Part shown: one piece after another, positions 1 through 64,000 of the stretch
How the letters are laid out: the number at the start of each line of letters is the position of its first letter
How positions within the stretch are numbered: the stretch's first letter is position 1
DNA from: a virus
Lineage: Duplodnaviria; Caudoviricetes
Strand: one strand, 5' to 3'
IMG/VR virus record: IMGVR_UViG_3300030330_006692
Span: 1 to 64,000 of that record
Length of the DNA stretch: 64,000 nucleotides
Notes under the pieces: generated by a model
Database searches by the model: none
What the model saw: the letters and a program-made list of their open reading frames with translations, nothing else
What the model was told of the DNA's origin: nothing
Made by a program: the position numbers and the translations under genes

Positions 1-1
1 A

Positions 2-172
2 GTAGGTGATATTGTTAAACGTTTTCTTACCGATCAGTTCGGCATCGTGCTGGACATCAAGCCGCTTGGTTCTATTCATGTGATGTGGACTACACAGGGC
101 GACTCGTTGTTCGGTCCTGGTAGCAAAGAATGGTGTGATGAAAGAAGTTTGGAACTCCTGACATCCTCTTGA
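2..172 (+). CDS. 5'-truncated small SH3/KOW-like protein (VGDIVKR...GIVLDI...VMW...LELL)
   Basis: Hand translation of frame 2; same VGD(I/L)V...GIV...W...LE pattern as many neighbours; stop TGA 170-172. Confidence 0.7.
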   Translation, partial: VGDIVKRFLTDQFGIVLDIKPLGSIHVMWTTQGDSLFGPGSKEWCDERSLELLTSS

Positions 173-232
173 CAACTAATCACTTGCGAACCTCGCTCAC
201 CTATGCTATATTATATAGGTAATCAAGGAGAA
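158..232 (+). promoter_or_regulatory. Early promoter cassette copy 1
   Basis: CTGACA 158, TTGACA 169, -35 TTGCGA 184, TG-c-TATATT 204-212 (17-bp spacer), AAGGAG RBS. Confidence 0.85.
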
Positions 233-236
233 CTAC

Positions 237-1115
237 ATGTCATACAATGGAACCGTCCGCTGCTCTTACTGCTTCCAAACTGGTCACAACAGGCGCACTT
301 GCCCTGAGCTTAGTGAAGCCACTGCGCGCCTGTGGCGCAACGCCAAGAGCAGCTACGATCGCATGGTTAAGGAAGGTAAGACCGAGATGTCCGACATGTA
401 CAAGTCGCGTATGCAAAGCTATGCCGACCGCTACGCAACGCGCACCGGCAAGGATGTCGCGACTGGCGAAGATATTGTCATGACTAAGGAGACCAAGAAA
501 GCAGCCAAGGCAAAGCGACTGAAGAACATCCGCTGCTCGTACTGTGGCAACACTGGACACACGCGCCGGACCTGTCAGGATCTAAAGGACGACAGGCAAG
601 TTTACCTCAAGGCTGTCCTTGACAAGCGGATTGATGCTCTGAACAAAATGCGTGAGCTTGGTGTCGGTGTCGGCTCGCTCGCCAAGATGCAGCGGTATGG
701 CTACTGGCCAGACAAGGAGAACGGTGGAACCACTTGGGGTTCTCGCCTGCGCCCGATGTTGCTGAGAAACATCAACTGGTCAGCGATTCTCCCGCACAAT
801 GACAGGTTGACCAACCTGTACCACTTTCACGATGCTGCACAGCTTTGCGGCGATGGGGATCACTACTCTTGGACCGACGAGGGCTACAACTTTGCTGCCG
901 ATGCTGTGGAGAACGGCTCTCTTACTCCATCTGGAACCATCAATCCGCCCGATGGCTGGTTTGAGGGCAAAGATGTTGACATGTCATATGTCTTCCCTCC
1001 GGGCAAGCTGCGTGACTGGGCTTTCCGCGATGCTCATCAGAGGATCCTCAATGACGATCCCCCACAGAGCCATAACACCGAGCTTTACAAGGCTCGCAAG
1101 TCGCTGGGGATCTAA
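237..1115 (+). CDS. Protein with two CCHC zinc knuckles
   Basis: CSYCFQTGHNRRTC and CSYCGNTGHTRRTC = CX2CX4HX4C; RBS and promoter upstream. Confidence 0.8.
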   Translation: MSYNGTVRCSYCFQTGHNRRTCPELSEATARLWRNAKSSYDRMVKEGKTEMSDMYKSRMQSYADRYATRTGKDVATGEDIVMTKETKKAAKAKRLKNIRCSYCGNTGHTRRTCQDLKDDRQVYLKAVLDKRIDALNKMRELGVGVGSLAKMQRYGYWPDKENGGTTWGSRLRPMLLRNINWSAILPHNDRLTNLYHFHDAAQLCGDGDHYSWTDEGYNFAADAVENGSLTPSGTINPPDGWFEGKDVDMSYVFPPGKLRDWAFRDAHQRILNDDPPQSHNTELYKARKSLGI

Positions 1116-1197
1116 CAATCCCCTTGACATTCTCTTTACAACTTATCCCTTGCAATCTCTGTTCCCCCATGCTATATTATATAGGTAATCAAGGAGA
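1112..1197 (+). promoter_or_regulatory. Early promoter cassette copy 2
   Basis: CTAACA 1112, TTGACA 1124, TTTACA 1135, -35 TTGCAA 1150, TGcTATATT -10 at 1173, AAGGAG. Confidence 0.85.
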
Positions 1198-1203
1198 GAA
1201 CCA

Positions 1204-1689
1204 ATGAAAGTTCGCAACGCCATCAAGAAAGTCAAATCCCACTTCGCCAAGCAAGGCATCGACATCGATGTGCAGCTTATTGGTCATCGCTGGACATTTG
1301 TTCACAACGGCTATGTCGGCTCGTTCCTCGCCAACGGTGCCTGCACCGATGAGGATCAGATGGACGCCGACGCACACAACTTCCACGTGCGCCGTGAGAA
1401 TGACCATAGCTGTCTGTACTCCGACTATCATGCTGGCTCGTTCCGTGATAACATCACGCAAGTTTGTGAGAGTCTGTTGCCGCCTGCGCCTAAGTTCGCC
1501 GTCGGCTCACTCGTGCGAGGCAAGCAGAACAAGCGCGCAATGCGCCAGGGCTACGCTGGCAAGGTGGGTCTTGTGGTGCCGAATGGTACGGGCAGTAGCC
1601 GCTATGCTAAGGTGGCTTGGGTTGGTGAGGCTCAACCTAAGTGGGGCTGGGCGACTTATCCAGAGCGTGACCTTGAATTGGTTAGTTGA
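1204..1689 (+). CDS. Hypothetical early protein with C-terminal SH3-like module
   Basis: C-term KFAVGSLVRG...VGLVV...VAW...DLELVS; RBS upstream. Confidence 0.75.
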   Translation: MKVRNAIKKVKSHFAKQGIDIDVQLIGHRWTFVHNGYVGSFLANGACTDEDQMDADAHNFHVRRENDHSCLYSDYHAGSFRDNITQVCESLLPPAPKFAVGSLVRGKQNKRAMRQGYAGKVGLVVPNGTGSSRYAKVAWVGEAQPKWGWATYPERDLELVS

Positions 1690-1752
1690 CAAATCGCTTG
1701 ACATTTCCCTGACAACAAAATACTTGCACTAAATGACATCCCATGCTATATT
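1686..1752 (+). promoter_or_regulatory. Early promoter cassette copy 3
   Basis: TTGACA 1686, TTGACA 1698, CTGACA 1709, -35 TTGCAC 1724, TGcTATATT -10 at 1747. Confidence 0.85.
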
Positions 1753-1798
1753 TATAGAGTAAGGCAAAGAACTAACACCCTCAACACTGGAGCCCAAC

Positions 1799-2887
1799 AT
1801 GGCTATCGACTTCGCAACATTCCTCAACGTCGCCCCTCACATCCTCAACAGCAAGCTGCCTGTACTTATCCGTGGTCGCCACGGTGTCGGCAAGTCCGAG
1901 GTGGTCTACCAGATCGCCGCAACTCGCGACCTGCCTGTGGTCGAGCGCCGCGCTTCTCAGATGACCGAGGGTGACCTTCTTGGTTTGCCCGATGTGGCTG
2001 ACACGTCCATCAACGGTCGCAAGGCTACCACTTGGAACGCGCCTGACTGGCTTGTAACCGCTTGTGAACAGCCTGTCCTTCTCTTCCTCGATGAGGTGGA
2101 CCGCGCGACCATGGAGGTCCGTCAGGGTCTCTTCGAGTTGACCGACAGCCGCAAACTGAACGGCTGGCACCTCCACGCCGACACCCTGATCGTCGCTGCC
2201 GTCAACGGCGGTGAGCACGGCGCTCAGTACCAAGTTGGCGAGATGGACCCAGCCGAGCTTGACCGCTGGACCGTCTTCGATGTCGAGCCTTCCACCGAGG
2301 ACTGGCTCAAGTGGGCTAACGATCGCGTGCCGTCGGTCGTTTGGGACTTCATTAATCACAACCGTAAGCACTTGGAGCACGAGGGTGACTTCGAGCCTAA
2401 CAAGGTCTACCCTTCCCGTCGCTCATGGAAGCGATACTGCGACACCGCAGAGCCCGCGGGTGTGTTCGGTGAGGACGGAGACCGCGATCTTCTCTTCAAC
2501 CTTGCGACCGCGTTCCTTGGTTTCGAGGCTGCTGTGTCCCTTCGTGACTTCGTTGAGAAGTACGAGTGGCAAGTGACCATTGAGGATATCCTTGACCTTG
2601 GAGACTTCTCCAAGACCGACAAGTGGGGCATCAACGACCACGCTGCTATGATTGAGAAGTTTGAGGCTTCTGGAGTCTTCAAGGATGATCTCGCTGAGAC
2701 TCAGGTCGGTAACCTTGCCGAATACTTTGTATCTCTGCCATCAGAGATCGCCATGAAGCTGTGGACCGTTCTCGGTGACACCGATAACATCAACAATGTT
2801 GTGGCTCTGCACAAGGCGGAGACCACCGACGGTCGCCGGGTCTCCGATCACCTTGTCGAGATCCTTGGTGGCAACACTGAAGACTAA
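1799..2887 (+). CDS. MoxR-type AAA+ ATPase
   Basis: Walker A GRHGVGKS, Walker B LLFLDEVDR, AAVN sensor, DPAELDRW Arg-finger. Confidence 0.9.
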   Translation: MAIDFATFLNVAPHILNSKLPVLIRGRHGVGKSEVVYQIAATRDLPVVERRASQMTEGDLLGLPDVADTSINGRKATTWNAPDWLVTACEQPVLLFLDEVDRATMEVRQGLFELTDSRKLNGWHLHADTLIVAAVNGGEHGAQYQVGEMDPAELDRWTVFDVEPSTEDWLKWANDRVPSVVWDFINHNRKHLEHEGDFEPNKVYPSRRSWKRYCDTAEPAGVFGEDGDRDLLFNLATAFLGFEAAVSLRDFVEKYEWQVTIEDILDLGDFSKTDKWGINDHAAMIEKFEASGVFKDDLAETQVGNLAEYFVSLPSEIAMKLWTVLGDTDNINNVVALHKAETTDGRRVSDHLVEILGGNTED

Positions 2888-2889
2888 TC

Positions 2890-3129
2890 ATGTTTCATCG
2901 ACTACCGCCGATTGACCGTGACCCGGAGGTGGGTGACCTTTGCAGGCTCAATGGAGCCGAGGGTCAAGCCCATCGCTTCCGCGAAAAGCATGGTGTTGGC
3001 ATGATTGTCAAGAAGCACGTGATTAGTGAGAACTCCAGAGCAGTTCAGTACGAGATTAAATGGCTGAAAAGCGAGGAACACATGAGGTTTTTCAAAGATG
3101 ACATCTTTATCATCTCAGACGTGGACTGA
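2890..3129 (+). CDS. Small SH3-like protein
   Basis: EVGDLCRL...GVGMIVKK...YEIKW. Confidence 0.65.
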   Translation: MFHRLPPIDRDPEVGDLCRLNGAEGQAHRFREKHGVGMIVKKHVISENSRAVQYEIKWLKSEEHMRFFKDDIFIISDVD

Positions 3130-3322
3130 TAGGCTAGAAATCGGTGACTTGGTGTTCGCTGTCAGAGATGGCAAGCCCGGTATAGTGCTTGACAAAGAAG
3201 AGATGGCACAAGCCAAATACGGCGACATAGCGAACAAGCGATGGAGGTTCAGGCTTCACATCGACGGAGAGCAAGGGTGGTTAGACGAGGTCCGCATGAG
3301 GACCGGATACAGGATCCCTTGA
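3098..3322 (+). CDS. Small SH3-like protein
   Basis: LEIGDLVFAVRDGKPGIVLDK; start uncertain. Confidence 0.6.
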   Translation: MTSLSSQTWTDRLEIGDLVFAVRDGKPGIVLDKEEMAQAKYGDIANKRWRFRLHIDGEQGWLDEVRMRTGYRIP

Positions 3323-3388
3323 CATTTCCTTGACAACTAAAACCTTGACTTTGCCCCTCCACGATGCTATATTATATATGTAAGGAGA
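3319..3388 (+). promoter_or_regulatory. Early promoter cassette copy 4
   Basis: TTGACA 3319, TTGACA 3330, -35 TTGACT 3345, TGcTATATT -10 at 3368, AAGGAG. Confidence 0.85.
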
Positions 3389-3394
3389 AAGAAC

Positions 3395-4633
3395 ATGTCC
3401 GACGACAAGACCACCAAGCCCTTCAATCTCAACATGCACACTGCTCGCCTGCTCATGCGCGAGCCGTTCTTCGCTGCTCTGTCTCGTCGTATTGACAAGA
3501 TTGAGTCAACTGCGATTCCTACCGCTGGTGTCCGCGTCAACCCTGACTCCGCTCAGTTTGAACTGATGTACAACCCTGAGTTCTTCGCTGCGCTCTCCGA
3601 CGAGCACAAGCAGGGTATCCTCATGCACGAGTTCTACCACCTTGTATTCGAGCACGTGACCAGCCGCAAGCCTGCCGATGGTCTTAAGCGCATCGACAAC
3701 ATTGCGATGGACCTCGCTATCAACTGCCACATTTCCAAGATGCTGCCAAGCGAGTCCAACCCTGGTCCAGAGATCAGCGGTGAGCCCATGCAAGCATGTA
3801 TCCCAGGTGAGGGCATGTTCAAGGATCTTCCTCCTTACAAGACCTACGAGTGGTATCTTGAAGAGCTTAAAAAGATGCAGCAAGAGCAGCAACAAGACGG
3901 CGACGGCGAGGGTGGTCAAGGCAATGGTGACCCTTTTGGTAACATGGACTCCCTTGACTCTCACGATGAGTTTGGCGATGTGGATGGCACGACCCAAGAG
4001 ATTGCCAGTGAGCGCATGAAGGAAGCTATCAAGAAAGCAGCAGAGGAAGCTGAGAAGTCCCGCAACTGGGGCTCCGTGTCCTCCACCATGCGCCAAGACA
4101 TCATGGAGCGCATTGCGACTAAGGTTGACTGGCGCAAGGTTCTTCGATACTTTGTCAAGACTTCACAGCGCGCCGACAAGCGTTCGACGCCTCGTCGTCT
4201 CAATAAGCGGTTCCCAAAGGTCCACCCTGGCAAGCGCGTCCGTCGCCAAGCTAAGATCGCCGTGTCCATCGACCAGTCTGGCTCTGTGGACGATGCGATG
4301 CTCGCCGCGTTCTTCTCCGAGTTGAACAAGCTGGCAGAGATCGCAGAGTTCACCGTCATCCCCTTCGACACCGCGGTAGCCGAGAGCAAGATCTATACAT
4401 GGAAGAAGGGTCAGAACAAGAAGACTGAGCGTGTTCTCACTGGTGGTACATGCTTCAACGCTCCTACCAAGTACGTCAACGAGAAGGGTTTCGATGGTCA
4501 CATCATCCTGACAGACCTGATGGCTCCTAAGCCAATCCCGTCCAAGTGCCAGCGCATGTGGATGACCACTAAGAACTACGCAGCGCGCCCGTACTTCACA
4601 ACTAACGAGCGGATCATTGCCATCGACGGTTGA
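3395..4633 (+). CDS. Metallopeptidase-like + VWA domain protein (DUF2201-type), partner of the MoxR ATPase
   Basis: HEFYH zincin motif, Q/G/D-rich linker, VSIDQSGS MIDAS, GGT, ILTD. Confidence 0.85.
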   Translation: MSDDKTTKPFNLNMHTARLLMREPFFAALSRRIDKIESTAIPTAGVRVNPDSAQFELMYNPEFFAALSDEHKQGILMHEFYHLVFEHVTSRKPADGLKRIDNIAMDLAINCHISKMLPSESNPGPEISGEPMQACIPGEGMFKDLPPYKTYEWYLEELKKMQQEQQQDGDGEGGQGNGDPFGNMDSLDSHDEFGDVDGTTQEIASERMKEAIKKAAEEAEKSRNWGSVSSTMRQDIMERIATKVDWRKVLRYFVKTSQRADKRSTPRRLNKRFPKVHPGKRVRRQAKIAVSIDQSGSVDDAMLAAFFSELNKLAEIAEFTVIPFDTAVAESKIYTWKKGQNKKTERVLTGGTCFNAPTKYVNEKGFDGHIILTDLMAPKPIPSKCQRMWMTTKNYAARPYFTTNERIIAIDG

Positions 4634-4700
4634 CATTTTACTGACACTTTTAGCCTTGATTGTTGAGTCGATCAGTGCTATATTTAATAGACAAAGGAGA
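4630..4700 (+). promoter_or_regulatory. Early promoter cassette copy 5
   Basis: TTGACA 4630, CTGACA 4641, -35 TTGATT 4656, TGcTATATT -10 at 4679, AAGGAG. Confidence 0.85.
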
Positions 4701-4706
4701 GAGATC

Positions 4707-5039
4707 ATGCCCGCAGACTTCACACCCCGCACTAATGACGATGTTATCGCCAAATGGATGGATGGCGTAAGTGCCCGTAATCACAGCAGAACTTTGAAGA
4801 GTGTGGCTTGGGATGATGGCTATGCTGACCTGTACAGCTATGAGCTAAAGATCGGTTCTCGGACTCCAACGGGTTCACTGATCGTTGCGGACTACACAGC
4901 GCCAGCCGGAGGGTTCCAGTCAATGACCACTTCTCAGCACGTCAATCTTGCCAAGGTTCACGCTTGTCGCGAGGGCGCACTCGTAATGCATCCTCTGGTC
5001 TGGGAGGCTTCCGCTCTGAGTGATGAGGTTCCATTCTAG
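4707..5039 (+). CDS. Hypothetical early protein (start corrected to MPADF)
   Basis: ATG 4707 follows the RBS; the upstream in-frame extension runs through the promoter. Confidence 0.75.
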   Translation: MPADFTPRTNDDVIAKWMDGVSARNHSRTLKSVAWDDGYADLYSYELKIGSRTPTGSLIVADYTAPAGGFQSMTTSQHVNLAKVHACREGALVMHPLVWEASALSDEVPF

Positions 5040-5242
5040 TGAGTAGGTTTAAGCCGGGTGATCTTGTGAAGGTCAAAGATGGAACGCACCAAGATGGCAT
5101 GCCTGCTCACCGGGTCGGCATGGTCATCGAGGAAGGCGAGACTTCAAAGTCATACTCTAAAGCGTACACGATCATATTTCTCGGCACTGACCTGCACTTA
5201 AAGTTTCATGAGACATTCTTAGAACCCTTTACAACCCATTGA
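5039..5242 (+). CDS. Small SH3/KOW-like protein
   Basis: FKPGDLVKVK...VGMVIEE...YTIIF...LEP. Confidence 0.75.
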   Translation: MSRFKPGDLVKVKDGTHQDGMPAHRVGMVIEEGETSKSYSKAYTIIFLGTDLHLKFHETFLEPFTTH

Positions 5243-5299
5243 CATCTTAAACCTTGACGATCGCTCTCAGGCGGTTATATTATATGTGTAGAAAGGAGA
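5228..5299 (+). promoter_or_regulatory. Early promoter cassette copy 6
   Basis: TTTACA 5228, TTGACA 5239, -35 TTGACG 5254, TATATT 5276 (16-bp spacer), AAGGAG. Confidence 0.8.
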
Positions 5300-5305
5300 A
5301 AACAC

Positions 5306-5500
5306 ATGCTTGCTATTCCACTCATCCGCACCGACACCGGCGATAGCCTGACACCCATCGAGCGCACCACACTTGCCTGCGAGCAGGTTGTTACTGCTCT
5401 GATGATGCAGGCTACCCTTGACGATCCGCAGATCACTGAACAGGAGCGCGAGACATACACAACCTTGTCCGTCGCTACCATCATTCCAGCAGAGGCATAG
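5306..5500 (+). CDS. Hypothetical early protein
   Basis: ORF directly after promoter and RBS. Confidence 0.7.
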   Translation: MLAIPLIRTDTGDSLTPIERTTLACEQVVTALMMQATLDDPQITEQERETYTTLSVATIIPAEA

Positions 5501-5671
5501 ATGACTGCTTTTGAGATCAAACTCTACAACGAAAAGACGCGCCGGTATCACTTTCTAGCGATGGTCGATGCCGAGAGTAAGGATGAGGCTCTTCAAAAGT
5601 TTATCAATCGCAACAAATATAAGGCGAAGCCCGGTTTTCACCTCTTTGTCAAGACTCCAGGGTGTCTATAA
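5501..5671 (+). CDS. Small hypothetical protein (56 aa, not in ORF track)
   Basis: Hand translation MTAFEIKLYNEK...KTPGCL; abuts upstream stop, TAATG coupling to next gene. Confidence 0.65.
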   Translation: MTAFEIKLYNEKTRRYHFLAMVDAESKDEALQKFINRNKYKAKPGFHLFVKTPGCL

Positions 5672-6006
5672 TGGAACTACCTATCAAAGTAACATGGCCG
5701 CCAATGCTTTACACTGACCGATCCGGTCAAAAGTGGGCTGTTTCTGGTCAGTTCTGGCTCCCAGTGGGCGAGACCGCTACGCTTGACTCCATTGACGATG
5801 TGATGGTTTATGAGCCTCGTAAAGCCTCTCCAGAGCCTTCTAACGTACAGTCTTGGAAGGTCCAAGGCAGTACTGGCAAAAGCTATACAGTGAGCTACGA
5901 TGGGCATGTATGGCGATGTACGTGTGCTGGCTTCGGGTGGCGTCGTAAGTGTCGCCATATCACGGAGAAGATGCACCAGAGCGCTGACAAGTCCTTGACA
6001 ACTTAA
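5671..6006 (+). CDS. SWIM zinc-finger protein
   Basis: VQGSTGKSYTV...WRCTCAGFGWRRKCRH (CxC...CxH). Confidence 0.8.
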   Translation: MELPIKVTWPPMLYTDRSGQKWAVSGQFWLPVGETATLDSIDDVMVYEPRKASPEPSNVQSWKVQGSTGKSYTVSYDGHVWRCTCAGFGWRRKCRHITEKMHQSADKSLTT

Positions 6007-6056
6007 ACCTTGACTTCTACCCGTATCGGTGCTATATTATAAGGGTAGAAAGGAGA
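5984..6056 (+). promoter_or_regulatory. Early promoter cassette copy 7
   Basis: CTGACA 5984, TTGACA 5995, -35 TTGACT 6010, TGcTATATT -10 at 6033, AAGGAG. Confidence 0.85.
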
Positions 6057-6060
6057 AACG

Positions 6061-6165
6061 ATGCAACTTAATCGTGTACTTACCGCAGCCATCGCCGCCG
6101 ATGCCATTTGTATGGGCGCTCTGGTATTTTTCGCAATCCACTGGTTTCAGTGTCCGACAGCATAG
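6061..6165 (+). CDS. 34-aa hydrophobic peptide
   Basis: MQLNRVLTAAIAADAICMGALVFFAIHWFQCPTA directly after RBS. Confidence 0.65.
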   Translation: MQLNRVLTAAIAADAICMGALVFFAIHWFQCPTA

Positions 6166-6174
6166 GAGATAAAA

Positions 6175-6567
6175 ATGTCTGATATTCTAAACATCCGAGT
6201 AACCGAGCGCGAGCTTGACCTTATTATGGACCTACTTCACGAGGCTGGTCTTCGCACTGATGCGGACGGACAGCCCGCAATCGAGATTTGCCACGATCTG
6301 ATGGAGCAAGCCGGTCGCGAGGTCGATGAGTGGGAGTCTACCGATCTTGACGGTCGCACTTTCACTGTCGCAGAGGATCACTTCATCGATCTCGGCATGC
6401 GAGCCCGTGAGATGCGCAAGGCTGAGAAGATGGCGCGCGGTGTGTCAATGGCTGCCGATCGGCGCGCTCATCGCTTCGGTGAGTTTAGCGTCGATGATCC
6501 TAATGATCGCTCTGACCAGCAGCGCGTTGACGTATGGGAACGCCCCAACGACCCAACGAAGTGGTAA
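6175..6567 (+). CDS. Hypothetical early protein
   Basis: AGGAG RBS, intact ORF. Confidence 0.75.
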   Translation: MSDILNIRVTERELDLIMDLLHEAGLRTDADGQPAIEICHDLMEQAGREVDEWESTDLDGRTFTVAEDHFIDLGMRAREMRKAEKMARGVSMAADRRAHRFGEFSVDDPNDRSDQQRVDVWERPNDPTKW

Positions 6568-6571
6568 GTAT

Positions 6572-6682
6572 ATGTGGTTATTGACTTTTTTGCTTGCTGC
6601 CGTTATCGAGGGTGTCCGAGATAACATCATTCTTGCCATTGAACATATCAAGGCTGACGTTGACAACTACTTGACAACTTAA
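6572..6682 (+). CDS. 36-aa hydrophobic-N-terminus peptide
   Basis: MWLLTFLLAAVIEG...NYLTT fills the gap, stop inside cassette copy 8. Confidence 0.45.
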   Translation: MWLLTFLLAAVIEGVRDNIILAIEHIKADVDNYLTT

Positions 6683-6736
6683 ACCTTGCAAACCCCCTCA
6701 CCCTATGTTATATTATAAGTATAGAAAGAAAGGAGA
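6660..6736 (+). promoter_or_regulatory. Early promoter cassette copy 8
   Basis: TTGACA 6660, TTGACA 6671, -35 TTGCAA 6686, TGtTATATT -10 at 6709, AAGGAG. Confidence 0.85.
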
Positions 6737-6743
6737 ACATTCT

Positions 6744-7085
6744 ATGCCGTCAACTCTTGTAAAATCTTATGTTACTCGTCTTCGCAATGCTGCCACTCGC
6801 CTCGATGCACAGCAGGTGATGCAGATTTGGCACGAAGCAGGACTCAACGAAACTCTTGGCGTCTCGGGCGTAGTCCAGATTCATCAGGCTAAGGGTGTTT
6901 CTGATATGATCTTTCATGCTAATCAAGCATGCCAAAAAATCAAGCTACAGCATTTGAACCCAAGCACTGAACTGCCGGAGTTGTCTGAACTTAAAAAGGA
7001 CGAACTCATCCGTCTTTGTAAGTTGCGTTCGGTTGGAGGATATTCTAAGCTGAACCGTGGACAGCTAATCGAGTTGTTGTCATAG
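6744..7085 (+). CDS. Protein with C-terminal Rho-N/SAP-like helical module (start corrected)
   Basis: LSELKKDELIRLCKLRSVGGYSKLNRGQLIELLS resembles Rho N-terminal domain. Confidence 0.7.
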   Translation: MPSTLVKSYVTRLRNAATRLDAQQVMQIWHEAGLNETLGVSGVVQIHQAKGVSDMIFHANQACQKIKLQHLNPSTELPELSELKKDELIRLCKLRSVGGYSKLNRGQLIELLS

Positions 7086-7087
7086 CC

Positions 7088-7160
7088 CTGACATCTTCTT
7101 GACAACTTAATCCTTGCGATCCGCTGCCCCCTATGTTATATTATAAGTATAGAAAGGAGA
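7088..7160 (+). promoter_or_regulatory. Early promoter cassette copy 9
   Basis: CTGACA 7088, TTGACA 7099, -35 TTGCGA 7114, TGtTATATT -10 at 7137, AAGGAG. Confidence 0.85.
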
Positions 7161-7167
7161 TAGTTCT

Positions 7168-7341
7168 ATGATTGAAGTCGGAAGCGTAGTTAAGAGCAAG
7201 TATCTGGTCAGTGGTCACGTTGCCCGCATTGGTCTAGTGACGAAGACTGTTGGAAAGCTCGCAGAGGTATTCTGGCCACATAGCCGGTCAAAGGGCTGGG
7301 TCAAGTGCGAGGACATGGAGGTGATCAATGCAAGTCGGTGA
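7168..7341 (+). CDS. SH3-like micro-protein 1 of tandem array (57 aa)
   Basis: MIEVGSVVKSK...IGLVTK...EVFW...DMEVINASR; not in ORF track. Confidence 0.8.
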   Translation: MIEVGSVVKSKYLVSGHVARIGLVTKTVGKLAEVFWPHSRSKGWVKCEDMEVINASR

Positions 7342-7486
7342 TTTGGTTGTGCAGGTAGGCTGGGAAGCTGACGGGGCAGGTATTGTCCTCAGCACCCGCG
7401 CCCAACGCTATGCTACTGTTTTGTGGCCCGGTGGAGAAGTGGAAATGCTACTCAGCGATCTGGAGGTGATCAATGCAAGTCGGTGA
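7328..7486 (+). CDS. SH3-like micro-protein 2 (52 aa)
   Basis: MQVGDLVVQV...AGIVLS...TVLW...DLEVINASR; GGAGG RBS. Confidence 0.8.
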   Translation: MQVGDLVVQVGWEADGAGIVLSTRAQRYATVLWPGGEVEMLLSDLEVINASR

Positions 7487-7628
7487 TCTGGTAAGCAGCA
7501 ACGGGCATTTGGCAATCGTGATATGCGTCAATGCCTATGAGACATTGATTAAGTGGTTCGATGATGGCATCGTTGAGGATGCCGACAACTATGGGACATC
7601 GCTGGAGGTGGTTAGTGCAAGTCGGTAG
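7473..7628 (+). CDS. SH3-like micro-protein 3 (51 aa)
   Basis: MQVGDLVSS...LAIVIC...LIKW...SLEVVSASR; GGAGG RBS. Confidence 0.8.
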   Translation: MQVGDLVSSNGHLAIVICVNAYETLIKWFDDGIVEDADNYGTSLEVVSASR

Positions 7629-7788
7629 TTTGGTCCGTGAGACTATGGATGGTAACATCGGGATCATCGTGGCGTGGGAAAATGACGGTTGGCTTGTCAA
7701 CTTCCCAAAACACGGCATGGTCTTCCATATGTTGCCGAGACTACTGGAGGTAGTTGACAACTCTCTTGACATTCTCTTGACAACTTAG
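7615..7788 (+). CDS. SH3-like micro-protein 4 (57 aa, GTG start)
   Basis: MQVGSLVRE...IGIIVAW...WLVNF...LLEVVD; GGAGG RBS. Confidence 0.8.
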   Translation: MQVGSLVRETMDGNIGIIVAWENDGWLVNFPKHGMVFHMLPRLLEVVDNSLDILLTT

Positions 7789-7841
7789 TTGTTGACTTTC
7801 GCCTCTCCCGGTGTTATATTATAAGTATAGAAAGAAAGGAG
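7754..7841 (+). promoter_or_regulatory. Early promoter cassette copy 10
   Basis: TTGACA 7754, 7766, 7777; -35 TTGACT 7792; TGtTATATT -10 at 7815; AAGGAG. Confidence 0.85.
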
Positions 7842-7849
7842 TTTATTCT

Positions 7850-8185
7850 ATGCAACGCGCTATCGACCAAATCAAGATCCAAACCACTCGTCAATACAAG
7901 CCAGCGCCAGCGCCTCCAACTCGGAAGCAACTGCAAGGCTGGACTGTCGAGCAGGTTGGCCCGCAGATGTGGGTTGTCTTCCGTCACTCCTCCACACAAG
8001 GCAAGCAAGCTGTGATGGACTTCCCCGATCCTTCATGGGCTGAGTCATTCGCTGCTGGCTGCAACGCCGAGTACTCAAACCCTACCAAGATGAGCGCCAA
8101 GAGCCTGAAGCGCAAAGATGCTAAGTACCTGACCGATGCCGAGAAGGCTGACCTCGCTGCGCTTGAAGCCGGCGAGGGCATTTAG
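7850..8185 (+). CDS. Hypothetical early protein (start corrected to MQRAI)
   Basis: ATG after RBS of cassette 10. Confidence 0.75.
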   Translation: MQRAIDQIKIQTTRQYKPAPAPPTRKQLQGWTVEQVGPQMWVVFRHSSTQGKQAVMDFPDPSWAESFAAGCNAEYSNPTKMSAKSLKRKDAKYLTDAEKADLAALEAGEGI

Positions 8186-8189
8186 AAAT

Positions 8190-8432
8190 ACACCTACTTA
8201 ACCCGTGAACGCGCAGAGCGCGAGAGGTAGAAGATAATGAAAACCCCCAACTACATAGCGCCGGTAACTGTGGCGGGCTTGGTTTAGTCACAGAGGGACA
8301 TGTTCAACCCTAACCAAGAGAACGATAAAATGCGATAGCGATACCTCCAATGCTCAGAGAGGTTAAAAGAGCAGATTAACAAAATGAGACAACTCGAAAG
8401 GGGCGCGAGTATAAACAAAGATCCCCTTTTTT
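8190..8432 (+). ncRNA. Candidate structured non-coding RNA or leader
   Basis: ORF-free gap with several hairpins (CGCGC/GCGCG, CGCC/GGCG, CTTGGTT/AACCAAG, TGCTC/GAGCA, GAGGTA/TACCTC) ending in AAAGGGG/CCCCTTT+T-tract. Confidence 0.35.
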
Positions 8433-8458
8433 CAATCAATCGTTTCGAGGATTACAAT

Positions 8459-8860
8459 ATGACACGTACAGCTTTTCCATCGCCTGCTAACATCCGGCGT
8501 CAAACTCCTGATGAACTATTTGGCAGGGATGCAAAACATTTGTTTAACAACCTGACTAAAGAGTTCGAGAAGAAGGCGAGCAAAGGATCAACAAATCAAA
8601 GTATCTTGATCCGTCGTCGTGGTAGCTGGGGCAGAACCGCAGCAGCTTGGATCGAGTGGCACCAACGAAGTCAAGAACAAAGACAATACTCGATTGATTA
8701 TTGCAATCAAAAGCTATCAACAACCGGCTGGCGCGTCAATGATCTTACCTTTAGAAAGGTTCCCGAATATGTTGACTCGTGGTATAAAAACAATAACGAC
8801 ATGTGGGCGATCATTGTTGAAATGGAATACACGTGTGACGATGCGTGTGCAGCTAAATGA
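8459..8860 (+). CDS. Hypothetical protein (start corrected to MTRTA)
   Basis: GAGG RBS before ATG 8459. Confidence 0.65.
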   Translation: MTRTAFPSPANIRRQTPDELFGRDAKHLFNNLTKEFEKKASKGSTNQSILIRRRGSWGRTAAAWIEWHQRSQEQRQYSIDYCNQKLSTTGWRVNDLTFRKVPEYVDSWYKNNNDMWAIIVEMEYTCDDACAAK

Positions 8861-9174
8861 AATACTACATCTCCCAAACTATTGTTGAACTCGTTGACGG
8901 TCGCCTGACTGGTAGAGAAGTAGTGTTGACACGTGCCGATGCTAAGGTAGACAAAGATGGCGCGAGACTACAAAATGTTAAAATGTTCATGCACAAGTTA
9001 AAGGCGCTGGGTATCCCTAACCTTCACATAAACAAATATGAGAAGAAGCGTTATAATAAACTTGTCCGAGAACAGAACAAGATTAGAAAAGATAAAAAGC
9101 TAACTGTTGCCGATCTTGCGAAGATGGAACAGCAAGCTACAGAGTTACAATCCAATCATCAGGGAGGTGAATAA
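8857..9174 (+). CDS. Hypothetical basic protein
   Basis: Overlapping-start coupling, intact ORF. Confidence 0.7.
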   Translation: MKYYISQTIVELVDGRLTGREVVLTRADAKVDKDGARLQNVKMFMHKLKALGIPNLHINKYEKKRYNKLVREQNKIRKDKKLTVADLAKMEQQATELQSNHQGGE

Positions 9175-9326
9175 TGGAGTTTGTAAGTGCCATGTTTGTA
9201 ATGGTGGGTGCGGCGGGTATTCCGTTTTTGATTAACCGAGCAATCGGAGAGTTAAAAGGTATTCGTAATGTTTTGGAACAGGTTGCAACCGATCCCAAAG
9301 ACATGAATGTAATGGAGACTAAGTAA
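9174..9326 (+). CDS. 50-aa membrane peptide
   Basis: GGAGG RBS, TAATG coupling; MEFVSAMFVMVGAAGIPFLI... Confidence 0.6.
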   Translation: MEFVSAMFVMVGAAGIPFLINRAIGELKGIRNVLEQVATDPKDMNVMETK

Positions 9327-9332
9327 ACAATA

Positions 9333-9524
9333 ATGTCCGATAGTGTTAGATCGTTTAGAGTCGGAGAGTTAGTAAAAAGAAAACATACTTCAGTATCTTC
9401 TAAGGGCTTTTGTGTAGTCGTCGAGAATGACGGAGATAACTACGTTTTATATAATAACTCACTTAAATGTTTACAGAAGATTATGTGTACAGTAGTAGAG
9501 AACATGTATATAAAGCACACATAA
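9333..9524 (+). CDS. Small SH3-like protein
   Basis: FRVGELVKRK...GFCVVVEND. Confidence 0.65.
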   Translation: MSDSVRSFRVGELVKRKHTSVSSKGFCVVVENDGDNYVLYNNSLKCLQKIMCTVVENMYIKHT

Positions 9525-9741
9525 GTTTGTTTATGTGCATTAAACTGTATATGTTTTCTATTTGTGGCTTTACGTGATTGTCTGACAGTCGTTAAACTGT
9601 TAAGTAGTATACTATTGTTTTATAATATGTTTGCAAATGTGTTTAGTTTGTGCTTGGAGTTTAGTACATATACGTTCTATCGCCAACTGTCAAGGTATTT
9701 ATCGTGTCAAGTCATATTCTGTCCGCATTTGTGCGCGTTCC

Positions 9742-9819
9742 TTGACATAGATTTGACATTTGACTGCTTGACATTCAAGGCGCGAGGGTGTATAATATAG
9801 GTATAGTAAGCAAAGGAGT
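9742..9819 (+). promoter_or_regulatory. Early promoter cassette copy 11 (perfect sigma70 consensus)
   Basis: TTGACA 9742, TTGACA 9753, -35 TTGACA 9768, -10 TATAAT 9791, AAGGAG. Confidence 0.85.
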
Positions 9820-9824
9820 GTACT

Positions 9825-9911
9825 ATGACATGGGAAACAGAACAAAAGGTTTACGATTGCTTGGGTGCTGTCATGTGGACGGCTATGCTTTACCTGCTTA
9901 TGGCATACTAA
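9825..9911 (+). CDS. 28-aa hydrophobic peptide
   Basis: MTWETEQKVYDCLGAVMWTAMLYLLMAY after strong promoter and RBS. Confidence 0.55.
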   Translation: MTWETEQKVYDCLGAVMWTAMLYLLMAY

Positions 9912-10220
9912 CACTATATGCGAGACACTACCCGTAGTGTGTCAGTGCATGATTGTTTAGCGAATCCCTAGGGGAGTATAACATACACACACTACATGTA
10001 GGGATTGCATGCGCGAGAATACATAAACGAATACAGTTTAATAATACAATAACTGTTTAGGCTGGAGGGAAATGAAGCCGAGACTAAAACAAATAATAAA
10101 AAGAGTAGGAGAAACCTGCACAATCGTCGTGTGCTATGCACCAATAGTATTATACGTATACAGTTATGTAATAGTAGATTGTATATGTAATAAGACTGCA
10201 AACAAATGTGATAAATGATA

Positions 10221-10420
10221 TTGACATACATTTAACATTCGTTGATTGTTCAGTTTCAAACTGCACTATGGGGTACCCCCCTCCCCCCTACCCCGGATAG
10301 TATGTCACGGTAATCTGACATGTCCCTGACATGCGGGTATAGCCTGTTTTCGATCGCGCCTAAAAATTTTGAGATTATCAGTTCTTTAAAAAACCGCCCC
10401 AAAAAATTTCCCCAAAGTAT
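10221..10420. other. Non-coding junction (possible genome terminus, pac site or origin)
   Basis: CAGTTT-C-AAACTG 10251-10263, palindrome GGGGTACCCC 10270-10279, C-tracts, TGACA pairs 11 bp apart (10221/10232; 10315/10326), A/T tracts; boundary of composition and promoter type. Confidence 0.45.
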
Positions 10421-10445
10421 ATACCTTGTGGGATACCAAGAACGG

Positions 10446-10691
10446 GTGAAAGACTTTTTCAAGAAAGCACCCAAGCACAAGTTTGAGGTGGGAGACTTAG
10501 TTACATGTTCATGTCACGGGGGAGTGGCAGTCATTGTACAACTATATGATGAAGAGACAGATACAGCACCGTCAATGAATATGTGTCAAATATATTGGAT
10601 AAAATACCCACATGACGGTGTACTTGAAAGATTGTGGATGCATACCATAGAAAGATTACGTTTAGTTACAGATTATAAGGAGATAAAATGA
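10446..10691 (+). CDS. SH3-like protein (probable GTG start)
   Basis: KFEVGDLVTC...VAVIVQ...CQIYW...LRLV. Confidence 0.65.
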   Translation: MKDFFKKAPKHKFEVGDLVTCSCHGGVAVIVQLYDEETDTAPSMNMCQIYWIKYPHDGVLERLWMHTIERLRLVTDYKEIK

Positions 10692-10798
10692 AAATCAGTA
10701 AATACAAATACACATGTTGGCATTGCGGTACCGGAATGGTAATGAGATTGCCGGCAGTATGCCCAGAGTGCGAGAGATTGCTAACAAAAGAAACTTGA
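10688..10798 (+). CDS. 36-aa zinc-ribbon micro-protein
   Basis: AAGGAG RBS; MKISKYKYTCWHCG...VCPECERLLTKET (CxxC...CxxC). Confidence 0.7.
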   Translation: MKISKYKYTCWHCGTGMVMRLPAVCPECERLLTKET

Positions 10799-10814
10799 CA
10801 TGCATATATAATAT

Positions 10815-11093
10815 ATGGATGATCCAGACGATTTTGATCTATCACAAGACTACTATGAGCAAATCAGTCCCGCGTTGTTTAAAGTTGGGGATCTAGTTTC
10901 GTACGTAGGCTATCATTACTCACCAGATTATATTTATGTCGATGGTGATGACTATAATTTAGGAATCGTTATGGAAATAAAGATACGGTATATATACGCA
11001 CCGATATATCGCATATTTTGGTTTAAAAAAGGTTTTGCAACAGATACGGTACAAGATCATTTAAGATTGGTGATTATAAATAAACGTGACTAA
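10815..11093 (+). CDS. SH3-like protein
   Basis: FKVGDLVSYV...LGIVMEI...YRIFW...LRLV. Confidence 0.7.
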   Translation: MDDPDDFDLSQDYYEQISPALFKVGDLVSYVGYHYSPDYIYVDGDDYNLGIVMEIKIRYIYAPIYRIFWFKKGFATDTVQDHLRLVIINKRD

Positions 11094-11095
11094 TT

Positions 11096-11368
11096 ATGTG
11101 TATGCTACTAACACCGGAAAAACTAGTTGCTATAATCAAAGAAGAACTCACAAAAGGTGAAGTTCAAAAAATTGTTAGCGATGAAGTGGAAAAGCAATTG
11201 CGCAGCCGCAAAACGAAAGATTTAATCGAAGACGAGCTTGTCAAAATCCTAGGCAGCAAATCCAAGGGGCAAGACGAAGTTGCGGAAATCGCGAAGAAGG
11301 TGCTTAAGCGGCTTTACAAGGATATGGCTGTCAGTCATCCGTATATGATTGATAGAATAAAGGTATAA
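11096..11368 (+). CDS. Hypothetical helical protein
   Basis: Intact ORF; IIKEEL repeats. Confidence 0.7.
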   Translation: MCMLLTPEKLVAIIKEELTKGEVQKIVSDEVEKQLRSRKTKDLIEDELVKILGSKSKGQDEVAEIAKKVLKRLYKDMAVSHPYMIDRIKV

Positions 11369-11371
11369 TCA

Positions 11372-11656
11372 ATGTTTAAACATATATTAGCTACAATGGC
11401 GTTAATTACGCCAATGGCGGGGGCGAATTCGAACGTTAACGCAACATTTCGAGATCTTGGCAGTACTGGGGTTTATCTCAGCACTGACTTGTTTGATAAT
11501 TTTGTTCGCATGGGTGACAAAGTAGGTGACTATGAGCCGATCGTACGTGAACAATTCCTCGAGCCGGCTAATGCTTGTGTTGTCGACAAGCAACTTAGTC
11601 TTATCGAACAATTAAAGCAATGCAAAAAGCAAAAACTTGGCTGGATGAAGATTTAA
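11372..11656 (+). CDS. Hypothetical protein with signal-peptide-like N-terminus
   Basis: MFKHILATMALITPMAGA. Confidence 0.6.
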   Translation: MFKHILATMALITPMAGANSNVNATFRDLGSTGVYLSTDLFDNFVRMGDKVGDYEPIVREQFLEPANACVVDKQLSLIEQLKQCKKQKLGWMKI

Positions 11657-11677
11657 AATAGTCCACATATATACTAT

Positions 11678-11908
11678 GTGGGCAATATTGTAGTTTTAGG
11701 TGCGGGCGATTTCGTCTATGATATTAAGTCTGGCGATATCGGAATTCTTATATCTCGGCATTTATCCCGAGTTCCACATCGTTCTAGTGACTTCTCGCTT
11801 ATTGTGTGGCGTATTTATTGGTGTCGCGATGGAGACTCGCGGTATACGGAAGAAAGCGTCATCAATATGATACTAAGCGAGCACTTAATATTGTATTCAA
11901 GTAATTAA
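11678..11908 (+). CDS. SH3-like protein
   Basis: AGDFVYD...IGILIS...WRIYW. Confidence 0.65.
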   Translation: MGNIVVLGAGDFVYDIKSGDIGILISRHLSRVPHRSSDFSLIVWRIYWCRDGDSRYTEESVINMILSEHLILYSSN

Positions 11909-11911
11909 TAC

Positions 11912-12202
11912 ATGGGGCTGAACGATTTAAACTGGCGCGAGCAAGCAGACTGTGTTATACTATCTATCGGCGATATTGTTATCGATATTGTCAATAGGCA
12001 GGTTGGCGTATTAGTTAGCCGTGAGCGACGTATTTCGATGGAAGATGACGACATATACTTTTGGTATGTAACATGGACTGCCGGCAATTCGTTGGATCTA
12101 ACTAATGCACCTAATCGTGTTTGGATTGAGGAACAAAGTTTAAAATTGTCTATTCTTGCTGGTTTTTATGATTTGCATTCTCAATCTTCCGAAAAAGACT
12201 AA
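11912..12202 (+). CDS. SH3-like protein (paralogue of preceding)
   Basis: IGDIVID...VGVLVSR...WYVTW. Confidence 0.65.
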   Translation: MGLNDLNWREQADCVILSIGDIVIDIVNRQVGVLVSRERRISMEDDDIYFWYVTWTAGNSLDLTNAPNRVWIEEQSLKLSILAGFYDLHSQSSEKD

Positions 12203-12248
12203 AAAAATTTTACTCGAATAAAATATTCGAAAAAATAAGGAAAAATAA

Positions 12249-12959
12249 ATGAAAAAAATTTTTATCGATGCTGGTGCGAATCTTGGACAATCTGTCGCTG
12301 CGTGGCTAAACTATATCAACAAAACACAAGGCGACATTAAACAATGGGAAATTCATTCTTTTGAAGCTAGTCAGCAATTGTGGGGAAAACTAGTAGAAAA
12401 TACACGCAGAGTCGTCGACGAGTCGCCATATGATGCATCTGAACTAAATATTGCGTTGTATAACAAGGCTGTTTGGATAAACAACGATGGCGTCATATTT
12501 CATGATATGGGAAACGAATCTTCATCAACAGATCTCAGAAAAGCAGGCAATCTTACACACGGAGAGACTTATACGCACTCCATGGACTTATCTGAGTTCA
12601 TAAAGAATTATTCCATGGACGATATGATTATCCTGAAGATGGATATAGAAGGGGGCGAATATGAAGTTATTCCTCACCTATATGAAACGGGCGCCTTGAA
12701 ATATGTTGATATTTGCTTTTTGGAAATCCACGCATGCAAGATGACAGGTGAAAACGTTTCTATAGAAATGGATTATAATTTAATTAAAATGCTGACTGAC
12801 TGTCACGTCGAGGCGTATACGTGGGACGCTAAGCGTATAATGCTTGAGGCACATTTTGGTATTAATGGCAACTATATCCCCAATCTGCGTAAGACAGTCT
12901 TAGATGAAGAGGAAGTAAGACGCGAATGGAAAAGAAAAAACAGGTTCGAAGGAATATGA
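12249..12959 (+). CDS. FkbM-family methyltransferase
   Basis: IFIDAGANLG; LKMDIEGGEY. Confidence 0.85.
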   Translation: MKKIFIDAGANLGQSVAAWLNYINKTQGDIKQWEIHSFEASQQLWGKLVENTRRVVDESPYDASELNIALYNKAVWINNDGVIFHDMGNESSSTDLRKAGNLTHGETYTHSMDLSEFIKNYSMDDMIILKMDIEGGEYEVIPHLYETGALKYVDICFLEIHACKMTGENVSIEMDYNLIKMLTDCHVEAYTWDAKRIMLEAHFGINGNYIPNLRKTVLDEEEVRREWKRKNRFEGI

Positions 12960-13177
12960 TAGTGATGCGCGATTGGACAAAGGGTGATTTGGTAAAAATA
13001 TCAACATCCGATCCGTTTGGCGCCCAACTTGAATCCTATGGGGTTGTGGCTGCAACGTTCCTTAACGAAAAGCAAACAACAATTTTTCCTGCTATTAGCG
13101 TATATAACATGCGAACCGGTATTATTGAAGATCATTATGTTTATGACTTAGAGTTGATTTCCGAATCGAGCGCATAG
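12956..13177 (+). CDS. SH3-like protein
   Basis: KGDLVKI...YGVV...DLELI. Confidence 0.6.
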   Translation: MIVMRDWTKGDLVKISTSDPFGAQLESYGVVAATFLNEKQTTIFPAISVYNMRTGIIEDHYVYDLELISESSA

Positions 13178-13184
13178 TTACAAT

Positions 13185-13367
13185 GTGGGCAATTTACTAA
13201 AACACGCAAACAAATTATTGGATGTTTCGTGTTTAGTCGCAGCTGCAGCAAACGTTGGATTGTTTATATATTCAACATCGGAAGGATACCATAGTTTACA
13301 ATTGCTCTCTATACTTAATATATTTTTATTAAGTTTTAGGTTGTTGAAAGTATCAAATGAGACTTAA
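13185..13367 (+). CDS. Small two-TM membrane protein
   Basis: Two hydrophobic stretches. Confidence 0.55.
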   Translation: MGNLLKHANKLLDVSCLVAAAANVGLFIYSTSEGYHSLQLLSILNIFLLSFRLLKVSNET

Positions 13368-13394
13368 ATATATTTATTAGGAGGGCACATGTAA

Positions 13395-14399
13395 ATGATA
13401 TTAGCTTTTTTACTTTCTTTGCTGAGTTGCACGCAGGATTATGCGGTTATAAACTCCAAAGAACCAGAGACTATCGTAGTCACTGAAACAATTACGGAAA
13501 CAATTACGGAAGAGGTTGAGATAGAAGTACCAGTTTATGTTGAAGTAGAGGTACCGGTTAATGAGGGTGAAATATGGATTGATTCTTTTACTCAACACAT
13601 GTCAATTGATGGAATTGATATTTTGTGGGTTGTCGATCGATCTGGTTCTATGAACCGTTATAATCCCGAGTTATTGGCAGGTGTCGAGGCAATGCTGTTA
13701 GCTCTACCAACATCTGATTGGAGGCTTGTCATGATTAGCGCGGATCCAACCCGCTCCGTCACAAGTACAGAGTTTCCATTAGTTCCTGGAGATGATATCG
13801 ATGATGCAGCAGCTATGTTGGCTACATTAACATCCGCTCCATATGAAGAAGGGTTTAATTCTGTATATCAGTATATTAATCATAATCCGTATTCTTCTAC
13901 ATGGATGCGTCCGGACGCTGGCTTATTAGTGGTCTTTGTATCTGATGAAGAAGAGCAAAGCGATATTGAATACCCCCACCCATCAGACTTTATAAGTTGG
14001 TATGGCTCTCTAAGAATGGGATCTGTATTTATGGCGAGCATTGTTAACCATGAGTCTAGTGTATCTTTATGTGGTTGGGTTAGCGCTATCGATGTTGGTG
14101 ATAGATACATGGAAGCTACTAACATGCTGGGTGGGGTTATTGTTGACATATGCGATACAGATTGGTCGCCGGGAGTCACAGATGCAACTCATTCAATAGA
14201 ACCAGTTGAAAAAATAACATTGACACACAAAGCAGAGGCGGATACAATTAGGGTTTTTATTGATGGTGTATTAAATTTTGATTGGTTCTATGTAGAATCA
14301 GAAAATACTGTGCATTTTACTGTTTTACCTTCGGCTGGGCAATTAGTTGAAGTAGGATACTTATATAAACAAGAAGAAGCTGAGGATACTGGAACATGA
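13395..14399 (+). CDS. VWA-domain lipoprotein (myxobacterial/Bdellovibrio type)
   Basis: Lipobox-like LLSC; DILWVVDRSGSM MIDAS; VVFVSDEEEQS; VDICD. Confidence 0.8.
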   Translation: MILAFLLSLLSCTQDYAVINSKEPETIVVTETITETITEEVEIEVPVYVEVEVPVNEGEIWIDSFTQHMSIDGIDILWVVDRSGSMNRYNPELLAGVEAMLLALPTSDWRLVMISADPTRSVTSTEFPLVPGDDIDDAAAMLATLTSAPYEEGFNSVYQYINHNPYSSTWMRPDAGLLVVFVSDEEEQSDIEYPHPSDFISWYGSLRMGSVFMASIVNHESSVSLCGWVSAIDVGDRYMEATNMLGGVIVDICDTDWSPGVTDATHSIEPVEKITLTHKAEADTIRVFIDGVLNFDWFYVESENTVHFTVLPSAGQLVEVGYLYKQEEAEDTGT

Positions 14400-15139
14400 G
14401 AAATAAAATAAAATATATGTTATTAACATTGTGTGCTTTAGTGGCATTTTCCTTGCCTGGACACTCAGACAGTTATAAGCCAGGAAAACCAGTTGAAACA
14501 ATCAGTAAAGGTATGTCTGGGGTAGAAAAAGACGTACGCAAAGCAGCCGTAAAGATATTGACGCTTGGTGGCGGGCATGGTTCCGGTTCCGTTATACAGT
14601 ACAAGGATATGCAGCTTATCTTAACAGCAAAGCATGTGACTGAAGATGAAATTGGAACTGAATATATAATCGAAAAGGATCGTTCCATAAAAAAAGCAGT
14701 GTTGATTTATAAAAATCCTTCACAAGATATGGCTGTTTTACTTTTAAAAGAGCCATTTTCGAAAAGTGTATTGGAGCCTATGCCATGGAAAATTTCCAAG
14801 GATCACAAAGTGGGCACAAAAATAGTGTACTCTGGATATCCTTCTTGGCACTCTTTAATGTCATTTGACGGTAGAATAGCTGGAGTTGAGAACGCAGTTG
14901 CTGCCGGAACTCAATTAATAATAAACACATATGGGTGGTTTGGTTGCTCTGGCTCTGTGATATACAACACCTCGGGACAAATTATGGGAATTTTATATGG
15001 AGTAGACGTTGAATATTATCCAGAAATTCAAGTGCAGGAAAACATGATCTGGGTTGCACCTATAAAATACCTACCAATGGATAGGACATTAAAAGAGTTT
15101 TGCGAAAATAAAGCGCATAATTATAAGGCATGTCGCTAA
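14396..15139 (+). CDS. Secreted trypsin-like serine protease
   Basis: Signal peptide; GSG, LTAKH, D-MAVL, GCSGS catalytic motifs. Confidence 0.85.
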   Translation: MRNKIKYMLLTLCALVAFSLPGHSDSYKPGKPVETISKGMSGVEKDVRKAAVKILTLGGGHGSGSVIQYKDMQLILTAKHVTEDEIGTEYIIEKDRSIKKAVLIYKNPSQDMAVLLLKEPFSKSVLEPMPWKISKDHKVGTKIVYSGYPSWHSLMSFDGRIAGVENAVAAGTQLIINTYGWFGCSGSVIYNTSGQIMGILYGVDVEYYPEIQVQENMIWVAPIKYLPMDRTLKEFCENKAHNYKACR

Positions 15140-15597
15140 AAAATAAAAAATGGAACGAATTTGTTTCCAAAGATAAAATCAAAGCAGCCGGAATTGTTAT
15201 ATGCTTTGATGACAAAGATAGGGTACTCATCATTAGAAGATCCAATATCGACAAGAGAGCAGGGCAATGGACAATACCGGGTGGACACATAGATGAAGAT
15301 GACAGCTCTATTGAAGCAGGTGCCGCTAGAGAATTAAAGGAAGAAACAAATTTATCTTGCAATCCTGAAGAATTAATCTATATTGCAGAACCAAAACCAG
15401 AAAAGTACTATTTTTTAGCGCCAAGTTGGAGTGGAAAAGTGGATGTACATATCCCAAATCCAGAAACTGGAGAAATTGAACATGATTCTTACAAGTGGAT
15501 ATCAATTGAAGATGTAAAAGACATTGACAATACCGAAATTCCGATCTATTTATTAGACAAAGCTTTGGAGATATATAAAAATGCAAGAAATTTATAA
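15130..15597 (+). CDS. NUDIX hydrolase
   Basis: GGHIDEDDSSIEAGAARELKEET Nudix box. Confidence 0.9.
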   Translation: MSLKNKKWNEFVSKDKIKAAGIVICFDDKDRVLIIRRSNIDKRAGQWTIPGGHIDEDDSSIEAGAARELKEETNLSCNPEELIYIAEPKPEKYYFLAPSWSGKVDVHIPNPETGEIEHDSYKWISIEDVKDIDNTEIPIYLLDKALEIYKNARNL

Positions 15598-16627
15598 AAA
15601 TTGGCAACAATTTTCGGAATCTTACACAAAAGAGCACGAAGAAGAACTTGAAGAAATTGTCGGAGAGTTAGAAAATGCATCCAAAATGCATGCCAGTCAA
15701 GCTGAACGCATACAAAAAGTACTAGATGCAACAGATAACGACAAATTAGAAGAAGAAGTTATTGAAGAAAAGTTAAATTGTGGCTGTGGAAATGATCCTT
15801 GTGAGACATACGGAGACATTACAATTGCCGCGGCAACGAAAATCGTTGAGCAAGAAATCAAAGCAATACTCGATGAAGAGAAAAAGAAGGGTAACAAGAT
15901 ATGTGCAAAAGGAAAAGCTTGGGCAAAAAGAACATTTGACACATATCCCAGCGCATATGCCAACTTAGCAGCCTCAAAGTACTGTAAAGATCCCAATTAT
16001 GCAAAAGGCTCTAAAAAGAAAAGCAAAAAGAATGAAGAAATTAGCCCAGAACTTGAAGAAGGAGAGCTTCAGAAGTGGCTCGATCAAGATTGGAAAAGAA
16101 TTGACTCTGCTGGCAACGTAAAAGGAGACTGTGGAACCTCTAAAAATAAAAAGAATCCCGATAGATGTCTCCCAGCATCAAAAGCTAAGTCAATGAGTAA
16201 AGGCGAGCGCGCTGCGACTGCCAAGAAAAAGAAAAAAGCACAAAAAACAGGTAAAGATAGCGGAAAAACAAGCTATGTTGCCAACACCAAGAAGGGAAAA
16301 GTCACCACAAAAGAAAACCTTGATCTAAAACAAATTATTGAAGAAGAAATTGAAGCAGTTTTGAGTGAAAAAAAGAAAACTGACAAGGAAAAGATGAAAT
16401 GCAATTCCCCAAGACGAATTCGTCAAGGAGAAGCTGGGCATGGCAAGAAAAAGTTTGTTGTAAAGGCATGTGATGGTGGTACAGAAAAGATTATTCGCTA
16501 CGGTGACGCTAACATGGAGATCAAAAAGGACTCTCCTAAACGTCGCAAGTCATTTAGAGCGCGCCACAACTGCAAGAATCCTGGTTCTAAGTTAAAAGCA
16601 CGATACTGGTCGTGTAAAAAGTGGTAA
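15581..16627 (+). CDS. Conserved phage protein with acidic N-terminus and basic Cys-containing modules
   Basis: TYPSAYAN, KWLDQDW..CG..RCLP and RRKSFRARHNC...RYWSCKKW modules typical of large myophages. Confidence 0.7.
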   Translation: MQEIYKNWQQFSESYTKEHEEELEEIVGELENASKMHASQAERIQKVLDATDNDKLEEEVIEEKLNCGCGNDPCETYGDITIAAATKIVEQEIKAILDEEKKKGNKICAKGKAWAKRTFDTYPSAYANLAASKYCKDPNYAKGSKKKSKKNEEISPELEEGELQKWLDQDWKRIDSAGNVKGDCGTSKNKKNPDRCLPASKAKSMSKGERAATAKKKKKAQKTGKDSGKTSYVANTKKGKVTTKENLDLKQIIEEEIEAVLSEKKKTDKEKMKCNSPRRIRQGEAGHGKKKFVVKACDGGTEKIIRYGDANMEIKKDSPKRRKSFRARHNCKNPGSKLKARYWSCKKW

Positions 16628-19074
16628 TAATGCTCGATGATGAACAAATTCTAGAAAAAACGACTGCATTACTGGACATTTTACAAGAAAAATGCTGGGA
16701 TGGATATAAAGAAGTCGGTTTAAAGAAAAAAGGTAACCGAATGGTGCCTAATTGTGTCCCTGTCAACGAAAAAGTGCTCCGAGAAGTCACTGAAGACGAG
16801 ATGCGAGTGCTTGAAGACGTATTGGATGATCTAAATCCAGCAAATTTGCCCCTAAATGATCTTTTTAGCAACAAAATGCGTGTTGTTATACCATTTCCAA
16901 CCACCGATCCAGATTCAGAGCTTGGAAAATTTGCAGAATTCTTCAGATCTCAAGAATATGACGTAGATTGGGAGAAAGGTATGGTATACGCCGAGCGTGA
17001 TATGCGCACATCCGACGATTTACTGGGTATGTTAACGGGAGAACCCGAGCCAAAGAAGAAAATCAAGAAGATTCAGATGAAAATTGGGAAACTTTTCGCC
17101 AAAATAGCCGATTTAAGCAGAAAAAAAGACGCATTATACCAAAAAGTCTACAAACACATGGCTGATATCAACTATAAGTTGGCGGATGGTGAGCCGGTTA
17201 GAACGCCCGGGCGAACCACTTTGAAAATGGTTAAAGCAGCTCTTGATGAAAAAGAATATGAGAATTTCGAAAGAATTAACAAGCAATTGTACACATACGT
17301 CGTAAATCCAGGCACAGCGGGATCTGCAGGCTACGATATGACTGATTTAGCTACCGAATATGGACAATATTGGCAAAAAAACGCCGCATTCATCAAAAAA
17401 GAGATAAATAACCTCGATAATGACAAATATTCTATTATTATTACTCGACATCCGATAGATGTGCTCAGAATGAGTGATTTTGACACGATTACCTCTTGTC
17501 ACTCTCCAGCTAGTCGCCAAAATGCCTATCAATCCTACTATAAATGCGCTGTAGCCGAGGCTCAGGGGCATGGAGCGGTAGCATACGTGGTTGAGACAGA
17601 AGAGCTTCTGAGCGCCACTAACACGGGTAATATAAACAGTGCAGAGCAAGAAATTCAAGAAGGTGAGATATTTGCTGACGATAAACGCCCATTTACCGGT
17701 GATATTGAGCCAATTTCTCGCACACGCATCCGTCATGTTAGATATTATGAAGGTGACGAGCCTCCAAAGCGCTATGATGACGGACAAGACGTTGGAATGC
17801 CCGAAAAACGCGTCTATGGTATGGATATTCCCGGTTTAGTTAATACAGTTACTGATTGGGCGAGATCAAACCAAGAAGAAGTCATCGCAAACATGCCAAA
17901 AAATGATAATGGCATTATTGATCTTAATAAATTTATGATTTTTGGTGGCTCTTACGAAGATACTGCAAATGCTGCTGGTCGTGAAAGATTAATGAGACAG
18001 TTATTGGGTGCACAAGCTCTCGTTAGCGGCAACATGAAGCAAAACACAGATACCGAAGATGATCTTGACGCCAATTTAGTTGGCGATATTATCGCACAAT
18101 ACGAAGGTGAGTGCGAAGAAATAATGAATGAGTACAATAATAGGATGGCTCAAACATATTCTGATTATGAAGTTCAAGATGATGGTGCCGATAGCGCCTA
18201 TATTAGACCTTTTGCTGCGTTTATTGCTAAGTGGCCGATTGATGAGTGGAAAAGACTGCCCGGCAACAATGAAGAAGTTGTTTGGAACTCTGTCGATGAG
18301 GTTATTGCGATATATGGTGACATATTTGAAGACTCCAACAACTATACACCTGTTATTCGTCGTGTTCGTGAAGAAATACATTTAACCATGAAGGTTAATT
18401 TTGAGCATCCTGACATTTATGGCAATGGCTATATGGCTATGCCAGACGAATACAGAGAAGCACTTGAAAACATTGATGTGATAATCGACGACAGAAGAGA
18501 TCAATTTGAAGCTGTTCTCACTGATTATTTCAAGCGTGAAGGGCAAATGGAAGGCGGCGAGTTTATAAATTTAGCCATCGCGATTGAAGATGGTGTACTC
18601 TCATCTTATGAGTGGGATCTCGAAACTGATGGACAATACTCCGAGTCGTATGAGTGTACAGCACGCTACACGCATTACTACGATCCAGAAGATTTAGGAT
18701 TGGGAATTGAGGTACTAAAACAGATTGTTGATTCTCGCGATTTTAGAATTGAATTGAGAAAACAGCTCTTAGAGGCGCCGAGAAAAGAGCAGAATACACA
18801 ATATTACTTAAATATGGATGCTCAGACGATCGAACAAGGTGTGCCCGGTGCTAGAGAAATAAATATGACTGTTGAATTCTCGATTAATGCTGATGCACCT
18901 GATATTATGACTGGTTTGTTTGTAGAGCTTGTAGAGGGTGAGATGGACGATGAAGACAACCTTAAGGTGGTATTTAATAGAGTATTGGCTCAGTTTGTTA
19001 ATTCTCGCAAGCCTGCGTTTATGCAAACAAACGAATCGATTGTTAGTTCTTGGAAGGACTATTTAAAATCATGA
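16621..19074 (+). CDS. Large hypothetical phage protein
   Basis: 817-aa ORF with CWDGY..G.KKKGNRMVPNCVP motif common in T4-like phages. Confidence 0.75.
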   Translation: MVIMLDDEQILEKTTALLDILQEKCWDGYKEVGLKKKGNRMVPNCVPVNEKVLREVTEDEMRVLEDVLDDLNPANLPLNDLFSNKMRVVIPFPTTDPDSELGKFAEFFRSQEYDVDWEKGMVYAERDMRTSDDLLGMLTGEPEPKKKIKKIQMKIGKLFAKIADLSRKKDALYQKVYKHMADINYKLADGEPVRTPGRTTLKMVKAALDEKEYENFERINKQLYTYVVNPGTAGSAGYDMTDLATEYGQYWQKNAAFIKKEINNLDNDKYSIIITRHPIDVLRMSDFDTITSCHSPASRQNAYQSYYKCAVAEAQGHGAVAYVVETEELLSATNTGNINSAEQEIQEGEIFADDKRPFTGDIEPISRTRIRHVRYYEGDEPPKRYDDGQDVGMPEKRVYGMDIPGLVNTVTDWARSNQEEVIANMPKNDNGIIDLNKFMIFGGSYEDTANAAGRERLMRQLLGAQALVSGNMKQNTDTEDDLDANLVGDIIAQYEGECEEIMNEYNNRMAQTYSDYEVQDDGADSAYIRPFAAFIAKWPIDEWKRLPGNNEEVVWNSVDEVIAIYGDIFEDSNNYTPVIRRVREEIHLTMKVNFEHPDIYGNGYMAMPDEYREALENIDVIIDDRRDQFEAVLTDYFKREGQMEGGEFINLAIAIEDGVLSSYEWDLETDGQYSESYECTARYTHYYDPEDLGLGIEVLKQIVDSRDFRIELRKQLLEAPRKEQNTQYYLNMDAQTIEQGVPGAREINMTVEFSINADAPDIMTGLFVELVEGEMDDEDNLKVVFNRVLAQFVNSRKPAFMQTNESIVSSWKDYLKS

Positions 19075-19517
19075 AATTGTTAATTGAAAATTGGCGAAAG
19101 TTTGTTACAGAAGCAAAAAACTTAATTTGCCCACCTGCTACACAAGATTTAGAACTTAACACAAAGAATCGAGATTCAGCTATTCAAGCTGAACATATTC
19201 AATATGGGCCTCTTAACGTAGATGAGCCCGGTGACTTTTGGGAAGATATTGCAGACTATTGGAATACTGATGTTGAAGCTGCCTTAGCCTCTCGTTGTGG
19301 TAATTGTACCGCATTCGATATATCGCCGCGTATGAAAGAGTGTATGCCGGGTGAAACATCTGATAACGATGGAGAACTTGGATACTGTTGGATGCATCAT
19401 TTTAAATGCCATTCAGCCCGTTCATGTAGAACATGGGCGAAAGGTGGGCCAATTGAGGATAACGATGTATCAGCTGATTGGCAAGAAAGATCCAACATAG
19501 GAAAAGATAATGAGTAA
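19071..19517 (+). CDS. Cys-rich hypothetical protein with LIENWRKF leader (start corrected)
   Basis: RCGNC, YC..HHFKC...RSC; ATGA coupling. Confidence 0.7.
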   Translation: MKLLIENWRKFVTEAKNLICPPATQDLELNTKNRDSAIQAEHIQYGPLNVDEPGDFWEDIADYWNTDVEAALASRCGNCTAFDISPRMKECMPGETSDNDGELGYCWMHHFKCHSARSCRTWAKGGPIEDNDVSADWQERSNIGKDNE

Positions 19518-19752
19518 ATATTTACAAGATCCTGATTACTTGTTCAGTATCTTAACAATCCTTGTTAAAAAGAACGGTGGTAAAATAACTTTGACAGAAG
19601 AAGAAATTAAAAGTGTTTCTAAGGGTGATTTAATTGGAATGTATTTTGAGCCAAAAACTGGAAGCATTATACTTAAAGAAGTGGAGCCGGAAGATATGCT
19701 TCAAGCAACTTCAATGGTTCGAGATGATATAGACAAGGTATACGACAACTAA
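19510..19752 (+). CDS. Hypothetical protein
   Basis: Intact coupled ORF. Confidence 0.65.
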   Translation: MSKYLQDPDYLFSILTILVKKNGGKITLTEEEIKSVSKGDLIGMYFEPKTGSIILKEVEPEDMLQATSMVRDDIDKVYDN

Positions 19753-19994
19753 TGTTAAAAAAATTTACAGAACATCCAAGTGAAAAAGGTGAAACCTATC
19801 TTCAACACATGCTGTCATCATGGAAAATAGTATATACACTTAAAGTGATCGAGTCTCAATGCTTTGTCCATTCAATTTTTCCATTTTTATTTACTGACGC
19901 TCTTTCTGGAAAAATAAGTTGTTTGGAAAAATTAGCACACCGAACACAAGAAGACTCAGAAGAAGAGCTATATGAGGTTTACGGTGGTGATTGA
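19752..19994 (+). CDS. DUF6356-like protein
   Basis: EHP...GETY.QH...VHSIFPFLF pattern. Confidence 0.6.
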   Translation: MLKKFTEHPSEKGETYLQHMLSSWKIVYTLKVIESQCFVHSIFPFLFTDALSGKISCLEKLAHRTQEDSEEELYEVYGGD

Positions 19995-20071
19995 TTTTTT
20001 AATCATTGGATTTGCATGTATCAGCATCGCAGCATTTACTGCTACCAAAGACGATCATAAAAATAAAGAAA

Positions 20072-20404
20072 ATGTACAGATACAAAGCGAACCTGATCCG
20101 AGTAATTGATGGCGACACCATAGACGCTTTGGTTGATTTAGGTTTTGATGTTTGGATTAAGAAGCGTGTTAGATTATACGGTATTGACACACCAGAAACA
20201 CGCACCAGAGACGTTGAAGAGAAGAAAGCGGGAAAAGCTGCCATGGCTAGACTAGTAGAGATTCTAGGTGAATCTAACAATGAATTTATTTTACAATCTC
20301 ACGGTGTTGGAAAATACGGAAGATGTCTTGGGACACTATTTATTGACGATACCAATATTAACATGCTATTATTAAATGAAGGGCATGCGGAGGAATACAA
20401 GTGA
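20072..20404 (+). CDS. Thermonuclease (SNase family)
   Basis: RVIDGDTID; RVRLYGIDTPE; GKYGRCLG. Confidence 0.9.
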   Translation: MYRYKANLIRVIDGDTIDALVDLGFDVWIKKRVRLYGIDTPETRTRDVEEKKAGKAAMARLVEILGESNNEFILQSHGVGKYGRCLGTLFIDDTNINMLLLNEGHAEEYK

Positions 20405-20646
20405 AATATTTAATCTTATTTTTATTATCAGGCGCGGCGTACGCAAACGAGGATGAGCCACAGCCACAGGTTGTTTACAAACAAAAGACTGAAATTGATT
20501 TTGAAGGCGTGGAAGTAGATGGGAGTCTAGTAAAACCCCAAGGCTCTCTGGTTTTAGAAAGAAAGCGAGCACAATTTAATTCAATGGTTTGGATTAGAAC
20601 AGATTTTGATGATGAAATAGAAAAAACTATCCAGGAAATTAAATAA
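20401..20646 (+). CDS. cglF: CglF/GltF-like gliding-motility protein
   Basis: Signal peptide then KTEIDFEGVEVDGSLVKPQGS...FNSMVWIRTDFDDE, matching recalled Myxococcus CglF pattern (KTVIDF..V.GEL.KPEGS...F.SLI.VR.NF..E). Confidence 0.75.
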   Translation: MKYLILFLLSGAAYANEDEPQPQVVYKQKTEIDFEGVEVDGSLVKPQGSLVLERKRAQFNSMVWIRTDFDDEIEKTIQEIK

Positions 20647-20999
20647 TGTTTCCTTTATTTTTTGAAAATAGTAAGATACCTGTTTGGTTATCCAAACTTG
20701 CTCCAATTGAAATAAATGCGCTAAGTTTTTTTATCTTTGTTTTCTCACGAGGTGAGATGGATGAGAGAGTTCGTAGACATGAAACAATTCATTACAAACA
20801 GCAAGTTGAAATGTTGTTTATATTTCAATGGATTATGTATGCTTATTTTCATGTTAAAGGTTTGTTGACTGGTATTAAAGGTTCTGAAGCTTATTATAAA
20901 AATCCATTTGAGTTAGAAGCATACGATAATGACGAAAAAGAGAACTATTTAAATAAAAGAAAGCATTATGCTTGGATAAAATATTGGAGAGAAATATGA
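20646..20999 (+). CDS. Small zincin-like (HExxH) membrane protein
   Basis: RHETIH.KQ..E; NPFELEAY. Confidence 0.65.
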   Translation: MFPLFFENSKIPVWLSKLAPIEINALSFFIFVFSRGEMDERVRRHETIHYKQQVEMLFIFQWIMYAYFHVKGLLTGIKGSEAYYKNPFELEAYDNDEKENYLNKRKHYAWIKYWREI

Positions 21000-21961
21000 A
21001 ATATTTAATGGAAAACTGGCGTGGATATATGCAAGAAAGCAAAAACGCAGCGATTTATGGGGATTTATATCTTTTTGAAGAAGACAATATCTCAAAAATA
21101 TCATTCTATGATGCGATTAGTGTACTTTCAGAATCGGATGACGATGCAGACAGATTTTTAGAAAACTGGGAACGCTCAGTTGAATATATGCTTGAGAATA
21201 TCAAGCTTAACGAACAAAGCTCAGGCTCTGTTCTTGATGACGCTGTTTTAAAAGCCTCAACTCAAGCATATATGGCGATAGCGAAGCTGAAGGGCAAAGC
21301 AGTCGCGCCAGTTATTAATGTCATGAAAAAACTGAAGTCATTTGAGCAAAAGAATCCAAAGACTGCAAAAGCTCTAAAGTTCACTCTTAAGGGTTTGGCA
21401 GTAGCAGTCGCCACAGCTGGCTTATCGACGGCATTAGCCAGCGGTGGTGGGCCAGAAGAGATACAAGCTGTTGCTGACGCTTTGGCATCAGTGGCGCCTG
21501 ACGTCGCAGATGGTGTTGCGCAAGTGGCCCAAGCTGATGGTACCGAATACGTTGAGGTAGCTAAGCAGGTAGTCTCCAATCAAGAGCAAGCTCTTTCACA
21601 AGTTTCGGATGCGTTGTCACAATCTGGTGATCCTGGACTACAACAAGTCGGAGATGCCGCAGAAAATACAGAACGAGTGTTTACTAGTTTTCGAGATATG
21701 TTGGAGGCTGAATATCAAAAGGGCGAGCTTGAAAGCCTCTTTGCTTGGGACGACTGGCCAGAAACCACAACACCAGAACAACAGCAGAAAGCAGTGGACA
21801 TGGGAATCATCTCTCCGGAAGAACTTGCACGTGAACTCGGAGATACCGCCCAGAAGGATGCTCGCGGGCTTGAGTTGCCAGTCGATTCTGGTAAAAAATA
21901 CACCAATATTATGGATATGGTGAAAGATCTAGAAGCCGCAAAAGACGCAAAGAAAAAATAA
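20996..21961 (+). CDS. Ala-rich protein with LMENWR leader (possible internal virion protein)
   Basis: GGAG RBS before ATG 20996; hydrophobic Ala-rich middle. Confidence 0.65.
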   Translation: MKYLMENWRGYMQESKNAAIYGDLYLFEEDNISKISFYDAISVLSESDDDADRFLENWERSVEYMLENIKLNEQSSGSVLDDAVLKASTQAYMAIAKLKGKAVAPVINVMKKLKSFEQKNPKTAKALKFTLKGLAVAVATAGLSTALASGGGPEEIQAVADALASVAPDVADGVAQVAQADGTEYVEVAKQVVSNQEQALSQVSDALSQSGDPGLQQVGDAAENTERVFTSFRDMLEAEYQKGELESLFAWDDWPETTTPEQQQKAVDMGIISPEELARELGDTAQKDARGLELPVDSGKKYTNIMDMVKDLEAAKDAKKK

Positions 21962-21962
21962 C

Positions 21963-22661
21963 TTGAAGAAATTACTTGAAAATTGGCGAAAGTTTATTAC
22001 CGAAGATTACGAACCGGTTACAACTCTTCGAATATTCGACTTTGACGAAACTATAGCTCATACAACGTCAGAAACACGTGTCACAGCCCCTGACGGCTCA
22101 ACTGCTACTCTGCGTAACCAAAAAGAGTTTGAAGACTATATGAAGGCAGCTGCAGCTAAGGAGGGCGTTGAAGCTTTTGATGCAGTTGATGAGTTGATGA
22201 ACTTGGGATATAAGATTGATTTAAGTGATTTTTCTATTGTTAAGGATCCAGAAGAGATTAAAATTGTAACCGATAAACTAAGAGAGTTTTCTGAAAATTC
22301 TAGAACTTATATCCTAACAGCTAGAAGAGGTAATTCTTTGGCTCCTATTTTAGATTATCTTAACGACATTGGAATCGATTCCTCTAAAATTAGAGCTATA
22401 GCAACTCAAGGTGAATCAAAAGGTGATGTTATGGTTGCAATGATGAAGAACAAGATTCTGGATAACGGCAAATCAAACATTAACAGAATCGAATATTACG
22501 AAGATTCTCAAAAGAATATTGATGATGTATTAAACAAGGTATGCACGAATCCAGAAATAGATGACATCAAACCAATCGATTTTGAACTTGTAATCAACAA
22601 AGTTATTAATAATGGTGATCGCTATAATATTCAACGAATTGATTGTACTCAACCAAACTAA
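21963..22661 (+). CDS. HAD-superfamily phosphatase-like protein with LLENWRKF leader
   Basis: IFDFDETIA motif I, ILTAR motif II, YYEDS motif IV. Confidence 0.75.
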   Translation: MKKLLENWRKFITEDYEPVTTLRIFDFDETIAHTTSETRVTAPDGSTATLRNQKEFEDYMKAAAAKEGVEAFDAVDELMNLGYKIDLSDFSIVKDPEEIKIVTDKLREFSENSRTYILTARRGNSLAPILDYLNDIGIDSSKIRAIATQGESKGDVMVAMMKNKILDNGKSNINRIEYYEDSQKNIDDVLNKVCTNPEIDDIKPIDFELVINKVINNGDRYNIQRIDCTQPN

Positions 22662-22689
22662 TTAAGAGTAGCATAACAGGAGTGTTACA

Positions 22690-23013
22690 ATGTCTGATAA
22701 TAATGGATGGGAAACTTATTCGAAGCTAGTTTTGCAGCAATTGGAAACCCTAGCTAGCGGCATAGAAGGCTTAAGAGGCGAACTTCAAGACATGAAGGAG
22801 CAGCTGACTGAACTAAAAGCTAAGGAAGATAGAGTTCAAGATATAAAAGCATGGAAAGAAAAAATGGACGATATTGCCAGCCCTCCGCAGCTTAAAGAGG
22901 CACTTGTAGATATTCAAGAATTAAAAGAATTCAAAACTCGATCGATGACTATTTTTATGGTTGTTCAAGCAGCAATGGGTTTGGCGTTGGCTTTGGGCTT
23001 AGAATTATTTTAA
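22690..23013 (+). CDS. Coiled-coil protein with C-terminal TM helix
   Basis: Heptad pattern; hydrophobic C-terminus. Confidence 0.65.
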   Translation: MSDNNGWETYSKLVLQQLETLASGIEGLRGELQDMKEQLTELKAKEDRVQDIKAWKEKMDDIASPPQLKEALVDIQELKEFKTRSMTIFMVVQAAMGLALALGLELF

Positions 23014-23016
23014 ATA

Positions 23017-23046
23017 TTGACAAAATATACAAAAGTGTTATATAAT
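23017..23046 (+). promoter_or_regulatory. sigma70-type promoter without upstream TGACA boxes
   Basis: TTGACA-N18-TATAAT; ATG 23051 immediately downstream. Confidence 0.65.
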
Positions 23047-23050
23047 CATT

Positions 23051-23305
23051 ATGTATAAATTTAAAATTGGAGATTTAGTGGGAATAGAGCACCCACAAAA
23101 ACCAAAAGCTGCGATTAAGACAGGCATAGTAGTTGATACCACCGAGTACAATGTTATGATACAATGGTTTTCATATGACAAATCTTTTTTTATGGAAAAA
23201 GAAGGTGAAATTTTTAAAGAATTGAACAAATCATACCTTTTATCAAAACAGTCTTATCATCGATTAAATGAGAGGGCGTCTTTGTTTTTGCTAAACTCTA
23301 GTTAA
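23051..23305 (+). CDS. SH3-like protein
   Basis: FKIGDLVGI...TGIVVD...VMIQW. Confidence 0.7.
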   Translation: MYKFKIGDLVGIEHPQKPKAAIKTGIVVDTTEYNVMIQWFSYDKSFFMEKEGEIFKELNKSYLLSKQSYHRLNERASLFLLNSS

Positions 23306-23308
23306 AAT

Positions 23309-23626
23309 ATGAGTTATGATAAAGAAGAGGCATCTAGGAAAATAAAACTTGCCATTAAACAAATTAATGGATTGCCAGATGAAGTAGATGAAGATGGGAA
23401 CGAAATTGAACTAATCCCAGAGATTGCAATTGGCAGTACACGTGGTTCAAAATATATTCACTGCTATTCGCCTGGAAAAAAAAGATTTATTAAAATTTCA
23501 TCTGGACAAAAGGGCTACATAATAGACGAAATGAAGGGAAATGACGAAAAGTGCCTTGTTTACACATATGACGGACATCTGGTTGAAATTTTAATCAAGG
23601 AAATAATTTTTACAGGATTTGATTGA
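23309..23626 (+). CDS. Hypothetical protein
   Basis: Intact ORF. Confidence 0.65.
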   Translation: MSYDKEEASRKIKLAIKQINGLPDEVDEDGNEIELIPEIAIGSTRGSKYIHCYSPGKKRFIKISSGQKGYIIDEMKGNDEKCLVYTYDGHLVEILIKEIIFTGFD

Positions 23627-23628
23627 TA

Positions 23629-23781
23629 ATGTTATTTAAGTTTGGAAAATTTTGGAAATCATTAATTTTACTATCGTTTACTTGGCTACTATATCTTTTG
23701 TTTGATTTTGAATTTACAATTGTGACTCTTTTGTGTCTTTTGCTAATATCTAAGTTAGATGACGGTGATGTTTTGATATAA
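23629..23781 (+). CDS. 50-aa membrane protein
   Basis: Hand translation MLFKFGKFWKSLILLSFTWLLY...; fills the gap. Confidence 0.5.
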   Translation: MLFKFGKFWKSLILLSFTWLLYLLFDFEFTIVTLLCLLLISKLDDGDVLI

Positions 23782-23798
23782 CATTACTATTTAGAAAG

Positions 23799-24011
23799 GT
23801 GGGTACTAAGAAAAGACGATATTATAAAGCGTCTAATGGTGGAGTCTCAAAATCCATTAGAGGTTATATGGTAAAATGGTTGGACAATGAAAGCAAATCA
23901 TTTTCTCAAATACAAAATGCTGGACCATTTACCAATATAGACGAAGCATCTGAGCTTGTTCATGAAAAGCTTAAGTCTGGCAAGTGTAGCTGGATGGTTA
24001 GTTATGACTAG
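23799..24011 (+). CDS. Hypothetical protein
   Basis: GTG 5 nt after ACTATTTA motif. Confidence 0.6.
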   Translation: MGTKKRRYYKASNGGVSKSIRGYMVKWLDNESKSFSQIQNAGPFTNIDEASELVHEKLKSGKCSWMVSYD

Positions 24012-24270
24012 CGAAGCCACTTCCTTTGGAGATTTAGTTTTAAAAAATTTTCAAATAGGTGATATGGTAGAATGGACAAAATGGGATAATGATAAAAAGA
24101 AGTGGATTAGCAATTACGGAATTCTAATCAAAATCGAAAACAAAATTAAGTCTAATAGGCTAGTTTCAGTATCTACTGTTAAGCCTATAAACGAGCCACA
24201 TGAAGTAGTAGAGTTGTTCACTATTAGTCTGCAATTGATCGACAATGTTTCGTCTTTGCAAAGTAGGTAG
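24004..24270 (+). CDS. SH3-like protein
   Basis: FQIGDMVEW...YGILIKI. Confidence 0.6.
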   Translation: MTSEATSFGDLVLKNFQIGDMVEWTKWDNDKKKWISNYGILIKIENKIKSNRLVSVSTVKPINEPHEVVELFTISLQLIDNVSSLQSR

Positions 24271-24311
24271 TTTATATTATTTAGAAACTAATTAGTTTTG
24301 CGGAGTGAATC

Positions 24312-25322
24312 ATGCATAGTCATCCAAAAGTTCTAAAACCGTTAATAGATAAATTCATGCCATTTGCACAGAAACGTCTTGGTTTCGAAAAACCTCCAAG
24401 ATTATTTATACGCAATGATAATAAGAATGCACTAAATCCACTTGGAAAAACTGCATTTTATGATCCAGAGAATAAATCAATAACTATATTTGTAACTAAT
24501 CGTCATCCGAAAGATGTACTACGTTCTTTATCGCATGAATTGGTTCACCATACACAGAATTGTCGCGGGGATTTGAACAATGTTTCATCTGAGCCGGGAT
24601 ATGCCCAAAACGACGATCACATGAGAGAAATGGAGCGAGAAGCTTATGAAGTTGGAAATATGTGCTTCAGAGATTGGGAAGATGGTATAAAAAATACTAT
24701 TTATTACGAACATCTAGAAAAAGGAGAAAAAAAGATGTCTACAAAAGATTGGAAAAACAAAGAAATTACTCAACTTCTTTCGGAAGCTTGGGGCTTTAAA
24801 TTTAACACTCTCGATGAGTTTAATGAGTTCAACGGAAAGGGTGAACTTCAAGCAGAAGCAGAGGAAGAAGAATTAGAAGAAGCCGAAGAGCACGATGACG
24901 AAGAGAAGAAAGTTGATGAAGCAAAAGTTGATGAAGACGAGGAAGTCGTTGAAGAATCAGAAGAAACTGTTGAAGAAAATGAAGATGTTGTCGAAGAGGG
25001 CGTTTTCTCACCCAACCATTATTGCGTGCATCATGGTGGAGTTTCGAGAGATGGCTCTATTGAAATGGCTGAAGCAGTCGGACACAACTTCAACGAAGAG
25101 CTTGGTAAGGTTACACACTACGATATGAAGTTTGAAGACGGTACCATCATGGAAGGTGTTCCATTTGAAGACATTCAAGTCACAAACGCTAGCTTAGCAG
25201 AAGGGCACAAGCACCCTCCTGGCAAGAGAGACGACGATGAAGATTTGGATGAGTCAAACGAAGAGGCTAACGCCTTGCGCGAGGCAATCCGAGCAGTACT
25301 GCTCAAGCATCTTAAGGGCTAA
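24312..25322 (+). CDS. Zincin-like N-terminal domain fused to acidic C-terminal region
   Basis: SHELVHHTQ...MEREAY; Glu-rich C-half. Confidence 0.75.
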   Translation: MHSHPKVLKPLIDKFMPFAQKRLGFEKPPRLFIRNDNKNALNPLGKTAFYDPENKSITIFVTNRHPKDVLRSLSHELVHHTQNCRGDLNNVSSEPGYAQNDDHMREMEREAYEVGNMCFRDWEDGIKNTIYYEHLEKGEKKMSTKDWKNKEITQLLSEAWGFKFNTLDEFNEFNGKGELQAEAEEEELEEAEEHDDEEKKVDEAKVDEDEEVVEESEETVEENEDVVEEGVFSPNHYCVHHGGVSRDGSIEMAEAVGHNFNEELGKVTHYDMKFEDGTIMEGVPFEDIQVTNASLAEGHKHPPGKRDDDEDLDESNEEANALREAIRAVLLKHLKG

Positions 25323-25412
25323 AAACCATGTCAGGTAAGTACAAAAGTTGAACTTAAAAAGTCAAGAAACAAGTTTATCAAAAAACTATTATTAACACAA
25401 AAGGAACACACT

Positions 25413-25676
25413 ATGTCATTAGATTCACAATGGCGAGATTTTCTTAACGAGAGTCTTGATGAGAAAAACATCTTTACCTATATTCAGGGACTCCAAGAGA
25501 TAATTTCCAATCTAAATCCAAAGACACTAACTGAAAAAAGGAGACTTCAACTTGCGAAGACTCATTTACGCGAAGTTAAGAGATGTGCCAGAAGAATGGA
25601 AAATGATATAGGTGTTCTCCACGAAAAGCTTAATATCTTAGAAGAGTCAAGGGAGATGAATGATGGCGAAAGCTAA
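25413..25676 (+). CDS. Hypothetical protein with QWRDFLNE leader
   Basis: AAGGA RBS, intact ORF. Confidence 0.65.
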   Translation: MSLDSQWRDFLNESLDEKNIFTYIQGLQEIISNLNPKTLTEKRRLQLAKTHLREVKRCARRMENDIGVLHEKLNILEESREMNDGES

Positions 25677-27672
25677 CACTCATCTCACTCATTTAGAAGA
25701 ATTAGTTCTAACCAAAGGGCCCGAGGGCTATAAAATGGCTAGGGCTTTTCTTCTAGAGCTTTTAAAGACTCTCAAGGGTAACACCAACTCTAAGATTCAA
25801 ACGTCCGTCAAATGGGACGGAGCGCCGGCTATTTTTGCAGGCATAAATCCTGAAAACGGAAAGTTCTTTGTTGGAACTAAATCCATCTTTAATAAAGTTC
25901 CAAAGATTAATTACACAAAAGAAGACGTTGTTAAGAATCATGGGCACGCCCCGGGACTAGTCGACAAACTAACAAAAGCTTTAGAATACCTTCCTGCACT
26001 GAATATTAAGAATATCTTGCAGGGAGATTTTATGTTTGATGATGAGATGATTAGTACCGTCGAGATTGACGGTGAGCCTCATTACAAATTTAAACCAAAC
26101 ACGATCGTATACGCTGTTCCAGTTAATTCTGAACTTGGAAAACAAATTGAACAGTCCAAGTTTGGAATCGTATTTCATACAACATACAATAGTTTAGATA
26201 GTGGTGCTAGCTTTGGGGCTGACGTCTCAGCATTGAAGAGAGCCCCAGGTGTCTGGTTTGACGATGCTTTTTTTACAGATGACACTGGAATTGTAACACT
26301 TACCGACGAAGAAGAGGCAGAAGTGACAAAACTGGTAAAGGCTGCAGATGCAGTAAACAGTTCTATTAACTACGATGATCTACCCTCAGCATTTTTAAAT
26401 ATTTATATAAACAGTGAAATCAAAAAAGGTAGCTTCTTAGAAGATCCCGAGAAGTCATTTCAAGGTTTTATAAATTGGTACTCTCAAAGGGTTCAAAAGA
26501 AAATCAACAACTTAAAAAGTCAAAAAGGGCGAGAGCGCGCCACCAATAATGCTATGGAAACTATGCAGTCTTTTAATGACAAAAAAGAAGACATCACTAA
26601 TATTTTCAGAGTAAGCAGATTACTGTTTGAGGCAAAAAACATATTTATTCAAAAGTACAATAATGCTGTGTATAATACCAAGCATTTTGTTGATGATGGC
26701 TCTGGAGACTTAGTTGCTAGTAATCCGGAAGGCTATGTAGCCGTTGATCACAAAGGCAACGGTATTAAGTTTGTAGATAGGTTAGAATTCAGTAGAGCCA
26801 ACTTTGCGGTTGACAAGGGGGACAAATTTACTGGTGAAATCACAGAGCAAGAAGATGAATTTGATATAGATTACGAGGATGATGATCCAGTGGTGGATGC
26901 TGACTATCCCAAGACGGTGGCTGTTGTTCCAGGCGCTTTTAAGCCACCTCACAAGGGGCATCTGGATATGGTACGAAAGTATGCAGATATTGCCGATGAA
27001 GTCATCGTCCTTATATCTCGCCCAACAAAAAGTGGTAGAAGATTACCTAACGGACGTGAAATAACAGCAGATGATTCTCTTAAAATATGGAATAAATTAG
27101 CTGCCGGCTTGCCGAATGTTAAGATTGACGTATCTCCCCACGCTTCTCCAATTAATGCTGCATATGATTTTGTAGGCGACGAAGGCCCTCTCAACAAGGG
27201 AGACAAAGTAATATTAGGTTGTAGTACAAAAGGTGGCGATTGCAAGCGCTGGGCGGGGGCTACAAAGTATATTAAGGATGGAGTTGAGCTGCTGCCCAAC
27301 ATGGGAGTAGAACCTACAGTAAGAGCCAGTGGCGCGCCATATAGTGCTACAGATTTTCGCAATGCCCTAGGGAATACTGCTGCAGACATCGCAGCTAATC
27401 GTGCCGAAATAGCTGATTTTGTTGGTGAGGAAAATGTAGACGATGTTCTTGACATTCTCGGACTAGCAGTAACAGTTGATGAAATGTCTGCTGCGGGAGC
27501 CGGTGCTGTGGGAGGATTTAGCGCCCCTTTGGGATCTGGATCGGCTAAGCGAGGGGCAAGTACGCCTAAAACAAGCAAAAAGAAAAAACAAAAGCAATAT
27601 ATAGATTTAGGTTTACTTGCTGAGGTTATGGAACTAATTATAGAAAGAGGCATTAACAATGAATCCAAATGA
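25660..27672 (+). CDS. DUF6267-like (KxDG ligase-like) domain fused to HxGH nucleotidyltransferase
   Basis: HLTHLEE, KWDGAPA, EGYVA, KFVDRLEFSRANF; PGAFKPPHKGH. Confidence 0.75.
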   Translation: MMAKANTHLTHLEELVLTKGPEGYKMARAFLLELLKTLKGNTNSKIQTSVKWDGAPAIFAGINPENGKFFVGTKSIFNKVPKINYTKEDVVKNHGHAPGLVDKLTKALEYLPALNIKNILQGDFMFDDEMISTVEIDGEPHYKFKPNTIVYAVPVNSELGKQIEQSKFGIVFHTTYNSLDSGASFGADVSALKRAPGVWFDDAFFTDDTGIVTLTDEEEAEVTKLVKAADAVNSSINYDDLPSAFLNIYINSEIKKGSFLEDPEKSFQGFINWYSQRVQKKINNLKSQKGRERATNNAMETMQSFNDKKEDITNIFRVSRLLFEAKNIFIQKYNNAVYNTKHFVDDGSGDLVASNPEGYVAVDHKGNGIKFVDRLEFSRANFAVDKGDKFTGEITEQEDEFDIDYEDDDPVVDADYPKTVAVVPGAFKPPHKGHLDMVRKYADIADEVIVLISRPTKSGRRLPNGREITADDSLKIWNKLAAGLPNVKIDVSPHASPINAAYDFVGDEGPLNKGDKVILGCSTKGGDCKRWAGATKYIKDGVELLPNMGVEPTVRASGAPYSATDFRNALGNTAADIAANRAEIADFVGEENVDDVLDILGLAVTVDEMSAAGAGAVGGFSAPLGSGSAKRGASTPKTSKKKKQKQYIDLGLLAEVMELIIERGINNESK

Positions 27673-28423
27673 AGAAAAAATCCTTAGAGAAAGCATAAGA
27701 CACCTTATTAAATATGTCAAGACAAAAAGATCTGGAGAAGAGCTAGAATTGAGAAATATAATTAGGCAACTAATTGACGTCGATTCAGCGATATCCGAAG
27801 GACAAACGCCTGATGTAGATCCGACACCCAACAAGTCTACCGGAATTAATGTCCTGGAACAACTCCTTAAGAAGATTATACCAGTTCTAGAAGAAGATTA
27901 CAAGTCTTTGACAACAAATAATGATCAAAGACAATCTTTTCGTTCTCACATATTAAACGCTGTTGTAAATTCCCTTACTCCTGCACAAGTCAACAACGAT
28001 GCTGCTTCTGATGATTTAGAAGAGGAAATCGAGATTAACGTTGGGGATGGAGCGGACGATAAGTTTATCGATATTCGCACCGATGCAGAAAGACAAGCAG
28101 ATGAAGAAGAGGAAGAAAAAGATCCTCGCGACTCATTTGGTGCAGGGGTGGAAGGTGATGAGACTGGACGTAATATGGCATACGAGTCATATAAAAAGAT
28201 AGAAACTAATGTAATTGATGCATATGAGCTTCTTTCTGATCCAGATGATCAGGAATTATTTTATGATTACTTAATAGCTAATCTCAAACTTTATTTTGAT
28301 AAATTTGAAGAAGAATTAGCTTCTTCTGTAGAAGAGCCTACAAATCAAGCTTACGATATGGCAAAATCAGAAGAGCCGCTGGCTGATGCTAGCGATGAAG
28401 ACTTATTAGAATTGGAGTTTTAA
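27659..28423 (+). CDS. Acidic hypothetical protein
   Basis: Intact ORF after ACTAATTA motif. Confidence 0.7.
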   Translation: MNPNEEKILRESIRHLIKYVKTKRSGEELELRNIIRQLIDVDSAISEGQTPDVDPTPNKSTGINVLEQLLKKIIPVLEEDYKSLTTNNDQRQSFRSHILNAVVNSLTPAQVNNDAASDDLEEEIEINVGDGADDKFIDIRTDAERQADEEEEEKDPRDSFGAGVEGDETGRNMAYESYKKIETNVIDAYELLSDPDDQELFYDYLIANLKLYFDKFEEELASSVEEPTNQAYDMAKSEEPLADASDEDLLELEF

Positions 28424-28861
28424 ATGTCAGCTGAAGAATCGATCATGGATAAATTAGACCAGTTCATGGCAGAGAAAGGATGTCCAGCAACATCAAGTAC
28501 TTGGGCAGGTGGTAGATCTAGTACAGTATATTATGGTAACAACTTGCTTAAAGAAAGTGTCATAAAAGAAGCTTTTGAAATACTTGATGGCGTTGAAGAA
28601 GCACAAGAAGCAATTGACGAAGCTGCGAAGGCACCGGAAGGTGGCAATCGAATGGATAGCGCAATGGGACAAGCCTACAAAAATGCATTAAAGCAATATG
28701 CGAAAGGAAAAATCGATGAGAACCCCGGGGCAAGTTTAGACGCGTATGTCACAAAGCAAAAAGAAAAACTTAAAGAACGTCCGCATGCCATGGCAAATTT
28801 GGTTCATTCGATGGCAGTCATGGTGATGGGGTATCATTTGGAAAATCAACGTCATGACTAA
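28424..28861 (+). CDS. Hypothetical protein
   Basis: Intact ORF. Confidence 0.65.
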   Translation: MSAEESIMDKLDQFMAEKGCPATSSTWAGGRSSTVYYGNNLLKESVIKEAFEILDGVEEAQEAIDEAAKAPEGGNRMDSAMGQAYKNALKQYAKGKIDENPGASLDAYVTKQKEKLKERPHAMANLVHSMAVMVMGYHLENQRHD

Positions 28862-28880
28862 ATTGTTACAAAAAAGTTGC

Positions 28881-28909
28881 TTGACAAAATATAAATGATT
28901 GGATATACT
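28881..28909 (+). promoter_or_regulatory. sigma70-type promoter
   Basis: TTGACA-N17-TATACT. Confidence 0.65.
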
Positions 28910-28946
28910 TTAATTGTGTTCTGCTTTGAATGCATGTGATAGCAAT

Positions 28947-29288
28947 ATGAAAGATAAAAATATCACTACTAGCAATAAGAGTATCATAAATAAACTAAAA
29001 GATCAAAATAAAATTAATGATAACACACTAATTTCAATTAATTCCTTATCTTTAGAAGAAGTCATTGCTGTTAAACTTGAATTAGCCACAGAACACATTA
29101 ATAATAGACTTTATGGTTTAGATATTTGGAAAAAAACTAATTACATAGTAAGAGATGCTGTACTAAAGTTTGCTATCTCTACAACTAAGTCAAAAAAAGA
29201 CGCTGCAAGATTTTTAGGAATAACCCCACAAGAGTTTCAGAAAGCATGCAGAAACTACAATATTGATAATTATTTTAACACAGAGTGA
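28947..29288 (+). CDS. Fis-like HTH DNA-binding protein
   Basis: KSKKDAARFLGIT...YNI Fis/HTH_8-like C-terminus. Confidence 0.65.
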   Translation: MKDKNITTSNKSIINKLKDQNKINDNTLISINSLSLEEVIAVKLELATEHINNRLYGLDIWKKTNYIVRDAVLKFAISTTKSKKDAARFLGITPQEFQKACRNYNIDNYFNTE

Positions 29289-29291
29289 AAC

Positions 29292-29888
29292 ATGAAAATT
29301 TTATATACTTTATTCCTTTTAGGATGCCCTCCATCAGATTTAGAAATTGCCGAGGATTCCGATCAGTTTGAAATCACAGAACCTCCAGCACCGCCTAATG
29401 GAGTAATTGCTGCAGACGACTGCAGACATGTCGACAGAGGTGATCTGGCATGTAATTTCATACTACATGATCAGAATTCTGAGAATTGGGAGCTTTACAA
29501 TCACATGGGTGAAGTTACAGTTCTTGATTTTTCAACTATATGGTGCTATCCTTGTCAAATTGCTGGGAATTTTGCGCAACCAATTCAAGATGACTATGCT
29601 GATCAAGGAGTTAATTTTGTAACAGTATTGATAGACGGAATGCAGCATTCGATCGAACCCACACAGGATGAAATCTCAGAATGGGTGCAGTCTCATGGAA
29701 TAACTACCGCGCCAATATTGCAAGGAAGCAGAGAAAAGATGTTATCATCAGATTCTTCAGGGTATGATGGTTATTTGTTGGGCGGTTTTCCTACATATGT
29801 TTATATTGGGAAGGATATGAAATTTTATTCAGCACATGTGGGCTTCAACGAAGAACATGTTAGACAAACAATAGAAGAAGGTTTATAA
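29292..29888 (+). CDS. TlpA/redoxin-family thioredoxin lipoprotein
   Basis: LFLLGC lipobox-like; VLDFSTIWCYPC; GFPT. Confidence 0.8.
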   Translation: MKILYTLFLLGCPPSDLEIAEDSDQFEITEPPAPPNGVIAADDCRHVDRGDLACNFILHDQNSENWELYNHMGEVTVLDFSTIWCYPCQIAGNFAQPIQDDYADQGVNFVTVLIDGMQHSIEPTQDEISEWVQSHGITTAPILQGSREKMLSSDSSGYDGYLLGGFPTYVYIGKDMKFYSAHVGFNEEHVRQTIEEGL

Positions 29889-30097
29889 TGTGGAAAATAT
29901 ATAAATGGAATGGACACTATATTATGGGTGATCTGATCAGCAAGCACTCGAGTGAAGATGCAGCACTTAAAAAAGCTGCTAAAGAAATTAATTTTACTTT
30001 TGCGGAAAAAACCAAAAGAGATAAAGAAATTTTAATTTGGCTAGACAACACAGATCACACACCAGTAGGTGTAATAGTTAAAAAAACACGGGGGTGA
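29888..30097 (+). CDS. Hypothetical protein
   Basis: TAATG coupling; stop overlaps tmRNA 5' end. Confidence 0.6.
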   Translation: MWKIYKWNGHYIMGDLISKHSSEDAALKKAAKEINFTFAEKTKRDKEILIWLDNTDHTPVGVIVKKTRG

Positions 30098-30423
30098 CTT
30101 AGGTTTCGACGTGGTATTGAAAAAATTAAATGCAAGCAGGAAAGATACATCCTTAAAAGTTCAAAAACAATAGTTGCAAATAACAACACACACTTCGAAC
30201 AGCGCTTAGCCGCTTAGTAGGGAGGCTGATTAGAGCCTTCTATCCAATCTAGTCAACACAACAGATCAGTTGCAAAAATCACAAAACTTATCGCAACAGG
30301 ATGGTAAGCGATATTTTACAACCATCTATCTTTGTCAGTTCGTGATAGAAACTGAATAAGCTTGTGAATGACTTAATTTTGAATTTATTGCGGACGCGGG
30401 TTCGAATCCCGCCGCCTCCACCA
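30090..30423 (+). ncRNA. ssrA: tmRNA
   Basis: Acceptor GGGGGTG/CGCCTCC with G3-U, ACCA 3' end, T-arm GCGGG-TTCGAAT-CCCGC, tag ORF 30176-30217 ANNNTHFEQRLAA followed by TAGTAG. Confidence 0.95.
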
Positions 30424-30437
30424 TATAAGGAAAAAAT

Positions 30438-30629
30438 ATGTTCAATTGGTTTAAGAAAAGTAAAAAAGTAAGCTCGGCGCCAAATTTTGATTTTGAAGAT
30501 ACCATTGAGGAAACTCTTTGGGAAATCAAGCAAGAGTATGATTTAGAAACAGAAGAAGTCGAAATGACAGTATTCCAAAAGCGACACTATATAAATTATA
30601 TGAACGAGTGTGTTAAAAATAAGAAATGA
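30438..30629 (+). CDS. Hypothetical protein
   Basis: AAGGA RBS. Confidence 0.55.
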   Translation: MFNWFKKSKKVSSAPNFDFEDTIEETLWEIKQEYDLETEEVEMTVFQKRHYINYMNECVKNKK

Positions 30630-31111
30630 ATATTTGGGTGGCGTTATACAAAGGTAAGGGAAATTTAATCAATGCCATTGTACGCCGCTGGACAAAAAGC
30701 CAATATAGTCATGCTGAGTTAATATTGAATGACAAGAAAACGTGGATTGGGATCAGCCCGTTCATAAAATCAAAAATAACTGAGAGAAAAGACGTAGAGT
30801 ATAATCCAGAAAATTGGGACTTTTACGAAATACCGGTAACCGAAGAACAGTATCAGTCTATATTAGATTTTTACGATATCACTAAAGGTGCCACATATGA
30901 TTGGGTAGGTATGCTGTTATCTCAGTTTTTATCTTTTCGCATAAAGCAAAAATATAAATGGTACTGCAGTGAGTGGATTTTGTATGCTTTAAGAATATCA
31001 TGCATAGTTGATTGGAAGATAATTAAAATTTTTGATCAATCTGACTTGTCACCTTCAAAATTGCATGATATACTGTTATTATGTGACTTTAAAAAAGTTA
31101 ATTTGGAGTAA
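30626..31111 (+). CDS. Permuted papain-like (YaeF/YiiX-type) enzyme
   Basis: YSHAEL...YDW...WYCSEW...SP. Confidence 0.75.
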   Translation: MNIWVALYKGKGNLINAIVRRWTKSQYSHAELILNDKKTWIGISPFIKSKITERKDVEYNPENWDFYEIPVTEEQYQSILDFYDITKGATYDWVGMLLSQFLSFRIKQKYKWYCSEWILYALRISCIVDWKIIKIFDQSDLSPSKLHDILLLCDFKKVNLE

Positions 31112-31113
31112 AA

Positions 31114-31611
31114 ATGACAATTCATAGAAAAATGTATGACGAAGACAAGCATGGTAAGACACCCACAGTGATGGTATCAGGTGGTTTTGATCCGGTACAC
31201 GCTGGACATATTCGGATGATCCGCCATGCAGCCGAATTTGGAGATGTGATAATAATAGCTAACTCTGATGACTGGCTTTTCCGGAAAAAGGGTTTTGTTT
31301 TTATGGAATATGAACGTCGTATAGAAATTTTAAACGCTATCAAAGGCGTTATATTAGTTGATTCTGTAGATGATAGCGATGGAACAGTGTGCGAGGCAAT
31401 CCGACGACTCAAGCCAACGTATTTTGCAAACGGGGGGGATCGTGGAAGATCCAACACTCCCGAGCAAAAAGTTTGTGAAGAACTAGGTGTTGAATTATTG
31501 TGGGGAATTGGAGGCGAAGAAAAATTACAAAGTTCATCAGAGTTAACAAAAAAAGTTAGAGATTTTGATATTCCGCCGGTTCGTGCATCTGGACCACATT
31601 CCGAAAGATGA
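31114..31611 (+). CDS. Cytidylyltransferase (RfaE/TagD-like)
   Basis: SGGFDPVHAGH; FANGGDR; SSS. Confidence 0.9.
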   Translation: MTIHRKMYDEDKHGKTPTVMVSGGFDPVHAGHIRMIRHAAEFGDVIIIANSDDWLFRKKGFVFMEYERRIEILNAIKGVILVDSVDDSDGTVCEAIRRLKPTYFANGGDRGRSNTPEQKVCEELGVELLWGIGGEEKLQSSSELTKKVRDFDIPPVRASGPHSER

Positions 31612-31629
31612 TTTAAAAATCTAGTTAAA

Positions 31630-32145
31630 ATGATGAAAAGTTTTAAAACTTTAAAATTAGACTCCTCTTTTCGCCCTGTAGAGGTAATAGATGCAATCGA
31701 AGCTTTGGTTTTGTGTATTGTTGGAAAAGCAATGCCAGTAGAAGAATACACCGAAGAAATAAGAACTGTGACAAGAAAATTTGTATTGCCGTCTGTCATA
31801 GCTTTAAAAAAGGTTGTTAAATTTAGATTTACCACCATGGCACCATCCAGAGATAACATTTTTTGGAGAGACAATAATCAATGTCAATATTGTACTAAGG
31901 TTTTTTTAAAAGAAGAGCTTACTCTCGATCATGTGAAACCACGTAGCAAAGGTGGCAAAAATACATGGCTTAATTTAGTTACAGCATGTAAAAAATGTAA
32001 TCAAAAAAAAGGCAATAGAACACCGACTGAGGCTAATATGCCTTTATTGCGTGCTCCATTCAAACCAAAAACAAATATCCTAAGATCTGTAAACAAAAGT
32101 CAAATAAATCCAATATGGAAAGAATATTTGTGGGGAATGTCTTGA
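31630..32145 (+). CDS. HNH endonuclease
   Basis: RDNNQCQYC...TLDHVKPRSKGG...NLVTACKKCNQKKG. Confidence 0.92.
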   Translation: MMKSFKTLKLDSSFRPVEVIDAIEALVLCIVGKAMPVEEYTEEIRTVTRKFVLPSVIALKKVVKFRFTTMAPSRDNIFWRDNNQCQYCTKVFLKEELTLDHVKPRSKGGKNTWLNLVTACKKCNQKKGNRTPTEANMPLLRAPFKPKTNILRSVNKSQINPIWKEYLWGMS

Positions 32146-32170
32146 CACCAACGACATTGAATGTTATTAT
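32142..32170 (+). promoter_or_regulatory. sigma70-type promoter
   Basis: TTGACA-N17-TATTAT with extended TG. Confidence 0.65.
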
Positions 32171-32176
32171 TGTATT

Positions 32177-32449
32177 ATGGAATACATAAAATGTTATCTA
32201 TCTGAGGTAGGGCATAAAAACTTTTTTTATCCCACCGAAAACACTGCTTTAATTCCTAAAGGTTGTGAATACAATATTCTTCCTTGGATTGGTGGACAAG
32301 CTAAAAGCTTGACGCCCGTTAAAATAAAAAAAAGTTGCGTGGTACCACTAAACATGTGCCCACCAGCCACCATAAAAGGTACGACTGTGGTGTGGATAGA
32401 TAATAGTTTATTGCCCCTTAGCTCAGTTGGTAGAGCAAATGACTGTTAA
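32177..32449 (+). CDS. Hypothetical protein (3' end overlaps tRNA)
   Basis: ATG just after promoter. Confidence 0.5.
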   Translation: MEYIKCYLSEVGHKNFFYPTENTALIPKGCEYNILPWIGGQAKSLTPVKIKKSCVVPLNMCPPATIKGTTVVWIDNSLLPLSSVGRANDC

Positions 32450-32487
32450 TCATTGGGTCCGCGGTTCAAGCCCGCGAGGGGCAGCCA
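32412..32487 (+). tRNA. tRNA-Asn(GTT), canonical
   Basis: 76-nt cloverleaf TGCCCCT/AGGGGCA, anticodon loop CT-GTT-AA, G73, CCA. Confidence 0.95.
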
Positions 32488-32506
32488 TCTTAACTAAGGA
32501 GAAAAA

Positions 32507-32983
32507 ATGTCTGCTGTAAAAAGACTACAAACACTTAAGTTGCCACCTGACGCGATGGTAACTCTTACATATGAAGAAGGTACTGATGTTTTTGTTCATA
32601 ATGAAACAGAAGTAGAAGATGCTATTAATCATACTAGCGTTATTAACGAGTTTGCATCATTAATTGCTCAAAGTAAGCTTGATGCACGAAATCGTTGGAG
32701 TGGAAATGTTCTAGAACATCTCCGAGCCGAAGACTATCTTGAAGATTATGAACGTGGTACATACAACTTCGAAGAATACTTAGCAGAAACGTTGGCTGAA
32801 AATTTTTATGATACTGAACTAATTGAATATTCTACTGAGAAGTACGATCATAAGCGCGGCTTTTGTACACTAACCGCTCAAGTAGAGGTACCGTACGAAA
32901 ATTTGGTAGAAGTTGATCCTTTTATCTCTGGATGGAATGTTTCTGTTGAGACAGAAAATGGAACTTTATCATTTGATGCATAA
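32507..32983 (+). CDS. Acidic hypothetical protein
   Basis: AAGGAG RBS. Confidence 0.75.
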   Translation: MSAVKRLQTLKLPPDAMVTLTYEEGTDVFVHNETEVEDAINHTSVINEFASLIAQSKLDARNRWSGNVLEHLRAEDYLEDYERGTYNFEEYLAETLAENFYDTELIEYSTEKYDHKRGFCTLTAQVEVPYENLVEVDPFISGWNVSVETENGTLSFDA

Positions 32984-33012
32984 TTCCCTACTTATATTAG
33001 GAGGGTTATATT

Positions 33013-33075
33013 ATGGAAAAATGTGAATGTTGTGGCTGCATTGCACCATGTAATTGTAATTGCTGCTGCAAATAA
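33013..33075 (+). CDS. Metallothionein-like 20-aa peptide
   Basis: MEKCECCGCIAPCNCNCCCK; AGGAGG RBS 8 nt upstream; CCTACTTA motif. Confidence 0.7.
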   Translation: MEKCECCGCIAPCNCNCCCK

Positions 33076-33078
33076 ACC

Positions 33079-33173
33079 CCGCGCTATTCTGCTCGCTTTA
33101 TAAGCAGGACGTGGTTGCCGATCGTCACGTAGGCAAAGGTTTCCGGTTATCCTAGTTCTAGACAGAAAACCGG
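33079..33173 (+). ncRNA. Candidate three-hairpin structured RNA
   Basis: CCGCG..TTCTGCT/AGCAGGA..CGTGG; TTGCC/GGCAA; CCGGTT/AACCGG. Confidence 0.35.
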
Positions 33174-33182
33174 TTTTATTTA

Positions 33183-33278
33183 TGGGGGGTGGCGGAATTG
33201 GCAAACGCACCCGGTTGTTTCCCGGGCGGTGATTCATGAAAATGCACCTTGAAGGTTCGAATCCTTCCCCTCCAGCCA
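33183..33278 (+). tRNA. Atypical class II (long variable arm) tRNA with GTT anticodon
   Basis: TGGGGGG/CCCTCCA acceptor, G73, CCA; CCCGG-TTGTTTC-CCGGG anticodon arm; variable arm GGTG..CACC; GAAGG-TTCGAAT-CCTTC. Confidence 0.85.
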
Positions 33279-33306
33279 TTTTTTATTTTAAGCCATAGTT
33301 ACTAAT

Positions 33307-33456
33307 GTGGAAACGGTGGCAGAATTAGCAATATTAGCTATGAGTATGTTTTTGGCGGCCTTCTTTTGTTTGAAAGTTTTGTTCATACCAGATTCAGCCA
33401 TAAAAACCATAGACAAAATTTATGAAGTCGAAGAAGAGATATACCAAGAACGATAG
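33307..33456 (+). CDS. 49-aa membrane peptide
   Basis: GTG 5 nt after CATAGTTA; hydrophobic LAILAMSMFLAAFFCLKVLFI. Confidence 0.5.
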   Translation: METVAELAILAMSMFLAAFFCLKVLFIPDSAIKTIDKIYEVEEEIYQER

Positions 33457-33676
33457 AGTTTTGGTTAAGTCGTTTGCCGGTCCAAATGTTTGTGTTGTTT
33501 TAAAAAGCCGGTACATTGTGTCAAAATCACAGTCCAAACTTGGTGTCGATGGATGGAACGCTCAAATAACAAATCAAAAAGAAGTTGAAAAACTTCGTAA
33601 ACGTGGTGTACCATATAAAAAAGGTGAAAAACCCAAAGTTTGGGTATTCGACTGGCAAATAATTAAGAAATGTTGA
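33422..33676 (+). CDS. Hypothetical basic protein (SH3-like)
   Basis: KNDRVLVKS... Confidence 0.55.
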   Translation: MKSKKRYTKNDRVLVKSFAGPNVCVVLKSRYIVSKSQSKLGVDGWNAQITNQKEVEKLRKRGVPYKKGEKPKVWVFDWQIIKKC

Positions 33677-33701
33677 CACCTTTTCAAAAAAATGCTATAT
33701 T
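33673..33701 (+). promoter_or_regulatory. sigma70-type promoter for hsp20
   Basis: TTGACA-N17-TATATT with extended TG. Confidence 0.7.
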
Positions 33702-33767
33702 TATAGTGTAATCAGAGCAATGTGCCTGTTTACAACTTTATACTATCATTGATAAAGGAGAAATAAG

Positions 33768-34253
33768 ATGACAAGTATTATTCGCAGACCTGCGTTTCCC
33801 GCACGCAATATTTCAAAAAGGGAATTCTTAACACCGTTTGACGAATTGTTCAACACTATGCTTGGTGATATGTTTCCAACACTTCATCAAGAGTTTGGTA
33901 ACGACTTTTTTGTACAAGGTTCATATCCAAAATGCAATGTAATCACGAATGATGAATGTGTGATTATTGAAGCTGCAATTCCCGGATTAGATAAGGAAGA
34001 GGTGGATGTTGAAATTGATAATAAGATTCTCACTATTCGTGGAGAATCAAATCAACACGAAGACATTCGAGATGAACAGTATGTAAAGCGCGAACTCAAG
34101 CGGTCAGCCTTTCAGAGATCATTTAAGTTAGATGAAAACTTAGACGATACAACCATTACTGGTGCTTATGATAAGGGGATATTGACAATCACGATCCCCA
34201 AGATCATACCAACCAGCACACAAGAACAAATTCGAAAGATTGAAATTAAGTAA
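33768..34253 (+). CDS. Hsp20 small heat-shock protein
   Basis: YPKCNV...AAIPG..KEEV...FQRSFKL...GILTITIPK. Confidence 0.92.
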   Translation: MTSIIRRPAFPARNISKREFLTPFDELFNTMLGDMFPTLHQEFGNDFFVQGSYPKCNVITNDECVIIEAAIPGLDKEEVDVEIDNKILTIRGESNQHEDIRDEQYVKRELKRSAFQRSFKLDENLDDTTITGAYDKGILTITIPKIIPTSTQEQIRKIEIK

Positions 34254-34259
34254 CTTAAG

Positions 34260-34283
34260 TGCTCCCCCGAAGGGGAGCATTTT
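34260..34283 (+). terminator. Rho-independent terminator
   Basis: TGCTCCCC-CGAA-GGGGAGCA-TTTT. Confidence 0.85.
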
Positions 34284-34324
34284 ACTTGGTAAACTATTTA
34301 TGGTAAGCTCTCGACAAGGTGTGT

Positions 34325-35659
34325 ATGGCTAAAAAAAATTATGTGTTAGATACGAGTGTCTGTTTGACAGATGCTGATGTAATCTACAAATTTGATAATC
34401 ATGATATTTTCATACCTCTCAAGGTGTTGGAAGAGATCGATGGACACAAAAAGCGACAAGATTCAGTTGGTTCTAATGCTAGACAATTCATTCGAACACT
34501 CGATACTTTAAGAGAGAAAGCAAATTTAGAGAAAGGTGCTCGTATCGGTAAAGGTATGGGTATTTTAAAAGTTGTTTCATATGCAATATTGAAGGAAGTG
34601 ATATTCCCACCTGACTTAGATATGAGACACCCAGATCATGCTATTATAGCAACAGCAAAAGCAATTCAATCAGACTGTGAGAACCGAAAAACAATTATGG
34701 TTTCTCGCGACATTAATATGAGGGTAATTTGCGACTCTATTGGGCTAGAAGCGCAGGATTATATTTCTGAAAAAGCTGCCCCATCGTTTGAAGAGTTGTA
34801 TAACGGATTTATTGTTCAATGTTTTGATGATGAGGTTATTGATCGGTTTTATGCAGGCGAAGATATAATGATTACTGAAGACGAAGCTGAGCAACCTATG
34901 TATCCAAATCAATATGTTATGATGGTGTCAAACGCCAATGATAAAAAGTCTGCGTTAGCAAAATTTAAAAATCACCATGAACCACTCCAGAATGTAGTTA
35001 ATAAAAATATTCATGATTGGAAGATAGACGCACGCAATAAGGAACAGGCATTTGCCATCGATATGCTAATGAATCCCGACATTAAAATTGTATCGTTAGT
35101 TGGACGTGCCGGATCGGGTAAAACATTATTAGCAATTGCTGCCGGATTACAGCAAACAATAGGATTGCGTACAGATGAGAACCACTATTCACGATTAATA
35201 GTTTCTCGTCCTGTGCAGCCACTTGGAAAAGATATTGGATTCTTGCCAGGGACTATGGAAGAGAAGATGCTTCCTTGGCTGATGCCTATTCAAGACAATC
35301 TCAAATTTCTTATGGGAGATAGGACGTCTTTAGAGATGTATATGGAAAAAGGCAAAATTGAAATCGAAGCGCTTACGTACATCCGCGGAAGATCAATTTC
35401 TAACGCATTTATTGTGATAGACGAAGCACAAAATTTAACCAAACACGAAATTAAAACTATTATTACACGTATCGGCGAGGGTACTAAAATTATCCTTACT
35501 GGTGATGTTGAGCAAATTGACAATGTTTATGTTAATGAAACTTCAAACGGCTTGGCACACGCAGTAGAAAGCTTTAAAGAGTACCCAATCGCAGGACATA
35601 TGACGTTCAAGAAGGGTGAGAGATCTGAATTAGCAACTCTTGCTTCAAAAGTCTTGTAA
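34325..35659 (+). CDS. phoH: PIN-domain PhoH-family ATPase
   Basis: YVLDTSV PIN; GRAGSGKT; IGFLPG; YIRGRS; IDEAQN. Confidence 0.92.
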   Translation: MAKKNYVLDTSVCLTDADVIYKFDNHDIFIPLKVLEEIDGHKKRQDSVGSNARQFIRTLDTLREKANLEKGARIGKGMGILKVVSYAILKEVIFPPDLDMRHPDHAIIATAKAIQSDCENRKTIMVSRDINMRVICDSIGLEAQDYISEKAAPSFEELYNGFIVQCFDDEVIDRFYAGEDIMITEDEAEQPMYPNQYVMMVSNANDKKSALAKFKNHHEPLQNVVNKNIHDWKIDARNKEQAFAIDMLMNPDIKIVSLVGRAGSGKTLLAIAAGLQQTIGLRTDENHYSRLIVSRPVQPLGKDIGFLPGTMEEKMLPWLMPIQDNLKFLMGDRTSLEMYMEKGKIEIEALTYIRGRSISNAFIVIDEAQNLTKHEIKTIITRIGEGTKIILTGDVEQIDNVYVNETSNGLAHAVESFKEYPIAGHMTFKKGERSELATLASKVL

Positions 35660-35700
35660 AATAGTTTATTGTATGTTATATTAATAAAGGAGACTTTACA

Positions 35701-36024
35701 ATGAGTAAAGAAAAAGTAACTAATATCGAAGAAATTCTTGATGCAGCTATAAGCGAAGAAGAAGCTCATTCAAATGAAATGCTAGCCATGGCAGTTAAAT
35801 CAGATACGGAACTAAAGAATATTCTTGTTGAATATGTTGGAACAAAGTTTGACAAGGAAGAGGTTACCGTAAATATGATTGCAGAAACAATGGCGCACGA
35901 ATTCCCAGAGTTTGTTTTTGCTTTTGCGGAAGAGAATTTTTTGCGTGGTTATCAATTAGGATTAGACGATGCTTATAAAACACTTGATGGAAAAACACCA
36001 GACTTCACAACAAAAGAACAGTGA
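35701..36024 (+). CDS. Hypothetical protein
   Basis: Promoter TTGTAA-N17-TATATT (35654) and AAGGAG. Confidence 0.7.
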   Translation: MSKEKVTNIEEILDAAISEEEAHSNEMLAMAVKSDTELKNILVEYVGTKFDKEEVTVNMIAETMAHEFPEFVFAFAEENFLRGYQLGLDDAYKTLDGKTPDFTTKEQ

Positions 36025-36664
36025 CTTCTACACGCCAACAGGCATTCACGTTTATTTTAAAGAACCAGTTGCGTCAGACATTGATGTAGAGAATGTTGTA
36101 GCAAAATTAGAATCAAAATTACCTGCACACCTTTTAGAAGAAATTGAAATGATAATTGTGGGTTGGTTTAAGGAATTTGAAGAGCGTGATATTAATGCTT
36201 TTTATGATGGCGGAACAATATATGTATCTAATCTACAAGATGACGAAGATGATATGTATGACGATCTTGTGCACGAAGTGGCGCACTCAATCGAGTCACC
36301 GCATGGATATTATTTATATGCGGATGAAAAAATCAAGAATGAATTTCTTGCCAAGCGAGCAATGTTGCATGATATTTTGTGGAATATGGGATACAAGACG
36401 CCTAAATCATTTTTTAACGAGATTGAATATAATCAAGAATTTGATGATTTTCTCCACAAAAAAGTTGGATATGATAAATTAGCAAGAGTAATGCAAGGGT
36501 TGTTTATTAACGTATACGCAGCAACCTCTCTAAGAGAATACTTTGCAACAGCATTTACAGATTTTTATTTAGATAGTAATCATAATTTTCTTCAAAAAGT
36601 ATCTCCAGCAGTGTATGAAAAATTAATTAATATTCAAAATCAAGAATTACTTGACTCCATGTAA
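35969..36664 (+). CDS. Zinc-metalloprotease-like protein
   Basis: HEVAH...REYFATAF. Confidence 0.65.
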   Translation: MLIKHLMEKHQTSQQKNSDFYTPTGIHVYFKEPVASDIDVENVVAKLESKLPAHLLEEIEMIIVGWFKEFEERDINAFYDGGTIYVSNLQDDEDDMYDDLVHEVAHSIESPHGYYLYADEKIKNEFLAKRAMLHDILWNMGYKTPKSFFNEIEYNQEFDDFLHKKVGYDKLARVMQGLFINVYAATSLREYFATAFTDFYLDSNHNFLQKVSPAVYEKLINIQNQELLDSM

Positions 36665-36702
36665 GTATCATGTTATATTGAAGATACATCATTGAGGCTT
36701 AG

Positions 36703-37467
36703 ATGGCACATATATCATTTTCTGAATTAAAAGACTGGGCACATTGTCCGTATTATCACAAACTTACACGTGTTGATGGTATTGATGGATTTACTGGCAA
36801 CGAATACACCGCTTTTGGATCCGCGCTTCACTCCGTTTGTGAAAAGAAACTACTTGAAGAGGAATTATCTGAAGATTTTTTTGTTCAAGAATTGAAAAAG
36901 AACATTTCTGAATTAGAGGATGATGTAGATAATAAACTAGTTCACCAAATGATGAAGCAAGGGAATGATATCATCCCAGAAATTGACGATGCACTGTCGG
37001 ACTATTTTGAAGATTTTGAGGTTCTTGCTGTAGAGATGCCCTTGATGGAAGATATTGAAGGGCATGATGAATATAAATTCAAAGGATTTATCGATGCTGT
37101 AGTGGCAACTCCAGACGGTAAAATACATATTTTTGATTGGAAGACTTGCTCTTGGGGCTGGGATGCCAGAAAGCGCGCAGAGCCAATGGTTACATACCAA
37201 TTAACACTTTATAAAAACTACTTTTGTCAAAAAATGAATGTAGATCCAAAAGATGTAGAAACTCACTTTGCACTACTTAAGAGAACCGCCAATAAAAATA
37301 GGGTGGAATTTTTTAGAGTAACTTCTGGTGCGAGAAAGACAGAAAATGCCCTTAAATTATTAAACAAAGCGTTATACAATATCAAAAAACAACGTTATAT
37401 TAAGAATAAGCTGTCATGCACTAAGGGCTACGGCTGTAAATTTTATAACACAAAACATTGCTCATAA
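36703..37467 (+). CDS. PD-(D/E)XK nuclease (Cas4/AddB-like)
   Basis: HCP; GSALH; GFIDAV; DWKT; QL.LY; C-terminal Cys cluster; promoter at 36651. Confidence 0.85.
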   Translation: MAHISFSELKDWAHCPYYHKLTRVDGIDGFTGNEYTAFGSALHSVCEKKLLEEELSEDFFVQELKKNISELEDDVDNKLVHQMMKQGNDIIPEIDDALSDYFEDFEVLAVEMPLMEDIEGHDEYKFKGFIDAVVATPDGKIHIFDWKTCSWGWDARKRAEPMVTYQLTLYKNYFCQKMNVDPKDVETHFALLKRTANKNRVEFFRVTSGARKTENALKLLNKALYNIKKQRYIKNKLSCTKGYGCKFYNTKHCS

Positions 37468-37478
37468 GGAATTAATAA

Positions 37479-38762
37479 ATGCAAAAAAAGAAAATTTTGG
37501 TTTTATCAGATCATCCGTTATCACCATCCGGTGTAGCAGGACAAACAAAATACTTTATCGAAGCGCTACTCAAGACGGGCAGATATAAATTTGTATGTCT
37601 TGGCGGCGCCATGAAACATGAGGACTATACTCCAGTTGCCGTCGACGGTTGGGGGCAAGATTTTGTAATCATCCCGGTTGATAATTATGGAAATAGCGAA
37701 ATTATTCGCTCGATTCTACAAAAAGAACGCCCAGATTTGTTATGGTTTATGACAGATCCTCGTTTTTATGATTGGCTGTGGGAAATAGAGAATGAGGTGA
37801 GATCTTATGTTCCCATGGTATACTATCATGTTTGGGACAATTTTCCGATACCGTACTTCAACAAAGCGTGGTATGATTCTACAGATGAAGTAATTGCTAT
37901 TTCAAAAGTCTCAGCAAAAATAGTCGAAACCGCATCACCGGAGTCTTATTCAGGGTATATTCCCCATGCTGTTAACTCTTCAATTTTTTACAAATATACA
38001 GAGTCAGACAAGTTAGCAAAAGTCAAGGACATTCGACGTCAAGTTATAGAAGCTAGCGAAAAATTTAGAAGTCCAAATAAAAAAATATTCTTCTGGAATA
38101 ATCGAAATGCTCGCAGAAAGCAATCTGGAACATTAATTTGGTGGTTCAAGGAGTGGCTTGATAAAGTTGGGCATGACAAGGCAACATTGCTTATGCACAC
38201 TGATGCTGAAGATCCCCATGGGCAACCACTTCCTCACTTAATTGAACACCTAGGAATAACAGACGGGCAAGTGCTGTTGTCAACCAATAAAGTTAGCCCA
38301 CAAGAATTAGCTGATTATTACAACATGGCTGATTATACAATTAATATTTCTGATGCAGAAGGTTTTGGTTTGGCTACTTTAGAGTCTTTATCCTGCGGGA
38401 CTCCTATTATTGTAAACATGACTGGAGGTTTGCAAGAACAAGTAACAGACGGAGAAAATTGGTTCGGCTGGGGAATTCAACCTAGCAGTAGATCCATCAT
38501 TGGTTCATTGCAGGTACCTTACATTTATGAAGATAGAATAAATCAGAAAGATTTTGAAAAATCATTATCCCAGGCTCTTAAATTAAGCAAGCCAAGATAT
38601 AAAAAAATGGCTCAATTAGGCATCAATCATATTCAAAAAAATTACAATTTTGAAACCTTTGAAAATAGCTGGATAAACAAAATTGATGAAATTATAGAAA
38701 GCCATGGCTCCTGGGAAAGCCGAAAGAATTATTCTCGTTGGACATTAAAGGAGATAGCATGA
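37479..38762 (+). CDS. GT4 glycosyltransferase
   Basis: EGFGLATLESLSCGTPII. Confidence 0.88.
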   Translation: MQKKKILVLSDHPLSPSGVAGQTKYFIEALLKTGRYKFVCLGGAMKHEDYTPVAVDGWGQDFVIIPVDNYGNSEIIRSILQKERPDLLWFMTDPRFYDWLWEIENEVRSYVPMVYYHVWDNFPIPYFNKAWYDSTDEVIAISKVSAKIVETASPESYSGYIPHAVNSSIFYKYTESDKLAKVKDIRRQVIEASEKFRSPNKKIFFWNNRNARRKQSGTLIWWFKEWLDKVGHDKATLLMHTDAEDPHGQPLPHLIEHLGITDGQVLLSTNKVSPQELADYYNMADYTINISDAEGFGLATLESLSCGTPIIVNMTGGLQEQVTDGENWFGWGIQPSSRSIIGSLQVPYIYEDRINQKDFEKSLSQALKLSKPRYKKMAQLGINHIQKNYNFETFENSWINKIDEIIESHGSWESRKNYSRWTLKEIA

Positions 38763-40003
38763 GAAAAAGCATTTTACTAAAAGGCCCACTATTGACTCGG
38801 AGTGGATATGGAGAACAAACGCGATTTGCACTGCGCGCCCTTCGTAGCCGCCCAGACTTATTTAATATTTTTATTCAGCCGCTACAGTGGGGGCAAACTT
38901 CTTGGGTAAACGATGTAAGCGACGAGCGTACTTGGATTGATCAAACAATTGAAAAAACAATTGCACATATCCAACAAGGTGGGCAATTCGATGCATCCCT
39001 GCAGGTTACAATCCCCAACGAGTTTGAAAAAATTGCAAGATTTAATATAGGTTATACTGCCGGCATCGAAACAACAAAAGTGGCGCCCCAGTGGCTGCAA
39101 AATTCGAATGAAATTGTAGACAAGTTGATTGTTGTTTCCAGGCACTCGAAGAATATATTTGAAAACACTGTGTATAGAGCCGTAAATGAACAAACCAAAG
39201 AAGAGTTCGATTACAGATTAAGTGTTCCTATTGATGTTGTAAATTATCCAACAAAAAATTATTCCAAATTACCAAATATTGATCTTGATTTGGAATATGA
39301 CTTTAATTTTTTAATTGTATCTCAATATGGTCCAAGAAAGAACATAGCAAATACTATTAAATGGTTTATGTCAGAATTCAAAGATGAAGAAGTTGGATTA
39401 GTGGTAAAGACTAATATGGCTAAAAATAGTCATATTGATTTTATAAACACGGAAGTTAAGCTTCACAAGATTATGCAAGATGTACCGGAGCTTAAGGATA
39501 GAAAATGTAAGGTATACTTACTTCATGGGGATATGACAGATGAAGAAGTACACTCTCTCTATTCGCATCCCAAGATTAAAGCCTTTGTTTCTTTGGCTCA
39601 CGGCGAGGGATTTGGATTGCCATTATTCGAAGCAGCATACACTGGTATTCCTGTTGTTTCTGTTGGATGGTCTGGGCATTTAGATTTTCTAATCGACGAT
39701 TCTAATAAAAGTCAATTTTACAACGTTGCATTTGATATCAATAATGTCCAAGAAGAGGCAGTGTGGGAGGGAATCATCCAGCCCGACAGCAAATGGGCAT
39801 ATGCTAGAGAAAATTCTGCAAAGGAGCAAATGAGGCTATGTTATGAAGATGTGACTAACAACAACATCGATTATGTTCAGACACATGCTGAATTCCTGAG
39901 AGATAAATTTAACGAAGACGATCTTCATAAACAATTTGTTGATTCGATCATTTCAGTTGTTGGCGAAGCTGAACCCCAAGAAGCACAGGTTTTCGTATTG
40001 TGA
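38759..40003 (+). CDS. GT4 glycosyltransferase
   Basis: SGYG; RKN; GEGFGLPLFEA. Confidence 0.88.
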   Translation: MRKSILLKGPLLTRSGYGEQTRFALRALRSRPDLFNIFIQPLQWGQTSWVNDVSDERTWIDQTIEKTIAHIQQGGQFDASLQVTIPNEFEKIARFNIGYTAGIETTKVAPQWLQNSNEIVDKLIVVSRHSKNIFENTVYRAVNEQTKEEFDYRLSVPIDVVNYPTKNYSKLPNIDLDLEYDFNFLIVSQYGPRKNIANTIKWFMSEFKDEEVGLVVKTNMAKNSHIDFINTEVKLHKIMQDVPELKDRKCKVYLLHGDMTDEEVHSLYSHPKIKAFVSLAHGEGFGLPLFEAAYTGIPVVSVGWSGHLDFLIDDSNKSQFYNVAFDINNVQEEAVWEGIIQPDSKWAYARENSAKEQMRLCYEDVTNNNIDYVQTHAEFLRDKFNEDDLHKQFVDSIISVVGEAEPQEAQVFVL

Positions 40004-42012
40004 AAAAAGTAATTTATTGTGCTCAATTTTTAGATTTGTCTGGGTATGGTATCGCAGCACGCAGATATCTAGATTGTTTGGACTTAGCTATTGATGATAA
40101 AGAAATAGATTTGAAAATATACTCATCGATAGCGGCACCAGTTGAGCTGACGAGTCTCACTTCTCGCGAGCAAGAGTTGATTAAAAAATACTCCTTTGTT
40201 GATGATGAGGAAATTTCTAAGTTTATCGAAAACAATGATTATGAGTGTATTTGGCATATGCCAACTCCAATGCCTCTATTTGCTGACGAACGTTTTAAAA
40301 CGACAGATGGTATCAAAACGCCATGCTTGGTTAAACTAATAAAATCATCTAAAAGAAATCATCATTTGGTTGTATGGGAGACAACTGACATATGCAACGA
40401 GTGGAGAGAGTCGCTTGAATGGCTCAAGCCACACAGCATTATCACAGCATGTGAAATGAATGTTGAATTGTATTCAAAATATTGCGACAATGTTCTTTTA
40501 GCTCCTCATCCAATATATGATATTGATCTTGTAAAATCTAAGCCACTAAATTTACCTAATAATCTAAAAGATAAGTTTGTGATTTTTGCAATGTCTCAAT
40601 GGACACATCGCAAGGGCTTTGATAAGTTATTGGCTGCATTCACAGCAGAGCTAGGCAATCACGATGATTGTGTTTTGATATTAAAAACGTTTGAATCTTC
40701 TGAAGCCTCAACTGTTGAACAAATCGCAAATACAGTAAAGGGCATACGCGACTCTATAAGTCTAGAAGATAAGAAAAATAACATATTATTATTGCCATCT
40801 TATGTGGAAGATTCTAATATTAAATGGCTATACGAAAATAGCGATGTTTTTGCTCTGCTGCCCCGCGGTGAAGGTTTTGGTTTAACAATTTTTGAAGCAA
40901 TTTTAAATGAATTACCAGTGATTGTACCCGATCAGGGTGGGCATTTAGATTATATTGATCCTGAAAATAAATTCATGGTATCCGGAATGTGGGATACGTG
41001 TCTTGTGCCAAATCCAGTCTACTCTATTGATAGTGAATGGTATGAGCCAAGTGTTTCAAGCGCCAGGAAAAAATTAAGACTTGCCTACGATATGTGGAAA
41101 GAAGATAAACTAGCCGCAGAAGGTAAAAAACTAAAGCAAACGCTATTGAACAATCATAACTTTGATGCTAAAAAGATAGGAAAAGACATAGTAGAGCACG
41201 TCTTTGGTGATCTAAATGGTGCTTATTCTGAACATGTTCTTAAAAGAAACAGGCTTAGAAAAAAAATATCACTTACCAATGACTTACAAAGAAAGGTTGA
41301 TATTTTAAAAGATTCTTACGAGGGCGACACGGCTTACATCTTAAATTGCGGTCCAAGCTTAGGGAATTATTCAGAAGACTTCCTAAAAGAGTTTTTATCA
41401 GACAAACTAACAGTCAGTGTCAAACAGGCTTATGATGTTTTTCCAGGTGTAACAGATTTTCACTTTTTTAATTGCGCAAATCTGCCAATGCCTTCGGGTA
41501 AGCCGATATTGCAGCATTACACATATGATGAGCATACTCGCCCAATTGTTGTTGCCAGCAGTAATTACGATCTTGGGCAACGTTGGCATCCTTATCAAAA
41601 ACATGATTTGTTTTTTAAAATTCCAATTCGGACTGAAATAAACAATGAATTTGTAACGTTAACTAAAAAATTCGATGATTTTTTGTTCTCTAATTCCTTG
41701 ACACGCCCTTGCGGACCGGGTATAATGTTAGAAACAGTACTTTTCTTAACTGTTCATTTAGGGGTAAAAAGGATAATTGGATTAGGTTGGGATCTTACCA
41801 ACGATAATGTAAACGAAGATACGTATCAACATTTTTATGGAAACACAAAAGATTTGTTTAATCGAGGAGATGTTTTGGATTGGGAAATACAAGCCGGAAG
41901 AGAATCTTCAAAGGATGTTTTCTACTGGCTTCAAAAACATGGAATTGAATTACAATTAGTATCCGATATAAGCACTCTATATGAAGGCATAGAAAGAGTA
42001 AAATTAGATTAA
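40000..42012 (+). CDS. GT4 glycosyltransferase fused to Maf/GT42-like domain
   Basis: GEGFGLTIFEA; C-term ILNCGPSL...LGWDL...HFY. Confidence 0.8.
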   Translation: MKKVIYCAQFLDLSGYGIAARRYLDCLDLAIDDKEIDLKIYSSIAAPVELTSLTSREQELIKKYSFVDDEEISKFIENNDYECIWHMPTPMPLFADERFKTTDGIKTPCLVKLIKSSKRNHHLVVWETTDICNEWRESLEWLKPHSIITACEMNVELYSKYCDNVLLAPHPIYDIDLVKSKPLNLPNNLKDKFVIFAMSQWTHRKGFDKLLAAFTAELGNHDDCVLILKTFESSEASTVEQIANTVKGIRDSISLEDKKNNILLLPSYVEDSNIKWLYENSDVFALLPRGEGFGLTIFEAILNELPVIVPDQGGHLDYIDPENKFMVSGMWDTCLVPNPVYSIDSEWYEPSVSSARKKLRLAYDMWKEDKLAAEGKKLKQTLLNNHNFDAKKIGKDIVEHVFGDLNGAYSEHVLKRNRLRKKISLTNDLQRKVDILKDSYEGDTAYILNCGPSLGNYSEDFLKEFLSDKLTVSVKQAYDVFPGVTDFHFFNCANLPMPSGKPILQHYTYDEHTRPIVVASSNYDLGQRWHPYQKHDLFFKIPIRTEINNEFVTLTKKFDDFLFSNSLTRPCGPGIMLETVLFLTVHLGVKRIIGLGWDLTNDNVNEDTYQHFYGNTKDLFNRGDVLDWEIQAGRESSKDVFYWLQKHGIELQLVSDISTLYEGIERVKLD

Positions 42013-42024
42013 CAAGGAGAAGGC

Positions 42025-42885
42025 ATGGAATTATTCGATCCATACAACACAAGACAAAAGACACCATTCTTTATTGCCGAAATAGGCATTAATCACAATG
42101 GCGATTTAGATATAACCAAGAGACTTATAGACATGGCAGTTGCAGCCGGCTGTGATGCTGTAAAGTTTCAAAAAAGGGACATTGATACAGTTTACACCGC
42201 TGAGTATTTAGCTGGAAATAGAGAAAGTCCCTGGGGTACTACACAAAGAGAGCAAAAGGAAGGCTTGGAATTTACCAAAGAAGATTACGATATAATTGAT
42301 AGTTATTGTAAGGAAGTTGGCATTCTATGGTCTGCGTCAGCATGGGACATTCAAAGTCAACATTTTTTGAGACAATATAATCTTCCATTTAATAAGGTGG
42401 CATCAGCGATGTTAACTTACACTGAACTACTAAAAGAAATTGCCAGTGAAGGAAGGCATACATTTATTTCCACTGGAATGTGTAATTTTGAAGATATTGA
42501 TCATGCGGTGAATATTTTTAATGAATGTAATTGTCCCTACACATTGTTTCATTGTGTTTCAACGTATCCTTGCGCCGACGAGGATTGCAACTTAAATTTG
42601 ATCAAAACTCTTCAAGATCGATACAGCTGTCCTGTTGGCTATAGTGGACATGAATCCGGCACATTACCATCTATGTTGGCTGTCGCTATGGGTGCTAGTG
42701 CAATTGAAAGGCACATTACTTTAGATAAGGAAATGTATGGCTCCGATCAGTCTGCCTCAATTGAGCCTGACGAGCTAAATGCCTTGATTGAACAGATTTC
42801 GGTAGCATCTACGATCGTTGGAACAGGCATGAAAACATTCTCAGCGGCAGAGCAAGCTGTGGCAGATAAACTTAGATATTTTTAG
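42025..42885 (+). CDS. neuB: NeuB-family nonulosonic acid synthase
   Basis: IAEIGINHNGD; DAVKFQKR; GYSGHE; IERHITLD. Confidence 0.92.
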   Translation: MELFDPYNTRQKTPFFIAEIGINHNGDLDITKRLIDMAVAAGCDAVKFQKRDIDTVYTAEYLAGNRESPWGTTQREQKEGLEFTKEDYDIIDSYCKEVGILWSASAWDIQSQHFLRQYNLPFNKVASAMLTYTELLKEIASEGRHTFISTGMCNFEDIDHAVNIFNECNCPYTLFHCVSTYPCADEDCNLNLIKTLQDRYSCPVGYSGHESGTLPSMLAVAMGASAIERHITLDKEMYGSDQSASIEPDELNALIEQISVASTIVGTGMKTFSAAEQAVADKLRYF

Positions 42886-42893
42886 AAGTTTAT

Positions 42894-43616
42894 ATGATAG
42901 AAATGTTTCCCATATTAAAAGATAAGAACGTTCTTATCACAGGTGCCACTGGCGGACTTGGAAGATGCATCGCTGCTGAATTTGTTAAGCATGATTGTAA
43001 TCTATTTTTAACCGGCAGGGATGAAGAAAAACTTCAAAGATTGGCAACTAAAATAGCCACCACAAATAAAGTTTTCTATATGACGGCAAATTTAGAAAAC
43101 ATAGGTGAAGTGAAACAATTATCAAGTTCCGCACTTGAGTGCTTAGGAAAGATAGATGTTTTAATTAATTGTGCGGGTGTTTTTGTTGTAAAAGCCCTTA
43201 AAGACACAGAAATTGAAGATTTTAATAAATCTTTTGAATTAAATGTTCGTGCTCCGTTTTTGCTAACACAAGATCTTGTAGGTAGCATGATTAAAAATGA
43301 GTGGGGCAGAATAGTCAATATCGGCTCCTCATCTTCCTACAATGGCTTTAAAAACACTTCGGTATACTGTGCGTCAAAGCACGCCTTACTTGGGCTCACA
43401 CGGGCAATACACGACGAATATAGGACTAAAAACATACGCTCATTCTGTTTTTCTCCGGGCTCTATTCAAACAGAGATGGGAAGAAAAGTAAAAAATCAAG
43501 ATTTTGATACCTTTATTGATCCAGAAGAAATAGCTAAGCATATTGTATTTTCAATATCTTTTGACGGTGAGATGATATCAAATGAAATACAACTAACAAG
43601 GATAAACATTCAATGA
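42894..43616 (+). CDS. SDR oxidoreductase
   Basis: TGATGGLG; YCASK. Confidence 0.9.
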   Translation: MIEMFPILKDKNVLITGATGGLGRCIAAEFVKHDCNLFLTGRDEEKLQRLATKIATTNKVFYMTANLENIGEVKQLSSSALECLGKIDVLINCAGVFVVKALKDTEIEDFNKSFELNVRAPFLLTQDLVGSMIKNEWGRIVNIGSSSSYNGFKNTSVYCASKHALLGLTRAIHDEYRTKNIRSFCFSPGSIQTEMGRKVKNQDFDTFIDPEEIAKHIVFSISFDGEMISNEIQLTRINIQ

Positions 43617-44380
43617 AAATGGGCATTATACAAGGTAGACTATCTCCTCCAACAGAGGGGTTTCAGGATACTCCTTCGGATTGGAAAAAGGAATTTGATT
43701 TACTGCAAGATATGGGCTTAAATCATATTGAGTGGATTGTAACTGAAAAATCTTTTGAGAATAATCCAATTTTCACTGAAGATTTAAGCAACTATTCAAT
43801 TAGCTCTATTTGTGCAGACAATCTAGTGAGTGAAAAAATTATAGATACTGAATTCTTATCCGATAATTTGACTCCAATTTGTGAAGCTGCAATTCGTAAT
43901 AAAATTAAAAATGTCACCATTCCAATTTTAGAAGAGTCCAGTATGAGCGACATAAAAAAGAGAGATAAGTTCATTATTGAGATTCAAGAGTTTTCTGACA
44001 AATATAGTAAATTAAATTTTTCTTTTGAAATTGAAGACAAGATGGACGTAATTGCTGACATAATTTTTATGCGTGATAATTTCTATTTAACGTATGATAC
44101 CGGCAATATGACAACGGTTGGGGTAGAACATGATGTATATTTACATTTATTTCATGAAAAAATAAACAACGTTCACCTAAAAGACAGAAACAGGGATAAT
44201 GAAACAGTTAATCCGCTAACAGGAGCAACAGAATTTGAAAAAATATTTGCCAAATTAAAAGAATTGAGTTATAATGGTTTATATACTCTTCAAACTGCAA
44301 GAGGGAACTTTGGCGAAGAAGAGAAGACTATCAAAAATCATACAAAATTATTTAAGGAGTTGTATAATGAGTGTTCGTAA
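43613..44380 (+). CDS. Sugar-phosphate isomerase/epimerase (TIM barrel)
   Basis: GIIQGRLSP; YDTGN; VHLKD. Confidence 0.8.
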   Translation: MKMGIIQGRLSPPTEGFQDTPSDWKKEFDLLQDMGLNHIEWIVTEKSFENNPIFTEDLSNYSISSICADNLVSEKIIDTEFLSDNLTPICEAAIRNKIKNVTIPILEESSMSDIKKRDKFIIEIQEFSDKYSKLNFSFEIEDKMDVIADIIFMRDNFYLTYDTGNMTTVGVEHDVYLHLFHEKINNVHLKDRNRDNETVNPLTGATEFEKIFAKLKELSYNGLYTLQTARGNFGEEEKTIKNHTKLFKELYNECS

Positions 44381-45188
44381 AGTATTTGATTTAACTGGAA
44401 AAACTGCCATGATTACGGGTGCCGGCGGCTTGCTTGGGCCTAAGCATGCCGAAGCAATTATCGAGTTTGGTGGCAATGTTGTACTAACAGATCATCACAT
44501 TGATAGAGTAGAAGCAAAAGCAAAGATGTTAAATGAAAAATACGGCGACGGCGTTGCGCGTGCATACCATATGGATGTAACTGATCCTAAGTCAGTTCAA
44601 GCTGTTGTAGATTTGTGCGATAAAATTGATATCTTAATCAATAACGCAGCGAAAGATCCAAAAGTTAAAAAAGGCGGCGGCTTAACACCCGACAGTAGGT
44701 TCGAAACAATGACTCCGGAATATTGGCAGGAAGGTGTTGACGCCGCAATGAATGGCACATTTTATTGTTCTCAGTCTGTAGCAAATAAAATGCTAGAAAA
44801 TGGTGGTGGAGTTATTCTAAATATAGCATCCGATCTTGGAGTTATTGCGCCAGATCAAAGGCTGTATCGTCAAGATAACGTTGATGAAAACATGCAGAAC
44901 GTCAAGCCAATCACCTACTCAGCAGCAAAATGGGCAATTGTAGGAATGACAAAGTATCTTGCTGTATATTTTGCAGAAAAGAACATCAGAGTGAATTCTA
45001 TCAGCCCTACTGCTGTTTATAACAATCATCCGGAAGAGTTTGTGGATAAATTAACAAACATAATTCCTATGAATAGAATGTCACACATCGACGAATACAA
45101 GGGTGCAATCGTTTTCATGTGCTCAGATGCCAGCTCTTATATGACTGGAGAAAATGTTGTTATTGATGGAGGAAAATCAGTATGGTAG
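44367..45188 (+). CDS. SDR oxidoreductase
   Basis: TGAGGLLG; NNA; YSAAK; DGG. Confidence 0.9.
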   Translation: MSVRKVFDLTGKTAMITGAGGLLGPKHAEAIIEFGGNVVLTDHHIDRVEAKAKMLNEKYGDGVARAYHMDVTDPKSVQAVVDLCDKIDILINNAAKDPKVKKGGGLTPDSRFETMTPEYWQEGVDAAMNGTFYCSQSVANKMLENGGGVILNIASDLGVIAPDQRLYRQDNVDENMQNVKPITYSAAKWAIVGMTKYLAVYFAEKNIRVNSISPTAVYNNHPEEFVDKLTNIIPMNRMSHIDEYKGAIVFMCSDASSYMTGENVVIDGGKSVW

Positions 45189-45550
45189 AGCACCTTATTC
45201 ATCCTCCAATGAAATATGTTGAAAAAGGCTGGGGATATGAAAAATGGATTGTAAACAAAGAGGAATATTGCGGAAAACTATTATTCTTTAAGAAAGGAAA
45301 GCAGTGTTCTTGGCACTTCCACAAAAAGAAAGACGAAGTATTCTATCTCCAGTCAGGAAAAATGATTGTAAAGTATAGCGATGGCGATAATCCAGAATTA
45401 GCTAAACAGATTATTTTGGAAGCAGGGCAAAATTTCTATGTACCGATTGGCTTAAGGCATCAAATGTATGCCCTAGAAGATTCGTATCTTTATGAGTTTT
45501 CCACGCAACACTTTGATAGTGATAGTCATAGGATACACCGCGGAGACTGA
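45182..45550 (+). CDS. Cupin sugar isomerase
   Basis: KGWGYE; SWHFH.KKDE; H. Confidence 0.8.
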   Translation: MVEHLIHPPMKYVEKGWGYEKWIVNKEEYCGKLLFFKKGKQCSWHFHKKKDEVFYLQSGKMIVKYSDGDNPELAKQIILEAGQNFYVPIGLRHQMYALEDSYLYEFSTQHFDSDSHRIHRGD

Positions 45551-46251
45551 TGAAGCGCTTAGAGGACATATGTGTTATTATCCAAGCGCGCCTTGGTTCC
45601 CAAAGAATCCCGCAAAAAATGATTAAACCTTTTGCCGGGACTACCTTGTTTGATTTATCAATACAAAAAGTTTTAGATTCAAATTTCATACCTAAAGATA
45701 ATTTTTATGTTTCTGTTTATGAGCAGGAGCTAATTGATATCGCAAACAATCGAGGCGCCAATGTCTTTTTGAGAAGTGAAAAATCTGCAAACTCAGAAGG
45801 AACCCCTATGACTGATATGTACGAGTGGTGGGACAAGTTACCATTTAAGTATTGTGTTTTAGTTAATGGCTGCACACCTTTTCTAGAGACATCGACAATT
45901 GACGGGTTTGTTAAGGCATACATGCAAACAGATTCAGAAGGATTATTCGGTGTTATGGAAAAGAAAAACTATTTTTGGAATAAAGATGGCACCCTACAAA
46001 CACCATGGCCTGCCTCTGAGGCATGTATGAACACAAAAGTAGTTGAGGTTACTTATGAGGCTGCACATTGTCTTTATGCCGGGAAGATGGAGCCCATTAA
46101 AAATGGTATTTGGATGGGTGATTTTCAAAAACCTGGGGATATTGAACTCTATCCAATGAAAGAGCGTGAATGTCTGGATATTGATTATCCATGGCAATTC
46201 GAATTGTGCGAGACATTGTACATTGATTCGTTGAAGGAGAATCGAAAATGA
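45550..46251 (+). CDS. neuA: CMP-nonulosonate synthetase (NeuA family)
   Basis: IIQARLGSQRIPQK; DIDYPWQF. Confidence 0.85.
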   Translation: MKRLEDICVIIQARLGSQRIPQKMIKPFAGTTLFDLSIQKVLDSNFIPKDNFYVSVYEQELIDIANNRGANVFLRSEKSANSEGTPMTDMYEWWDKLPFKYCVLVNGCTPFLETSTIDGFVKAYMQTDSEGLFGVMEKKNYFWNKDGTLQTPWPASEACMNTKVVEVTYEAAHCLYAGKMEPIKNGIWMGDFQKPGDIELYPMKERECLDIDYPWQFELCETLYIDSLKENRK

Positions 46252-47081
46252 GAACATACATAATTGCAGAGATTGGCATTAACCATAATGGCTGCTTGAA
46301 CACAGCGAAAAGATTGATTGATATTGCATCTCTATCTGGTTGTGATGCAGTAAAGTTTCAAAAAAGAAATCCAGATGTATGTGTCCCAGAACACCAAAAG
46401 GCAGTTTTACGCGAAACTCCTTGGGGAACAATGAGTTACTTAGAGTATAAGTATCGAATGGAATTTGGAAAAAAAGAGTATGATGAAATAGATGAGTATT
46501 GTAAAGTAAAAGAAATAGCATGGTCCGCATCTCCTTGGGATATGGATAGTTTAAAGTTTCTAGAGAAGTACGATATTCCATTTATAAAAATGCCATCAGC
46601 AATGTTAACTCATGAAGAGTTAATGAGAGGATGTGCAAGAAGCGGCAAAAAGGTTATTTTTTCGACAGGCATGAGTACCGTAGAGGAAATAGATACCGCT
46701 GTTAAGTGGCTTCGCGAAGAGGATTGCGAGTTTGCACTTCTGCACTGTAATTCAACATACCCGGCGCCCCTAGAAGAATTAAATTTGCAATGTATCAAAA
46801 CTTTACGAGAAAGATACAACTGTGAGGTTGGATATAGTGGGCACGAATTCCGTTTAGGGACTACTGTTTCCAGCGTTTACCTCGGCGCTACGATCGTCGA
46901 GAGGCATATCACGCTCGACAGGACAATGTGGGGCTCTGATCATTTAGCTTCGCTTGAGCCTCAAGGGCTAATAAAACTAGTGAAAGGTATAAGAGAATTA
47001 GAAATAGCACTTGGTGATGGCGTCAAAAGACTTTATGACGGAGAGTTGCCTGCACGTAAGAAGTTGCGAGGACTAGACTAA
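46248..47081 (+). CDS. neuB: Second NeuB-family synthase
   Basis: IAEIGINHNG; GYSGHE; VERHITLD. Confidence 0.92.
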   Translation: MRTYIIAEIGINHNGCLNTAKRLIDIASLSGCDAVKFQKRNPDVCVPEHQKAVLRETPWGTMSYLEYKYRMEFGKKEYDEIDEYCKVKEIAWSASPWDMDSLKFLEKYDIPFIKMPSAMLTHEELMRGCARSGKKVIFSTGMSTVEEIDTAVKWLREEDCEFALLHCNSTYPAPLEELNLQCIKTLRERYNCEVGYSGHEFRLGTTVSSVYLGATIVERHITLDRTMWGSDHLASLEPQGLIKLVKGIRELEIALGDGVKRLYDGELPARKKLRGLD

Positions 47082-47848
47082 TGTATATCGATGTTTTCCA
47101 GCATCATAGAGCAATTAGTTCATTTCCCAATTGGGTTATAAACGACTGTAAAAATTCAAATCCAGAATCTTTCAAAAAAATTGTTAAATCAGTTGTGGCG
47201 GATTCAAACGTTGTGTATTCTAATTTAGATTATTTTAAAAAATATAAAGACTCTAAAGTTTTATTTGTTGCCGGCGGCCCATCTTCGAAAGAAACCGAAT
47301 GGAGCACTGAAGGGTATGATTATATATGGTCGTGCAACCATTTTTTTAGACACCCGCGACTAAAAGATTTAAAAGTTGATTTAGCAATGATAATGCCCGA
47401 AGTTGACTTGCAATCTGAGGAGTTTCTACAATATCGACAGAAACATAATCCGTATTATGGTTTTGAAATTCACGATAAGTGGGTAGCGCACGCCTTTGAC
47501 GACTACGAAAGATATTTTTGTATGCATACAAGATTTTACAGCAAGATTGGAATTGGCGCCCGAATGCTTATATTTGCTGGCGCTTTAGGCTGTAAAGAAG
47601 TTTCTTTTATTGGCTTAGATGGTCCAATATATCAGATAAAAGGTAACCATGGTTTCGAAACCGGAAAGAATAGCTTTCCTTCATGCTATCATGGAGTTTC
47701 GCAAGAGGTGATTCTTAAAAGTTACTTAGATCAACATAAATTGCTTTGGGAGCATATTAATAATTTTTATCCAAACACTGCATATAAAAATTTGGGTTAT
47801 GGCGAAGAACAGCATGCGTTTATAAAAAACAAAGGATTCAAAGAATAA
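47081..47848 (+). CDS. GT42/Maf-like putative sialyltransferase
   Basis: LFVAGGPS; WSCNHF; LGC.EV.FIGLDG. Confidence 0.6.
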   Translation: MYIDVFQHHRAISSFPNWVINDCKNSNPESFKKIVKSVVADSNVVYSNLDYFKKYKDSKVLFVAGGPSSKETEWSTEGYDYIWSCNHFFRHPRLKDLKVDLAMIMPEVDLQSEEFLQYRQKHNPYYGFEIHDKWVAHAFDDYERYFCMHTRFYSKIGIGARMLIFAGALGCKEVSFIGLDGPIYQIKGNHGFETGKNSFPSCYHGVSQEVILKSYLDQHKLLWEHINNFYPNTAYKNLGYGEEQHAFIKNKGFKE

Positions 47849-47851
47849 GTT

Positions 47852-48766
47852 ATGAATTGGCTAACTCCAACATCTCCAGCTTTTTACAAAGGCGGTACTC
47901 AATCAGTTCAGTGGTATAACGAGCGTATTACTGAGCGACGAAAAAAATACCCTAATTTATTAGAAAAATTCTCTAACTACGATTCCAAAGAGATATCAAA
48001 TCAAATTAAAGAAAAAGGATGGTTCAAGATAGAGAATTTTTTTGATCTTAATGTATTAAACTATGTAAAAGACGCTACTAAATCAGTGTTGATGGAAAAT
48101 AATCCGGATATCGTGAGACAAGCTAATGGCGGACAACATCAATATATTCATATGCCATTTTTGAATGTTCCAGCTGTGAATAAGATCGCTTCCGATAATC
48201 GGATAGTATCTATAGCCACCAGTTTTTTTGGATGCTTTCCTGGAATTGGCACAAGTAATTTAAGATATAGCGATAGTAAAAATTCTATAGCATCAGGAAC
48301 GTGTCTGTATCATAATGACTTTAATAGTCCGGTAAAATTATTAAAGTTTTTTATCTACTTGAATGATGTAGACATGTCAAATGGACCGTTTACTTATGTT
48401 GAAGGGAGTAATTCAAAGAAGCCTTTGAGTCCTTTTTGGTTGGATTATCATCGATGGAGTGATGAGCAAATAGAACAACTATACGGCAAAGACAAAATTA
48501 TACCTTTAACTGCTAATTACGGCGATTTGCTAATTGCCACAACAAACGGGTTTCATAAAGGGATGCCACTTAAACAAGGAAACAGGCTGATGTTAACATT
48601 GAATTATCTAGTTCATCATGAGTTGGATAATAATTTAGAAAATCTTATAGAGCACCCGACATATCACCCCGGTTCTCCATATAGCGCCCTACACAAAATT
48701 TCAAAAGATACGTATAATAATAACTTAGAAATTGAGCCTCTTTATGATTTTATGGAGAAAGTTTAA
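47852..48766 (+). CDS. PhyH-like Fe(II)/2OG dioxygenase
   Basis: HND; FIYLNDV...NGPF.YV.GS; HKG; R. Confidence 0.8.
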   Translation: MNWLTPTSPAFYKGGTQSVQWYNERITERRKKYPNLLEKFSNYDSKEISNQIKEKGWFKIENFFDLNVLNYVKDATKSVLMENNPDIVRQANGGQHQYIHMPFLNVPAVNKIASDNRIVSIATSFFGCFPGIGTSNLRYSDSKNSIASGTCLYHNDFNSPVKLLKFFIYLNDVDMSNGPFTYVEGSNSKKPLSPFWLDYHRWSDEQIEQLYGKDKIIPLTANYGDLLIATTNGFHKGMPLKQGNRLMLTLNYLVHHELDNNLENLIEHPTYHPGSPYSALHKISKDTYNNNLEIEPLYDFMEKV

Positions 48767-49345
48767 ATGAAAAAAGTTTTTATTGATTGTGGCGCCTACA
48801 ATGGCTCATCAGTTAGAAAATTTAGAGTCCTGAGACACGATAGTCCAGATTTTGAAATCTATTCTTTTGAAGCTAATCCTGTTTTTTATGAAGATATTGA
48901 AAAAACGGGTACCAAGCTGTTTAGAAAAGCAGTCTGGACGTCTAATGGAAAAAAAGATTTCTTTATCGTAACTAAAGACAAGTACGGCTCCGAAGATATG
49001 CGCACGGGCTCCAGTACGTTAAATGAAGAAAAAAACAAATTTAATAGCGTAGCACACAAAAGGACTGAGGCTTTTACTGTTGATACAATTGATATCTCCA
49101 CGTGGATAACAGAAAATTTTTCTAAAGAAGATTTCATTATTTTGAAAATGGATATTGAGGGATCTGAGTATGATGTGCTCAATAAGATGATAGTAGATGG
49201 CTCGATTGATTTAATCGATAAATTGTGGATTGAGTTCCATCACACAAAATGTGGCATATCTCAAGATACTCACGATAATCTTTTAGTTAAGCTCAAAAAT
49301 ACTGGTATTGAAATTGATGAAACTTGGGATTCGATGGGATTTTAA
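48767..49345 (+). CDS. FkbM-family methyltransferase
   Basis: FIDCGAYNG; LKMDIEGSE. Confidence 0.85.
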   Translation: MKKVFIDCGAYNGSSVRKFRVLRHDSPDFEIYSFEANPVFYEDIEKTGTKLFRKAVWTSNGKKDFFIVTKDKYGSEDMRTGSSTLNEEKNKFNSVAHKRTEAFTVDTIDISTWITENFSKEDFIILKMDIEGSEYDVLNKMIVDGSIDLIDKLWIEFHHTKCGISQDTHDNLLVKLKNTGIEIDETWDSMGF

Positions 49346-49639
49346 ATGATAGTTTATATTGATATTGACGAAACGATTGCAAACACTCCGGATGATAGAA
49401 ATTACAGCAACTCTACTCCGATTGAGGAGAATATTGCAAAAGCAAATAAGTTTTATGATGATGGACATACTGTGGTATACTGGACTGCCAGAGGCTCAGG
49501 CACGGGCATTGATTGGTATGATGTGACAAAAGAGCAGCTTGTAAGATGGGGAGCAAAGCACCATGATCTTAAGCTTGGAAAGCCTATGTATGATTTATTT
49601 ATCGACGACAAGGCAATAAACTCAGAGGATTGGAAGTAA
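49346..49639 (+). CDS. Small HAD phosphatase (capsule-biosynthesis type)
   Basis: YIDIDETI; WTARG; GKP..DLFIDDKA. Confidence 0.85.
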   Translation: MIVYIDIDETIANTPDDRNYSNSTPIEENIAKANKFYDDGHTVVYWTARGSGTGIDWYDVTKEQLVRWGAKHHDLKLGKPMYDLFIDDKAINSEDWK

Positions 49640-49640
49640 A

Positions 49641-50300
49641 ATGAATAAAGGATGGAACTCAACAATAAAACACGAAGTGTACTCCAGCGACTGTTATGGA
49701 TTTAAAAAAATTAATTTCAATAGAAGTCCTTTACATATCGTTGACATAGGCTCAAATTATGGATGGTTTTCGGTTTTAGCAGCAGAGAAATATCCAGACT
49801 GCAATATTTATGCTTACGAGTTAATCGAAAGAAATTACTTGGCAGCCAAACAAAATTTAGAAAATTTTAAAAATGCGAATGTTTTTAACGCCGGCGTCAC
49901 GGGTAAAAATCGTATTAGTAAAATATTAGAAGCCGGACATAATGATGGTGGACATAAGCCACTGTACGCAGGAAAAGATAGCTACATATCTGAAGAAAGA
50001 TTTAAAAATGACAGATCTACAAATATAATACATGAAAATATTCCTGATCAAATATCTATAAAAGAAATTTTTGATATTAATAATATAGATTATATTGATT
50101 TTCTAAAACTAGATTGCGAAGGCTGCGAATATGAAATATTTGATCAAATATTTGAGTACGATTTAGATAAAAAAATTAAAAATCTTGCTATGGAAGTTCA
50201 TGGCAAGGGGCATCCTGAATATAAAAAACTAGAAAAACAATTACAAAAAAGGTTCTCAACCTTAAAATGGGGCAAAATAACACACGCCAGTAACGAATAA
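49641..50300 (+). CDS. FkbM-family methyltransferase
   Basis: VDIGSNYG; LKLDCEGCE. Confidence 0.85.
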   Translation: MNKGWNSTIKHEVYSSDCYGFKKINFNRSPLHIVDIGSNYGWFSVLAAEKYPDCNIYAYELIERNYLAAKQNLENFKNANVFNAGVTGKNRISKILEAGHNDGGHKPLYAGKDSYISEERFKNDRSTNIIHENIPDQISIKEIFDINNIDYIDFLKLDCEGCEYEIFDQIFEYDLDKKIKNLAMEVHGKGHPEYKKLEKQLQKRFSTLKWGKITHASNE

Positions 50301-50314
50301 CAAAGGAGACAAAA

Positions 50315-50485
50315 ATGGCAACAGTAAAAGAATTAAAAGAGGAGATCACCAGACTCCAGAGAAGATTAAACTCATTCAGTGACGAAGTGCACACTCTTAA
50401 AACAGAATTGAATAGGTTTAAGAAAGACGTGGCATCTGATGTCACATATCTCACAAATAAAGTAGAAGGAAACATAAATGGATAA
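50315..50485 (+). CDS. 56-aa coiled-coil protein
   Basis: AAGGAG RBS; MATVKELKEEITRLQRRL... Confidence 0.65.
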   Translation: MATVKELKEEITRLQRRLNSFSDEVHTLKTELNRFKKDVASDVTYLTNKVEGNING

Positions 50486-50705
50486 TCAAAACGAAGTCAC
50501 ATTTAAGCTCTCTAATCAGGCATTGGGATCGATTATGATGGCACTTCAAGAATCTCTTTTGAATGAGATTGACATCGTTCCAATTTTAAGAGGATTCGAA
50601 CTGACTAATAGCACCGAAGGGTTGGTAGTTAAAAATCCTCCCACTGTTCGTGTTTCTAATGAACAAAACATCAGTGAGCAAGATTTAGTTAATATGGTGC
50701 GGTAG
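50478..50705 (+). CDS. Hypothetical protein
   Basis: Coupled ORF. Confidence 0.65.
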   Translation: MDNQNEVTFKLSNQALGSIMMALQESLLNEIDIVPILRGFELTNSTEGLVVKNPPTVRVSNEQNISEQDLVNMVR

Positions 50706-50971
50706 TGCCAAAATATTATTATCACTGCCACAATTGTCATGGTGATTTCTACGTTTATCACATGATGTCTGAGCAACAGGAACTTTGTACTATTTGCGAT
50801 GCGCCTGACATTAGTAAATTACTAACAAAACCGCTACATGTTATAAAAAAAAGTAATTCAAAAAAGACTGGTGATATAACAAAAAAGTATATCGATGATA
50901 ATAAAAAAATTCTAGAAGATATGAAGAAAAAAGCAACATCCGCAGCGCACAGTGAAAAAAATGAAAGTTAA
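50705..50971 (+). CDS. FmdB-like zinc-ribbon protein
   Basis: MPKYYYHCHNC...CTIC. Confidence 0.75.
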   Translation: MPKYYYHCHNCHGDFYVYHMMSEQQELCTICDAPDISKLLTKPLHVIKKSNSKKTGDITKKYIDDNKKILEDMKKKATSAAHSEKNES

Positions 50972-51791
50972 AATTAAAAATAATGGAAAATACGATTTAA
51001 ATGATTCAGATGCTTCTAATGAAAAAGAGGCTATAGCAGAGATAAGAAAGAATTGTATAAGAGACATGAAACAAATATTTGTTCATGTGCCTAAAAATTA
51101 TGGAACTTCCACAGCACACATCATTTTTAAAATGACTGATTCTGAAGATCCTGATTGTGATGCTAATGTAACAACTCACATGACAGCAAATCAAATGCTG
51201 TCCATTAAAAAGTATTCTGATCATGGAACGTTCTGTATTACCAGGAACCCTTATTCAAGATTTTGCAGTGTTGTTAACTGGCGCAGTCGCCCAGGAAAAG
51301 ATTGGCTTATGAAAGAGTTAACAAACTTGAAAACTCCCATTTATTCAGGCAACGATCATCACTATTCTAATCAAAATATAAGATACATAAAAATAAAATC
51401 TCTAATATATACAATTTTAACAGAATATCTTTTTGAAGATATTGTTCAAAAGCCAACTCAATATGGTTGGGATCGCGATTCGAATAAGCTGGATAGGATG
51501 TTTTTGCCACAAACAACTTGGCATTCTGAGTCGACTAAGCTATACAAGAGTGAAGATTATCATAACGAAATGATTCGTCTAGTGAGGGATTTAAAAATTC
51601 CAGAAAAAAATAGATCTTTGGAATCTCTTCTTGGGACACATCACAATAACCAACGAGGATCGAGACGCGGCGAAGCGAATAGAGCGTTACATACGATATT
51701 AAAATCAGAACCAGAACTTCATAAAAAATTTCTTGAATATTATCATGATGACTTTCTTTTATTTGATTATGGAGATTATGTTCTTAAATGA
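50952..51791 (+). CDS. Sulfotransferase-family protein
   Basis: FVHVPKNYGTS (5'-PSB), RNPYSRF (3'-PB), DFLLFDY. Confidence 0.75.
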   Translation: MKKMKVKIKNNGKYDLNDSDASNEKEAIAEIRKNCIRDMKQIFVHVPKNYGTSTAHIIFKMTDSEDPDCDANVTTHMTANQMLSIKKYSDHGTFCITRNPYSRFCSVVNWRSRPGKDWLMKELTNLKTPIYSGNDHHYSNQNIRYIKIKSLIYTILTEYLFEDIVQKPTQYGWDRDSNKLDRMFLPQTTWHSESTKLYKSEDYHNEMIRLVRDLKIPEKNRSLESLLGTHHNNQRGSRRGEANRALHTILKSEPELHKKFLEYYHDDFLLFDYGDYVLK

Positions 51792-52141
51792 GTAAACTAG
51801 AAATAATACTAATTTGCGTATCAACACTTTCGCTTATCTTTAATGTGGGTGTTTTTGTGTATGCAAGAAATGTAATCTCGCAATTACTATCTGTCTCCAT
51901 GGAATTGGGAGATCTTAAAGATATGGCAGATTCCCTTGCAGCGCATACTAAAGAAGTTTATGAATTAGAGATGTTTTATGGCGATGACACATTGCACCAT
52001 TTAATGGAACATGCGAGATCCTTCAACGATTATCTTGACACATTTGAATATATTTATTCTCTAACAGGTGAAGAGTTTGTTCCAGCAGAAGCAGATATAA
52101 AGGAAATAGAAATTGAAACAGAAACCCAAAACAAGAGCTAG
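51788..52141 (+). CDS. Membrane-anchored hypothetical protein
   Basis: N-terminal TM helix. Confidence 0.65.
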   Translation: MSKLEIILICVSTLSLIFNVGVFVYARNVISQLLSVSMELGDLKDMADSLAAHTKEVYELEMFYGDDTLHHLMEHARSFNDYLDTFEYIYSLTGEEFVPAEADIKEIEIETETQNKS

Positions 52142-52814
52142 AAGAAAAAAGAATCATTATTTTACAAAAGTACATGAAGACGCAATAATAAGATATTCAC
52201 AAACAAATTGCATTAAAGAGAGGACAGAGCTTTACGTAAATTACATACAACCAGCCTTTAACGAAATGGTTGATAAAATTGTGTTTACGTATAAGTTTAC
52301 AAATTTGCCGAATATAGATTCATTAAGAGATGAGTGTAAGATTTGGCTAATGACTATCCTCGATAAGTACGACTCTACAAAGGGCTCTAAAGCCTTTTCC
52401 TACTTCAGTGTTATTACAAAAAACTGGTTTATTCATCGAGTCAAAAAGCAACAGAAAAGAAACCAAAGAGAAGTTGACTTTGACAACATTGCAAAACATT
52501 ATGAAGAGAGGTATCTATCAACAGATGATTCATACCTTAAAGATAGAGAGGAAGAAGAATTTTGGAACTCCTTCTACAATGAGCTAAAATCATGGGATGA
52601 ATCCCAAATGAAAGATAACGATCTCAAGGTATACAAAGCAATAAACATTTTATTTGAATCAAAAGACGACATTGAGATTTTTAATAAGAAAGCTATTTAC
52701 CTATACCTTAGAGAAATTACGGGCTTAAACACCAAACAGATAGTAAATTCTCTGAAAAAATTTAGAAAAAGATACTATAACTTTAAAAGTGGATGGCAAA
52801 ATGGTGATATATGA
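52113..52814 (+). CDS. gp55-like phage (late) sigma factor
   Basis: HYF...KYDSTKGSKAFSYFSVITKNWF resembles sigma region 2 of T4 gp55 family. Confidence 0.65.
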   Translation: MKQKPKTRARRKKNHYFTKVHEDAIIRYSQTNCIKERTELYVNYIQPAFNEMVDKIVFTYKFTNLPNIDSLRDECKIWLMTILDKYDSTKGSKAFSYFSVITKNWFIHRVKKQQKRNQREVDFDNIAKHYEERYLSTDDSYLKDREEEEFWNSFYNELKSWDESQMKDNDLKVYKAINILFESKDDIEIFNKKAIYLYLREITGLNTKQIVNSLKKFRKRYYNFKSGWQNGDI

Positions 52815-53101
52815 GTAAGGAAAATTTAGATAATTTAATAGTTGAAGCACTTGATAATATTCGAAGCGATCGCAAAATAGCAAAAGAATTCCTAAACGAA
52901 ATAGCAACACAGATTGCGAATGACGCTGATAATAATCGTAGCCTTAGTCCTGTTGCAGCCAAGCATATCGAAACTATGCAGCGTTCCAACGAGCAGCTTG
53001 TAAAGATTATTGGAATTAAACAAAAGACAATTTCTTCTTCCGATGAATTGTCTTCAATGGATAAAGATAATTTATACGACATAATACAAGGAAATTCGTA
53101 G
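52811..53101 (+). CDS. Hypothetical protein
   Basis: Coupled ORF. Confidence 0.65.
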   Translation: MSKENLDNLIVEALDNIRSDRKIAKEFLNEIATQIANDADNNRSLSPVAAKHIETMQRSNEQLVKIIGIKQKTISSSDELSSMDKDNLYDIIQGNS

Positions 53102-53102
53102 C

Positions 53103-54344
53103 GTGTCAAAGCGTTTTTTAAATCGTTCGAATCTTGTATCTATTGATGGCTCCTTAGATCTTTTACGTAAATCTATATCTGAATCCGTTTCTTTTGATGC
53201 ATATGGAGAGCAGGATATATTTCCAGCGATGGTGTTGGTGCCCCCCAAGCTGCTAACTGTTACTGAGGCATCTTCTTATGGAACCGCAACCAAGGCAGAT
53301 CTAGGACAGCAGGCAAAAATATATACGTATATAACAAAAGTTAGAATTATTAGTGACAACTCCCCACATCAGTACTTACCAGATCCGACAAACCCTGCAT
53401 TTAACGTTCTATCAGTCACCGATGATGAGTCCGCTACTCCGACGCTGGACGCCCTAACCATAGTTAATTTACACACAACAGTGGTTATCAGAACTGCCGG
53501 TAATCTTGGTATTGCAATGGGTGATATCATAGATATTAGACTAAAAAGAGATGGTACTGAAGGGGCACTTAACATGCAAACGGGAGAGTATGTTGGTACT
53601 GCTGGCGGAGCTGGGCAGGGAGGAACAAACTTTACACGCAGCACTGGTGCACTTTTGGGTTCAAATTTTGATTATCTAGAGGGGGCTGCCACAGGCGGCG
53701 CAAAAGACGATCCTACGTTTAGTAAATGTCGCCCTTCAATATACCCCGGATTAGAAAAAAAGCCGACGAGGTTTATATCATACGGCTCCGATCGAGTGCT
53801 CGACTCATTATCGAGCCTCGGAATCGAAGGGGATCAACTGGCAATAATGTGGGCGTTTATGAATATGGAACAACCCGGGTTCTCATTTCCAGCAAATAAT
53901 GTTGCAGGTATTCAGCTTGATAATCGTCGTCCGTTTACGGGAGCACAAAAATCAGATTTTGATTATCAAACCTGTTTTCGAGACAATGGCGGAGATCAAA
54001 GAATTTTTGCCGGTTTTGATAACCTAGAAAGAGGAATGGCAGCGTTTGCAAAAATTATTAAAGGCAAAATGAGTTCATTTAAAAAACTACCGGGTACCGG
54101 CATTGCTGATGATGCAGAGGCACTAACGTGGAACTATTACCGAAATTGGAACACTCAGTTTTCAAAACAAGAATTAATAGAATTAAAGGCATCTGGAAGA
54201 GTAGTAAGGGACGGAGAAGTAATTGAAAGAAGTTGGAGCACTACCTCAAATGTTTTTCATAACGCACTTCAACAAATTTCAGACTATGAATTAGCTGAAA
54301 GCTCCACAGCCGACGACGATTTATACGGTGAAAGTGAAGTATAA
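53103..54344 (+). CDS. Baseplate-region protein with possible GH73/lysozyme-like C-domain
   Basis: MEQ...NNVAGIQ...FAGFDNLERG pattern; location before baseplate genes. Confidence 0.45.
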   Translation: MSKRFLNRSNLVSIDGSLDLLRKSISESVSFDAYGEQDIFPAMVLVPPKLLTVTEASSYGTATKADLGQQAKIYTYITKVRIISDNSPHQYLPDPTNPAFNVLSVTDDESATPTLDALTIVNLHTTVVIRTAGNLGIAMGDIIDIRLKRDGTEGALNMQTGEYVGTAGGAGQGGTNFTRSTGALLGSNFDYLEGAATGGAKDDPTFSKCRPSIYPGLEKKPTRFISYGSDRVLDSLSSLGIEGDQLAIMWAFMNMEQPGFSFPANNVAGIQLDNRRPFTGAQKSDFDYQTCFRDNGGDQRIFAGFDNLERGMAAFAKIIKGKMSSFKKLPGTGIADDAEALTWNYYRNWNTQFSKQELIELKASGRVVRDGEVIERSWSTTSNVFHNALQQISDYELAESSTADDDLYGESEV

Positions 54345-54421
54345 ACTAGACACTTATTCGAAGGTTTAACTGAACAAAAAACGTTTTTTTTGATACTTAT
54401 ATAATATAAAAGGGATAATTT

Positions 54422-55405
54422 ATGTCTTTCGATCCGAAAAAAAAGGCGTTTGAGCCTGTTGGAGCACAGGATACACTTTACAACCAGATCAAACAAGCCC
54501 CTGAAGCAGTTCAGATGGTTCCACAAGATTCTGGGATATTTCATACTGTAGTTCCGATGAAGAAGCTTCAGTTTAAATTAGCCGCCGGTGAATCAATTAT
54601 TGAACACCAAGGCGCCTCAATTGTACTAGGTACAGATCGTCCCGACACCATTTTTAGTGGTTTCGGCGCCCGCGGCTATCAAAATGCATCGACTATTGAT
54701 TTAGTTGTTGGTAGGGGCGCTAGCGCCAGGAAGGGGAAAGGAGCAAAAAAAGGTTCAGTGGTGTCGAATATGTTTTCGGCAGATGCTGCCAGAATTTACA
54801 TAAGTCAATTGACTAAAATAGATCATAACTTTGGAATTGCTAATGGTGTTCCAGGTAAAGTCCGGCCGGGAGCCGGAATAGGAATAAAGGCTGATGACGT
54901 CAGAATTATTGCTAGAAATAGCTTCAAATTATGTACTGGGCGCGCCGATGGTGTAGAGGGTCATGGCTCTAGAGGGGAGACTAACGCATTTGGTGGTAAA
55001 AGCACCATTGCCCCAACCATTGAACTAATTGCGGGTAACTATTCTTCAGACAAGTGGGTATATGGCGGACTTAAAAACCCAATTGAAACTGTTCCTTATT
55101 TGCAAGCGGCGGTGAAAGGAGAAAACTTAACCAAAGCATTGCTAGAAATGAACGAAATTATGGGTAACATATGGTCTGCAGTATACAACTTGTTGCTAAT
55201 TCAATGTGGATATAATGTTACTAACTCAATTGATCCTTGGCGCCCATGGAACGCAGCGCAAGGCCCTCCCGCGACGGCTGGGCAATTGACTTTTGGACTA
55301 CAAAACCTGTGGGCTACTCGCGTTAAAGCTACTATGTGGGAGCAATACTACATGGTACCATCAGGCTATAGATATGTTTGTAGTCCAAATATATTCCTAA
55401 CTTAA
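54422..55405 (+). CDS. Probable baseplate hub/spike (gp5-like) protein
   Basis: IVLG.DR, DAARIYISQ, IGIKADDVRIIAR beta-repeat-like segments; context. Confidence 0.5.
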   Translation: MSFDPKKKAFEPVGAQDTLYNQIKQAPEAVQMVPQDSGIFHTVVPMKKLQFKLAAGESIIEHQGASIVLGTDRPDTIFSGFGARGYQNASTIDLVVGRGASARKGKGAKKGSVVSNMFSADAARIYISQLTKIDHNFGIANGVPGKVRPGAGIGIKADDVRIIARNSFKLCTGRADGVEGHGSRGETNAFGGKSTIAPTIELIAGNYSSDKWVYGGLKNPIETVPYLQAAVKGENLTKALLEMNEIMGNIWSAVYNLLLIQCGYNVTNSIDPWRPWNAAQGPPATAGQLTFGLQNLWATRVKATMWEQYYMVPSGYRYVCSPNIFLT

Positions 55406-55423
55406 TAAAAGAGAAATAAACAA

Positions 55424-58400
55424 ATGGCTGATTCTAAGTTTTTAAAATTTCAAGATGTCGATAGAGACGGTCTTATAGACGTCTGTGATGACATCATCAC
55501 CACACCAGAAGTACCATGTAAGGGTCCTTGCACGCCTAATCCAGCTGCATTGAATCCTCAATGGAGAAATAGGGATATTGATGAGCCATTTTTAAACGAA
55601 AAGAAATGTTTTTATCAAGTAACCAAAGTAACTTCTCATAAAGTTATAAAGCCTAACGTAGATGACAACTTTGATGAGTTTAAAGAAGAAGCAATTGAAA
55701 GTTTATTAAATTTTTATGATAAAGATGATAGCGTTTCATCAAAAGAAAAGGTTAGAAATGCAATTATATATGACAGATATGACTTGGCTCCAAAGAATTT
55801 CTCAAGATTAAAATTATTATACTCTGTCCCATTTGATACGATTTACGATCTTCCGCCACGTGCTCCAGAACCAGAGCCCTTCGAAGATGATGAGCCCGGC
55901 ACAGTAAAGGTTACTTATAATGCCGCTCAACTAACAACGCAGATTATTCGTGTAAGAAAAGGGTTGAACATGTACGGGAGGCTTTTAAAAGTATATCGTT
56001 CTATAGGCGAAGGCAATGCTTACTATAAGGCTAACAGAACAATCTTTAATTTAGAAGATTATGGAGACGACGGCATCTTTGGCAGCGGAGTAATGCGAAG
56101 CATGATGAACGACTTCGAAGCTTTCCTAGACGCGAAAAACTACAGATTGCCCGGGCAACTATTTGGGTTATTTAGTACTGATGATCTTGTAACAAAAGTT
56201 AAATTTGTTTTTAAAAATTATGAATTGCACTCTATGCGCTTGTGGACTGTTGCCTGTGGTAGTACTCCTATATATTTTTCCAAAAAGAGGCTTAAGCCAC
56301 TGAATGCTCAAGGTCCTTGGAAAGATAAAACGGCAGTAGCTTATTTTGCGCAAATACCTCAAATGGCACGTGCTTTGAATGCCCGCGTTCAAATACCGTG
56401 GCAAGATTTTGTTGAAAAATATACATATCCAAAAGTATTTTTTGACATCAAAGAAGAGAACACAGAGCAATCGATCGCGTCCTGCGTAGGTGATGCACTG
56501 GCTGAAGAGTTTAAAGAACTTGGACAGGATATTCTTGACGAAGTGTTTAGCATCGGCGATGCCGTAGCATATCTATGGAGAAAGTCAATATGCAGGGATA
56601 GCATAAATGAGTCTTTGTCCGATGATTATTTAGCTGGACTATATCCAGGCGAAGGCGCTATGGATATGACAAAAGCATATGCGATGGCTCAAGAGCAGGC
56701 TTTTGGAAAATTATCAAAAGATGACAATGTGTTTGTGATGCTGTGTTTGTCTGTTGCGGCATCTTCGTCTAATCTAGGATCTGTTTCATCATTAATGGGA
56801 ACAATGTATAAGTTTGGTTTTCAAAGAATTAAAATTTGTGGGTTGTTTGATCTTCTCCAATCAGTGATTCAGTGCTTAACTGGCGGACTAACACTAGACG
56901 AAGCTCTCTCTAAAATGCTTATGTCTGCTCTTCAGAGCATGGGTATTGAACAGTTTGGCGACTTGTTTGGAGGACTACCTGAAGATAAACAAAAAGAACT
57001 AGGCGCCATGGTGGAGAAACAATTAAGGGAAGGCAGCTTTTTTACGAGTCAGGGTGTCATACCTAAGCCATGGGAAATGCAATCTGTTATCGATAAAGAA
57101 AGAGAAAATATGGCAGAAGATAACTTTGAGGGTATGACACCGACACCAAACTCTCAAGTTTCAGCTGGTAAGTATGAAAGAACGTTAGTCGAGCAAAATG
57201 ATCGAGCGCGTTCGGGAATGGATGACGTGCCTGTTGATAATATAATGCAAGCATACATAAAAGCTCTTTTGGAAGTTTATAGTGATAACTTGTTTGAGCT
57301 TCTAGACGAATTAAATAAATTTCCTGGTGCTCAAATAATTGCTAGTATTATTAGCACATTAGATTGCCCACATCCTCCTTTACTTAATCCTTCATTTCCG
57401 GATTTCATAAAATCAATTATATTTCCTTTTTGTAATGGAATGTCCGAATTTACATTACCAAGATTAGAAAACCCCCTGCAGTACTTCCCGGATTTTGCAG
57501 ATATTACACAAGCAATATGGATGATAGCGAAATTTATAATAACGCAAATTATCTGGAGAGTATTAATGATACTTATGGTTAAAATCTGTGAACTTATCGG
57601 TAGCGCTATATGTAAGGCATTAGAACTTGGTGGTGCTATTGCAGTAGCACTTCCCGGGGCAATGGCAGGTACTGCTGATTTAGCACAAGTTATTAAAGAT
57701 ACTATCTGCGGTCCAGACGCAGATGACAAACAAGTAGAAGATACAATATTAGATCTAATGAGTCAGCTTGGACTTGGTTCGGCTGCATTTGCTAATCGTG
57801 ACAGGACAATGCAATTTGGATTAGATTTATCTTCTTCTTTAACTACTTCTGAGCTTACAAATGCTTTACTTGGAAATCCGTCAGCAGAGTTTTTGGAAAT
57901 TGTAGATCATTTAATCGAATACGAATATCCAGAATTTAGAGATGGTATACCAAACAGAAATTCTGCAGCAAGATTTTTCAACAATATTGGAAACTTGATA
58001 CCGATTGATGCTCGTTCTCAACTGGAAGATGCAGCTGCGCGAAATATATGGGGGAACCCAGGCTCCGGTATGCCAAGTGTTGATGAAGAAATGTTGCCGG
58101 CAAACCCATCCATGTGCTCCACACCAGAGCAAATTCAGCAGTTTAAAGATTTAAGATGTCAATTACTGGAGGGGAGAGCGTCACCAGAACAGTGCCACGA
58201 AATGTTCTGCAATATAAGAGAAAACACTCTAGAAGATCTTGGAGATCTTTCTGACATACTTCAAGGTGGTTTGGGTAACCACATTGCCAAAAATATGCCA
58301 CCATTGGTGAGTGAGCCCGGCTGTGATGACGGAATATTTCCCTTCGAATCACCAGAAATGACTGCTCTTGGATCTTTTGCTTTAGCTGGTAATTTAGAAA

Positions 58401-61400
58401 TGCTTAAAATAGATTATGGTAAAGATATGATGGGTAATGGTAATTTCTGGAATAGTGATTCGCAATGGGGATTTATGAACCTCATGCTGGCGGACACGCA
58501 GGGTTTTGCCCTTACCAGTCACCATGCAAAATCATCCAATAGTAAGGCTTACGTAAATTATGCAACTAACCTTCCCAATGGTGGTGAAGCTACAAGCGGC
58601 TTCTTTTCGTTTTTTCAATTTAGCCAAGGGTTCAGTGGACAATATGGACAATATCCCTATTATGTAGGGGAATGGATGAAAAGGCAATTCTTAAATGCTG
58701 GAATGCCCGACGACGATAGAACATCTTTCACCATCAAGCCTGGATTTTACACACTAACTTCAATGGGCAATGACTTAAGAAAATCGTTGGATGATGGCGA
58801 CTACGGATTCAAAAGCAGTAACAAGTCCACAGGACGAAACCACAGATATGTTGACTTTGAAAAACTTCAGTATAACAACTTTTTTGGTTCACTAACTCAA
58901 GGTGTTAATTTATTTATGGTTCCTGATTTTGGGTATAATACCTCTCTTTATGCAGATCAAAGTAGGGAGCAAGTTAGGGTTACTAGAGAAATTAGAAAGG
59001 GCTCTGGCATCTCTGTTAACGGCGGGGATGGCGCCCATTCTGGCAAATCACTCTATTCCCCGGATGATTTAGGGTGCGATATTGTTCTCGATTTTAGAGA
59101 TAACGCCGCCGGTATGCGTTATGGACCAAAAGCCTTTGATGGCGCCGGCTCCCAATACTATATTTCTACCAATAATGGCGGAGAGCCAGGTTCAGGAATG
59201 GGTTACGAAGGAGGATATGCTGGTACCCAGTGGTCTTGGGGATATGAAGTTCAGTGCTATTTTAATGATATTCACGAAGATGAAAATGGAAACGCAAGAA
59301 ATAGATTTGATGATAACATGAGAATAGAATTGGTAGAAAAAGTAAATTATGGTTCAGATCATTTAGGTCCATTAGGTAAAGCAATGGAAGATGAAATGAC
59401 AGCAATGCAGCCATTTGACTTACCAAATTGGATTGAAGCTATTCCAATTGTTGGTTGGGCTTTTGAGAGTTTGATTAACCTAATACTAATGCCTTTTACT
59501 AAATTAGTGATAAGAAATATTAAGAGATTAGCATTGAGATGGAGTGAAGAGGTATATCGTATTAGAGAGTTCGAATTTTTAGGCATCGACGATTCATTAG
59601 ACGTTTTTCATGTTGAACCAGATCCAGAAAAAATGAAAACGTATAGCTCACCATGGCCAACGTTGTCGGACTATCCTCATTTCTCTACTGTCAAGACATC
59701 ACTTCCAGAGCACTCTCCGCCAGTTTTGCTTTTAGCAGATATGATAGGAACAACTCCAGACGCCGCAAAAGTAAAATATGATCAAACTATGACTAATATG
59801 TTTAAGAAGTTTGCATTAGAAATCGGAGATGCACAAAATGAAAGTGGCGGTTGGCTTTATGGTGCAGATTATGATTACCTAACCCAAGATGATATCAGAT
59901 ATGGCGTAATCCTAGACAACGGAGAATGGGTTCCGTACTATGCTTCGGGATACGAAGAAGAGGATATGGTGCTGGGTGTTAGTTGGGATCAGTACAACAA
60001 TCCAGAAGATCCGAGAGTGATTTATTTGAATCCTGCGATATATGGTGGAAGCTATAGCAAGCCAAATCTGCATATTAAACCGCTAAAATATAAAGGTTGG
60101 ATGGGCTTTGTTCAGGTTTTCTTTCCCGAAAGCACCGCTTGTAAGCCACATTCTGTAGATTTGGTTGACTTTGGAGAAATTGAGAGATTTATACAAAATC
60201 ATTTCCCAAATATTGCGGATGATCCTCGTCTTACGCAAGATCCAGAGTGCATAAGGGAAGTTCCATTTAAGCGCATTTTAACAAGGGGTGGAAAAACTGG
60301 CTTATACTCTCTCATAATAGCTGCTATTAGAGTTTATGCCTCAACTCATCTTTTCAAAGCGATGGGTACATTTTCAAAAATTATGCCAAAATTTCCTGAC
60401 AATTTCAGTTCGATTTATGCTGCATATATTGTTGAAAGAATGGAAGAAGATTTTAGAAACGCACCAGACGGTTTTTGGGGCTGGGCACAATCATTTAAGG
60501 ACGATGAATTTTGGTATGGGTTTTTAGAACAGTCGGTTGAATGCTATGATTTTCTTGTTGATGCTGGAGAAATTCAACTCCCCACAGCCGGCGGACATTT
60601 GCAAAGAGCTTTTGATGCGATTAACGATTTGCAAACTGAATATGAATTTCCACTTCGTCCCACATACACTAGAGAGTATACGAATAAAGATGGCGAACAA
60701 GATAAGCAAAGAGTTTTAGGTCTTTGGGATGCTAAATTAGCTGGAGAAGCCGGCTTTTTCCAATCATTAAAAGGATACCGCTCAGATGAAAACTTTGAAG
60801 CAATCCAATCAGTAGAGGAACACGCAAAAGCAATTTTGATGCAACTGGTGAATTTTGAACTTACTAAAATGGGAGATAGACTAGTTGACAATATGAGGCA
60901 GTACGGCTTTAATCCAAAAATATTTGACTTAGATTATTATATTTTCCAGGAACTAAATTCAGCCAATCCTGATTCGCGTCGAGGAGAAATTGACGGTTCC
61001 TTATATTTCGCAGGTCCTAAAAAAGTAGATATGATTGTTGCATTGCCTACTCTTGAAAATCCTGATCCTCGCGGCGAGGGAGTTTCCTGGCCGGGCCCGT
61101 ATTATACACCCGGCGGTGAATTTAGAGTAGCAATTAACAAAGATCCAAATAATGAATTTTCTTATTCTGATGAATATGTTGGATATTACCATGCACACAT
61201 TGATGAAGAAGGAGACGTTATATATATGGCAGGAGAGATGCACATCGGTGCTGATCATGATGTTCTAACTCCTGTTGATAATCTAATCGCAGTTGGAACT
61301 GAGAAGTATATTGATGAAAGAGTCAATATTGATAGTGAATATGAATCGTCTTCGGGAGCTTCCAGAACATCCGGTGACGCCGCCGAAGCTGCTCGCGAGC

Positions 61401-62569
61401 GACAAAGTTCGCCATATCCCAAGCTGTCCACTCAAAAAGTCTATATAGGTACTCCTGCTGAATTTGGAACAGCGCCCCAAGGCTCCCCAGAGAAGCCATA
61501 TGCAATAGAGCAATATGTTTCAATAAATGGCGAAAAAATGTCTCCCGGCGCAGCAAAACAAATAATTCAATCTAATAACGGTAGTTTAAGAATATCTGAT
61601 GTTTATCCCGGTAGCTTAGAGTTAGTATACAACGATCTTGGTGCAGAGGTGGGCATTAAAGGAAACATTGGAGTACGCTATGGCTTAGCATTTTACTATG
61701 TTGATGGAATGAAAAAACTAATAACATCTGTTGAGGTTGATTCGTTGGATGTTAAAATTAATCAGTGGAATGTAATGCAGCCAAGCAGTAAGCTTTTGAT
61801 GTGTTTATTGGACAAGCTTAAAGAAGATGAGAGATATAAGCTTATGACAAGTTATATTTTCCCATTAAAGAAAGTAACTGCTACGTGGGCAATTTACAAT
61901 GATTTTGGAATTATGTCCTCATTAGGTGAAGTTACTCCTGGTGGCGGCGATGATACCATGTGGCTCCCTACAGGCGTTGCCGGCGCAATTCTGGCTGTAG
62001 TAGGTATCGATGCTGCTGATATATCAAATCCGAATGATTGGTTAAGCAACACCCCCTTCTCACAGGTAAAAGTGAAGCCTGGATCTCGTGCATATATCCA
62101 TCGCGATGTGGTTGAAAAAAGTGTTTCAATGTCACAAGAGCAGAAAAGAATGATCATGCCATTCATGGTGCCATGGCATGACGACGATATAGAATATGAA
62201 ATAGTTAGCTATGATCCAAATAAGAGTGGTGTGACAGGCAATGAAGGCTGGGCTAACTACAATGATCGAGGCGATGCACCATTAGCTGGGTGGTGGCGCA
62301 CGACATGGGATGAGTGGGATCGAGTACTCCTCAGAAACAGCGTGTATAGAATTAAAAAATTATTTAAAACGTATTATTATTCTCGAGACTTTAAGCCTGG
62401 AGATCATCTCTTGGGTGAAAATGAAAGGCCTTCCTTCCTTTTCTTGAAGAACCTTAAGGCAGCGATGTTCCCTGTTCCTGGAAAGGGAATGCTACCATGG
62501 TGGCAGAGAGGCAGATTGCGTCCAAGCCCCTATAATTCAAAGGGAGAAATGTGTAATCGTAGAGACTAA
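55424..62569 (+). CDS. Giant (2381 aa) putative virion/baseplate protein
   Basis: Uninterrupted ORF between hub-like gene and gp25. Confidence 0.7.
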   Translation: MADSKFLKFQDVDRDGLIDVCDDIITTPEVPCKGPCTPNPAALNPQWRNRDIDEPFLNEKKCFYQVTKVTSHKVIKPNVDDNFDEFKEEAIESLLNFYDKDDSVSSKEKVRNAIIYDRYDLAPKNFSRLKLLYSVPFDTIYDLPPRAPEPEPFEDDEPGTVKVTYNAAQLTTQIIRVRKGLNMYGRLLKVYRSIGEGNAYYKANRTIFNLEDYGDDGIFGSGVMRSMMNDFEAFLDAKNYRLPGQLFGLFSTDDLVTKVKFVFKNYELHSMRLWTVACGSTPIYFSKKRLKPLNAQGPWKDKTAVAYFAQIPQMARALNARVQIPWQDFVEKYTYPKVFFDIKEENTEQSIASCVGDALAEEFKELGQDILDEVFSIGDAVAYLWRKSICRDSINESLSDDYLAGLYPGEGAMDMTKAYAMAQEQAFGKLSKDDNVFVMLCLSVAASSSNLGSVSSLMGTMYKFGFQRIKICGLFDLLQSVIQCLTGGLTLDEALSKMLMSALQSMGIEQFGDLFGGLPEDKQKELGAMVEKQLREGSFFTSQGVIPKPWEMQSVIDKERENMAEDNFEGMTPTPNSQVSAGKYERTLVEQNDRARSGMDDVPVDNIMQAYIKALLEVYSDNLFELLDELNKFPGAQIIASIISTLDCPHPPLLNPSFPDFIKSIIFPFCNGMSEFTLPRLENPLQYFPDFADITQAIWMIAKFIITQIIWRVLMILMVKICELIGSAICKALELGGAIAVALPGAMAGTADLAQVIKDTICGPDADDKQVEDTILDLMSQLGLGSAAFANRDRTMQFGLDLSSSLTTSELTNALLGNPSAEFLEIVDHLIEYEYPEFRDGIPNRNSAARFFNNIGNLIPIDARSQLEDAAARNIWGNPGSGMPSVDEEMLPANPSMCSTPEQIQQFKDLRCQLLEGRASPEQCHEMFCNIRENTLEDLGDLSDILQGGLGNHIAKNMPPLVSEPGCDDGIFPFESPEMTALGSFALAGNLEMLKIDYGKDMMGNGNFWNSDSQWGFMNLMLADTQGFALTSHHAKSSNSKAYVNYATNLPNGGEATSGFFSFFQFSQGFSGQYGQYPYYVGEWMKRQFLNAGMPDDDRTSFTIKPGFYTLTSMGNDLRKSLDDGDYGFKSSNKSTGRNHRYVDFEKLQYNNFFGSLTQGVNLFMVPDFGYNTSLYADQSREQVRVTREIRKGSGISVNGGDGAHSGKSLYSPDDLGCDIVLDFRDNAAGMRYGPKAFDGAGSQYYISTNNGGEPGSGMGYEGGYAGTQWSWGYEVQCYFNDIHEDENGNARNRFDDNMRIELVEKVNYGSDHLGPLGKAMEDEMTAMQPFDLPNWIEAIPIVGWAFESLINLILMPFTKLVIRNIKRLALRWSEEVYRIREFEFLGIDDSLDVFHVEPDPEKMKTYSSPWPTLSDYPHFSTVKTSLPEHSPPVLLLADMIGTTPDAAKVKYDQTMTNMFKKFALEIGDAQNESGGWLYGADYDYLTQDDIRYGVILDNGEWVPYYASGYEEEDMVLGVSWDQYNNPEDPRVIYLNPAIYGGSYSKPNLHIKPLKYKGWMGFVQVFFPESTACKPHSVDLVDFGEIERFIQNHFPNIADDPRLTQDPECIREVPFKRILTRGGKTGLYSLIIAAIRVYASTHLFKAMGTFSKIMPKFPDNFSSIYAAYIVERMEEDFRNAPDGFWGWAQSFKDDEFWYGFLEQSVECYDFLVDAGEIQLPTAGGHLQRAFDAINDLQTEYEFPLRPTYTREYTNKDGEQDKQRVLGLWDAKLAGEAGFFQSLKGYRSDENFEAIQSVEEHAKAILMQLVNFELTKMGDRLVDNMRQYGFNPKIFDLDYYIFQELNSANPDSRRGEIDGSLYFAGPKKVDMIVALPTLENPDPRGEGVSWPGPYYTPGGEFRVAINKDPNNEFSYSDEYVGYYHAHIDEEGDVIYMAGEMHIGADHDVLTPVDNLIAVGTEKYIDERVNIDSEYESSSGASRTSGDAAEAARERQSSPYPKLSTQKVYIGTPAEFGTAPQGSPEKPYAIEQYVSINGEKMSPGAAKQIIQSNNGSLRISDVYPGSLELVYNDLGAEVGIKGNIGVRYGLAFYYVDGMKKLITSVEVDSLDVKINQWNVMQPSSKLLMCLLDKLKEDERYKLMTSYIFPLKKVTATWAIYNDFGIMSSLGEVTPGGGDDTMWLPTGVAGAILAVVGIDAADISNPNDWLSNTPFSQVKVKPGSRAYIHRDVVEKSVSMSQEQKRMIMPFMVPWHDDDIEYEIVSYDPNKSGVTGNEGWANYNDRGDAPLAGWWRTTWDEWDRVLLRNSVYRIKKLFKTYYYSRDFKPGDHLLGENERPSFLFLKNLKAAMFPVPGKGMLPWWQRGRLRPSPYNSKGEMCNRRD

Positions 62570-62620
62570 GATTCTTGGAGCGTAAAAAAACAATGATTCT
62601 ACTTATTAATAGGAGAAAAC

Positions 62621-62989
62621 ATGTCCTCTTTATCAGTTAAGCTACCAATAACAAGAGATTCTGCTGATGGGTTTACAATGATTAAGGATTTTAAAACGCT
62701 TATACGTCAAAATCTTAAAATGCTTGTTTTAACCGCCCCCGGTGAAAGAATAATGGAACCAACATTTGGTGTGGGTGCCCGGCAATATCTGTTTGAAAAT
62801 TTTAATGATACAATATATGAAGAAATCTCCGCCAACATTCGTTCCCAAGCTAGAAGGTTTATTCCAGCCATTGGCATCCGGCAAATTAACTTTAATAATA
62901 ATGAAGTAAATCCTAATCTTTTAGGAATTAGTATAGTCTACACTATACCCGATATCGGTGTGACAGATTTGTTGGAATTTACTATTTAA
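62621..62989 (+). CDS. Baseplate wedge gp25-like protein
   Basis: QNLKMLVLTAPGERIMEPTFGVG..YLFE. Confidence 0.9.
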   Translation: MSSLSVKLPITRDSADGFTMIKDFKTLIRQNLKMLVLTAPGERIMEPTFGVGARQYLFENFNDTIYEEISANIRSQARRFIPAIGIRQINFNNNEVNPNLLGISIVYTIPDIGVTDLLEFTI

Positions 62990-63001
62990 AAAGAGAATTT
63001 T

Positions 63002-64000
63002 ATGGCAAATGAACAGAAAAAAATATTACCGATTGATTATACTAGTAGAGATTTTGAATCAATCCGGAGCGATTTATTAGAAATTGCTGAAAGACTTTAC
63101 CCTGACTCTTTTCAAGACTTCAGTGAAGCGTCTTTTGGCTCTCTTGTAATAGATGCTGTTTCTTATATCGGTGATCAACTCTCGTTTTATTTGGACTATA
63201 ACGTAAATGAATCTTTTTTAGACACAGCATATCAATTTAATAATATTTTACGTCATGGAAGAGTCCTCGGTTACAAATATACCGGCCGTCCCAGTACCTA
63301 CGGAAAAGCCGCATTGTTTGTTTTGGTACCAGCGTCTCAAACCGGCTTGGGCCCAGATAATAAATATATACCGGAGCTTAAACGCGGAGCACAATTCACA
63401 AGCACAACAGGGCTTAATTTTTCTTTGTCAGAAAACATAGATTTTGCAGATCCAAAAAATCCCGTTGTGGTAGCTAAAGTCGATAACGTAACTGGTGCGC
63501 CAACACATTACGCCATAAAAGCGTATGGCACGGTAGTTTCAGGCATTTTAACCACAGAAAGAGTCGCTGTGGGTTCATATGAGAAATTTAAAAAGGTAAC
63601 ATTAAGAACCCCTAATGTAGCAGATATAATTTCTGTACATGATACAGATGGAAACGAATATTTTGAAGTAGATTATTTGGCTCAAGATATGGTTTTTAAA
63701 GAGGTTTCTAATAAAAACTTTAAAAATGATAATGTGCCCTCTATCTTAAAGCCATTTTTGGTGGCTAGAAAATTTGTTGCGTTAAGAAACGGGAGTACAA
63801 CAGTTTTACAATTTGGGAGCGGTAAATTTGGTGAAAGTGATGTAGTTGCAAACCCGCAAACAGTAGCAATGAATAGCTGGGGAAAGACATATACAACATC
63901 ACTCACTTTTGATCCCACCAAATTATCAACTAATCAGAGTTTAGGGATTGTTCCACAAAATACAACGCTAATTGTTACAGTGAGAACCACTAACCCAACA
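63002..64000 (+). CDS. Baseplate wedge gp6-like protein (3'-truncated)
   Basis: IDYTSRDFESIRSDL...DFSEASFG...SYIGDQLSFYLD...ESFLDTA. Confidence 0.88.
   Translation, partial: MANEQKKILPIDYTSRDFESIRSDLLEIAERLYPDSFQDFSEASFGSLVIDAVSYIGDQLSFYLDYNVNESFLDTAYQFNNILRHGRVLGYKYTGRPSTYGKAALFVLVPASQTGLGPDNKYIPELKRGAQFTSTTGLNFSLSENIDFADPKNPVVVAKVDNVTGAPTHYAIKAYGTVVSGILTTERVAVGSYEKFKKVTLRTPNVADIISVHDTDGNEYFEVDYLAQDMVFKEVSNKNFKNDNVPSILKPFLVARKFVALRNGSTTVLQFGSGKFGESDVVANPQTVAMNSWGKTYTTSLTFDPTKLSTNQSLGIVPQNTTLIVTVRTTNPT

What the first reader, a model, noticed from the sequence alone, without database searches (positions are those of the whole stretch)
158..9819. Eleven-copy early regulatory cassette: helically phased TGACA boxes in front of sigma70 promoters
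Seen: every early promoter has the same geometry. Optional box A lies 12 bp before box B, box B 11 bp before box C, and box C 15 bp before the -35 (TTG...). A 17-bp spacer (16 in one copy) leads to a TATATT -10, usually with extended TG (TATAAT in copy 11), then an AGGAG-type RBS. Box C starts are 169, 1135, 1709, 3330, 4641, 5239, 5995, 6671, 7099, 7777 and 9753. Intervening bases vary but spacing does not. The boxes have no -10 at 17 bp, so they are not tandem promoters. The sigma70 promoters right of 10.4 kb (23017, 28881, 32142, 33673, 35654, 36651) lack them. Known: 11-bp-spaced direct repeats typify OmpR/PhoB winged-helix dimers, and TGACA is the reverse complement of the pho-box core TGTCA. 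Inference: a dedicated immediate-early regulon read by a host response regulator, a phage factor, or multiple sigma4-like contacts at about -50/-61/-73.
Basis: partly seen in the sequence, partly recalled or inferred. Interest (0 to 1): 0.85.

Follow-up and report, generated by a model that had tools for sequence, protein, structure and literature searches.

The report
Twin TGACA boxes on phage promoters
Eleven host-type promoters at the start of this uncultured marine phage each carry two strictly spaced TGACA boxes just upstream, a design kept by a whole phage clade and repeated in promoter-less arrays nearby, so an unidentified DNA-binding protein probably controls the phage's first genes.

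Summary
All 11 cassettes exist at the stated coordinates, with box B at -61, box C at -50, a -35 TTGnnn, a 17-bp spacer (16 once) and a TATATT -10. Box A occurs in only 2 copies.

TGACA pairs at 11-bp spacing occur 10 times, all in the first 10.4 kb. Shuffles give 0.005.

The window is the first 64 kb of a 96.5-kb contig from an abundant uncultured marine myophage of about 195 kb. Its first 8 kb is GC-rich (50-57% against 37%).

In more than 200 promoters of relatives the boxes are as conserved as the -35 and -10. They sit at a fixed distance from the -35, not from the -10. They are confined to one 7-18 kb island on one strand.

Sister clades carry A-tract UP elements, or GTGACA pairs at 10 bp, in the same place. 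The boxes are constrained differently from the -35. They also form promoter-less arrays beside a conserved C-rich landmark, only in box clades.

Best reading (about 0.45): a dedicated head-to-tail TGACA-binding protein boosts RNA polymerase recruitment. Whether it is host or phage encoded is unresolved.

The scan found this cassette before in at least six related genomes. I found no published description.

The parts
158..236 (+). Cassette 1: box B CTGACA 158-163, box C TTGACA 169-174, -35 TTGCGA 184-189, -10 TATATT 207-212, RBS, ATG at 237
1124..1203 (+). Cassette 2: box B TTGACA 1124-1129, box C TTTACA 1135-1140, -35 TTGCAA 1150-1155, -10 1173-1178, ATG at 1204
1686..1798 (+). Cassette 3, with box A: A 1686-1691, B 1698-1703, C CTGACA 1709-1714, -35 TTGCAC 1724-1729, -10 1747-1752, long leader, ATG at 1799 (MoxR-type ATPase)
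3319..3394 (+). Cassette 4: B 3319-3324, C 3330-3335, -35 TTGACT 3345-3350, -10 3368-3373, ATG at 3395 (metallopeptidase-vWA protein)
4630..4706 (+). Cassette 5: B 4630-4635, C CTGACA 4641-4646, -35 TTGATT 4656-4661, -10 4679-4684, ATG at 4707
5228..5305 (+). Cassette 6: B TTTACA 5228-5233, C 5239-5244, -35 TTGACG 5254-5259, 16-bp spacer, -10 5276-5281, ATG at 5306
5984..6060 (+). Cassette 7: B CTGACA 5984-5989, C 5995-6000, -35 TTGACT 6010-6015, -10 6033-6038, ATG at 6061
6660..6743 (+). Cassette 8: B 6660-6665, C 6671-6676, -35 TTGCAA 6686-6691, -10 6709-6714, ATG at 6744
7088..7167 (+). Cassette 9: B CTGACA 7088-7093, C 7099-7104, -35 TTGCGA 7114-7119, -10 7137-7142, ATG at 7168
7754..7849 (+). 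Cassette 10, with box A: A 7754-7759, B 7766-7771, C 7777-7782, -35 TTGACT 7792-7797, -10 7815-7820, ATG at 7850
9742..9824 (+). Cassette 11, in the low-GC part: B 9742-9747, C 9753-9758, -35 TTGACA 9768-9773, -10 TATAAT 9791-9796, ATG at 9825
10221..10331 (+). Promoter-less box cluster around a conserved C-rich landmark: TTGACA 10221, TTAACA 10232, TTGATT 10242; GGGGTA-C-rich-TACCCC element 10270-10294; inverted TGTCA 10303-10307; CTGACA pair 10315-10320 and 10326-10331, 11 bp apart with no -35/-10 after it
8857..9174 (+). 105-aa protein with a conserved basic helix, the last well-conserved gene before the landmark. Candidate reader only: found in box-clade genomes and not detected in genomes that lack the TGACA pairs
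   Evidence: no fold match

Best explanation
The two boxes form one upstream promoter element. They are two TGACA sites one helical turn apart, centred at about -58 and -47. I propose they are read by a dedicated sequence-specific DNA-binding protein that binds head-to-tail as a dimer.

This protein sits where sister phages carry A-tract UP elements for the RNA polymerase alpha subunit. It most likely helps recruit host sigma70 polymerase to the promoters of the GC-rich early island, as a class I type activator would.

The same protein would also occupy the arrays of the same box beside the conserved C-rich landmark that ends the island.

Shown here: the element, its geometry, its selection, its restriction to one island and one clade, and its occurrence without promoters.

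Inferred: that a protein other than polymerase reads it, and that the effect is positive. I put phage-specified at about 55% and a host OmpR/PhoB-type response regulator at about 45%.
For: 1. Among 45 distinct orthologous ATPase promoters, the boxes are about 90% conserved, like the -35 and -10, while spacers and flanks are 30-60% conserved. The same holds in 209 promoters chosen by core features only.

2. Box starts lie 15 and 26 bp before the -35 whether the -35/-10 spacer is 16, 17 or 18 bp. Adjacent boxes are 11 bp apart in 161 cases, 12 bp in 8 and 10 bp in 2.

3. The boxes are constrained differently from the -35. The last A is present in 0.78-0.87 of boxes, against 0.31 at -30. One sister clade has GTGACA-N4-GTGACA while its -35 stays TTGACy.

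4. Distant relatives have A-tracts at the same place. Each locus has one type or the other, never both.

5. In four complete genomes the composite occurs 7-14 times, on one strand, within 7-18 kb, with no control matches. An A-tract genome has none.

6. Promoter-less arrays of 2-6 boxes, plus inverted copies, flank a conserved C-rich landmark in box clades only.

7. Other sigma70-like promoters on the same contig lack the boxes.
Against: No reader has been identified. The phage genomes hold no OmpR/PhoB-type domain, and island proteins show no recognised DNA-binding fold.

The core promoters are near consensus with an extended -10, so they may need no activator.

Early promoters must fire before phage proteins are made, so a phage reader would have to be injected or act later.

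There are no expression data. Relatedness of the genomes inflates all clade-level associations.
Confidence: 0.45

Rival explanations
1. The same dedicated reader exists, but it acts negatively. The boxes would be operators through which a phage protein made early shuts off or times the very strong early promoters. It could do this by blocking upstream polymerase contacts or by holding polymerase at the promoter, as phi29 p4 and p6 do.
For: The core promoters are already near consensus. A reader made after infection fits this role. Iteron-like arrays beside a landmark resemble sites of phage regulators or initiators. Two small proteins are found in box-clade genomes and were not detected in genomes that lack the TGACA pairs. 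All clades encode a small sigma region 4 protein next to a ribbon-helix-helix-like protein.
Against: The boxes do not overlap the -35 or -10. They replace A-tract UP elements, which are positive elements. The sigma region 4 and ribbon-helix-helix-like genes also occur in clades without boxes. No box pair lies near their own operon.
Confidence: 0.2
2. RNA polymerase itself reads the boxes. They would be extra docking sites for sigma region 4, either of the same or of a second holoenzyme. Alternatively they would be a GC-tolerant substitute for the UP element, with the alpha C-terminal domains bound to the T-rich and TTAA spacers at about -54 and -41.
For: The boxes match the -35 consensus and each, like the -35, is preceded by C. 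They occupy the UP-element region, where relatives have A-tracts. The spacers are A/T-rich at the usual alpha subsites. One alphaproteobacterial tRNA promoter has four tandem TTGACA repeats at 11-bp spacing.
Against: The constraint pattern differs from that of the -35. The GTGACA clade keeps a TTGACy -35. Arrays occur without promoters and in inverted orientation. Promoters outside the island on the same contig use A/T-rich upstream DNA. Alpha is known to read A/T minor grooves (established knowledge).
Confidence: 0.12
3. The boxes have no binding role. They would be carried along in a mobile stop-plus-promoter cassette that spreads by duplication and recombination, and kept because their TGA triplets close the upstream reading frames.
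For: Eight of the ten island cassettes supply the stop codon of the upstream ORF. Half of the homology breakpoints between relatives fall in cassettes, which cover 12.5% of the region. Cassettes 8-10 are nearly identical.
Against: The most conserved box base is the T before TGA (0.92). G is replaced more often by T, which destroys the stop, than by A, which keeps it (0.15-0.18 against 0.08). Orthologous promoters keep the boxes while the flanks diverge. The arrays at the landmark lie in non-coding DNA.
Confidence: 0.08

Closest known systems
PeSL cassettes (promoter-early stem-loop) of T4-type phages (PMC2839356, PMC4122927)
   Same: Both are repeated sigma70-type early promoter cassettes that head small variable genes in a plastic region of a large myophage and mark where gene modules differ between relatives.
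   Different: No stem-loop or terminator accompanies the cassettes here. PeSLs are not described with paired upstream boxes in the passages read. Here the upstream gene often ends inside the cassette.
UP elements of strong bacterial and T4 early promoters (A-tracts at -40 to -60, read by the alpha C-terminal domains)
   Same: Same position, the same association with near-consensus strong promoters, and distant relatives of this phage carry A-tracts at exactly this place.
   Different: The sequence is TGACA direct repeats, not A/T tracts. It also occurs in arrays without promoters, and is probably read in the major groove by another protein.
Direct-repeat sites of OmpR/PhoB-family response regulators: pho box TGTCA at 11-bp period, CenR TGA-N8-TGA (PMC9275681, PMC11328730), ArcA (PMC3798270), RpaB HLR1 (PMC6525291)
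   Same: Direct repeats at a 10-11 bp period. CenR sites of activated genes lie upstream of the -35. RpaB sites centred near -51 activate. TGA-N8-TGA and the GTGACT half-site resemble the boxes.
   Different: No exact motif match. The orientation is opposite to a pho box. HLR1 has TTACA and a 10-bp period. The host is unknown. In 401 alphaproteobacterial genomes, one of them unpublished (G054), no genome showed a dispersed set of perfect box pairs.
Iterons and operators of phage or plasmid initiators and of ribbon-helix-helix regulators (for example the 11-bp repeats of R1 parC bound by ParR; from my own knowledge)
   Same: Arrays of short direct repeats at an 11-bp period near a conserved non-coding landmark, with the same repeats placed next to promoters.
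   Different: No replication or partition function is shown here and no cognate protein is identified.

Membership tests
PeSL (promoter-early stem-loop) cassettes | Repeated sigma70-type early promoter in a variable region of a T4-type phage | tested here: met
   11 copies in the window; 7-14 in complete relatives
PeSL (promoter-early stem-loop) cassettes | Stem-loop (terminator) joined to the promoter | tested here: not met
   The terminator scan finds no stem-loop upstream of or next to any cassette (the one hit within a cassette, 5259-5276, lies between the -35 and -10 of copy 6); upstream ORFs run into the boxes
PeSL (promoter-early stem-loop) cassettes | Located at the boundaries of gene modules that differ between relatives | tested here: met
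   50% of informative homology ends lie in cassettes, against 12.5% expected. This is partly expected for any intergenic DNA.
UP element | A/T-rich tracts at -38 to -59 | tested here: not met
   The boxes are TGACA. Only short A/T spacers remain at -55 to -53 and -42 to -39.
UP element | Read by the alpha C-terminal domains of RNA polymerase | not testable with these tools
   Needs footprinting or in vitro transcription
OmpR/PhoB-type response-regulator site | Direct repeats at a 10-11 bp period | tested here: met
   11 bp in 161 of 173 adjacent pairs; 10 bp in the GTGACA clade
OmpR/PhoB-type response-regulator site | A cognate winged-helix regulator is present and binds the site | not testable with these tools
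   No Trans_reg_C domain in five phage genomes; the host is unknown
OmpR/PhoB-type response-regulator site | The same motif forms a regulon in the host genome | tested here: inconclusive
   The strict composite gave 5 matches in 185,579 species genomes; of the two looked at further, one (WOR-3 MAG) lies on misbinned phage DNA and the one in the Alphaproteobacteria MAG's own class scan led nowhere; the other three were not examined. No regulon was seen in 401 alphaproteobacterial genomes. Other phyla were not scanned.
Tandem or overlapping sigma70 promoters | A -10 element 16-18 bp after each -35-like box | tested here: not met
   In the 209-promoter consensus of relatives, positions 17 bp after boxes B and C are C-rich and not -10-like; the window scan pairs no box with a -10

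The most novel reading that the evidence does not exclude
The TGACA boxes are iterons of a clade-specific, phage-specified DNA-binding protein. This protein would link the whole early promoter set to a conserved origin-like landmark: box arrays beside a C-rich hairpin whose opposite strand could form a G-quadruplex. One factor would then couple early transcription to replication or to the early-to-middle switch. That would be a regulatory circuit not described for T4-related phages.
Probability: 0.2. Interest if true: 0.75.

Novelty: new variant of a known kind. Interest (0 to 1): 0.6.

Why it matters
These phages are very abundant in ocean metagenomes: more than 4000 protein clusters are related to the island ATPase. 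They are uncultured, and nothing is known of their gene control.

A rigid promoter add-on shared across a clade gives three practical handles:
- It marks the earliest genes.
- It explains why assemblies break in this region. Many contigs of relatives end in the island, which is consistent with the repeated cassettes breaking assemblies.
- It gives a defined DNA bait to find either a host regulator, and thereby the host, or a new phage transcription factor.

Replacement of A-tract UP elements by a sequence-specific box pair in a GC-enriched early region is also a clear natural case of promoter-architecture turnover.

Tried and rejected
- **Near-identity search** against cultured phages: no match. 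The nearest cultured relatives by protein are only 25-31% identical, for example Microcystis phage Mel-JY01 and the Vibrio phage group around Va1.
- **Cyanophage test:** no psbA in five complete relatives.
- **Host from misbinned contigs:** the strict composite found 5 genome records. One, a WOR-3 'chromosome', had 8 box pairs, but it is made of short contigs joined by 100-N gaps and holds phage island pieces. It gives no host evidence.
- **Alphaproteobacteria scan:** 401 genomes, including one unpublished genome (G054) on which no specific claim rests. There were about twice as many box pairs as in the control, and no genome showed a dispersed set. Seven hits in one genome (G305) were copies of one long repeat.
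- **RNA evidence:** no RNA holder was listed.
- **Literature:** four searches found no description of paired upstream TTGACA boxes.
- **Phage OmpR/PhoB domain:** none found.
- **Small sigma region 4 protein:** real (E = 1.7e-8), but also present in clades without boxes, so it is not a clade-specific reader.
- **105-aa box-clade protein:** good model (pLDDT 82) but no informative fold match. The best hits were Z = 4.1, and phi29 p6 appeared only at E = 1.9-3.4.
- **Ribbon-helix-helix-like protein:** model pLDDT 77, with only a weak RelB hit at E = 7.
- **Proteins with a shared N-terminal leader (possibly injected):** no DNA-binding family found.
- **Rfam** on bases 8100-10800: nothing.
- **GC3 against box use:** only a weak correlation, and confounded by relatedness.
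Full report
**Observation.** Reading bases 1-10500 and anchoring each copy on its -10 shows 11 cassettes at the stated places.
- Box B is a (T/C)TGACA hexamer at -61 to -56, and box C is at -50 to -45.
- The -35 reads TTGnnn, followed by a 17-bp spacer (16 in copy 6) and a TATATT -10 (TATAAT in copy 11).
- A conserved leader and an AGGAG-type ribosome binding site follow.
- Box A, 12 bp before B, exists only in copies 3 and 10. Two boxes read TTTACA.
- TGACA as a word is barely enriched in the window (173 against 148.6 expected), but its arrangement is far from chance.
- Same-strand pairs at 11 bp occur 10 times and at 12 bp twice. All lie in the first 10.4 kb of the 96.5-kb contig, with none at neighbouring spacings. 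Shuffles give 0.005.
- Strong sigma70-like promoters further along the contig lack boxes and have A/T-rich upstream DNA instead.

**Context.** The window is the first 64 kb of a 96,555-bp IMG/VR record estimated to be 49% complete.
- The first 8.2 kb has 49-57% GC against about 37% for the rest. Copy 11 lies in the low-GC part, so the junction is not an assembly chimera.
- PHROG and Pfam hits show a myophage with a baseplate wedge protein, PhoH and sugar transferases. Most structural proteins have no family.
- The island core is a protein with two CCHC zinc knuckles, a MoxR-type AAA ATPase and a metallopeptidase-vWA protein.
- No cultured phage is close, and complete relatives lack psbA.
- The ATPase has more than 4000 related protein clusters, mostly from marine metagenomes.

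**Relatives.** The ATPase brought in 80 loci from 92 related viral contigs.
- A composite pattern (box, 9 nt, TTG, spacer, -10) hits 327 times on the gene strand and once on the other.
- For 209 distinct promoters chosen only by core features, the position matrix shows T at -60 and at -49 in over 90%. The consensus is C-TTGACA-ttt-n-C-TTGACA-A-c-ttaa-n-cc-TTGAC. Position -73 carries almost no information.
- At the orthologous ATPase promoter (45 distinct sequences), boxes B and C are about as conserved as the -35 and -10, while spacers and flanks have diverged.
- Box starts lie 15 and 26 bp before the -35 whether the -35/-10 spacer is 16, 17 or 18 bp. The boxes are therefore placed relative to the -35, not to the start site. 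Of 234 promoters, 161 have exactly two boxes and 6 have three.
- In four complete genomes of 187-196 kb the composite occurs 7-14 times, always on one strand and within 7-18 kb, with no control matches. Plain TGACA-N6-TGACA pairs are likewise confined to the island and the stretch just after it.

**Turnover between clades.**
- More distant relatives carry clean A-tracts directly before the -35 of the homologous promoters. These are textbook UP elements.
- One clade has GTGACA-N4-GTGACA at a 10-bp period while its -35 stays TTGACT or TTGACC.
- Another clade has GTGACA-tttg-GTGAC abutting the -35, and another has a different upstream word.
- Within a locus the choice is all or none, for example 28 A-tract and 0 box promoters, or 15 box and 0 A-tract.

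**Who reads the boxes.** Three observations argue against sigma region 4 or plain polymerase contacts.
- The sixth box base is A in 78-87% of boxes, whereas the equivalent -35 position is unconstrained (31% A). The first base tolerates C or G.
- The GTGACA clade keeps an ordinary -35.
- The boxes also occur without promoters. The non-coding stretch that ends the island contains a conserved element, GGGGTA, a C-rich run, then TACCCC, at window 10270-10294.
  - In box clades this element is preceded by 2-6 direct boxes at 11-bp spacing and then by 2-3 inverted copies. In the window and in L048 it is followed by a further pair (window 10315-10331).
  - Three genomes that lack the TGACA pairs (two of the A-tract type, one with a different upstream word) keep the C-rich element, but coding sequence runs up to within some 20-60 bases of it and there are no arrays.

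Box promoters and box arrays therefore appear together, as expected for one trans-acting sequence-specific protein. The direct repeats one helical turn apart suggest a head-to-tail dimer. The position, where relatives have UP elements, suggests a positive class I type role. Both points are inference.

**Candidates.**
- The phage genomes contain no OmpR/PhoB-type domain.
- The eight genomes where it could be found (seven of the nine searched by family, plus one by sequence) encode an 82-105 residue protein with four cysteines and a clear sigma70 region 4 helix-turn-helix. It is always preceded by a 108-115 residue protein whose N-terminus looks like a ribbon-helix-helix.
  - In that N-terminus, alternate strand residues vary between clades while the core residues are invariant.
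  - The pair lies about 18 kb before the island and is not on this contig.
  - It also occurs in clades without boxes, and no box pair lies near it. Its structural model gives only a weak RelB hit.
- Two small island proteins are found in box genomes and were not detected in the three genomes that lack the TGACA pairs. They are 8857-9174, the last well-conserved gene before the landmark, with a conserved basic helix, and 5671-6006, which ends in a cysteine- and histidine-rich tail that looks to me like a SWIM-type zinc finger, though Pfam gave no such match.
  - The first folds confidently (pLDDT 82) but matches no known fold.
- These are leads, not findings.

**Host readers.**
- The pho box core is the reverse complement of the box.
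- The CenR sites of alphaproteobacteria are TGA-N8-TGA, with a GTGACT half-site in S. meliloti, and lie upstream of the -35 at activated genes (PMC9275681, PMC11328730).
- RpaB sites centred near -51 activate (PMC6525291).
- None of these is an exact match, and the host is unknown.
- The strict composite is practically absent from 185,579 species genomes. It gave 5 matches; the one examined in detail (WOR-3 MAG) lies on misbinned phage DNA and the others sit on MAG contigs that were not checked.
- Among 401 alphaproteobacterial genomes, one of them unpublished (G054), none shows a dispersed set of perfect pairs.

**Cassette as a module.** Eight of the ten island cassettes supply the stop codon of the upstream gene. 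Homology breakpoints between relatives fall in cassettes four times more often than expected. This resembles PeSLs of T4-type phages (PMC2839356, PMC4122927), but no stem-loop accompanies the promoters. Stop-codon use cannot explain the boxes. The best conserved base is the T before TGA, and G is replaced more often by T, which removes the stop, than by A.

**Verdict.** The element is a real, selected promoter add-on specific to a clade, with an unidentified reader. The same design was reported by this scan in at least six related genomes, and I found no published description. New in this report:
- the different constraint on the boxes and the -35;
- placement of the boxes relative to the -35;
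- the promoter-less arrays at a conserved landmark restricted to box clades;
- the all-or-none alternation with A-tracts;
- two candidate proteins seen only in box-clade genomes.

Noticed in passing
window 1-8200 against 8200-64000: There is a sharp composition step: the early island has 49-57% GC and the rest of the phage about 37%. Relatives with box promoters also have GC-rich islands (0.45-0.55), and A-tract relatives tend to be lower. The cause is unknown.
   Followed up: partly
window 9930-10420, core 10270-10294: A conserved non-coding landmark, GGGGTA, a C-rich run, then TACCCC, forms a 6-bp stem with a C-rich loop. The opposite strand has several G-runs. The element is kept even in clades without boxes and is followed by a conserved 'ccggaatgtatgtctc' stretch. 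It could be an origin or a processing or termination signal. There is no Rfam match.
   Followed up: partly
L115:3094-3680 (-) and the equivalent in L116-L121; not on this contig: Every relative examined has an overlapping gene pair: a 108-115 aa ribbon-helix-helix-like protein followed by an 82-105 aa protein with four cysteines and a sigma70 region 4 helix-turn-helix. The pair sits beside a GuaC/IMPDH-like gene. It may be a phage transcription factor pair for a later gene class.
   Followed up: partly
window 237-1115: The first island gene encodes a 292-aa protein with two retrovirus-like CCHC zinc knuckles (Pfam zf-C2H2_10, E = 1e-9). Together with the MoxR-type ATPase (1799-2887) and the metallopeptidase-vWA protein (3395-4633), it is conserved in all clades.
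   Followed up: partly
window 5671-6006: This 111-aa protein ends in a cysteine- and histidine-rich motif (my reading: SWIM-type zinc finger; no Pfam support). It is present in box-clade genomes and was not detected in three genomes that lack the TGACA pairs.
   Followed up: partly
window 7168-7788: Four tandem, overlapping micro-genes of about 50 codons share a repeated junction. These are SH3-like small proteins, and another first-stage finding already noted them.
   Followed up: no
L124, L127-L137 (GenBank CP070664.1, 'WOR-3 bacterium bin77 chromosome'): This record, labelled a chromosome, is made of contigs of 3-6 kb joined by 100-N gaps. It contains several pieces of this phage family's early island. 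Contigs in Neomarinimicrobiota and Alphaproteobacteria MAGs also match the strict pattern and may be similar contamination (not checked).
   Followed up: yes
L138:1459-1497, tRNA at 1601-1684: A high-GC alphaproteobacterium has four tandem TTGACA repeats at an 11-bp period (unit TTGACAGGCGn) just before a tRNA gene. The same two-copy unit sits before an ATP synthase operon and a ccrM-like gene in other genomes. This may be a cellular counterpart of stacked -35-like boxes.
   Followed up: partly
contig table: Many related contigs begin or end within a few kb of the island ATPase, which is consistent with the repeated cassettes breaking metagenome assemblies at this region.
   Followed up: no

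Follow-up and report, generated by a model that had tools for sequence, protein, structure and literature searches.

Why should the genes at one end of a viral genome be separated by copies of a single promoter-bearing element, and why should the open reading frame (ORF) in front of each copy so regularly stop inside it? Sequence reading and a coordinate script place 11 such early-promoter cassettes, all on the same strand, between positions 158 and 9827 of the window, the 64,000-nucleotide stretch analyzed here (positions 1 to 64,000 of IMG/VR record IMGVR_UViG_3300030330_006692). All 11 are confined to the first 9.8 kb of the 96.5-kb record. The window and 29 related loci together yield 237 motif matches, every one on the gene strand, and the gene content of the cassette-bearing early region varies among 18 non-redundant relatives. 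The element is probably a mobile early-promoter cassette of an uncultured marine myovirus clade (~200 kb), comparable to the PeSLs (promoter-early stem-loops) of T4-type phages, with recombination between copies shuffling the genes. A PeSL is defined as an upstream stop codon, an upstream region, a sigma70 promoter, a stem-loop, a Shine-Dalgarno sequence, and an ATG (PMC2839356).

The phage may itself be of the T4 type, a weakly checked affiliation; its baseplate wedge protein is ~30% identical to proteins of Flavobacterium and Microcystis myophages, and the Pfam T4 gp19 and T4 baseplate families gave no match in its own record, but the controls were silent too. Megablast of positions 1 through 8200 against GenBank phages returned no match, and tblastn with the VWA protein recovered only 24 to 30% relatives, in jumbo Bacillus, Vibrio, and other phages; there is thus no cultured relative with readable annotation. 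An assembly chimera at the GC step was ruled out, as the junction is kept in 18 independent contigs.

Each unit runs in a constant order: TGACA boxes, a sigma70-type -35 hexamer, N17, an extended -10 hexamer, a Shine-Dalgarno sequence, and an ATG (Table 1). There are two boxes per cassette (B and C, 11 bp apart), rarely three; box A, where present, lies 12 rather than 11 bp before box B and in the same frame. Upstream of the promoter the conserved motif is ctTGACATtt.CTTGACAa, and the predicted promoter has the near-consensus sigma70 form TTGAC-N17-(TG)nTATATT across the clade; an independent promoter scan called 10 of the 11 window copies sigma70-like. All 11 have a Shine-Dalgarno sequence (AAGGAG or GAAAGGAG) and then an ATG 27 to 52 nt past the start of the -10. 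Cassette 11 lies outside the range covered by the original prediction. The box hexamers match TTGACA better than the true -35 does; their centers fall near -58 and -47 relative to the inferred transcription start, and on the reverse complement they read as TGTCA repeats with a period of 11 bp. In 52% of 152 cassettes a hairpin in the spacer reaches -2 kcal/mol or lower, and the mean hairpin energy is -2.46 kcal/mol vs. -1.43 kcal/mol for shuffles (p = 1e-7). Within the window any hairpin is found in only 4 to 5 of the 11 copies, and a terminator-like scan passes a single one, at 5259 through 5276.

Table 1. Promoter cassettes of the window, with the stops of the ORFs in front of them
Feature	Span	Strand	Elements	Upstream stop
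Cassette 1	158..239	+	box B CTGACA 158; box C TTGACA 169; -35 TTGCGA 184; -10 TATATT 207; ATG 237; nhmmer match and promoter scan	TGA 170-172 in box C; tail LLTSS
Cassette 2	1112..1206	+	CTAACA at box A position 1112; box B TTGACA 1124; box C variant TTTACA 1135; -35 1150; -10 1173; ATG 1204	TAA 1113, ends zinc-knuckle gene 237-1115; one frame closed only
Slot occupant	1204..1689	+	one gene, bounded by cassettes 2 and 3	
Cassette 3	1686..1801	+	box A TTGACA 1686; box B 1698; box C CTGACA 1709; -35 1724; -10 1747; long leader; ATG 1799 of AAA ATPase gene	TGA 1687 in box A, ends upstream gene
Cassette 4	3319..3397	+	box B 3319; box C 3330; -35 TTGACT 3345; -10 3368; ATG 3395 of metallopeptidase/VWA gene	TGA 3320 in box B, ends ORF 3098-3322
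Cassette 5	4630..4709	+	box B 4630; box C CTGACA 4641; -35 4656; -10 4679; ATG 4707	TGA 4631 in box B, ends VWA gene
Cassette 6	5228..5308	+	box B variant TTTACA 5228; box C 5239; TAA 5248; -35 TTGACG 5254; hairpin 5259-5276; -10 5276; ATG 5306; three frames closed	TGA 5240 in box C, ends ORF 5039-5242
Cassette 7	5984..6063	+	box B CTGACA 5984; box C 5995; -35 6010; -10 6033; ATG 6061; three frames closed	TAA 6004 (TAR), ends SWIM-like gene 5671-6006; tail KSLTT
Cassette 8	6660..6746	+	box B 6660; box C 6671; -35 6686; -10 6709; ATG 6744; three frames closed	TAA 6680 (TAR), ends 36-codon ORF 6572-6682 (weak gene call); tail YLTT
Cassette 9	7088..7170	+	box B CTGACA 7088; box C 7099; TAA 7108; -35 7114; -10 7137; ATG 7168; three frames closed	own TAG 7083 of ORF 6744-7085, 5 nt before box B; sole exception
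Cassette 10	7754..7852	+	box A 7754; box B 7766; box C 7777; -35 7792; -10 7815; ATG 7850; three frames closed	TAG 7786 (TAR), ends last micro-gene; tail VVDNSLDILLTT, 12 residues coded by three boxes
Cassette 11	9742..9827	+	boxes 9742 and 9753; perfect TTGACA 9768 / N17 / TATAAT 9791; ATG 9825; low-GC DNA	no clear upstream gene

Checked against the sequence, the ORF list, and a coordinate script, nine of the 10 upstream ORFs end within the element, precisely where originally predicted, and the predicted type of stop (TGA of box A, B, or C, the TAA of the box A variant, or the TAR after box C) was confirmed in every case. Counted from the first base, a, of the -10 hexamer, the stops lie at a-48 (box B TGA), a-37 (box C TGA), and a-29 (TAR), and these offsets bear out the claim that the three occupy separate reading frames. 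The further claim that up to three frames are closed holds for five of the 11 copies (those with the -10 at 5276, 6033, 6709, 7137, and 7815), but five copies close two frames and one closes a single frame. Across the clade, 85 of 174 distinct cassettes have three closed frames and 83 have two.

The comparison set comprised 156 distinct cassettes from 29 related contigs, and a second set held 134 further cassettes from a motif scan of viral contigs. The upstream ORF ends at the box B TGA, the box C TGA, or the TAR in 73% of the first set and 69% of the second, and within the element in ~93 and 88%, respectively. Stop sites in the first set are distributed over box B (70), box C (26), the TAR (18), positions up to 14 nt before box B (~29), and positions farther upstream (5); a stop more than 25 nt before box C is rare in both sets (5 of 156 and 6 of 134 cassettes). 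The recurrence of stops inside the cassette is far beyond chance, and its nontrivial part is the near-absence of upstream ORFs that stop before the element.

Short C-terminal tails (LTT, LTSS, LTTA), each closed by the stop, are encoded by the cassette boxes; 45% of the ORFs stop at box B and have no tail. As the left border ends the upstream ORF in a fixed frame pattern, the recurrence of such tails on unrelated proteins is explained. Homologs without a cassette lack LTT-type tails, as anticipated. The VWA protein has the same final residue whether it is followed by a cassette (TGA 4631) or not (own TAA or TAG); SH3-like proteins terminate in SLTT or LLTSP where a cassette follows and in ESR where none does; and the SWIM-like family, including the window gene at 5671 through 6006, makes use of all three sites (box B, box C, TAR), depending on the genome. 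Altogether, 14 upstream families use more than one stop site. A coding-level explanation of the boxes is ruled out, since they are read in three frames.

Sequence identities indicate that the whole cassette, including its boxes, is passed on with the gene that follows it. For the boxes, spacer, and post-10 region, identity is 0.78, 0.55, and 0.71 for pairs with the same downstream and a different upstream gene, 0.73, 0.44, and 0.60 for pairs sharing only the upstream gene, and 0.67, 0.38, and 0.52 for unrelated pairs. The left ends of homology blocks fall at a-66 to a-40 in 30% of cases vs. 3.2% expected under uniform placement (~9-fold), with a sharp peak at box B, and number 4.2 per cassette junction vs. 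1.4 per cassette-less junction. In 10 of 11 distinct direct-repeat (overlap-type) indels, an insert of one to a few genes lies between two cassettes where the other genome has one cassette. Two of these involve window cassettes, with the -10 at 3368 and 7815: in place of cassette 4, L023 has a 225-bp insert with a cassette on each side, and in place of cassette 10, L011 has a 305-bp gene flanked in the same way. The indel between L022 and L023 was worked out base by base; the duplicated cassettes are full length. Duplicated cassettes at indels have an unusual spacer in common. Among relatives, the slot preceding the AAA ATPase gene is found in four states, being empty (104 bp) or holding tRNA-Leu(TAA) or either of two unrelated genes, and homologs of the slot gene at 1204 through 1689 are located elsewhere in five related loci (L008, L009, L016, L019, and L024). 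The original prediction of a portable joint of stop, promoter, and ribosome-binding site is thus supported by the cassette-coded tails, the inheritance with the downstream gene, the indels, and the variable slot.

The prediction that breakpoints among relatives map to cassettes stands in part: the indels and the block starts at box B agree with it, but gene-level adjacency shows no excess. Neighborhoods are broken at 59% of cassette junctions vs. 56% (permutation p = 0.17 to 0.27), and predecessor diversity is 0.60 at cassettes vs. 0.50 (p = 0.22), neither difference being significant. These adjacency and predecessor tests were run in four forms, none of them significant; loose clustering, meant to take out paralogous micro-gene families, chained nearly all families together. 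Cassettes are therefore not the only joints, and a 56-codon ORF (5501 through 5671) is gained and lost among relatives without them. Logan contigs break at cassettes; cassette-to-cassette joints in the contigs of four Logan runs had sides of 18 to 43 nt and extra letters, were rejected as repeat or relative artifacts, and give no evidence of circles or deletions.

From these comparative signatures we infer promoter activity, a role for the boxes, and a recombination mechanism. The boxes would be kept by a function at the DNA level; given centers near -58 and -47, their most likely role is contact with RNA polymerase or binding of a regulator. A TGA in each box and an 11-bp spacing (2 mod 3) stop two frames; the third is closed by the TAR that often follows box C. 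With each gene directly abutting the cassette that follows, the upstream ORF would read into the boxes and end at the first in-frame stop, acquiring no tail (box B) or a short cassette-coded one (LTSS, SLTT). Homologous recombination between cassette copies would then insert, delete, or move units of one to a few genes, and the built-in stops would terminate any new upstream neighbor within at most ~10 codons.

Could the pattern be a pure by-product of compaction, in which ordinary strong early promoters with a regulatory array lost their spacers to deletion bias and play no special role in gene gain or loss? The boxes are conserved whether or not they serve as stops: the triplet is kept though unused in 75 of 86 cases for box B and 126 of 130 for box C (87 to 97%), so that the stops seem to be side effects of a DNA-level motif that have been put to use, and not the function under selection. 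Box variants that keep the stop (G to A) and that lose it (G to T) are about equally common, with no stop-preserving bias; ORFs that meet an open third frame run on to a TAA in the -10 region; and the gene-level tests were not significant. All of this suits compaction, which we nevertheless consider unlikely in view of the cassettes at both borders of 10 of the 11 indels, with their shared unusual spacers, the ninefold excess of homology blocks that begin at box B, and the slot with its four alternative contents. The same conservation of unused boxes and indifference to stop-losing changes also weigh against the proposal that phasing and the TAR are maintained to end translation in every frame, protecting portability as well as DNA binding. 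Its best support is the TAR itself, present in 18 of the 23 cassettes where the ORF needs it vs. 36 of 133 elsewhere (Fisher p = 5e-6), or in 6 of 9 vs. 17 of 65 with orthologous junctions collapsed (p = 0.02), an enrichment that is partly circular because ORFs without a TAR count as ending at another site. Half of the cassettes close three frames, but half leave one open, and 11 bp is one helical turn, as expected of a phased protein-binding array; selection of this kind is very unlikely. We also think it quite unlikely that the phased array evolved as a universal joint, uniting DNA binding with a stop in every frame (TGA, TGA, TAR) so that a module could land behind any ORF without read-through fusion; if it did, selection for evolvability would be written into a regulatory element.

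That the box-coded tails (LTT, LTSS) are functional C-terminal tags, for degradation or targeting for example, would suit the recurrence of identical tails on unrelated proteins. It is extremely improbable, given that the same DNA read in three frames yields differing tails or none, that so many ORFs stop tail-less at box B, and that cassette-less homologs end without tails at the same conserved residue. Scarcely credible, too, is site-specific, integron-like exchange with the TGACA boxes as recombinase sites. On its left side every mobile unit is indeed bordered by direct repeats at a fixed phase, and block borders do peak at box B, but crossovers occur at various points along the cassette (with blocks ending at -55, -6, and +5 to +35), no recombinase was found among the ten early-region proteins scanned, and the duplicated copies of the cassette are of full length, which is what homologous recombination predicts. 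The integron reading was rejected on these borders, which resemble those of direct-repeat homologous recombination, and on finding no attC-type imperfect palindrome and, among the proteins scanned, no integrase.

Exchange of early genes by recombination between mobile promoter cassettes, the reading we prefer, would show the PeSL principle built from other parts in a marine clade that is abundant and uncultured, across 300 distinct cassettes and 10 cassette-flanked indels. It adds that what moves is a cassette together with the gene downstream of it, and that the first box marks the left border of this unit. For annotation, C termini such as LTT are junction artifacts and not motifs, and the true starts of downstream genes lie past the cassette; for phage evolution, the clade offers a concrete system for the exchange of small early genes.

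How does the element relate to known regulatory and mobile units? The alpha-CTD of RNA polymerase or class I activators bind near -58 and -47 of sigma70 promoters. The boxes are centered at these class I activator and UP-element positions, one helical turn apart; UP elements are A/T-rich, whereas the boxes copy the -35 hexamer. On the other strand, the TGTCA repeats with their 11-bp period might possibly tie all early genes to a PhoB/OmpR-type host response regulator; they are reminiscent of PhoB/OmpR-type boxes but differ in orientation, which is opposite, and in position. Integron gene cassettes (attC) likewise form arrays of one-gene units bounded by a repeated element, but here every unit carries its own predicted promoter.

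The closest comparison is with PeSLs, which have been described in three pairs of cultured T4-type phages and linked to indels in hyperplastic regions (PMC2839356; PMC4122927). The analogy drawn in the original prediction is apt, the PeSL definition already beginning with an upstream stop codon (PMC2839356), and so is the difference in architecture, phased TGACA boxes replacing the AT-rich upstream region. Like the cassettes, the PeSLs of RB49/phi1 (PMC2839356) are repeated units in a hyperplastic early region, with an upstream stop, a near-consensus sigma70 -35/N17/-10, a Shine-Dalgarno sequence, and the next gene's ATG, and a one-gene unit flanked by two copies corresponds to a single chimeric copy in the relative. 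About half of the copies here have a stem-loop where PeSLs most often have theirs, between -35 and -10; it is short, weak, and absent from the other half, so that a terminator function is doubtful. The stop-holding region of RB49/phi1 is AT-rich, whereas here two, rarely three, TGACA boxes carry the TGA in a fixed frame and code short tails. Host and phage clade differ as well, ours being uncultured marine myoviruses, and a further PeSL feature is the excised mini-circle, which arises when neighboring copies recombine. The PeSL/PmSL of T4/PST and KVP40/nt-1 have the stem-loop just upstream of the promoter, and no phased box array or three-frame stop arrangement is described for them (PMC4122927). 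Degraded or duplicated -35-like copies near indels have been ascribed to recombinational slippage (PMC4122927); by analogy, the rare box A, 12 bp before box B, may be a slippage scar. Each phage lineage has its own cassette sequence (PMC4122927). The PeSL-type principle is thus already known; what is new is its anatomy here, phased TGACA boxes carrying the stops, and the marine clade in which it occurs.

Eleven copies of the cassette, all on the same strand, lie within the first 9.8 kb of the window, itself the opening 64 kb of a record 96.5 kb long. Counted back from the position where the −10 hexamer begins (a), by which each cassette is named, the TGACA of box B begins at a-48 and that of box C at a-37 in every window copy, giving an 11-bp spacing; all 11 continue with a −35 hexamer at a-23, a 17-bp spacer, TGnTATATT, an AAGGAG-type ribosome site and an ATG 27-52 nt downstream of a. 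Box A, 12 bp 5' of box B, is present in two copies (1747 and 7815). The consensus of 174 distinct copies from the clade is c.ctTGACATtt.CTTGACAa.tta..ccTTGAc-N17-TATATT, with TGACA kept in 84% (box B) and 89% (box C) of them. In these clade cassettes the match to TTGACA is closer in boxes B and C than in the true −35; both here and in the window (158-9827) TTGACT or TTGACG is the usual −35, and the boxes depart little from TTGACA or CTGACA. Read on the other strand, the boxes form direct repeats of TGTCA every 11 bp, reminiscent of PhoB/OmpR-type boxes. An independent consensus scan scored 10 of the 11 window copies as sigma70-like, and the sequence predicts that the cassettes act as sigma70-type promoters. 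A small spacer hairpin occurs in about half of the copies (mean −2.46 vs −1.43 kcal/mol for shuffles, p 1e-7), and a scan of the window copies gave a terminator-like match at one cassette hairpin. AT-rich stretches with no convincing ORF (9524-9740 and 9900-10440) flank the eleventh cassette; a C-rich run lies near 10270-10295.

The original observation that nine of ten upstream ORFs end inside the element was confirmed, and all ten of its stop coordinates were correct when compared with the sequence and the ORF list; the tenth ORF ends at a TAG at 7083, 5 nt before box B. As also noted originally, the box B TGA, the box C TGA and the TAA/TAG after box C (TAR, at a-29) each fall in a different frame. 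Box A shares the frame of box B because the two are 12 bp apart. Three frames are closed in five of the 11 copies, two in another five and one in the last. With the metallopeptidase/VWA protein (3395-4630) as query, independent marine metagenomes yielded 29 related loci; a cassette profile finds 5-17 copies in most of these loci (237 matches in total, window included, all on the gene strand). The first stop census covered the 156 distinct cassettes preceded by an open frame of 40 codons or more (see table). A motif scan of IMG/VR yielded 50 stretches, many on contigs of 185-205 kb, with 134 new cassettes; here 66 stops fall at box B, 23 at box C, 3 at TAR, 26 just upstream and 6 far upstream. 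When each pairing of an upstream family with a stop site was counted once in the first set (74 pairings), 55% lay at B, C or TAR, 30% shortly before B and 7% at more distant upstream sites. The underlying regularity, then, is that no spacer separates a gene from the next cassette: genes read into it.

Stop sites in the first census and alternative contents of the slot before the AAA ATPase gene
Feature	Locus and coordinates	Count or content
Stop at box B	156 cassettes	70
Stop at box C	156 cassettes	26
Stop at TAR	156 cassettes	18
Stop at most 14 nt before box B	156 cassettes	about 29
Stop further upstream	156 cassettes	5
Stop at TAA of −10 region	156 cassettes	4
Slot, empty	five loci	104 bp, 8-codon mini-ORF closed by box B
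Slot, tRNA-Leu(TAA)	L023 3757-3843; L024 8088-8173; L025 4249-4334	tRNA with own predicted cassette promoter
Slot, one gene	L011	
Slot, one gene	window 1204-1689	homologues elsewhere in five other loci

Homologues without a cassette were expected to lack the C-terminal tails, and this is what we found for VWA, SH3-like and SWIM-like proteins. The VWA protein ends ...IAID[GSAV] everywhere; where a cassette follows, the stop is the box B TGA, and where none does, the gene has a TAA or TAG of its own after that same residue. Small SH3-like proteins terminate as ...LEVISESR before another gene and as ...LVDDSLTT or ...LLTSP before a cassette. The SWIM-like gene at 5671-6006 stops at TAR in the window (KSLTT); its homologues in related loci use box B (L013, L029), box C (L019) or, elsewhere, their own stop. 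More than one stop site is used by 14 upstream families; the gene-cassette junction has thus arisen many times, in different frames.

Stop provision could be what the boxes are selected for, but the evidence indicates that this is mostly not the case. Where a box is not used as the stop, its stop triplet is still kept (75 of 86 cassettes for box B and 126 of 130 for box C), and stop-keeping variants (TAACA) are no commoner than stop-losing ones (TTACA). Where the third frame is open, ORFs continue to the TAA in the −10 region. Unrelated genes run into the boxes in each of the three frames, so the boxes are conserved at the DNA level. They are centered at about −58 and −47 relative to the inferred start, a helical turn from each other, positions that would fit contact with RNA polymerase or a regulator. 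Only TAR is more frequent where an ORF needs it (18 of 23 cassettes vs 36 of 133 elsewhere; 6 of 9 vs 17 of 65 after collapsing orthologous junctions, p 0.02), which hints weakly at selection for a stop. On the whole, the stops are best regarded as exploited by-products of a conserved DNA motif.

Cassettes that share a downstream gene behind different upstream genes are as alike as those of full orthologues (identity 0.78 in the boxes, 0.55 in the spacer and 0.71 after the −10), whereas those with only the upstream gene in common (0.73, 0.44 and 0.60) are barely above unrelated ones (0.67, 0.38 and 0.52). In an all-against-all blastn comparison, the interval a-66 to a-40 held 30% of all left-hand homology-block ends, against 3.2% for a uniform distribution, with a sharp peak at box B; cassette junctions averaged 4.2 left ends and cassette-less ones 1.4. 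The identity pattern and the block-end peak show a heritable unit of boxes, promoter, RBS and downstream gene(s), whose left border is the first box, exactly where the upstream ORF stops.

A search for the signature of direct-repeat recombination, in which one segment in genome A aligns to two places flanking extra DNA in genome B, returned 11 distinct inserts of 210-900 bp, ten with one cassette in A and two around the insert in B. The clearest case is the pair of related loci L022 and L023: L023 has a 49-codon ORF, closed by the TGA in box B of the right-hand cassette, between two cassettes with the same unusual spacer, and the left and right parts of the single L022 cassette match the left and right L023 copies, respectively. 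Window cassette 7815 corresponds to cassettes 7323 and 7628 of L011, around a 305-bp gene, and window cassette 3368 to 5510 and 5735 of L023. The slot before the AAA ATPase gene, between two cassettes, has four alternative contents.

The proposal that the cassette is a stop, promoter and RBS joint for shuffling, with breakpoints at cassettes, is supported by the cassette-flanked indels, the variable slot and the block ends. At the gene level, broken adjacencies showed no significant excess at cassette junctions (59% vs 56%, p 0.17-0.27), and predecessor diversity did not differ significantly from that at other junctions (0.60 vs 0.50, p 0.22). Genes are also gained and lost at cassette-less junctions (e.g., ORF 5501-5671). 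Four overlapping SH3-like micro-genes (7168-7788) are joined by a 26-32-bp repeat (family D8) holding stop, RBS and start, a second, cassette-free kind of recombination joint, which probably explains the equal plasticity of cassette-less junctions in the gene-level tests. Cassettes are one important joint, not the sole one. Logan contigs from four runs break at cassettes, with only short-sided joints that are uninformative on circles. Three unrelated genes start with the same roughly 49-nt stretch (family D6; 19065-19113, 20990-21038 and 21957-22005), which encodes an N-terminal MK.L.ENWR motif.

Searches of GenBank phages and tblastn of the VWA protein found no cultured close relative. The presence of a PhoH gene was verified, and the baseplate wedge protein is about 30% identical to its Flavobacterium and Microcystis myophage counterparts. 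The cassette-bearing early region (1-8185) is about 10 points richer in GC than the rest of the genome (52% vs 39% from 8186 onward in the window). An assembly chimera was rejected, since all 18 non-redundant relatives have the step at this gene junction (L007-L025), and it is therefore a clade feature. Directly behind the first cassette, a conserved early protein (237-1115) carries a pair of CX2CX4HX4C zinc knuckles (Pfam zf-C2H2_10, E 1e-9) and is a candidate nucleic-acid binder. The backbone of this otherwise plastic early region is a conserved pair of genes at 1799-4633, with a cassette in front of each: one encodes a MoxR-like AAA ATPase (AAA_5), the other a metallopeptidase/VWA protein (DUF2201).

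In the promoter-early stem-loops (PeSLs) of T4-type phages described by Arbiol et al., stops in an AT-rich region precede a sigma70 −35/−10, a Shine-Dalgarno site and a start codon, and the stem-loop usually sits between −35 and −10; the units occupy hyperplastic regions and mediate ORF excision and insertion (PMC2839356). Comeau et al. (2014) extended the concept to T4/PST and KVP40/nt-1, in which the sequences are specific to each lineage (PMC4122927). Our literature search found no description of phased TGACA boxes or of a three-frame stop arrangement. The original interpretation, a PeSL analogue of different architecture, is supported. The small spacer hairpin in about half of the copies is a candidate stem-loop; the present element lacks the AT-rich region but shares five PeSL features, namely the repeat, the predicted promoter, the stop, the Shine-Dalgarno/ATG and the association with indels.

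Follow-up and report, generated by a model that had tools for sequence, protein, structure and literature searches.

The DNA analysed here (called the window, 64,000 nucleotides) comprises the opening 64 kb of an IMG/VR virus record of 96.5 kb, which is about 49% complete according to CheckV. On its plus strand lies a gltF/cglF-like ORF with a GTG start, and its coordinates include the stop codon of an 81-aa product (Table 1). The ORF is a real gene. It is preceded by a Shine-Dalgarno sequence, its GTG shares letters with the TGA stop of the upstream staphylococcal-nuclease-like (SNase) gene (GTGA), and its TAA shares letters with the following ATG (TAATG). Because of these overlaps, gltF is one link in a tightly translationally coupled operon. 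Its acquisition by the phage appears to be old, since the GC content (36%) and GC3 (29%) of the gene equal those of the phage.

Several other small genes surround it. The micro-protein gene listed in Table 1 overlaps the 3' end of an upstream 80-aa gene and the 5' end of the SNase gene, and a peptide of the type I-D-L-F-I-I-G-F-A-C is encoded directly before gltF in most related phages; in three of the loci (L184-L186) a 44-aa gene overlapping the gltF start was called. We regard the micro-protein gene as neighbourhood context only. Directly 3' of gltF (20646-20999, +) is a gene for a 117-aa protein with H-E-T-I-H, an HExxH-like motif, and a hydrophobic N-terminal half, which has no match in Pfam or NCBIfam and is found in some relatives only. 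Three otherwise unrelated proteins near gltF (starts at 19071, 20996 and 21963) open with M-K-x-L-(I/M/L)-E-N-W-R-(K/G)-(F/Y).

Table 1. Features at and around the phage gltF gene, in window coordinates
Feature	Position	Strand	Basis
Micro-protein gene, 44-45 aa, single-pass membrane	19972..20109	+	ORF listing; kept before gltF across the phage clade
Staphylococcal-nuclease-like gene, coupled to gltF start	20072..20404	+	Pfam SNase, E 3.4e-11
Shine-Dalgarno GGAGGA	20389..20394	+	Read from the sequence; spacing to gltF GTG 6 nt
gltF/cglF-like gene	20401..20646	+	ORF listing; NF033764 E 7.2e-14; median dN/dS 0.09
Predicted Sec signal peptide, residues 1-15, A-Y-A then N16	20401..20445	+	Sequence; A13/A15 conservation; AF2 helix 2-11
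Core segment, residues 29-46, KTEIDFEGVEVDGSLVKP	20485..20538	+	T30, E31, I32, D33, F34, E35, G41, L43, V44, P46 conserved
Motif F-N-S-M-V-W-I-R, residues 59-66	20575..20598	+	F59, N60, R66 invariant
Predicted C-terminal amphipathic helix, residues 68-81	20602..20643	+	AF2 helix 70-80; D68, F69, position 73, K81 conserved
tmRNA	30090..30423	+	ARAGORN; tag ANNNTHFEQRLAA

Family membership and architecture of the phage GltF

The original prediction, made from the letters alone, was that this gene encodes a CglF/GltF-like protein with a signal peptide. The HMM comparison with CglF confirmed it: the phage protein matched NCBIfam NF033764 ("adventurous gliding motility protein CglF") with an E-value of 7.2e-14 and 51.6 bits, and residues 8-80 aligned with positions 10-88 of the 88 in the model. 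The match is far beyond chance. The curated equivalog cut-off of this model is 90 bits, so that the score of 51.6 bits demonstrates homology and not equivalog status. We therefore place the phage protein, on its score, in the broad GltF family and outside the narrow Myxococcus-type NCBIfam equivalog. None of the five closest cellular genomes reached the 90-bit cut-off (0/5), and the same model was matched by 84 of 86 diverse relatives that we sampled. Searches of Pfam and PHROGs with the phage GltF gave no significant match; a hit to DUF7382 (E 0.058) was not significant and was disregarded.

When 1.84 billion cluster representatives were searched exhaustively with HMMER, 531 clusters had E <= 1e-3, and nearly all of them are proteins of 75-100 aa which share one design. 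The N-terminal part consists of the leader, an acidic stretch, V-x-Y-K, T-E-I-D-F-E and G-E-L-x-K-P, and the C-terminal part has R-x-x-A-x-F-N-P-L-I-x-L-R-x-D-F followed by a short helix with a final K. A word-indexed search gave 729 proteins of near length; the best 120 of these 729 were at least 68% identical, and many of these 120 came from Tara and other marine assemblies, on contigs reaching 203 kb. The clusters of the ESM Atlas closest to the phage GltF are viral (340, 71 and 73 members).

Proteins of the broad family are small (about 80-90 aa) and carry a Sec signal peptide at the N-terminus for export, and the GltF of Myxococcus xanthus has 89 aa and a signal peptide (PMC3169522). The phage protein is of the same kind by prediction. 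Its leader has K2, a hydrophobic core and A-Y-A preceding N16, and A13 and A15 are kept in phage and cellular GltFs alike. Conservation was scored for each residue over 131 phage and 79 cellular GltF sequences, and the most conserved segment of the family is that of residues 29-46. The phage GltF retains Y26, K27, T30-E35, G41, L43, V44, P46, L50 and L52, and also R54, K55, A57, F59, N60, R66, D68, F69 and K81. It thus has the conserved core strand, the F-N...R motif and the residues of the C-terminal helix, with all family-invariant residues kept. At residues 59-66, the consensus in cellular GltFs is F-N-P-L-I-K-L-R.

AF2, run with a family alignment of 86 sequences, predicted helices at residues 2-11 and 70-80 only and an extended chain for the rest (mean pLDDT 81, pTM 0.24), and the block with the best pLDDT was the C-terminal helix. 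In this prediction the phage protein agrees with the published model of GltF (PMC11761067), which is a mostly unfolded chain with one C-terminal helix and a strand that is added on a partner.

Compared with GltF/CglF of M. xanthus (MXAN_4868), the phage copy is of similar size (about 80-90 aa) and likewise has a Sec leader for export. Both share the core TEIDF...G.L.KP, F-N-x-x-x-x-x-R and the C-terminal D-F..E helix, and for both the prediction is a mostly disordered chain with a single terminal helix. They differ in that the phage copy has no glt neighbours, scores 51.6 bits against the 90-bit cut-off, and falls on a branch of small-genome marine Myxococcota rather than Myxococcaceae. The position between gltE and gltG, which is typical of the family in glt clusters, was not found in the phage, where the neighbours are the SNase-like gene and unassigned phage genes. 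Because its closest cellular relatives do sit between gltE and gltG, the phage gltF appears to be a xenolog that departed from the glt cluster.

The carrier phage and conservation among phages

The GC content of the record is about 37%, and its long ORFs are all on one strand. It encodes a tmRNA, two tRNA genes and a PhoH-family gene. Among the hallmarks of T4-type phages we found a baseplate wedge subunit, which matched phrog_219 and phrog_6. A DUF6267-cytidylyltransferase protein is 33-40% identical to its counterparts in T4-like cyanophages, pelagimyophage HTVC008M and Methylophilales phage Melnitz. The record, about half of the genome, does not include the capsid and terminase genes. That the gene is encoded by a phage, as originally proposed, is thus upheld by the IMG/VR record, the baseplate wedge gene and the genes common to T4-like marine phages. 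The carrier is, judged from its genes, probably a T4-like myovirus, and a divergent one because nine other large late-region proteins have no PHROG family. Other glt genes were absent from the 96.5-kb record, which represents about 49% of the genome, in tblastn searches with GltC, the GltD-like protein, GltE, GltG, CglE and neighbouring proteins of the best cellular locus, L039. Among isolated phages, tblastn of GltF against 50,697 records (INPHARED) gave no match.

Positions 1-8000 of the window have 50-53% GC, and about 37% is found for the remainder of the record; the genes there include a MoxR-type AAA ATPase, a DUF2201 metallopeptidase/VWA pair and a zinc-finger protein. Two giant late-region ORFs (record 55424-62569 and 66332-78763, both +) encode 2381 and 4143 aa, and the large proteins neighbouring them have no PHROG family except one baseplate wedge subunit. 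A lipoprotein gene at 13395-14399 (+) with a MIDAS/VWA motif (D-x-S-x-S) is coupled to a trypsin-like protease gene at 14396-15139 (+), and a TlpA-like oxidoreductase gene lies at 29292-29888. The lipoprotein has no Pfam match and matches a model of Bdellovibrio MIDAS adhesin weakly. Its homologues, of similar size and 27-29% identical, are present in all five candidate host genomes (5/5; the candidate hosts are described below), and these homologues also match the VWA region of CglD weakly. A 288.7-kb viral contig from a different jumbo phage (L024) encodes, at 5114-6670 (-), a lipoprotein of 518 aa in which a choice-of-anchor D domain is combined with a CglD-like VWA region, 2 kb away from the gltF of that contig.

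In total, 33 viral contigs with gltF were found, and 22 of the 33 keep a common block in the order g817, g80a, g80b, gltF, g232, g107 (for products of 817, 80 and 80 aa, GltF, and products of 232 and 107 aa). Optional inserts occur in this block, for example the SNase gene of the present phage, which is also present in L002, L003 and L009 and is missing from most other syntenic loci. Among 17 distinct phage copies of gltF the median dN/dS was 0.086 and the maximum 0.28, with saturated synonymous sites; between the window gltF and its nearest copy, L002, dN was 0.011 and dS 0.294. The phage gltF is therefore an intact gene under strong purifying selection, and an abundant uncultured marine clade of T4-like phages has it fixed within a conserved gene block.

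Scans of the phage for sigma-70 promoters and for the T4 late motif TATAAATA gave matches at chance level. The sequence ACTATTTA occurs seven times, on the plus strand only (window 19058, 20335, 20944, 23786, 24696, 34293 and 62981), 5-60 nt ahead of gene starts including those of the baseplate wedge gene and gltF (58 nt), a count which is not significant (8/100 shuffles), and several of the copies are merely codons for L-F-I. In two related contigs (L005 and L007) it is 6 nt upstream of the gltF ATG.

Cellular relatives and candidate hosts

A scan of one genome per species (185,579 species), with a narrower alignment of relatives, found 134 loci with GltF relatives. They are in MAGs labelled Myxococcota, Deltaproteobacteria, Oligoflexia or Bdellovibrionota, and some of these automatic labels are plainly wrong. 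The four best loci (L035, L036, L037 and L039) encode proteins with 62-65% identity to the phage GltF over the whole mature protein, and they belong to marine MAGs of 3.9-4.2 Mb and 52-61% GC labelled Myxococcota or Deltaproteobacteria. In L039 the genes are ordered GltC (E 4e-66), a 1039-aa TPR protein at the position of gltD, GltE (E 9e-41), the GltF-like protein, GltG (E 8e-104, with an FHA domain and an AgmX/PglI TonB-like tail) and CglE, and the downstream genes of L036 are identical in order. This arrangement equals that of M. xanthus, gltD-gltE-gltF-gltG-gltH (PMC3169522). By synteny, the cellular relatives look to be true gltF genes, and their identity with the phage protein is a further argument that the latter is a CglF. 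In L039, CglE scored 100.7 bits and exceeded its cut-off of 70, and the other cluster partners scored under their curated cut-offs. The cellular machine of these marine MAGs would thus be Glt-type, and it may or may not drive gliding.

The GltF genes of these MAGs differ from the phage copy in several respects. They sit between GltE and GltG and adjoin GltC/CglE, whereas the phage copy is elsewhere; their genomes have 52-61% GC, compared with 36% for the phage gene; and the phage copies depart from them at P61, L62, N70 and the Q that follows the leader cleavage site.

In a careful, unrooted maximum-likelihood tree of 71 sequences and only about 87 columns, one side of a branch comprised the 38 other cellular GltFs (support 98/86, present in 97% of bootstrap trees), and all phage copies shared the other side with the four marine MAG GltFs. 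A quick tree had suggested that phages acquired the gene twice independently; under the AU test a single viral clade is not rejected (p 0.75). We infer from synteny that the direction of transfer was from cell to phage. In a sample of 301 genomes of the same phylum, 162 had a match, and two of them (G001 and G002), which belong to the four marine MAGs above, scored about 100 bits compared with at most 85 bits for any other.

Three further loci are probably misbinned phage DNA. L094 (JBBAUR010000108.1, a Bdellovibrionota MAG) is a short contig with a phage-type gltF and a homologue of the phage gene at 30626-31111. L077 (JAYYRF010000048.1, a Myxococcota MAG) is a 4.4-kb contig whose gltF copy is among the viral copies in the quick tree. 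L183 (DMHR01000269.1, a Maribacter sp. MAG) is a 6.9-kb contig with a phage-type gltF and the phage gene order; a flavobacterial host, as the label of the last one would suggest, was rejected, since the contig is probably a binning artefact. A source in Bdellovibrionota was rejected as well: in a smaller sample of this phylum one genome alone matched, on a short contig with a phage gene.

The relatives point to small-genome (about 4-Mb) marine Myxococcota as the host lineage. A second clue is the tmRNA. Its tag in the phage begins with ANNNTHF and ends with a double stop, and the tags of candidate host genomes (ANNNNHFAAAAVA, ANNNNHFAATAVA, ANNNDNFAAAAVA and ANNNSHFALAA) begin with ANNNNHF or ANNNSHF. 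The tag-coding stretch aligns between the phage and the candidate hosts, and the remaining tmRNA is AT-rich and diverged. As an independent clue to the host the tag is supportive only. BLAST of window positions 1-60000 and record positions 62001-82000 against the five candidate genomes gave only a tRNA-Asn, the 3' end of the tmRNA and one weak gene match of 120 nt, and no CRISPR spacer-like match to the phage was found in these genomes with 80 kb of the phage searched. The GC content of the phage is 37%, and that of the candidate hosts is 52-61%. The gap between T4 and Escherichia coli, or between cyanomyoviruses and Synechococcus, is at least as large. The gene had also been taken at first to indicate a predator host of deltaproteobacterial type, and as to lineage this is upheld in a narrower form: the GltF tree and the tmRNA tag favour the marine Myxococcota-labelled MAGs of about 4 Mb, and in the smaller Bdellovibrionota sample the only close match was a short, phage-like contig.

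Possible role in the infected cell

In M. xanthus, GltF is found at the gliding focal-adhesion clusters and is required for the localisation of GltD there (PMC3169522). In a 2025 AlphaFold model of the machine, GltF is largely disordered; one strand extends the sheet of the TonB-like C-terminal domain of GltG, the C-terminal helix fits into a crevice of GltC, a TPR protein, and GltF forms a bridge from GltC to GltG and GltD (PMC11761067). Counted from the C-terminus, phage residues 29-46 and 68-81 would be the modelled GltG-strand and GltC-helix elements, where phage 29-46 is mapped onto residues 94-111 of the 147-aa M. xanthus model (PMC11761067). These two elements are the best-conserved parts in phage and cellular GltFs, and the motif of residues 59-66 would lie on the path between the two modelled contacts.

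Because the contact elements are conserved and the architecture predicted by AF2 is the same, a working GltF at the place of GltF is the reading we prefer. With moderate confidence, we consider the phage gene to be a xenolog of gltF (= cglF), coding for the periplasmic linker of the Agl-Glt (Glt/Nfs-type) machine, which would enter the machine of the host. The phage may have obtained the gene from the marine Myxococcota lineage of about 4 Mb or a near relative, which it would infect. Its GltF would be exported to the periplasm of the infected cell and occupy the position between GltG and GltC, with the central strand added onto the TonB-like C-terminal domain of GltG and the C-terminal helix seated in the TPR groove of GltC, and host GltF would be replaced or out-competed. 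The most likely net effect would be that the machine is kept assembled or is re-tuned after the expression of host genes is shut down.

Such maintenance would resemble the phage copies of other high-turnover host parts. The psbA and phoH genes of cyanomyoviruses are thought to sustain host function during infection. They are likewise single host-type components under purifying selection in large marine myoviruses, and the present phage, like cyanomyoviruses with phoH, carries a PhoH-family gene. The psbA/phoH-type genes belong to metabolism or stress response, whereas the phage gltF would code for a structural linker of a motility-type envelope machine. We rate substitution or maintenance as most likely, jamming or exclusion as second, and docking of phage cargo as third.

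In the second of these, an excess or altered two-ended linker would cap GltG and GltC separately and so uncouple both; the machine would stop, the cell would be immobilised or detached, and superinfection would be blocked if the machine or its TonB-like path serves entry. This idea has a precedent in the well-known phage exclusion proteins acting in the envelope, such as T5 Llp and T4 Imm/Sp. It also agrees with fixed phage differences at near-invariant sites: all cellular proteins retrieved (100%) have P at position 61, where 72% of the phage proteins have S; at position 62, 99% of these cellular proteins have L and 100% of the phage proteins have M; and N70D and R22P are further differences. 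Moreover, GltF is modelled with two separate contacts, and an excess could uncouple the partners (PMC11761067). However, the phage copy is conservative, retaining every family-invariant residue, and S-M-L-W-I-R-like states are also present in Myxococcus-type cellular GltFs (e.g. P0188), so that S61, M62 and W64 are not clearly derived poison states. The suggestion of phage-specific "poison" substitutions (S61, W64) was weakened in this way, and since Myxococcus-type GltFs have similar states, the phage substitutions are no proof of altered function. A role of the Glt machine as phage receptor or entry route is without support. Jamming or exclusion is thus rather unlikely. The block of a Glt outer-membrane receptor, which had been proposed together with the gene, is not the obvious mode of action, because GltF is a periplasmic linker modelled to bind GltG and GltC (PMC11761067).

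Docking would mean that the GltF peptide is an adaptor for envelope proteins of the phage, or for a TonB/Tol-type partner which is not Glt, and that as a portable unit it fastens cargo to a TPR protein or a TonB-like C-terminal domain. The MIDAS/VWA lipoprotein, the trypsin-like protease and the TlpA-like oxidoreductase described above are the candidate cargo, and in a variant the energy of the envelope would be tapped for entry or lysis. Complete GltF modules (47-49% identical over 53-61 residues) do occur within VIT-VWA, DUF4139 and other multidomain proteins. In addition, the VWA lipoprotein accompanies gltF on every phage contig of sufficient length (7 shared contigs), the CglD-like VWA lipoprotein of the 288-kb phage contig is 2 kb from gltF, and a TlpA-like gene adjoins gltF in relatives. 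But the co-occurrence of core genes within one phage clade does not demonstrate that they work together, the GltF of the phage stands alone at full length and is not a fusion, and the genes most closely related to it are canonical gltF genes of glt clusters. A TonB-like or TPR partner was also not found in the 96.5-kb record. We regard docking as improbable.

That gltF is a hitch-hiking host fragment or an annotation artefact without function in the phage might be thought of a very short ORF that lacks a Pfam or PHROG family and is surrounded by many small ORFs, but this is effectively refuted by selection (median dN/dS 0.09, synonymous sites saturated) and by length and synteny kept over dozens of contigs, and the composition is fully phage-adapted, with a good ribosome-binding site and translational coupling.

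A wider proposal, which we put forward tentatively, is that planktonic small-genome Myxococcota are infected by this abundant marine T4-like clade and that the GltF mimic controls their TonB-like, proton-driven Glt machine, by which the machine would be either uncoupled (the cell immobilised or other phages excluded) or kept running. If true, this would be the first virus that manipulates the bacterial gliding/focal-adhesion apparatus, and the GltF peptide would be a general portable docking module. Our literature search found no paper reporting a phage-encoded Glt component, and gliding-machine genes are absent from the auxiliary genes listed in a 2026 preprint on viruses of Myxobacteria. GltF has been regarded as restricted to Myxococcales and Bdellovibrionales (PMC3169522).

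A conserved phage gltF would extend the host functions carried by phages to a structural component of a motility-type envelope machine. It gives a testable host hypothesis for a widespread marine phage clade, which accounts for hundreds of protein clusters in Tara and other ocean datasets and for none among isolated phages. GltF is the least understood Glt component, and its important residues are marked out by their conservation in phage and cellular copies alike; if a phage copy complemented or poisoned gliding, this would reveal how the linker works. The module inside VIT-VWA proteins suggests a more general docking role. It behaves as a portable unit, perhaps as a docking peptide for Glt-type machines. 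Complete copies, with the identity to the phage protein given above, lie near the C-terminus of large VIT-VWA, VWA-only, DUF4139/DUF4140 and unannotated proteins (P0214, residues 601-653; P0146, residues 792-852; P0180; P0244; P0207).

Follow-up and report, generated by a model that had tools for sequence, protein, structure and literature searches.

The window analysed here, a stretch of 64,000 nucleotides of phage DNA, carries on its plus strand (33183..33278) a gene for a class II tRNA with the anticodon GUU. It is a real, conserved phage gene under selection. By sequence comparison its core is leucine-type and not serine-type, which points to an ancestry in tRNA-Leu; its acceptor end is of the kind carried by asparagine and glutamine tRNAs, and a canonical tRNA-Asn gene is its commonest neighbour. 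We tentatively favour the reading that a tRNA-Leu body has been re-identified for the asparagine system and would read AAY codons as a defence-proof or modification-independent backup.

Three RNA genes were found in the window by ARAGORN: a one-piece tmRNA (30090-30423), a canonical tRNA-Asn and the gene described here, referred to below as the long tRNA. The long tRNA consists of 96 nt, 93 of them up to G73 at 33275, followed by an encoded CCA. It belongs to the Rfam tRNA family RF00005 with a score of 47.3 bits (gathering score 29, E 6.9e-8), and the minimum-free-energy structure calculated with RNAfold is a five-arm cloverleaf, which covariation in 13 relatives supports. The acceptor stem of 7 bp includes U1-A72 and G4.U69 and leads to the discriminator G73. 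The leucine-type D arm (33192..33208, plus strand) has a 3-bp stem and an 11-nt loop, with A14, A15, G18, G19 and A20a, and shares a 19-nt word with tRNA-Leu. An anticodon stem of 5 bp (CCCGG/CCGGG) closes the loop U32 U33 G34 U35 U36 U37 C38 (33215..33221, plus strand), as read from the sequence, with the anticodon at 33217-33219 and U37 at 33220. The variable region (33227..33250, plus strand; 24 nt) comprises one unpaired nucleotide, a 7-bp stem formed by GGUG/CACC plus AUU/AAU with a single bulged G, and then UU. The T arm is standard, with a 5-bp stem, and G2-C71 and C11-G24 are both present.

A sequence-only reading made beforehand had described a 96-nt tRNA with a GTT anticodon, U1-A72 and G73, which ARAGORN, Rfam and direct reading bear out; its long paired variable arm (GGTG-ATT...AAT-G-CACC) was recovered by sequence reading and RNAfold, and its TT-GTT-TC loop with U37 instead of a purine by direct reading. 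The canonical tRNA-Asn(GTT) that it had placed about 700 bp upstream was located by ARAGORN at 32412-32487, 696 nt away. Its class II-type D arm needed refinement: the class II assignment stands, and the geometry of both the D arm and the variable arm is leucine-type, neither generic nor serine-type. An intron or an 8-nt anticodon loop was ruled out, since the 17 stem variants all close a 7-nt loop with perfect pairing; a lone ARAGORN call of 'gttt' (L285) is an alternative parse of the same 7-nt loop. A tRNA-Sec or allo-tRNA identity was also ruled out, as the acceptor/T arrangement is 7/5 (7-bp acceptor, 5-bp T stem) and not 8/4, 9/3 or 8/5.

To our knowledge, only the Leu, Ser, Tyr and Sec tRNAs of bacteria and their phages have long variable arms, and nearly all tRNAs carry a purine at position 37. 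The long-tRNA family departs from both rules. Of 526 distinct viral tRNAs, nine have a pyrimidine at position 37; three of the nine are class I tRNA-Asp unrelated to the family, and their loop is C-U-G-U-C-U-A. The literature searched did not yield an account of any class II tRNA for Asn or Asp, or of phage tRNAs in which a pyrimidine is conserved at position 37.

IMG/VR was scanned with the anticodon arm as the query, or with the D arm and no constraint on either the loop or the entire anticodon arm; the same gene is present in 12 phage contigs. In an alignment of 13 IMG/VR members 99% of the cells were paired and 9/24 pairs had changed on both sides. None of 500 shuffles reached the observed pairing and covariation, and the paired share fell to 50-62% in slid registers. 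A metagenome search in which the anticodon arm was unconstrained gave at least 120 loci, with at least 81 distinct sequences that belong to the family, from mostly marine samples including Tara. Of these 81, 74 could be cleanly parsed among the matches listed. Also among the matches listed, all of the 17 anticodon-stem and 16 acceptor-stem variants were paired, the 26-44 tertiary pair alternated between G.U and A.C, and the variable region ranged from 16 to 42 nt, always folded, typically into 7 bp, with no constraint on its sequence. In total, at least 93 distinct family sequences are available from independent assemblies, with compensatory changes in every stem. Conservation in relatives, which the earlier reading had proposed as a check, is established by the IMG/VR contigs, the metagenome sequences and the covariation; its description of a chimeric tRNA had missed the conserved phage family, the C or G at the third anticodon base on the same body and the Asn/Gln-type acceptor end.

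The long tRNA had no match by blastn in 50,697 GenBank phage records, a set that may lack records close to the window, and the family signature was not found in 807 sampled bacterial genomes. A cellular origin was also sought through the exact anticodon arm and rejected: at least 119 matches were obtained in GTDB genomes, none within a tRNA among the matches listed, so that these are taken as chance matches in GC-rich DNA.

The anticodon loop is almost fixed. In the 74 cleanly parsed sequences, among the matches listed, U33, G34, U35, U37 and C38 never vary, C or U occupies position 32, and position 36 is U in 68, C in five and G in one. The five GUC members differ in their stems and arms, some of the arms reaching 41-42 nt, which indicates a living lineage, and one of them (L356) occupies the usual slot between the canonical tRNA-Asn and tRNA-Thr. 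At another locus (L304) a canonical loop, C-U-G-U-U-A-A, is found on a class II body with a short arm (3-bp variable stem), and this gene directly adjoins a canonical tRNA-Asn within a 16-tRNA cluster; it was counted for re-identification to asparagine. A relative with the same body and a 5-nt anticodon loop (L256 type), identical in sequence in five contigs, is unable to decode.

The window belongs to an IMG/VR virus record of 96.5 kb with an estimated completeness of 49% and a GC content of about 37%. Genes for PhoH, Hsp20, an HNH endonuclease and nucleotidyltransferases lie nearby. Relatives that carry the long tRNA measure 162-196 kb, two of them near-complete, and encode a T4-type Gp23 capsid protein (E about 1e-60). 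The canonical class I tRNA-Asn(GUU) of the window (32412..32487, plus strand; 76 nt, Rfam 67.1 bits) has the loop C-U-G-U-U-A-A, U1-A72 and G73. Such a gene lies 4-3300 nt from the long tRNA in 20 of the 30 family loci with at least 2 kb on both sides and is its commonest neighbour, followed by tmRNA, tRNA-Met and tRNA-Thr(UGU). A complete relative of 195.7 kb encodes tRNAs for Ile(UAU), Arg(UCU), Met, Lys(UUU), Thr(UGU), Asn(GUU) and Leu(UAA) together with the long tRNA; nearly all of these read codons starting with A, which is the class that carries t6A37. In a relative of 161.7 kb (89% complete) the long tRNA is present and the canonical Asn gene was not found.

A consensus scan gave a sigma-70-like promoter match at 32142..32170 (plus strand; 11/12 matches, extended TG), a consensus match only. 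From this site a unit comprising tRNA-Asn, ORF158, a micro-ORF, a leader and the class II tRNA could be transcribed; the stretch from there to the long tRNA showed no terminator-like site. The leader is a conserved structured element of 105 nt (33078..33182, plus strand) that adjoins the 5' end of the tRNA. It lies within 0-10 nt of the tRNA in seven IMG/VR contigs and 38 metagenome loci, and its conservation equals that of the tRNA itself. RNAalifold applied to 24 leader sequences gave two helices with double changes. The first element is a hairpin of variable loop size; the second is a 5-bp helix with clear double changes, two pairs of which each alternate between U-A and C-G; the third is an invariant helix around a 6-nt palindrome, in which every change preserves the palindrome. 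The leader matches no Rfam family; it may be a co-transcribed stable RNA that RNase P sets free, or a leader with a role in processing or regulation. A conserved micro-ORF with nine Cys codons lies just upstream in six of the seven close relatives. Both leader and micro-ORF are missing from many family members.

The assignment of the body to the leucine type was made in several ways. Across all viral contigs the 19-nt D-arm word occurs in 78 tRNA-Leu calls, 11 members of the long-tRNA family and three oddities, and in no tRNA-Ser or tRNA-Tyr; when viral and metagenome sequences were pooled, exact matches came from 67 distinct tRNA-Leu and again from no Ser or Tyr tRNA. A Leu-bodied tRNA with the stop-reading anticodon UUA (L162) was among the matches to the word. 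For bystander class II tRNAs at the same loci, not chosen by the D-arm word, the median edit distance to the word was 4 for Leu, 6.5 for Tyr and 8 for Ser. The unpaired nucleotides before and after the variable stem number 1/2 in the family, which is the Leu mode, compared with 1/1 in Ser and 1/3 in Tyr. Among the matches listed, A15 and U48 (A15-U48), G18G19 and A20a are invariant in the family, and these are tertiary elements listed for E. coli LeuRS (PMC9976931). The D-arm layout is the same in the phage's own tRNA-Leu(UAA). The long tRNA shows the long paired arm, 3-bp D stem, Leu D loop, A15-U48 pair and two nucleotides after the variable stem of a leucine-type class II structure. The variable stem, with a median region in brackets, is 7 bp (24 nt) in the family, 4 bp (15 nt) in phage tRNA-Leu and 5 bp (17 nt) in tRNA-Ser, and has been lengthened in the family.

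The determinant of leucine identity has been lost. LeuRS depends critically on A73, and G73 acts as an antideterminant against both LeuRS and TyrRS (PMC9976931); G73 is present in 74/74 family members among the matches listed. The same sequences all have U1-A72, G2-C71 and G3-C70, and 73/74 have G4.U69. In a comparison set of 724 distinct phage and metagenome tRNAs, the combination of U1-A72 and G73 was found in 42/55 Asn, 11/22 Gln, 1/106 class II Leu and no Ser tRNAs. The complete set of U1-A72, G73, G2-C71 and G3-C70 was found outside the family in tRNA-Gln (8/22). Asparagine identity consists of the three anticodon bases and G73 and has been transplanted into a tRNA-Lys, and U1-A72 is the amidotransferase (GatCAB) determinant on tRNA-Asn and tRNA-Gln (PMC9976931). 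Among the matches listed, G34 U35 U36 is found in 68/74 members, with G73 and U1-A72, a pair typical of bacterial tRNA-Asn, in every one. The class I body and the A37 beside U36 of a canonical tRNA-Asn are absent, being replaced by a 24-nt variable region and U37; A37 was present in 24/24 class I tRNA-Asn of the viral sample. As U1-A72 and G73 are invariant and A73 is gone, the long tRNA is a Leu body that lacks the Leu determinant and keeps the marks of the amino acid named by its anticodon.

For the charging enzyme, the decoding and the resistance we infer the following course. Loss of LeuRS identity would have come from the change of A73 to G73. The change of G1-C72 to U1-A72 would have brought in the pair that marks Asn and Gln tRNAs and is read by GatCAB, and the anticodon would have become GUU. 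The tRNA would then be charged by the host AsnRS, or by a non-discriminating AspRS followed by GatCAB, through the anticodon and G73 (and U1-A72), and would decode AAY codons. Class IIb synthetases bind from a side that leaves the variable region of the tRNA exposed to solvent. G73, G10 and C38 are determinants for E. coli AspRS, so that a switch of U36 to C would give a coherent tRNA-Asp; the GUC variants retain all three. Synthetases of the Pfam families tRNA-synt_2 (Asp/Asn/Lys-type) and tRNA-synt_2b (Ser/Thr/Pro-type) were found neither in the genome of the window nor in three relatives, of which two are near-complete and one is 89% complete, and host enzymes would therefore have to act. 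A dedicated phage-encoded charging enzyme was accordingly rejected, no class IIb synthetase, SerRS-type synthetase or tRNA-guanine transglycosylase (TGT/DpdA) having been found in these genomes. A search for T4 Rnl1, run without a positive control, found nothing.

The class II body and U37-C38 would strip away the body contacts, the U36-A-A-U motif and the A37/t6A37 that are used by tRNA-targeting defences, and the long tRNA would keep Asn codons readable when the efficient canonical phage tRNA-Asn is attacked or under-modified. Vulnerability of the normal tRNA-Asn is the likely reason for the retention of an odd second one. An anticodon-nuclease-resistant or decoy tRNA, put forward by the sequence-only reading as one of three possibilities among which it made no choice, is compatible with the data, and putative resistance forms part of the explanation favoured here. 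The PARIS effector AriB of E. coli cleaves tRNA-Lys(UUU), Thr(UGU) and Asn(GUU), which have U36-A-A-U in common; cleavage is abolished by a single change of U39, AriB also depends on contacts that lie distal to the loop of the anticodon, T5 variants of tRNA-Lys, Thr and Asn restore infection under PARIS, and PrrC requires ct6A37 (PMC12409363). From position 36 onward the canonical phage tRNA-Asn reads U-A-A-U-C and the long tRNA U-U-C-C-C. The nuclease motif of the sensitive isoacceptor is lost, a motif that belongs to the E. coli enzyme and may not apply to the phage's host.

Several observations weigh against a backup for asparagine. U37 removes t6A37 and the stacking on a weak U36-A pair, so that decoding of AAY should be poor. 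The long D loop may hinder GatCAB, for which a D-loop base is an antideterminant in tRNA-Asp (PMC9976931). The third anticodon base varies (C in five, G in one, among the matches listed) with no change in the acceptor end, the GUG member, in which G73 is retained, is ruled out as a normal substrate of HisRS, and the pentaloop relative of five contigs cannot decode at all. Phage tRNA-Lys and tRNA-Thr keep U-A-A-U-C, and avoidance of an E. coli-type PARIS is therefore not general.

These observations leave some room for readings in which delivery of asparagine is not the purpose. Taken together, a deliberate recoding or sabotage tRNA, with a mismatch between anticodon and amino acid, or a non-decoding titrator of a UGU-reading host enzyme is possible, though we rate it below asparagine re-identification. 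The mismatch could be Ser through the over-long arm, unamidated Asp through AspRS or Gln through the Gln-type end, and would make AAY or GAY codons ambiguous.

The first such reading is that of a decoy or competitor, which we consider doubtful when taken by itself. The RNA would occupy a host reader of U33-G34-U35, either an anticodon nuclease of the colicin E5 type or a tRNA-guanine transglycosylase, and decoding would not be its job; the effect would be to spare the real Asn, Asp, His and Tyr tRNAs or to divert queuosine precursors. The constancy of U33, G34, U35, U37 and C38 with U, C or G at position 36 on the same body and end (among the matches listed) argues for it, as do the weakened decoding expected from U37 and the existence of the pentaloop relative. 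The GUC variant L356 stands at the orthologous position beside the canonical Asn gene, not beside an Asp gene. The drift at position 36 and the GUG member with G73 fit a reader of U33-G34-U35 better than a strict Asn identity. The acceptor end, invariant and Asn/Gln-like, the frequently encoded CCA, the canonical T arm and the covarying tertiary pairs are, however, unneeded by a decoy that acts through the anticodon arm, and no TGT/DpdA gene was found in the window's genome or the three relatives. Colicin E5 needs only Y-G-U-N in the anticodon arm (PMC1635277), and the retained Y-G-U would make the long tRNA a substrate of E5-type enzymes rather than an inhibitor. Resistance to colicin E5 as the rationale was ruled out on the same determinant, Y-G-U-N being retained.

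A serine mistranslator, in which SerRS would charge the tRNA through its long arm, G73, G2-C71 and C11-G24 and Ser would be placed at Asn (or Asp) codons, had been suggested by the sequence-only reading, and we regard it as unlikely. The underlying statement that SerRS relies on the long variable arm and ignores the anticodon agrees with the literature, in which G1-C72 and G2-C71 are also described as 'absolutely conserved' in most bacterial tRNA-Ser and E. coli SerRS is said to read a Ser-specific tertiary shape (PMC9976931). The over-long variable stem (7 bp; region median 24 nt), G73, G2-C71 and C11-G24 remain compatible with SerRS, and drift of the anticodon among GUN fits charging that is blind to it. 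The suggestion is weakened by the invariant U1-A72 in place of G1-C72, found in no sampled phage tRNA-Ser, by the Leu-type D arm and variable-arm flanks, and by L304, with its variable stem of just 3 bp; there would also be no clear reason to preserve U37-C38. Of the features of tRNA-Ser identity, the long tRNA has G73, G2-C71 and the long arm and lacks G1-C72.

Delivery of Asp, or of a wrongly amidated product, is very unlikely. An AspRS-type enzyme would charge the GUU and GUC tRNAs alike, favoured by C38, G10 and G73 and by the lack of t6A37; GatCAB would then either reject the class II body, giving Asp at Asn codons, or accept U1-A72, giving for the GUC form Asn at Asp codons. C38 and G10 are invariant among the matches listed, GUU and GUC variants occur on one body, and the amidotransferase determinant U1-A72 is present together with the loss of t6A37, which in yeast tRNA-Asn is an antideterminant against AspRS (PMC9976931). 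The case is purely inferential, and the phage's own genes would be recoded at every Asn or Asp codon.

Hardly more can be said for a non-ribosomal role, which we judge slightly less probable still: the RNA, charged or uncharged, would for example donate an aminoacyl group in peptide or cell-envelope chemistry, or act in regulation together with its conserved leader. The leader that adjoins the tRNA, the 9-Cys micro-ORF upstream in 6/7 close relatives and the pentaloop relative that cannot decode would fit. The absence of leader and micro-ORF from many family members argues against it, as do a T loop and acceptor that are those of an elongator tRNA; nothing supports the aminoacyl donor that had been proposed earlier, no aminoacyl-transferase gene being seen in the neighbourhood. 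A pseudogene, a chance cloverleaf or an assembly artefact, for which nothing speaks apart from the oddity of the loop, is ruled out for practical purposes by conservation and covariation, that is by at least 93 distinct sequences from independent assemblies with compensatory changes in all stems and an invariant loop.

The family is abundant and strongly conserved in marine T4-like phages, with at least 120 metagenome loci. Charging with asparagine would show that an entire tRNA body is exchangeable while the identity stays the same, and would amount to an extreme escape from tRNA-targeting immunity. The family would in that case also be a natural experiment on the limits within which AsnRS, GatCAB, EF-Tu and the ribosome accept a class II body and the lack of t6A37. 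Mischarging would make the long tRNA a natural viral mistranslator. It also offers a ready-made, orthogonal-looking scaffold for tRNA engineering.

Among known systems, re-identification to asparagine is best seen against the two parent types. With the canonical tRNA-Asn(GUU), usually encoded nearby, the long tRNA shares the anticodon, G73 and U1-A72, the known identity elements for AsnRS and GatCAB; it differs in its class II body, in its variable region of 16-42 nt, in U37-C38 instead of A37(t6A)-A38 and in acceptor pairs 2-4, which are tRNA-Gln-like. With bacterial and phage tRNA-Leu it shares the D-arm word, A15-U48, G18G19, A20a, the 1/2 flanks of the variable stem and the 7/5 acceptor/T arrangement, whereas it has G73 and not A73, U1-A72 and not G1-C72, the anticodon GUU or GUC, a variable stem of about 7 and not about 4 bp, and U37 instead of a purine.

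The PARIS-escaping tRNA-Lys, Thr and Asn of T5 (PMC12409363) and other anticodon-loop variants (PMC10264068) are likewise phage isoacceptors altered on the 3' side of the loop and stem and in the body, and the long tRNA has, like those of T5, no U36-A-A-U. Those variants keep a class I body and a purine at position 37 with few substitutions; in the long tRNA, whose resistance is putative, the body has been exchanged in its entirety and a pyrimidine stands at position 37, a far more radical change. Allo-tRNAs (PMC5389517) and Leu-bodied phage suppressor tRNAs also combine a long arm with the anticodon of another amino acid and are mainly metagenomic. Allo-tRNAs, however, have 8/4 or 9/3 acceptor/T arrangements and a Ser or Ala identity, in contrast to the 7/5 of the long-tRNA family, and Leu-bodied suppressors keep A73, whereas the family has lost A73 and gained the acceptor marks of the amino acid of its anticodon. 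The long tRNA thus resembles these anticodon-blind class II chimeras only superficially.

Among the matches listed, relatives of the long tRNA carry more than one anticodon. GUC (Asp) was found in five family members (L291, L296, L316, L356 and L371), in which the variable arm reaches up to 42 nt, for a tRNA of 110–111 nt. A further member of the listed matches (L342) has a GUG (His) anticodon and retains G73. In another of these matches (L304), GUU is followed by A37-A38, giving a complete canonical Asn loop, and a canonical tRNA-Asn lies alongside.

A shortened loop was observed in a relative (L256:3367–3458, + strand; same sequence in L284, L294, L314 and L346) that belongs to another phage; the tRNAs of that phage lie scattered, and some of them contain insertions. 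The U1-A72/G73 acceptor type, the Leu D arm and the long arm are as in the long tRNA. The anticodon stem of 5 bp closes a loop of 5 nt without U33, and this pentaloop tRNA cannot decode. Leu-type D arms with non-Leu anticodons were also observed in tRNAs of the viral contigs L162, L164 and L143: one is a Leu body with a UUA (stop-reading) anticodon, and the other two are long tRNAs called by ARAGORN as Ile(tat) and Val(gac).

U37 was also found in three class I tRNA-Asp(GUC) genes (L229:5481–5553, L185:3913–3986 and L211:3660–3734), which are unrelated and share the loop C-U-G-U-C-U-A. Because these phage tRNAs have U37 as well, a pyrimidine at position 37 may be a recurrent phage solution for tRNAs with GUN anticodons.

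Adjoining the long tRNA is a leader of about 100 nt that is both conserved and structured (33078–33182, + strand) and occurs at no fewer than 45 related loci. It contains two helices with covariation support and a palindromic hexamer, in which sequence changes preserve the palindrome in every variant; a search of Rfam matched no family. Immediately 5′ of the leader, a micro-ORF of 20 codons including nine Cys (33014–33076, + strand), with a strong ribosome-binding site, is kept in six of seven close relatives. The leader and the long tRNA are retained without this micro-ORF at L255.

The window also encodes a one-piece phage tmRNA (30090–30423, + strand; Rfam, 121.9 bits) with the tag ANNNTHFEQRLAA; tags vary among relatives (ANNNLHFEQRLAA, ANNNLHFQQRLTA and ANNNNHFDSVRLAA). 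The tmRNA often lies no more than a few kilobases from the long tRNA, and in L253 it lies immediately 5′ of it. Elsewhere, the Pfam matches of a 231-aa ORF (35969–36664, + strand) to families of zinc metallopeptidases were weak and fell below threshold (ATLF, 25.7 bits; Peptidase_M90, 19.3 bits). The GC content is 50–53% over positions 1–8000 versus 34–41% in the rest of the window.

In two complete genomes of relatives, G003 (L014, L015) and G001 (L016, L017), almost all tRNAs read codons starting with A (Ile-UAU, Arg-UCU, Met, Lys-UUU, Thr-UGU and Asn-GUU), the remainder being Leu-UAA or Gln-UUG. These A-starting-codon readers are the class modified to t6A37, and they include all three targets (tRNA-Lys, tRNA-Thr and tRNA-Asn) of the E. 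coli defence nuclease PARIS AriB.
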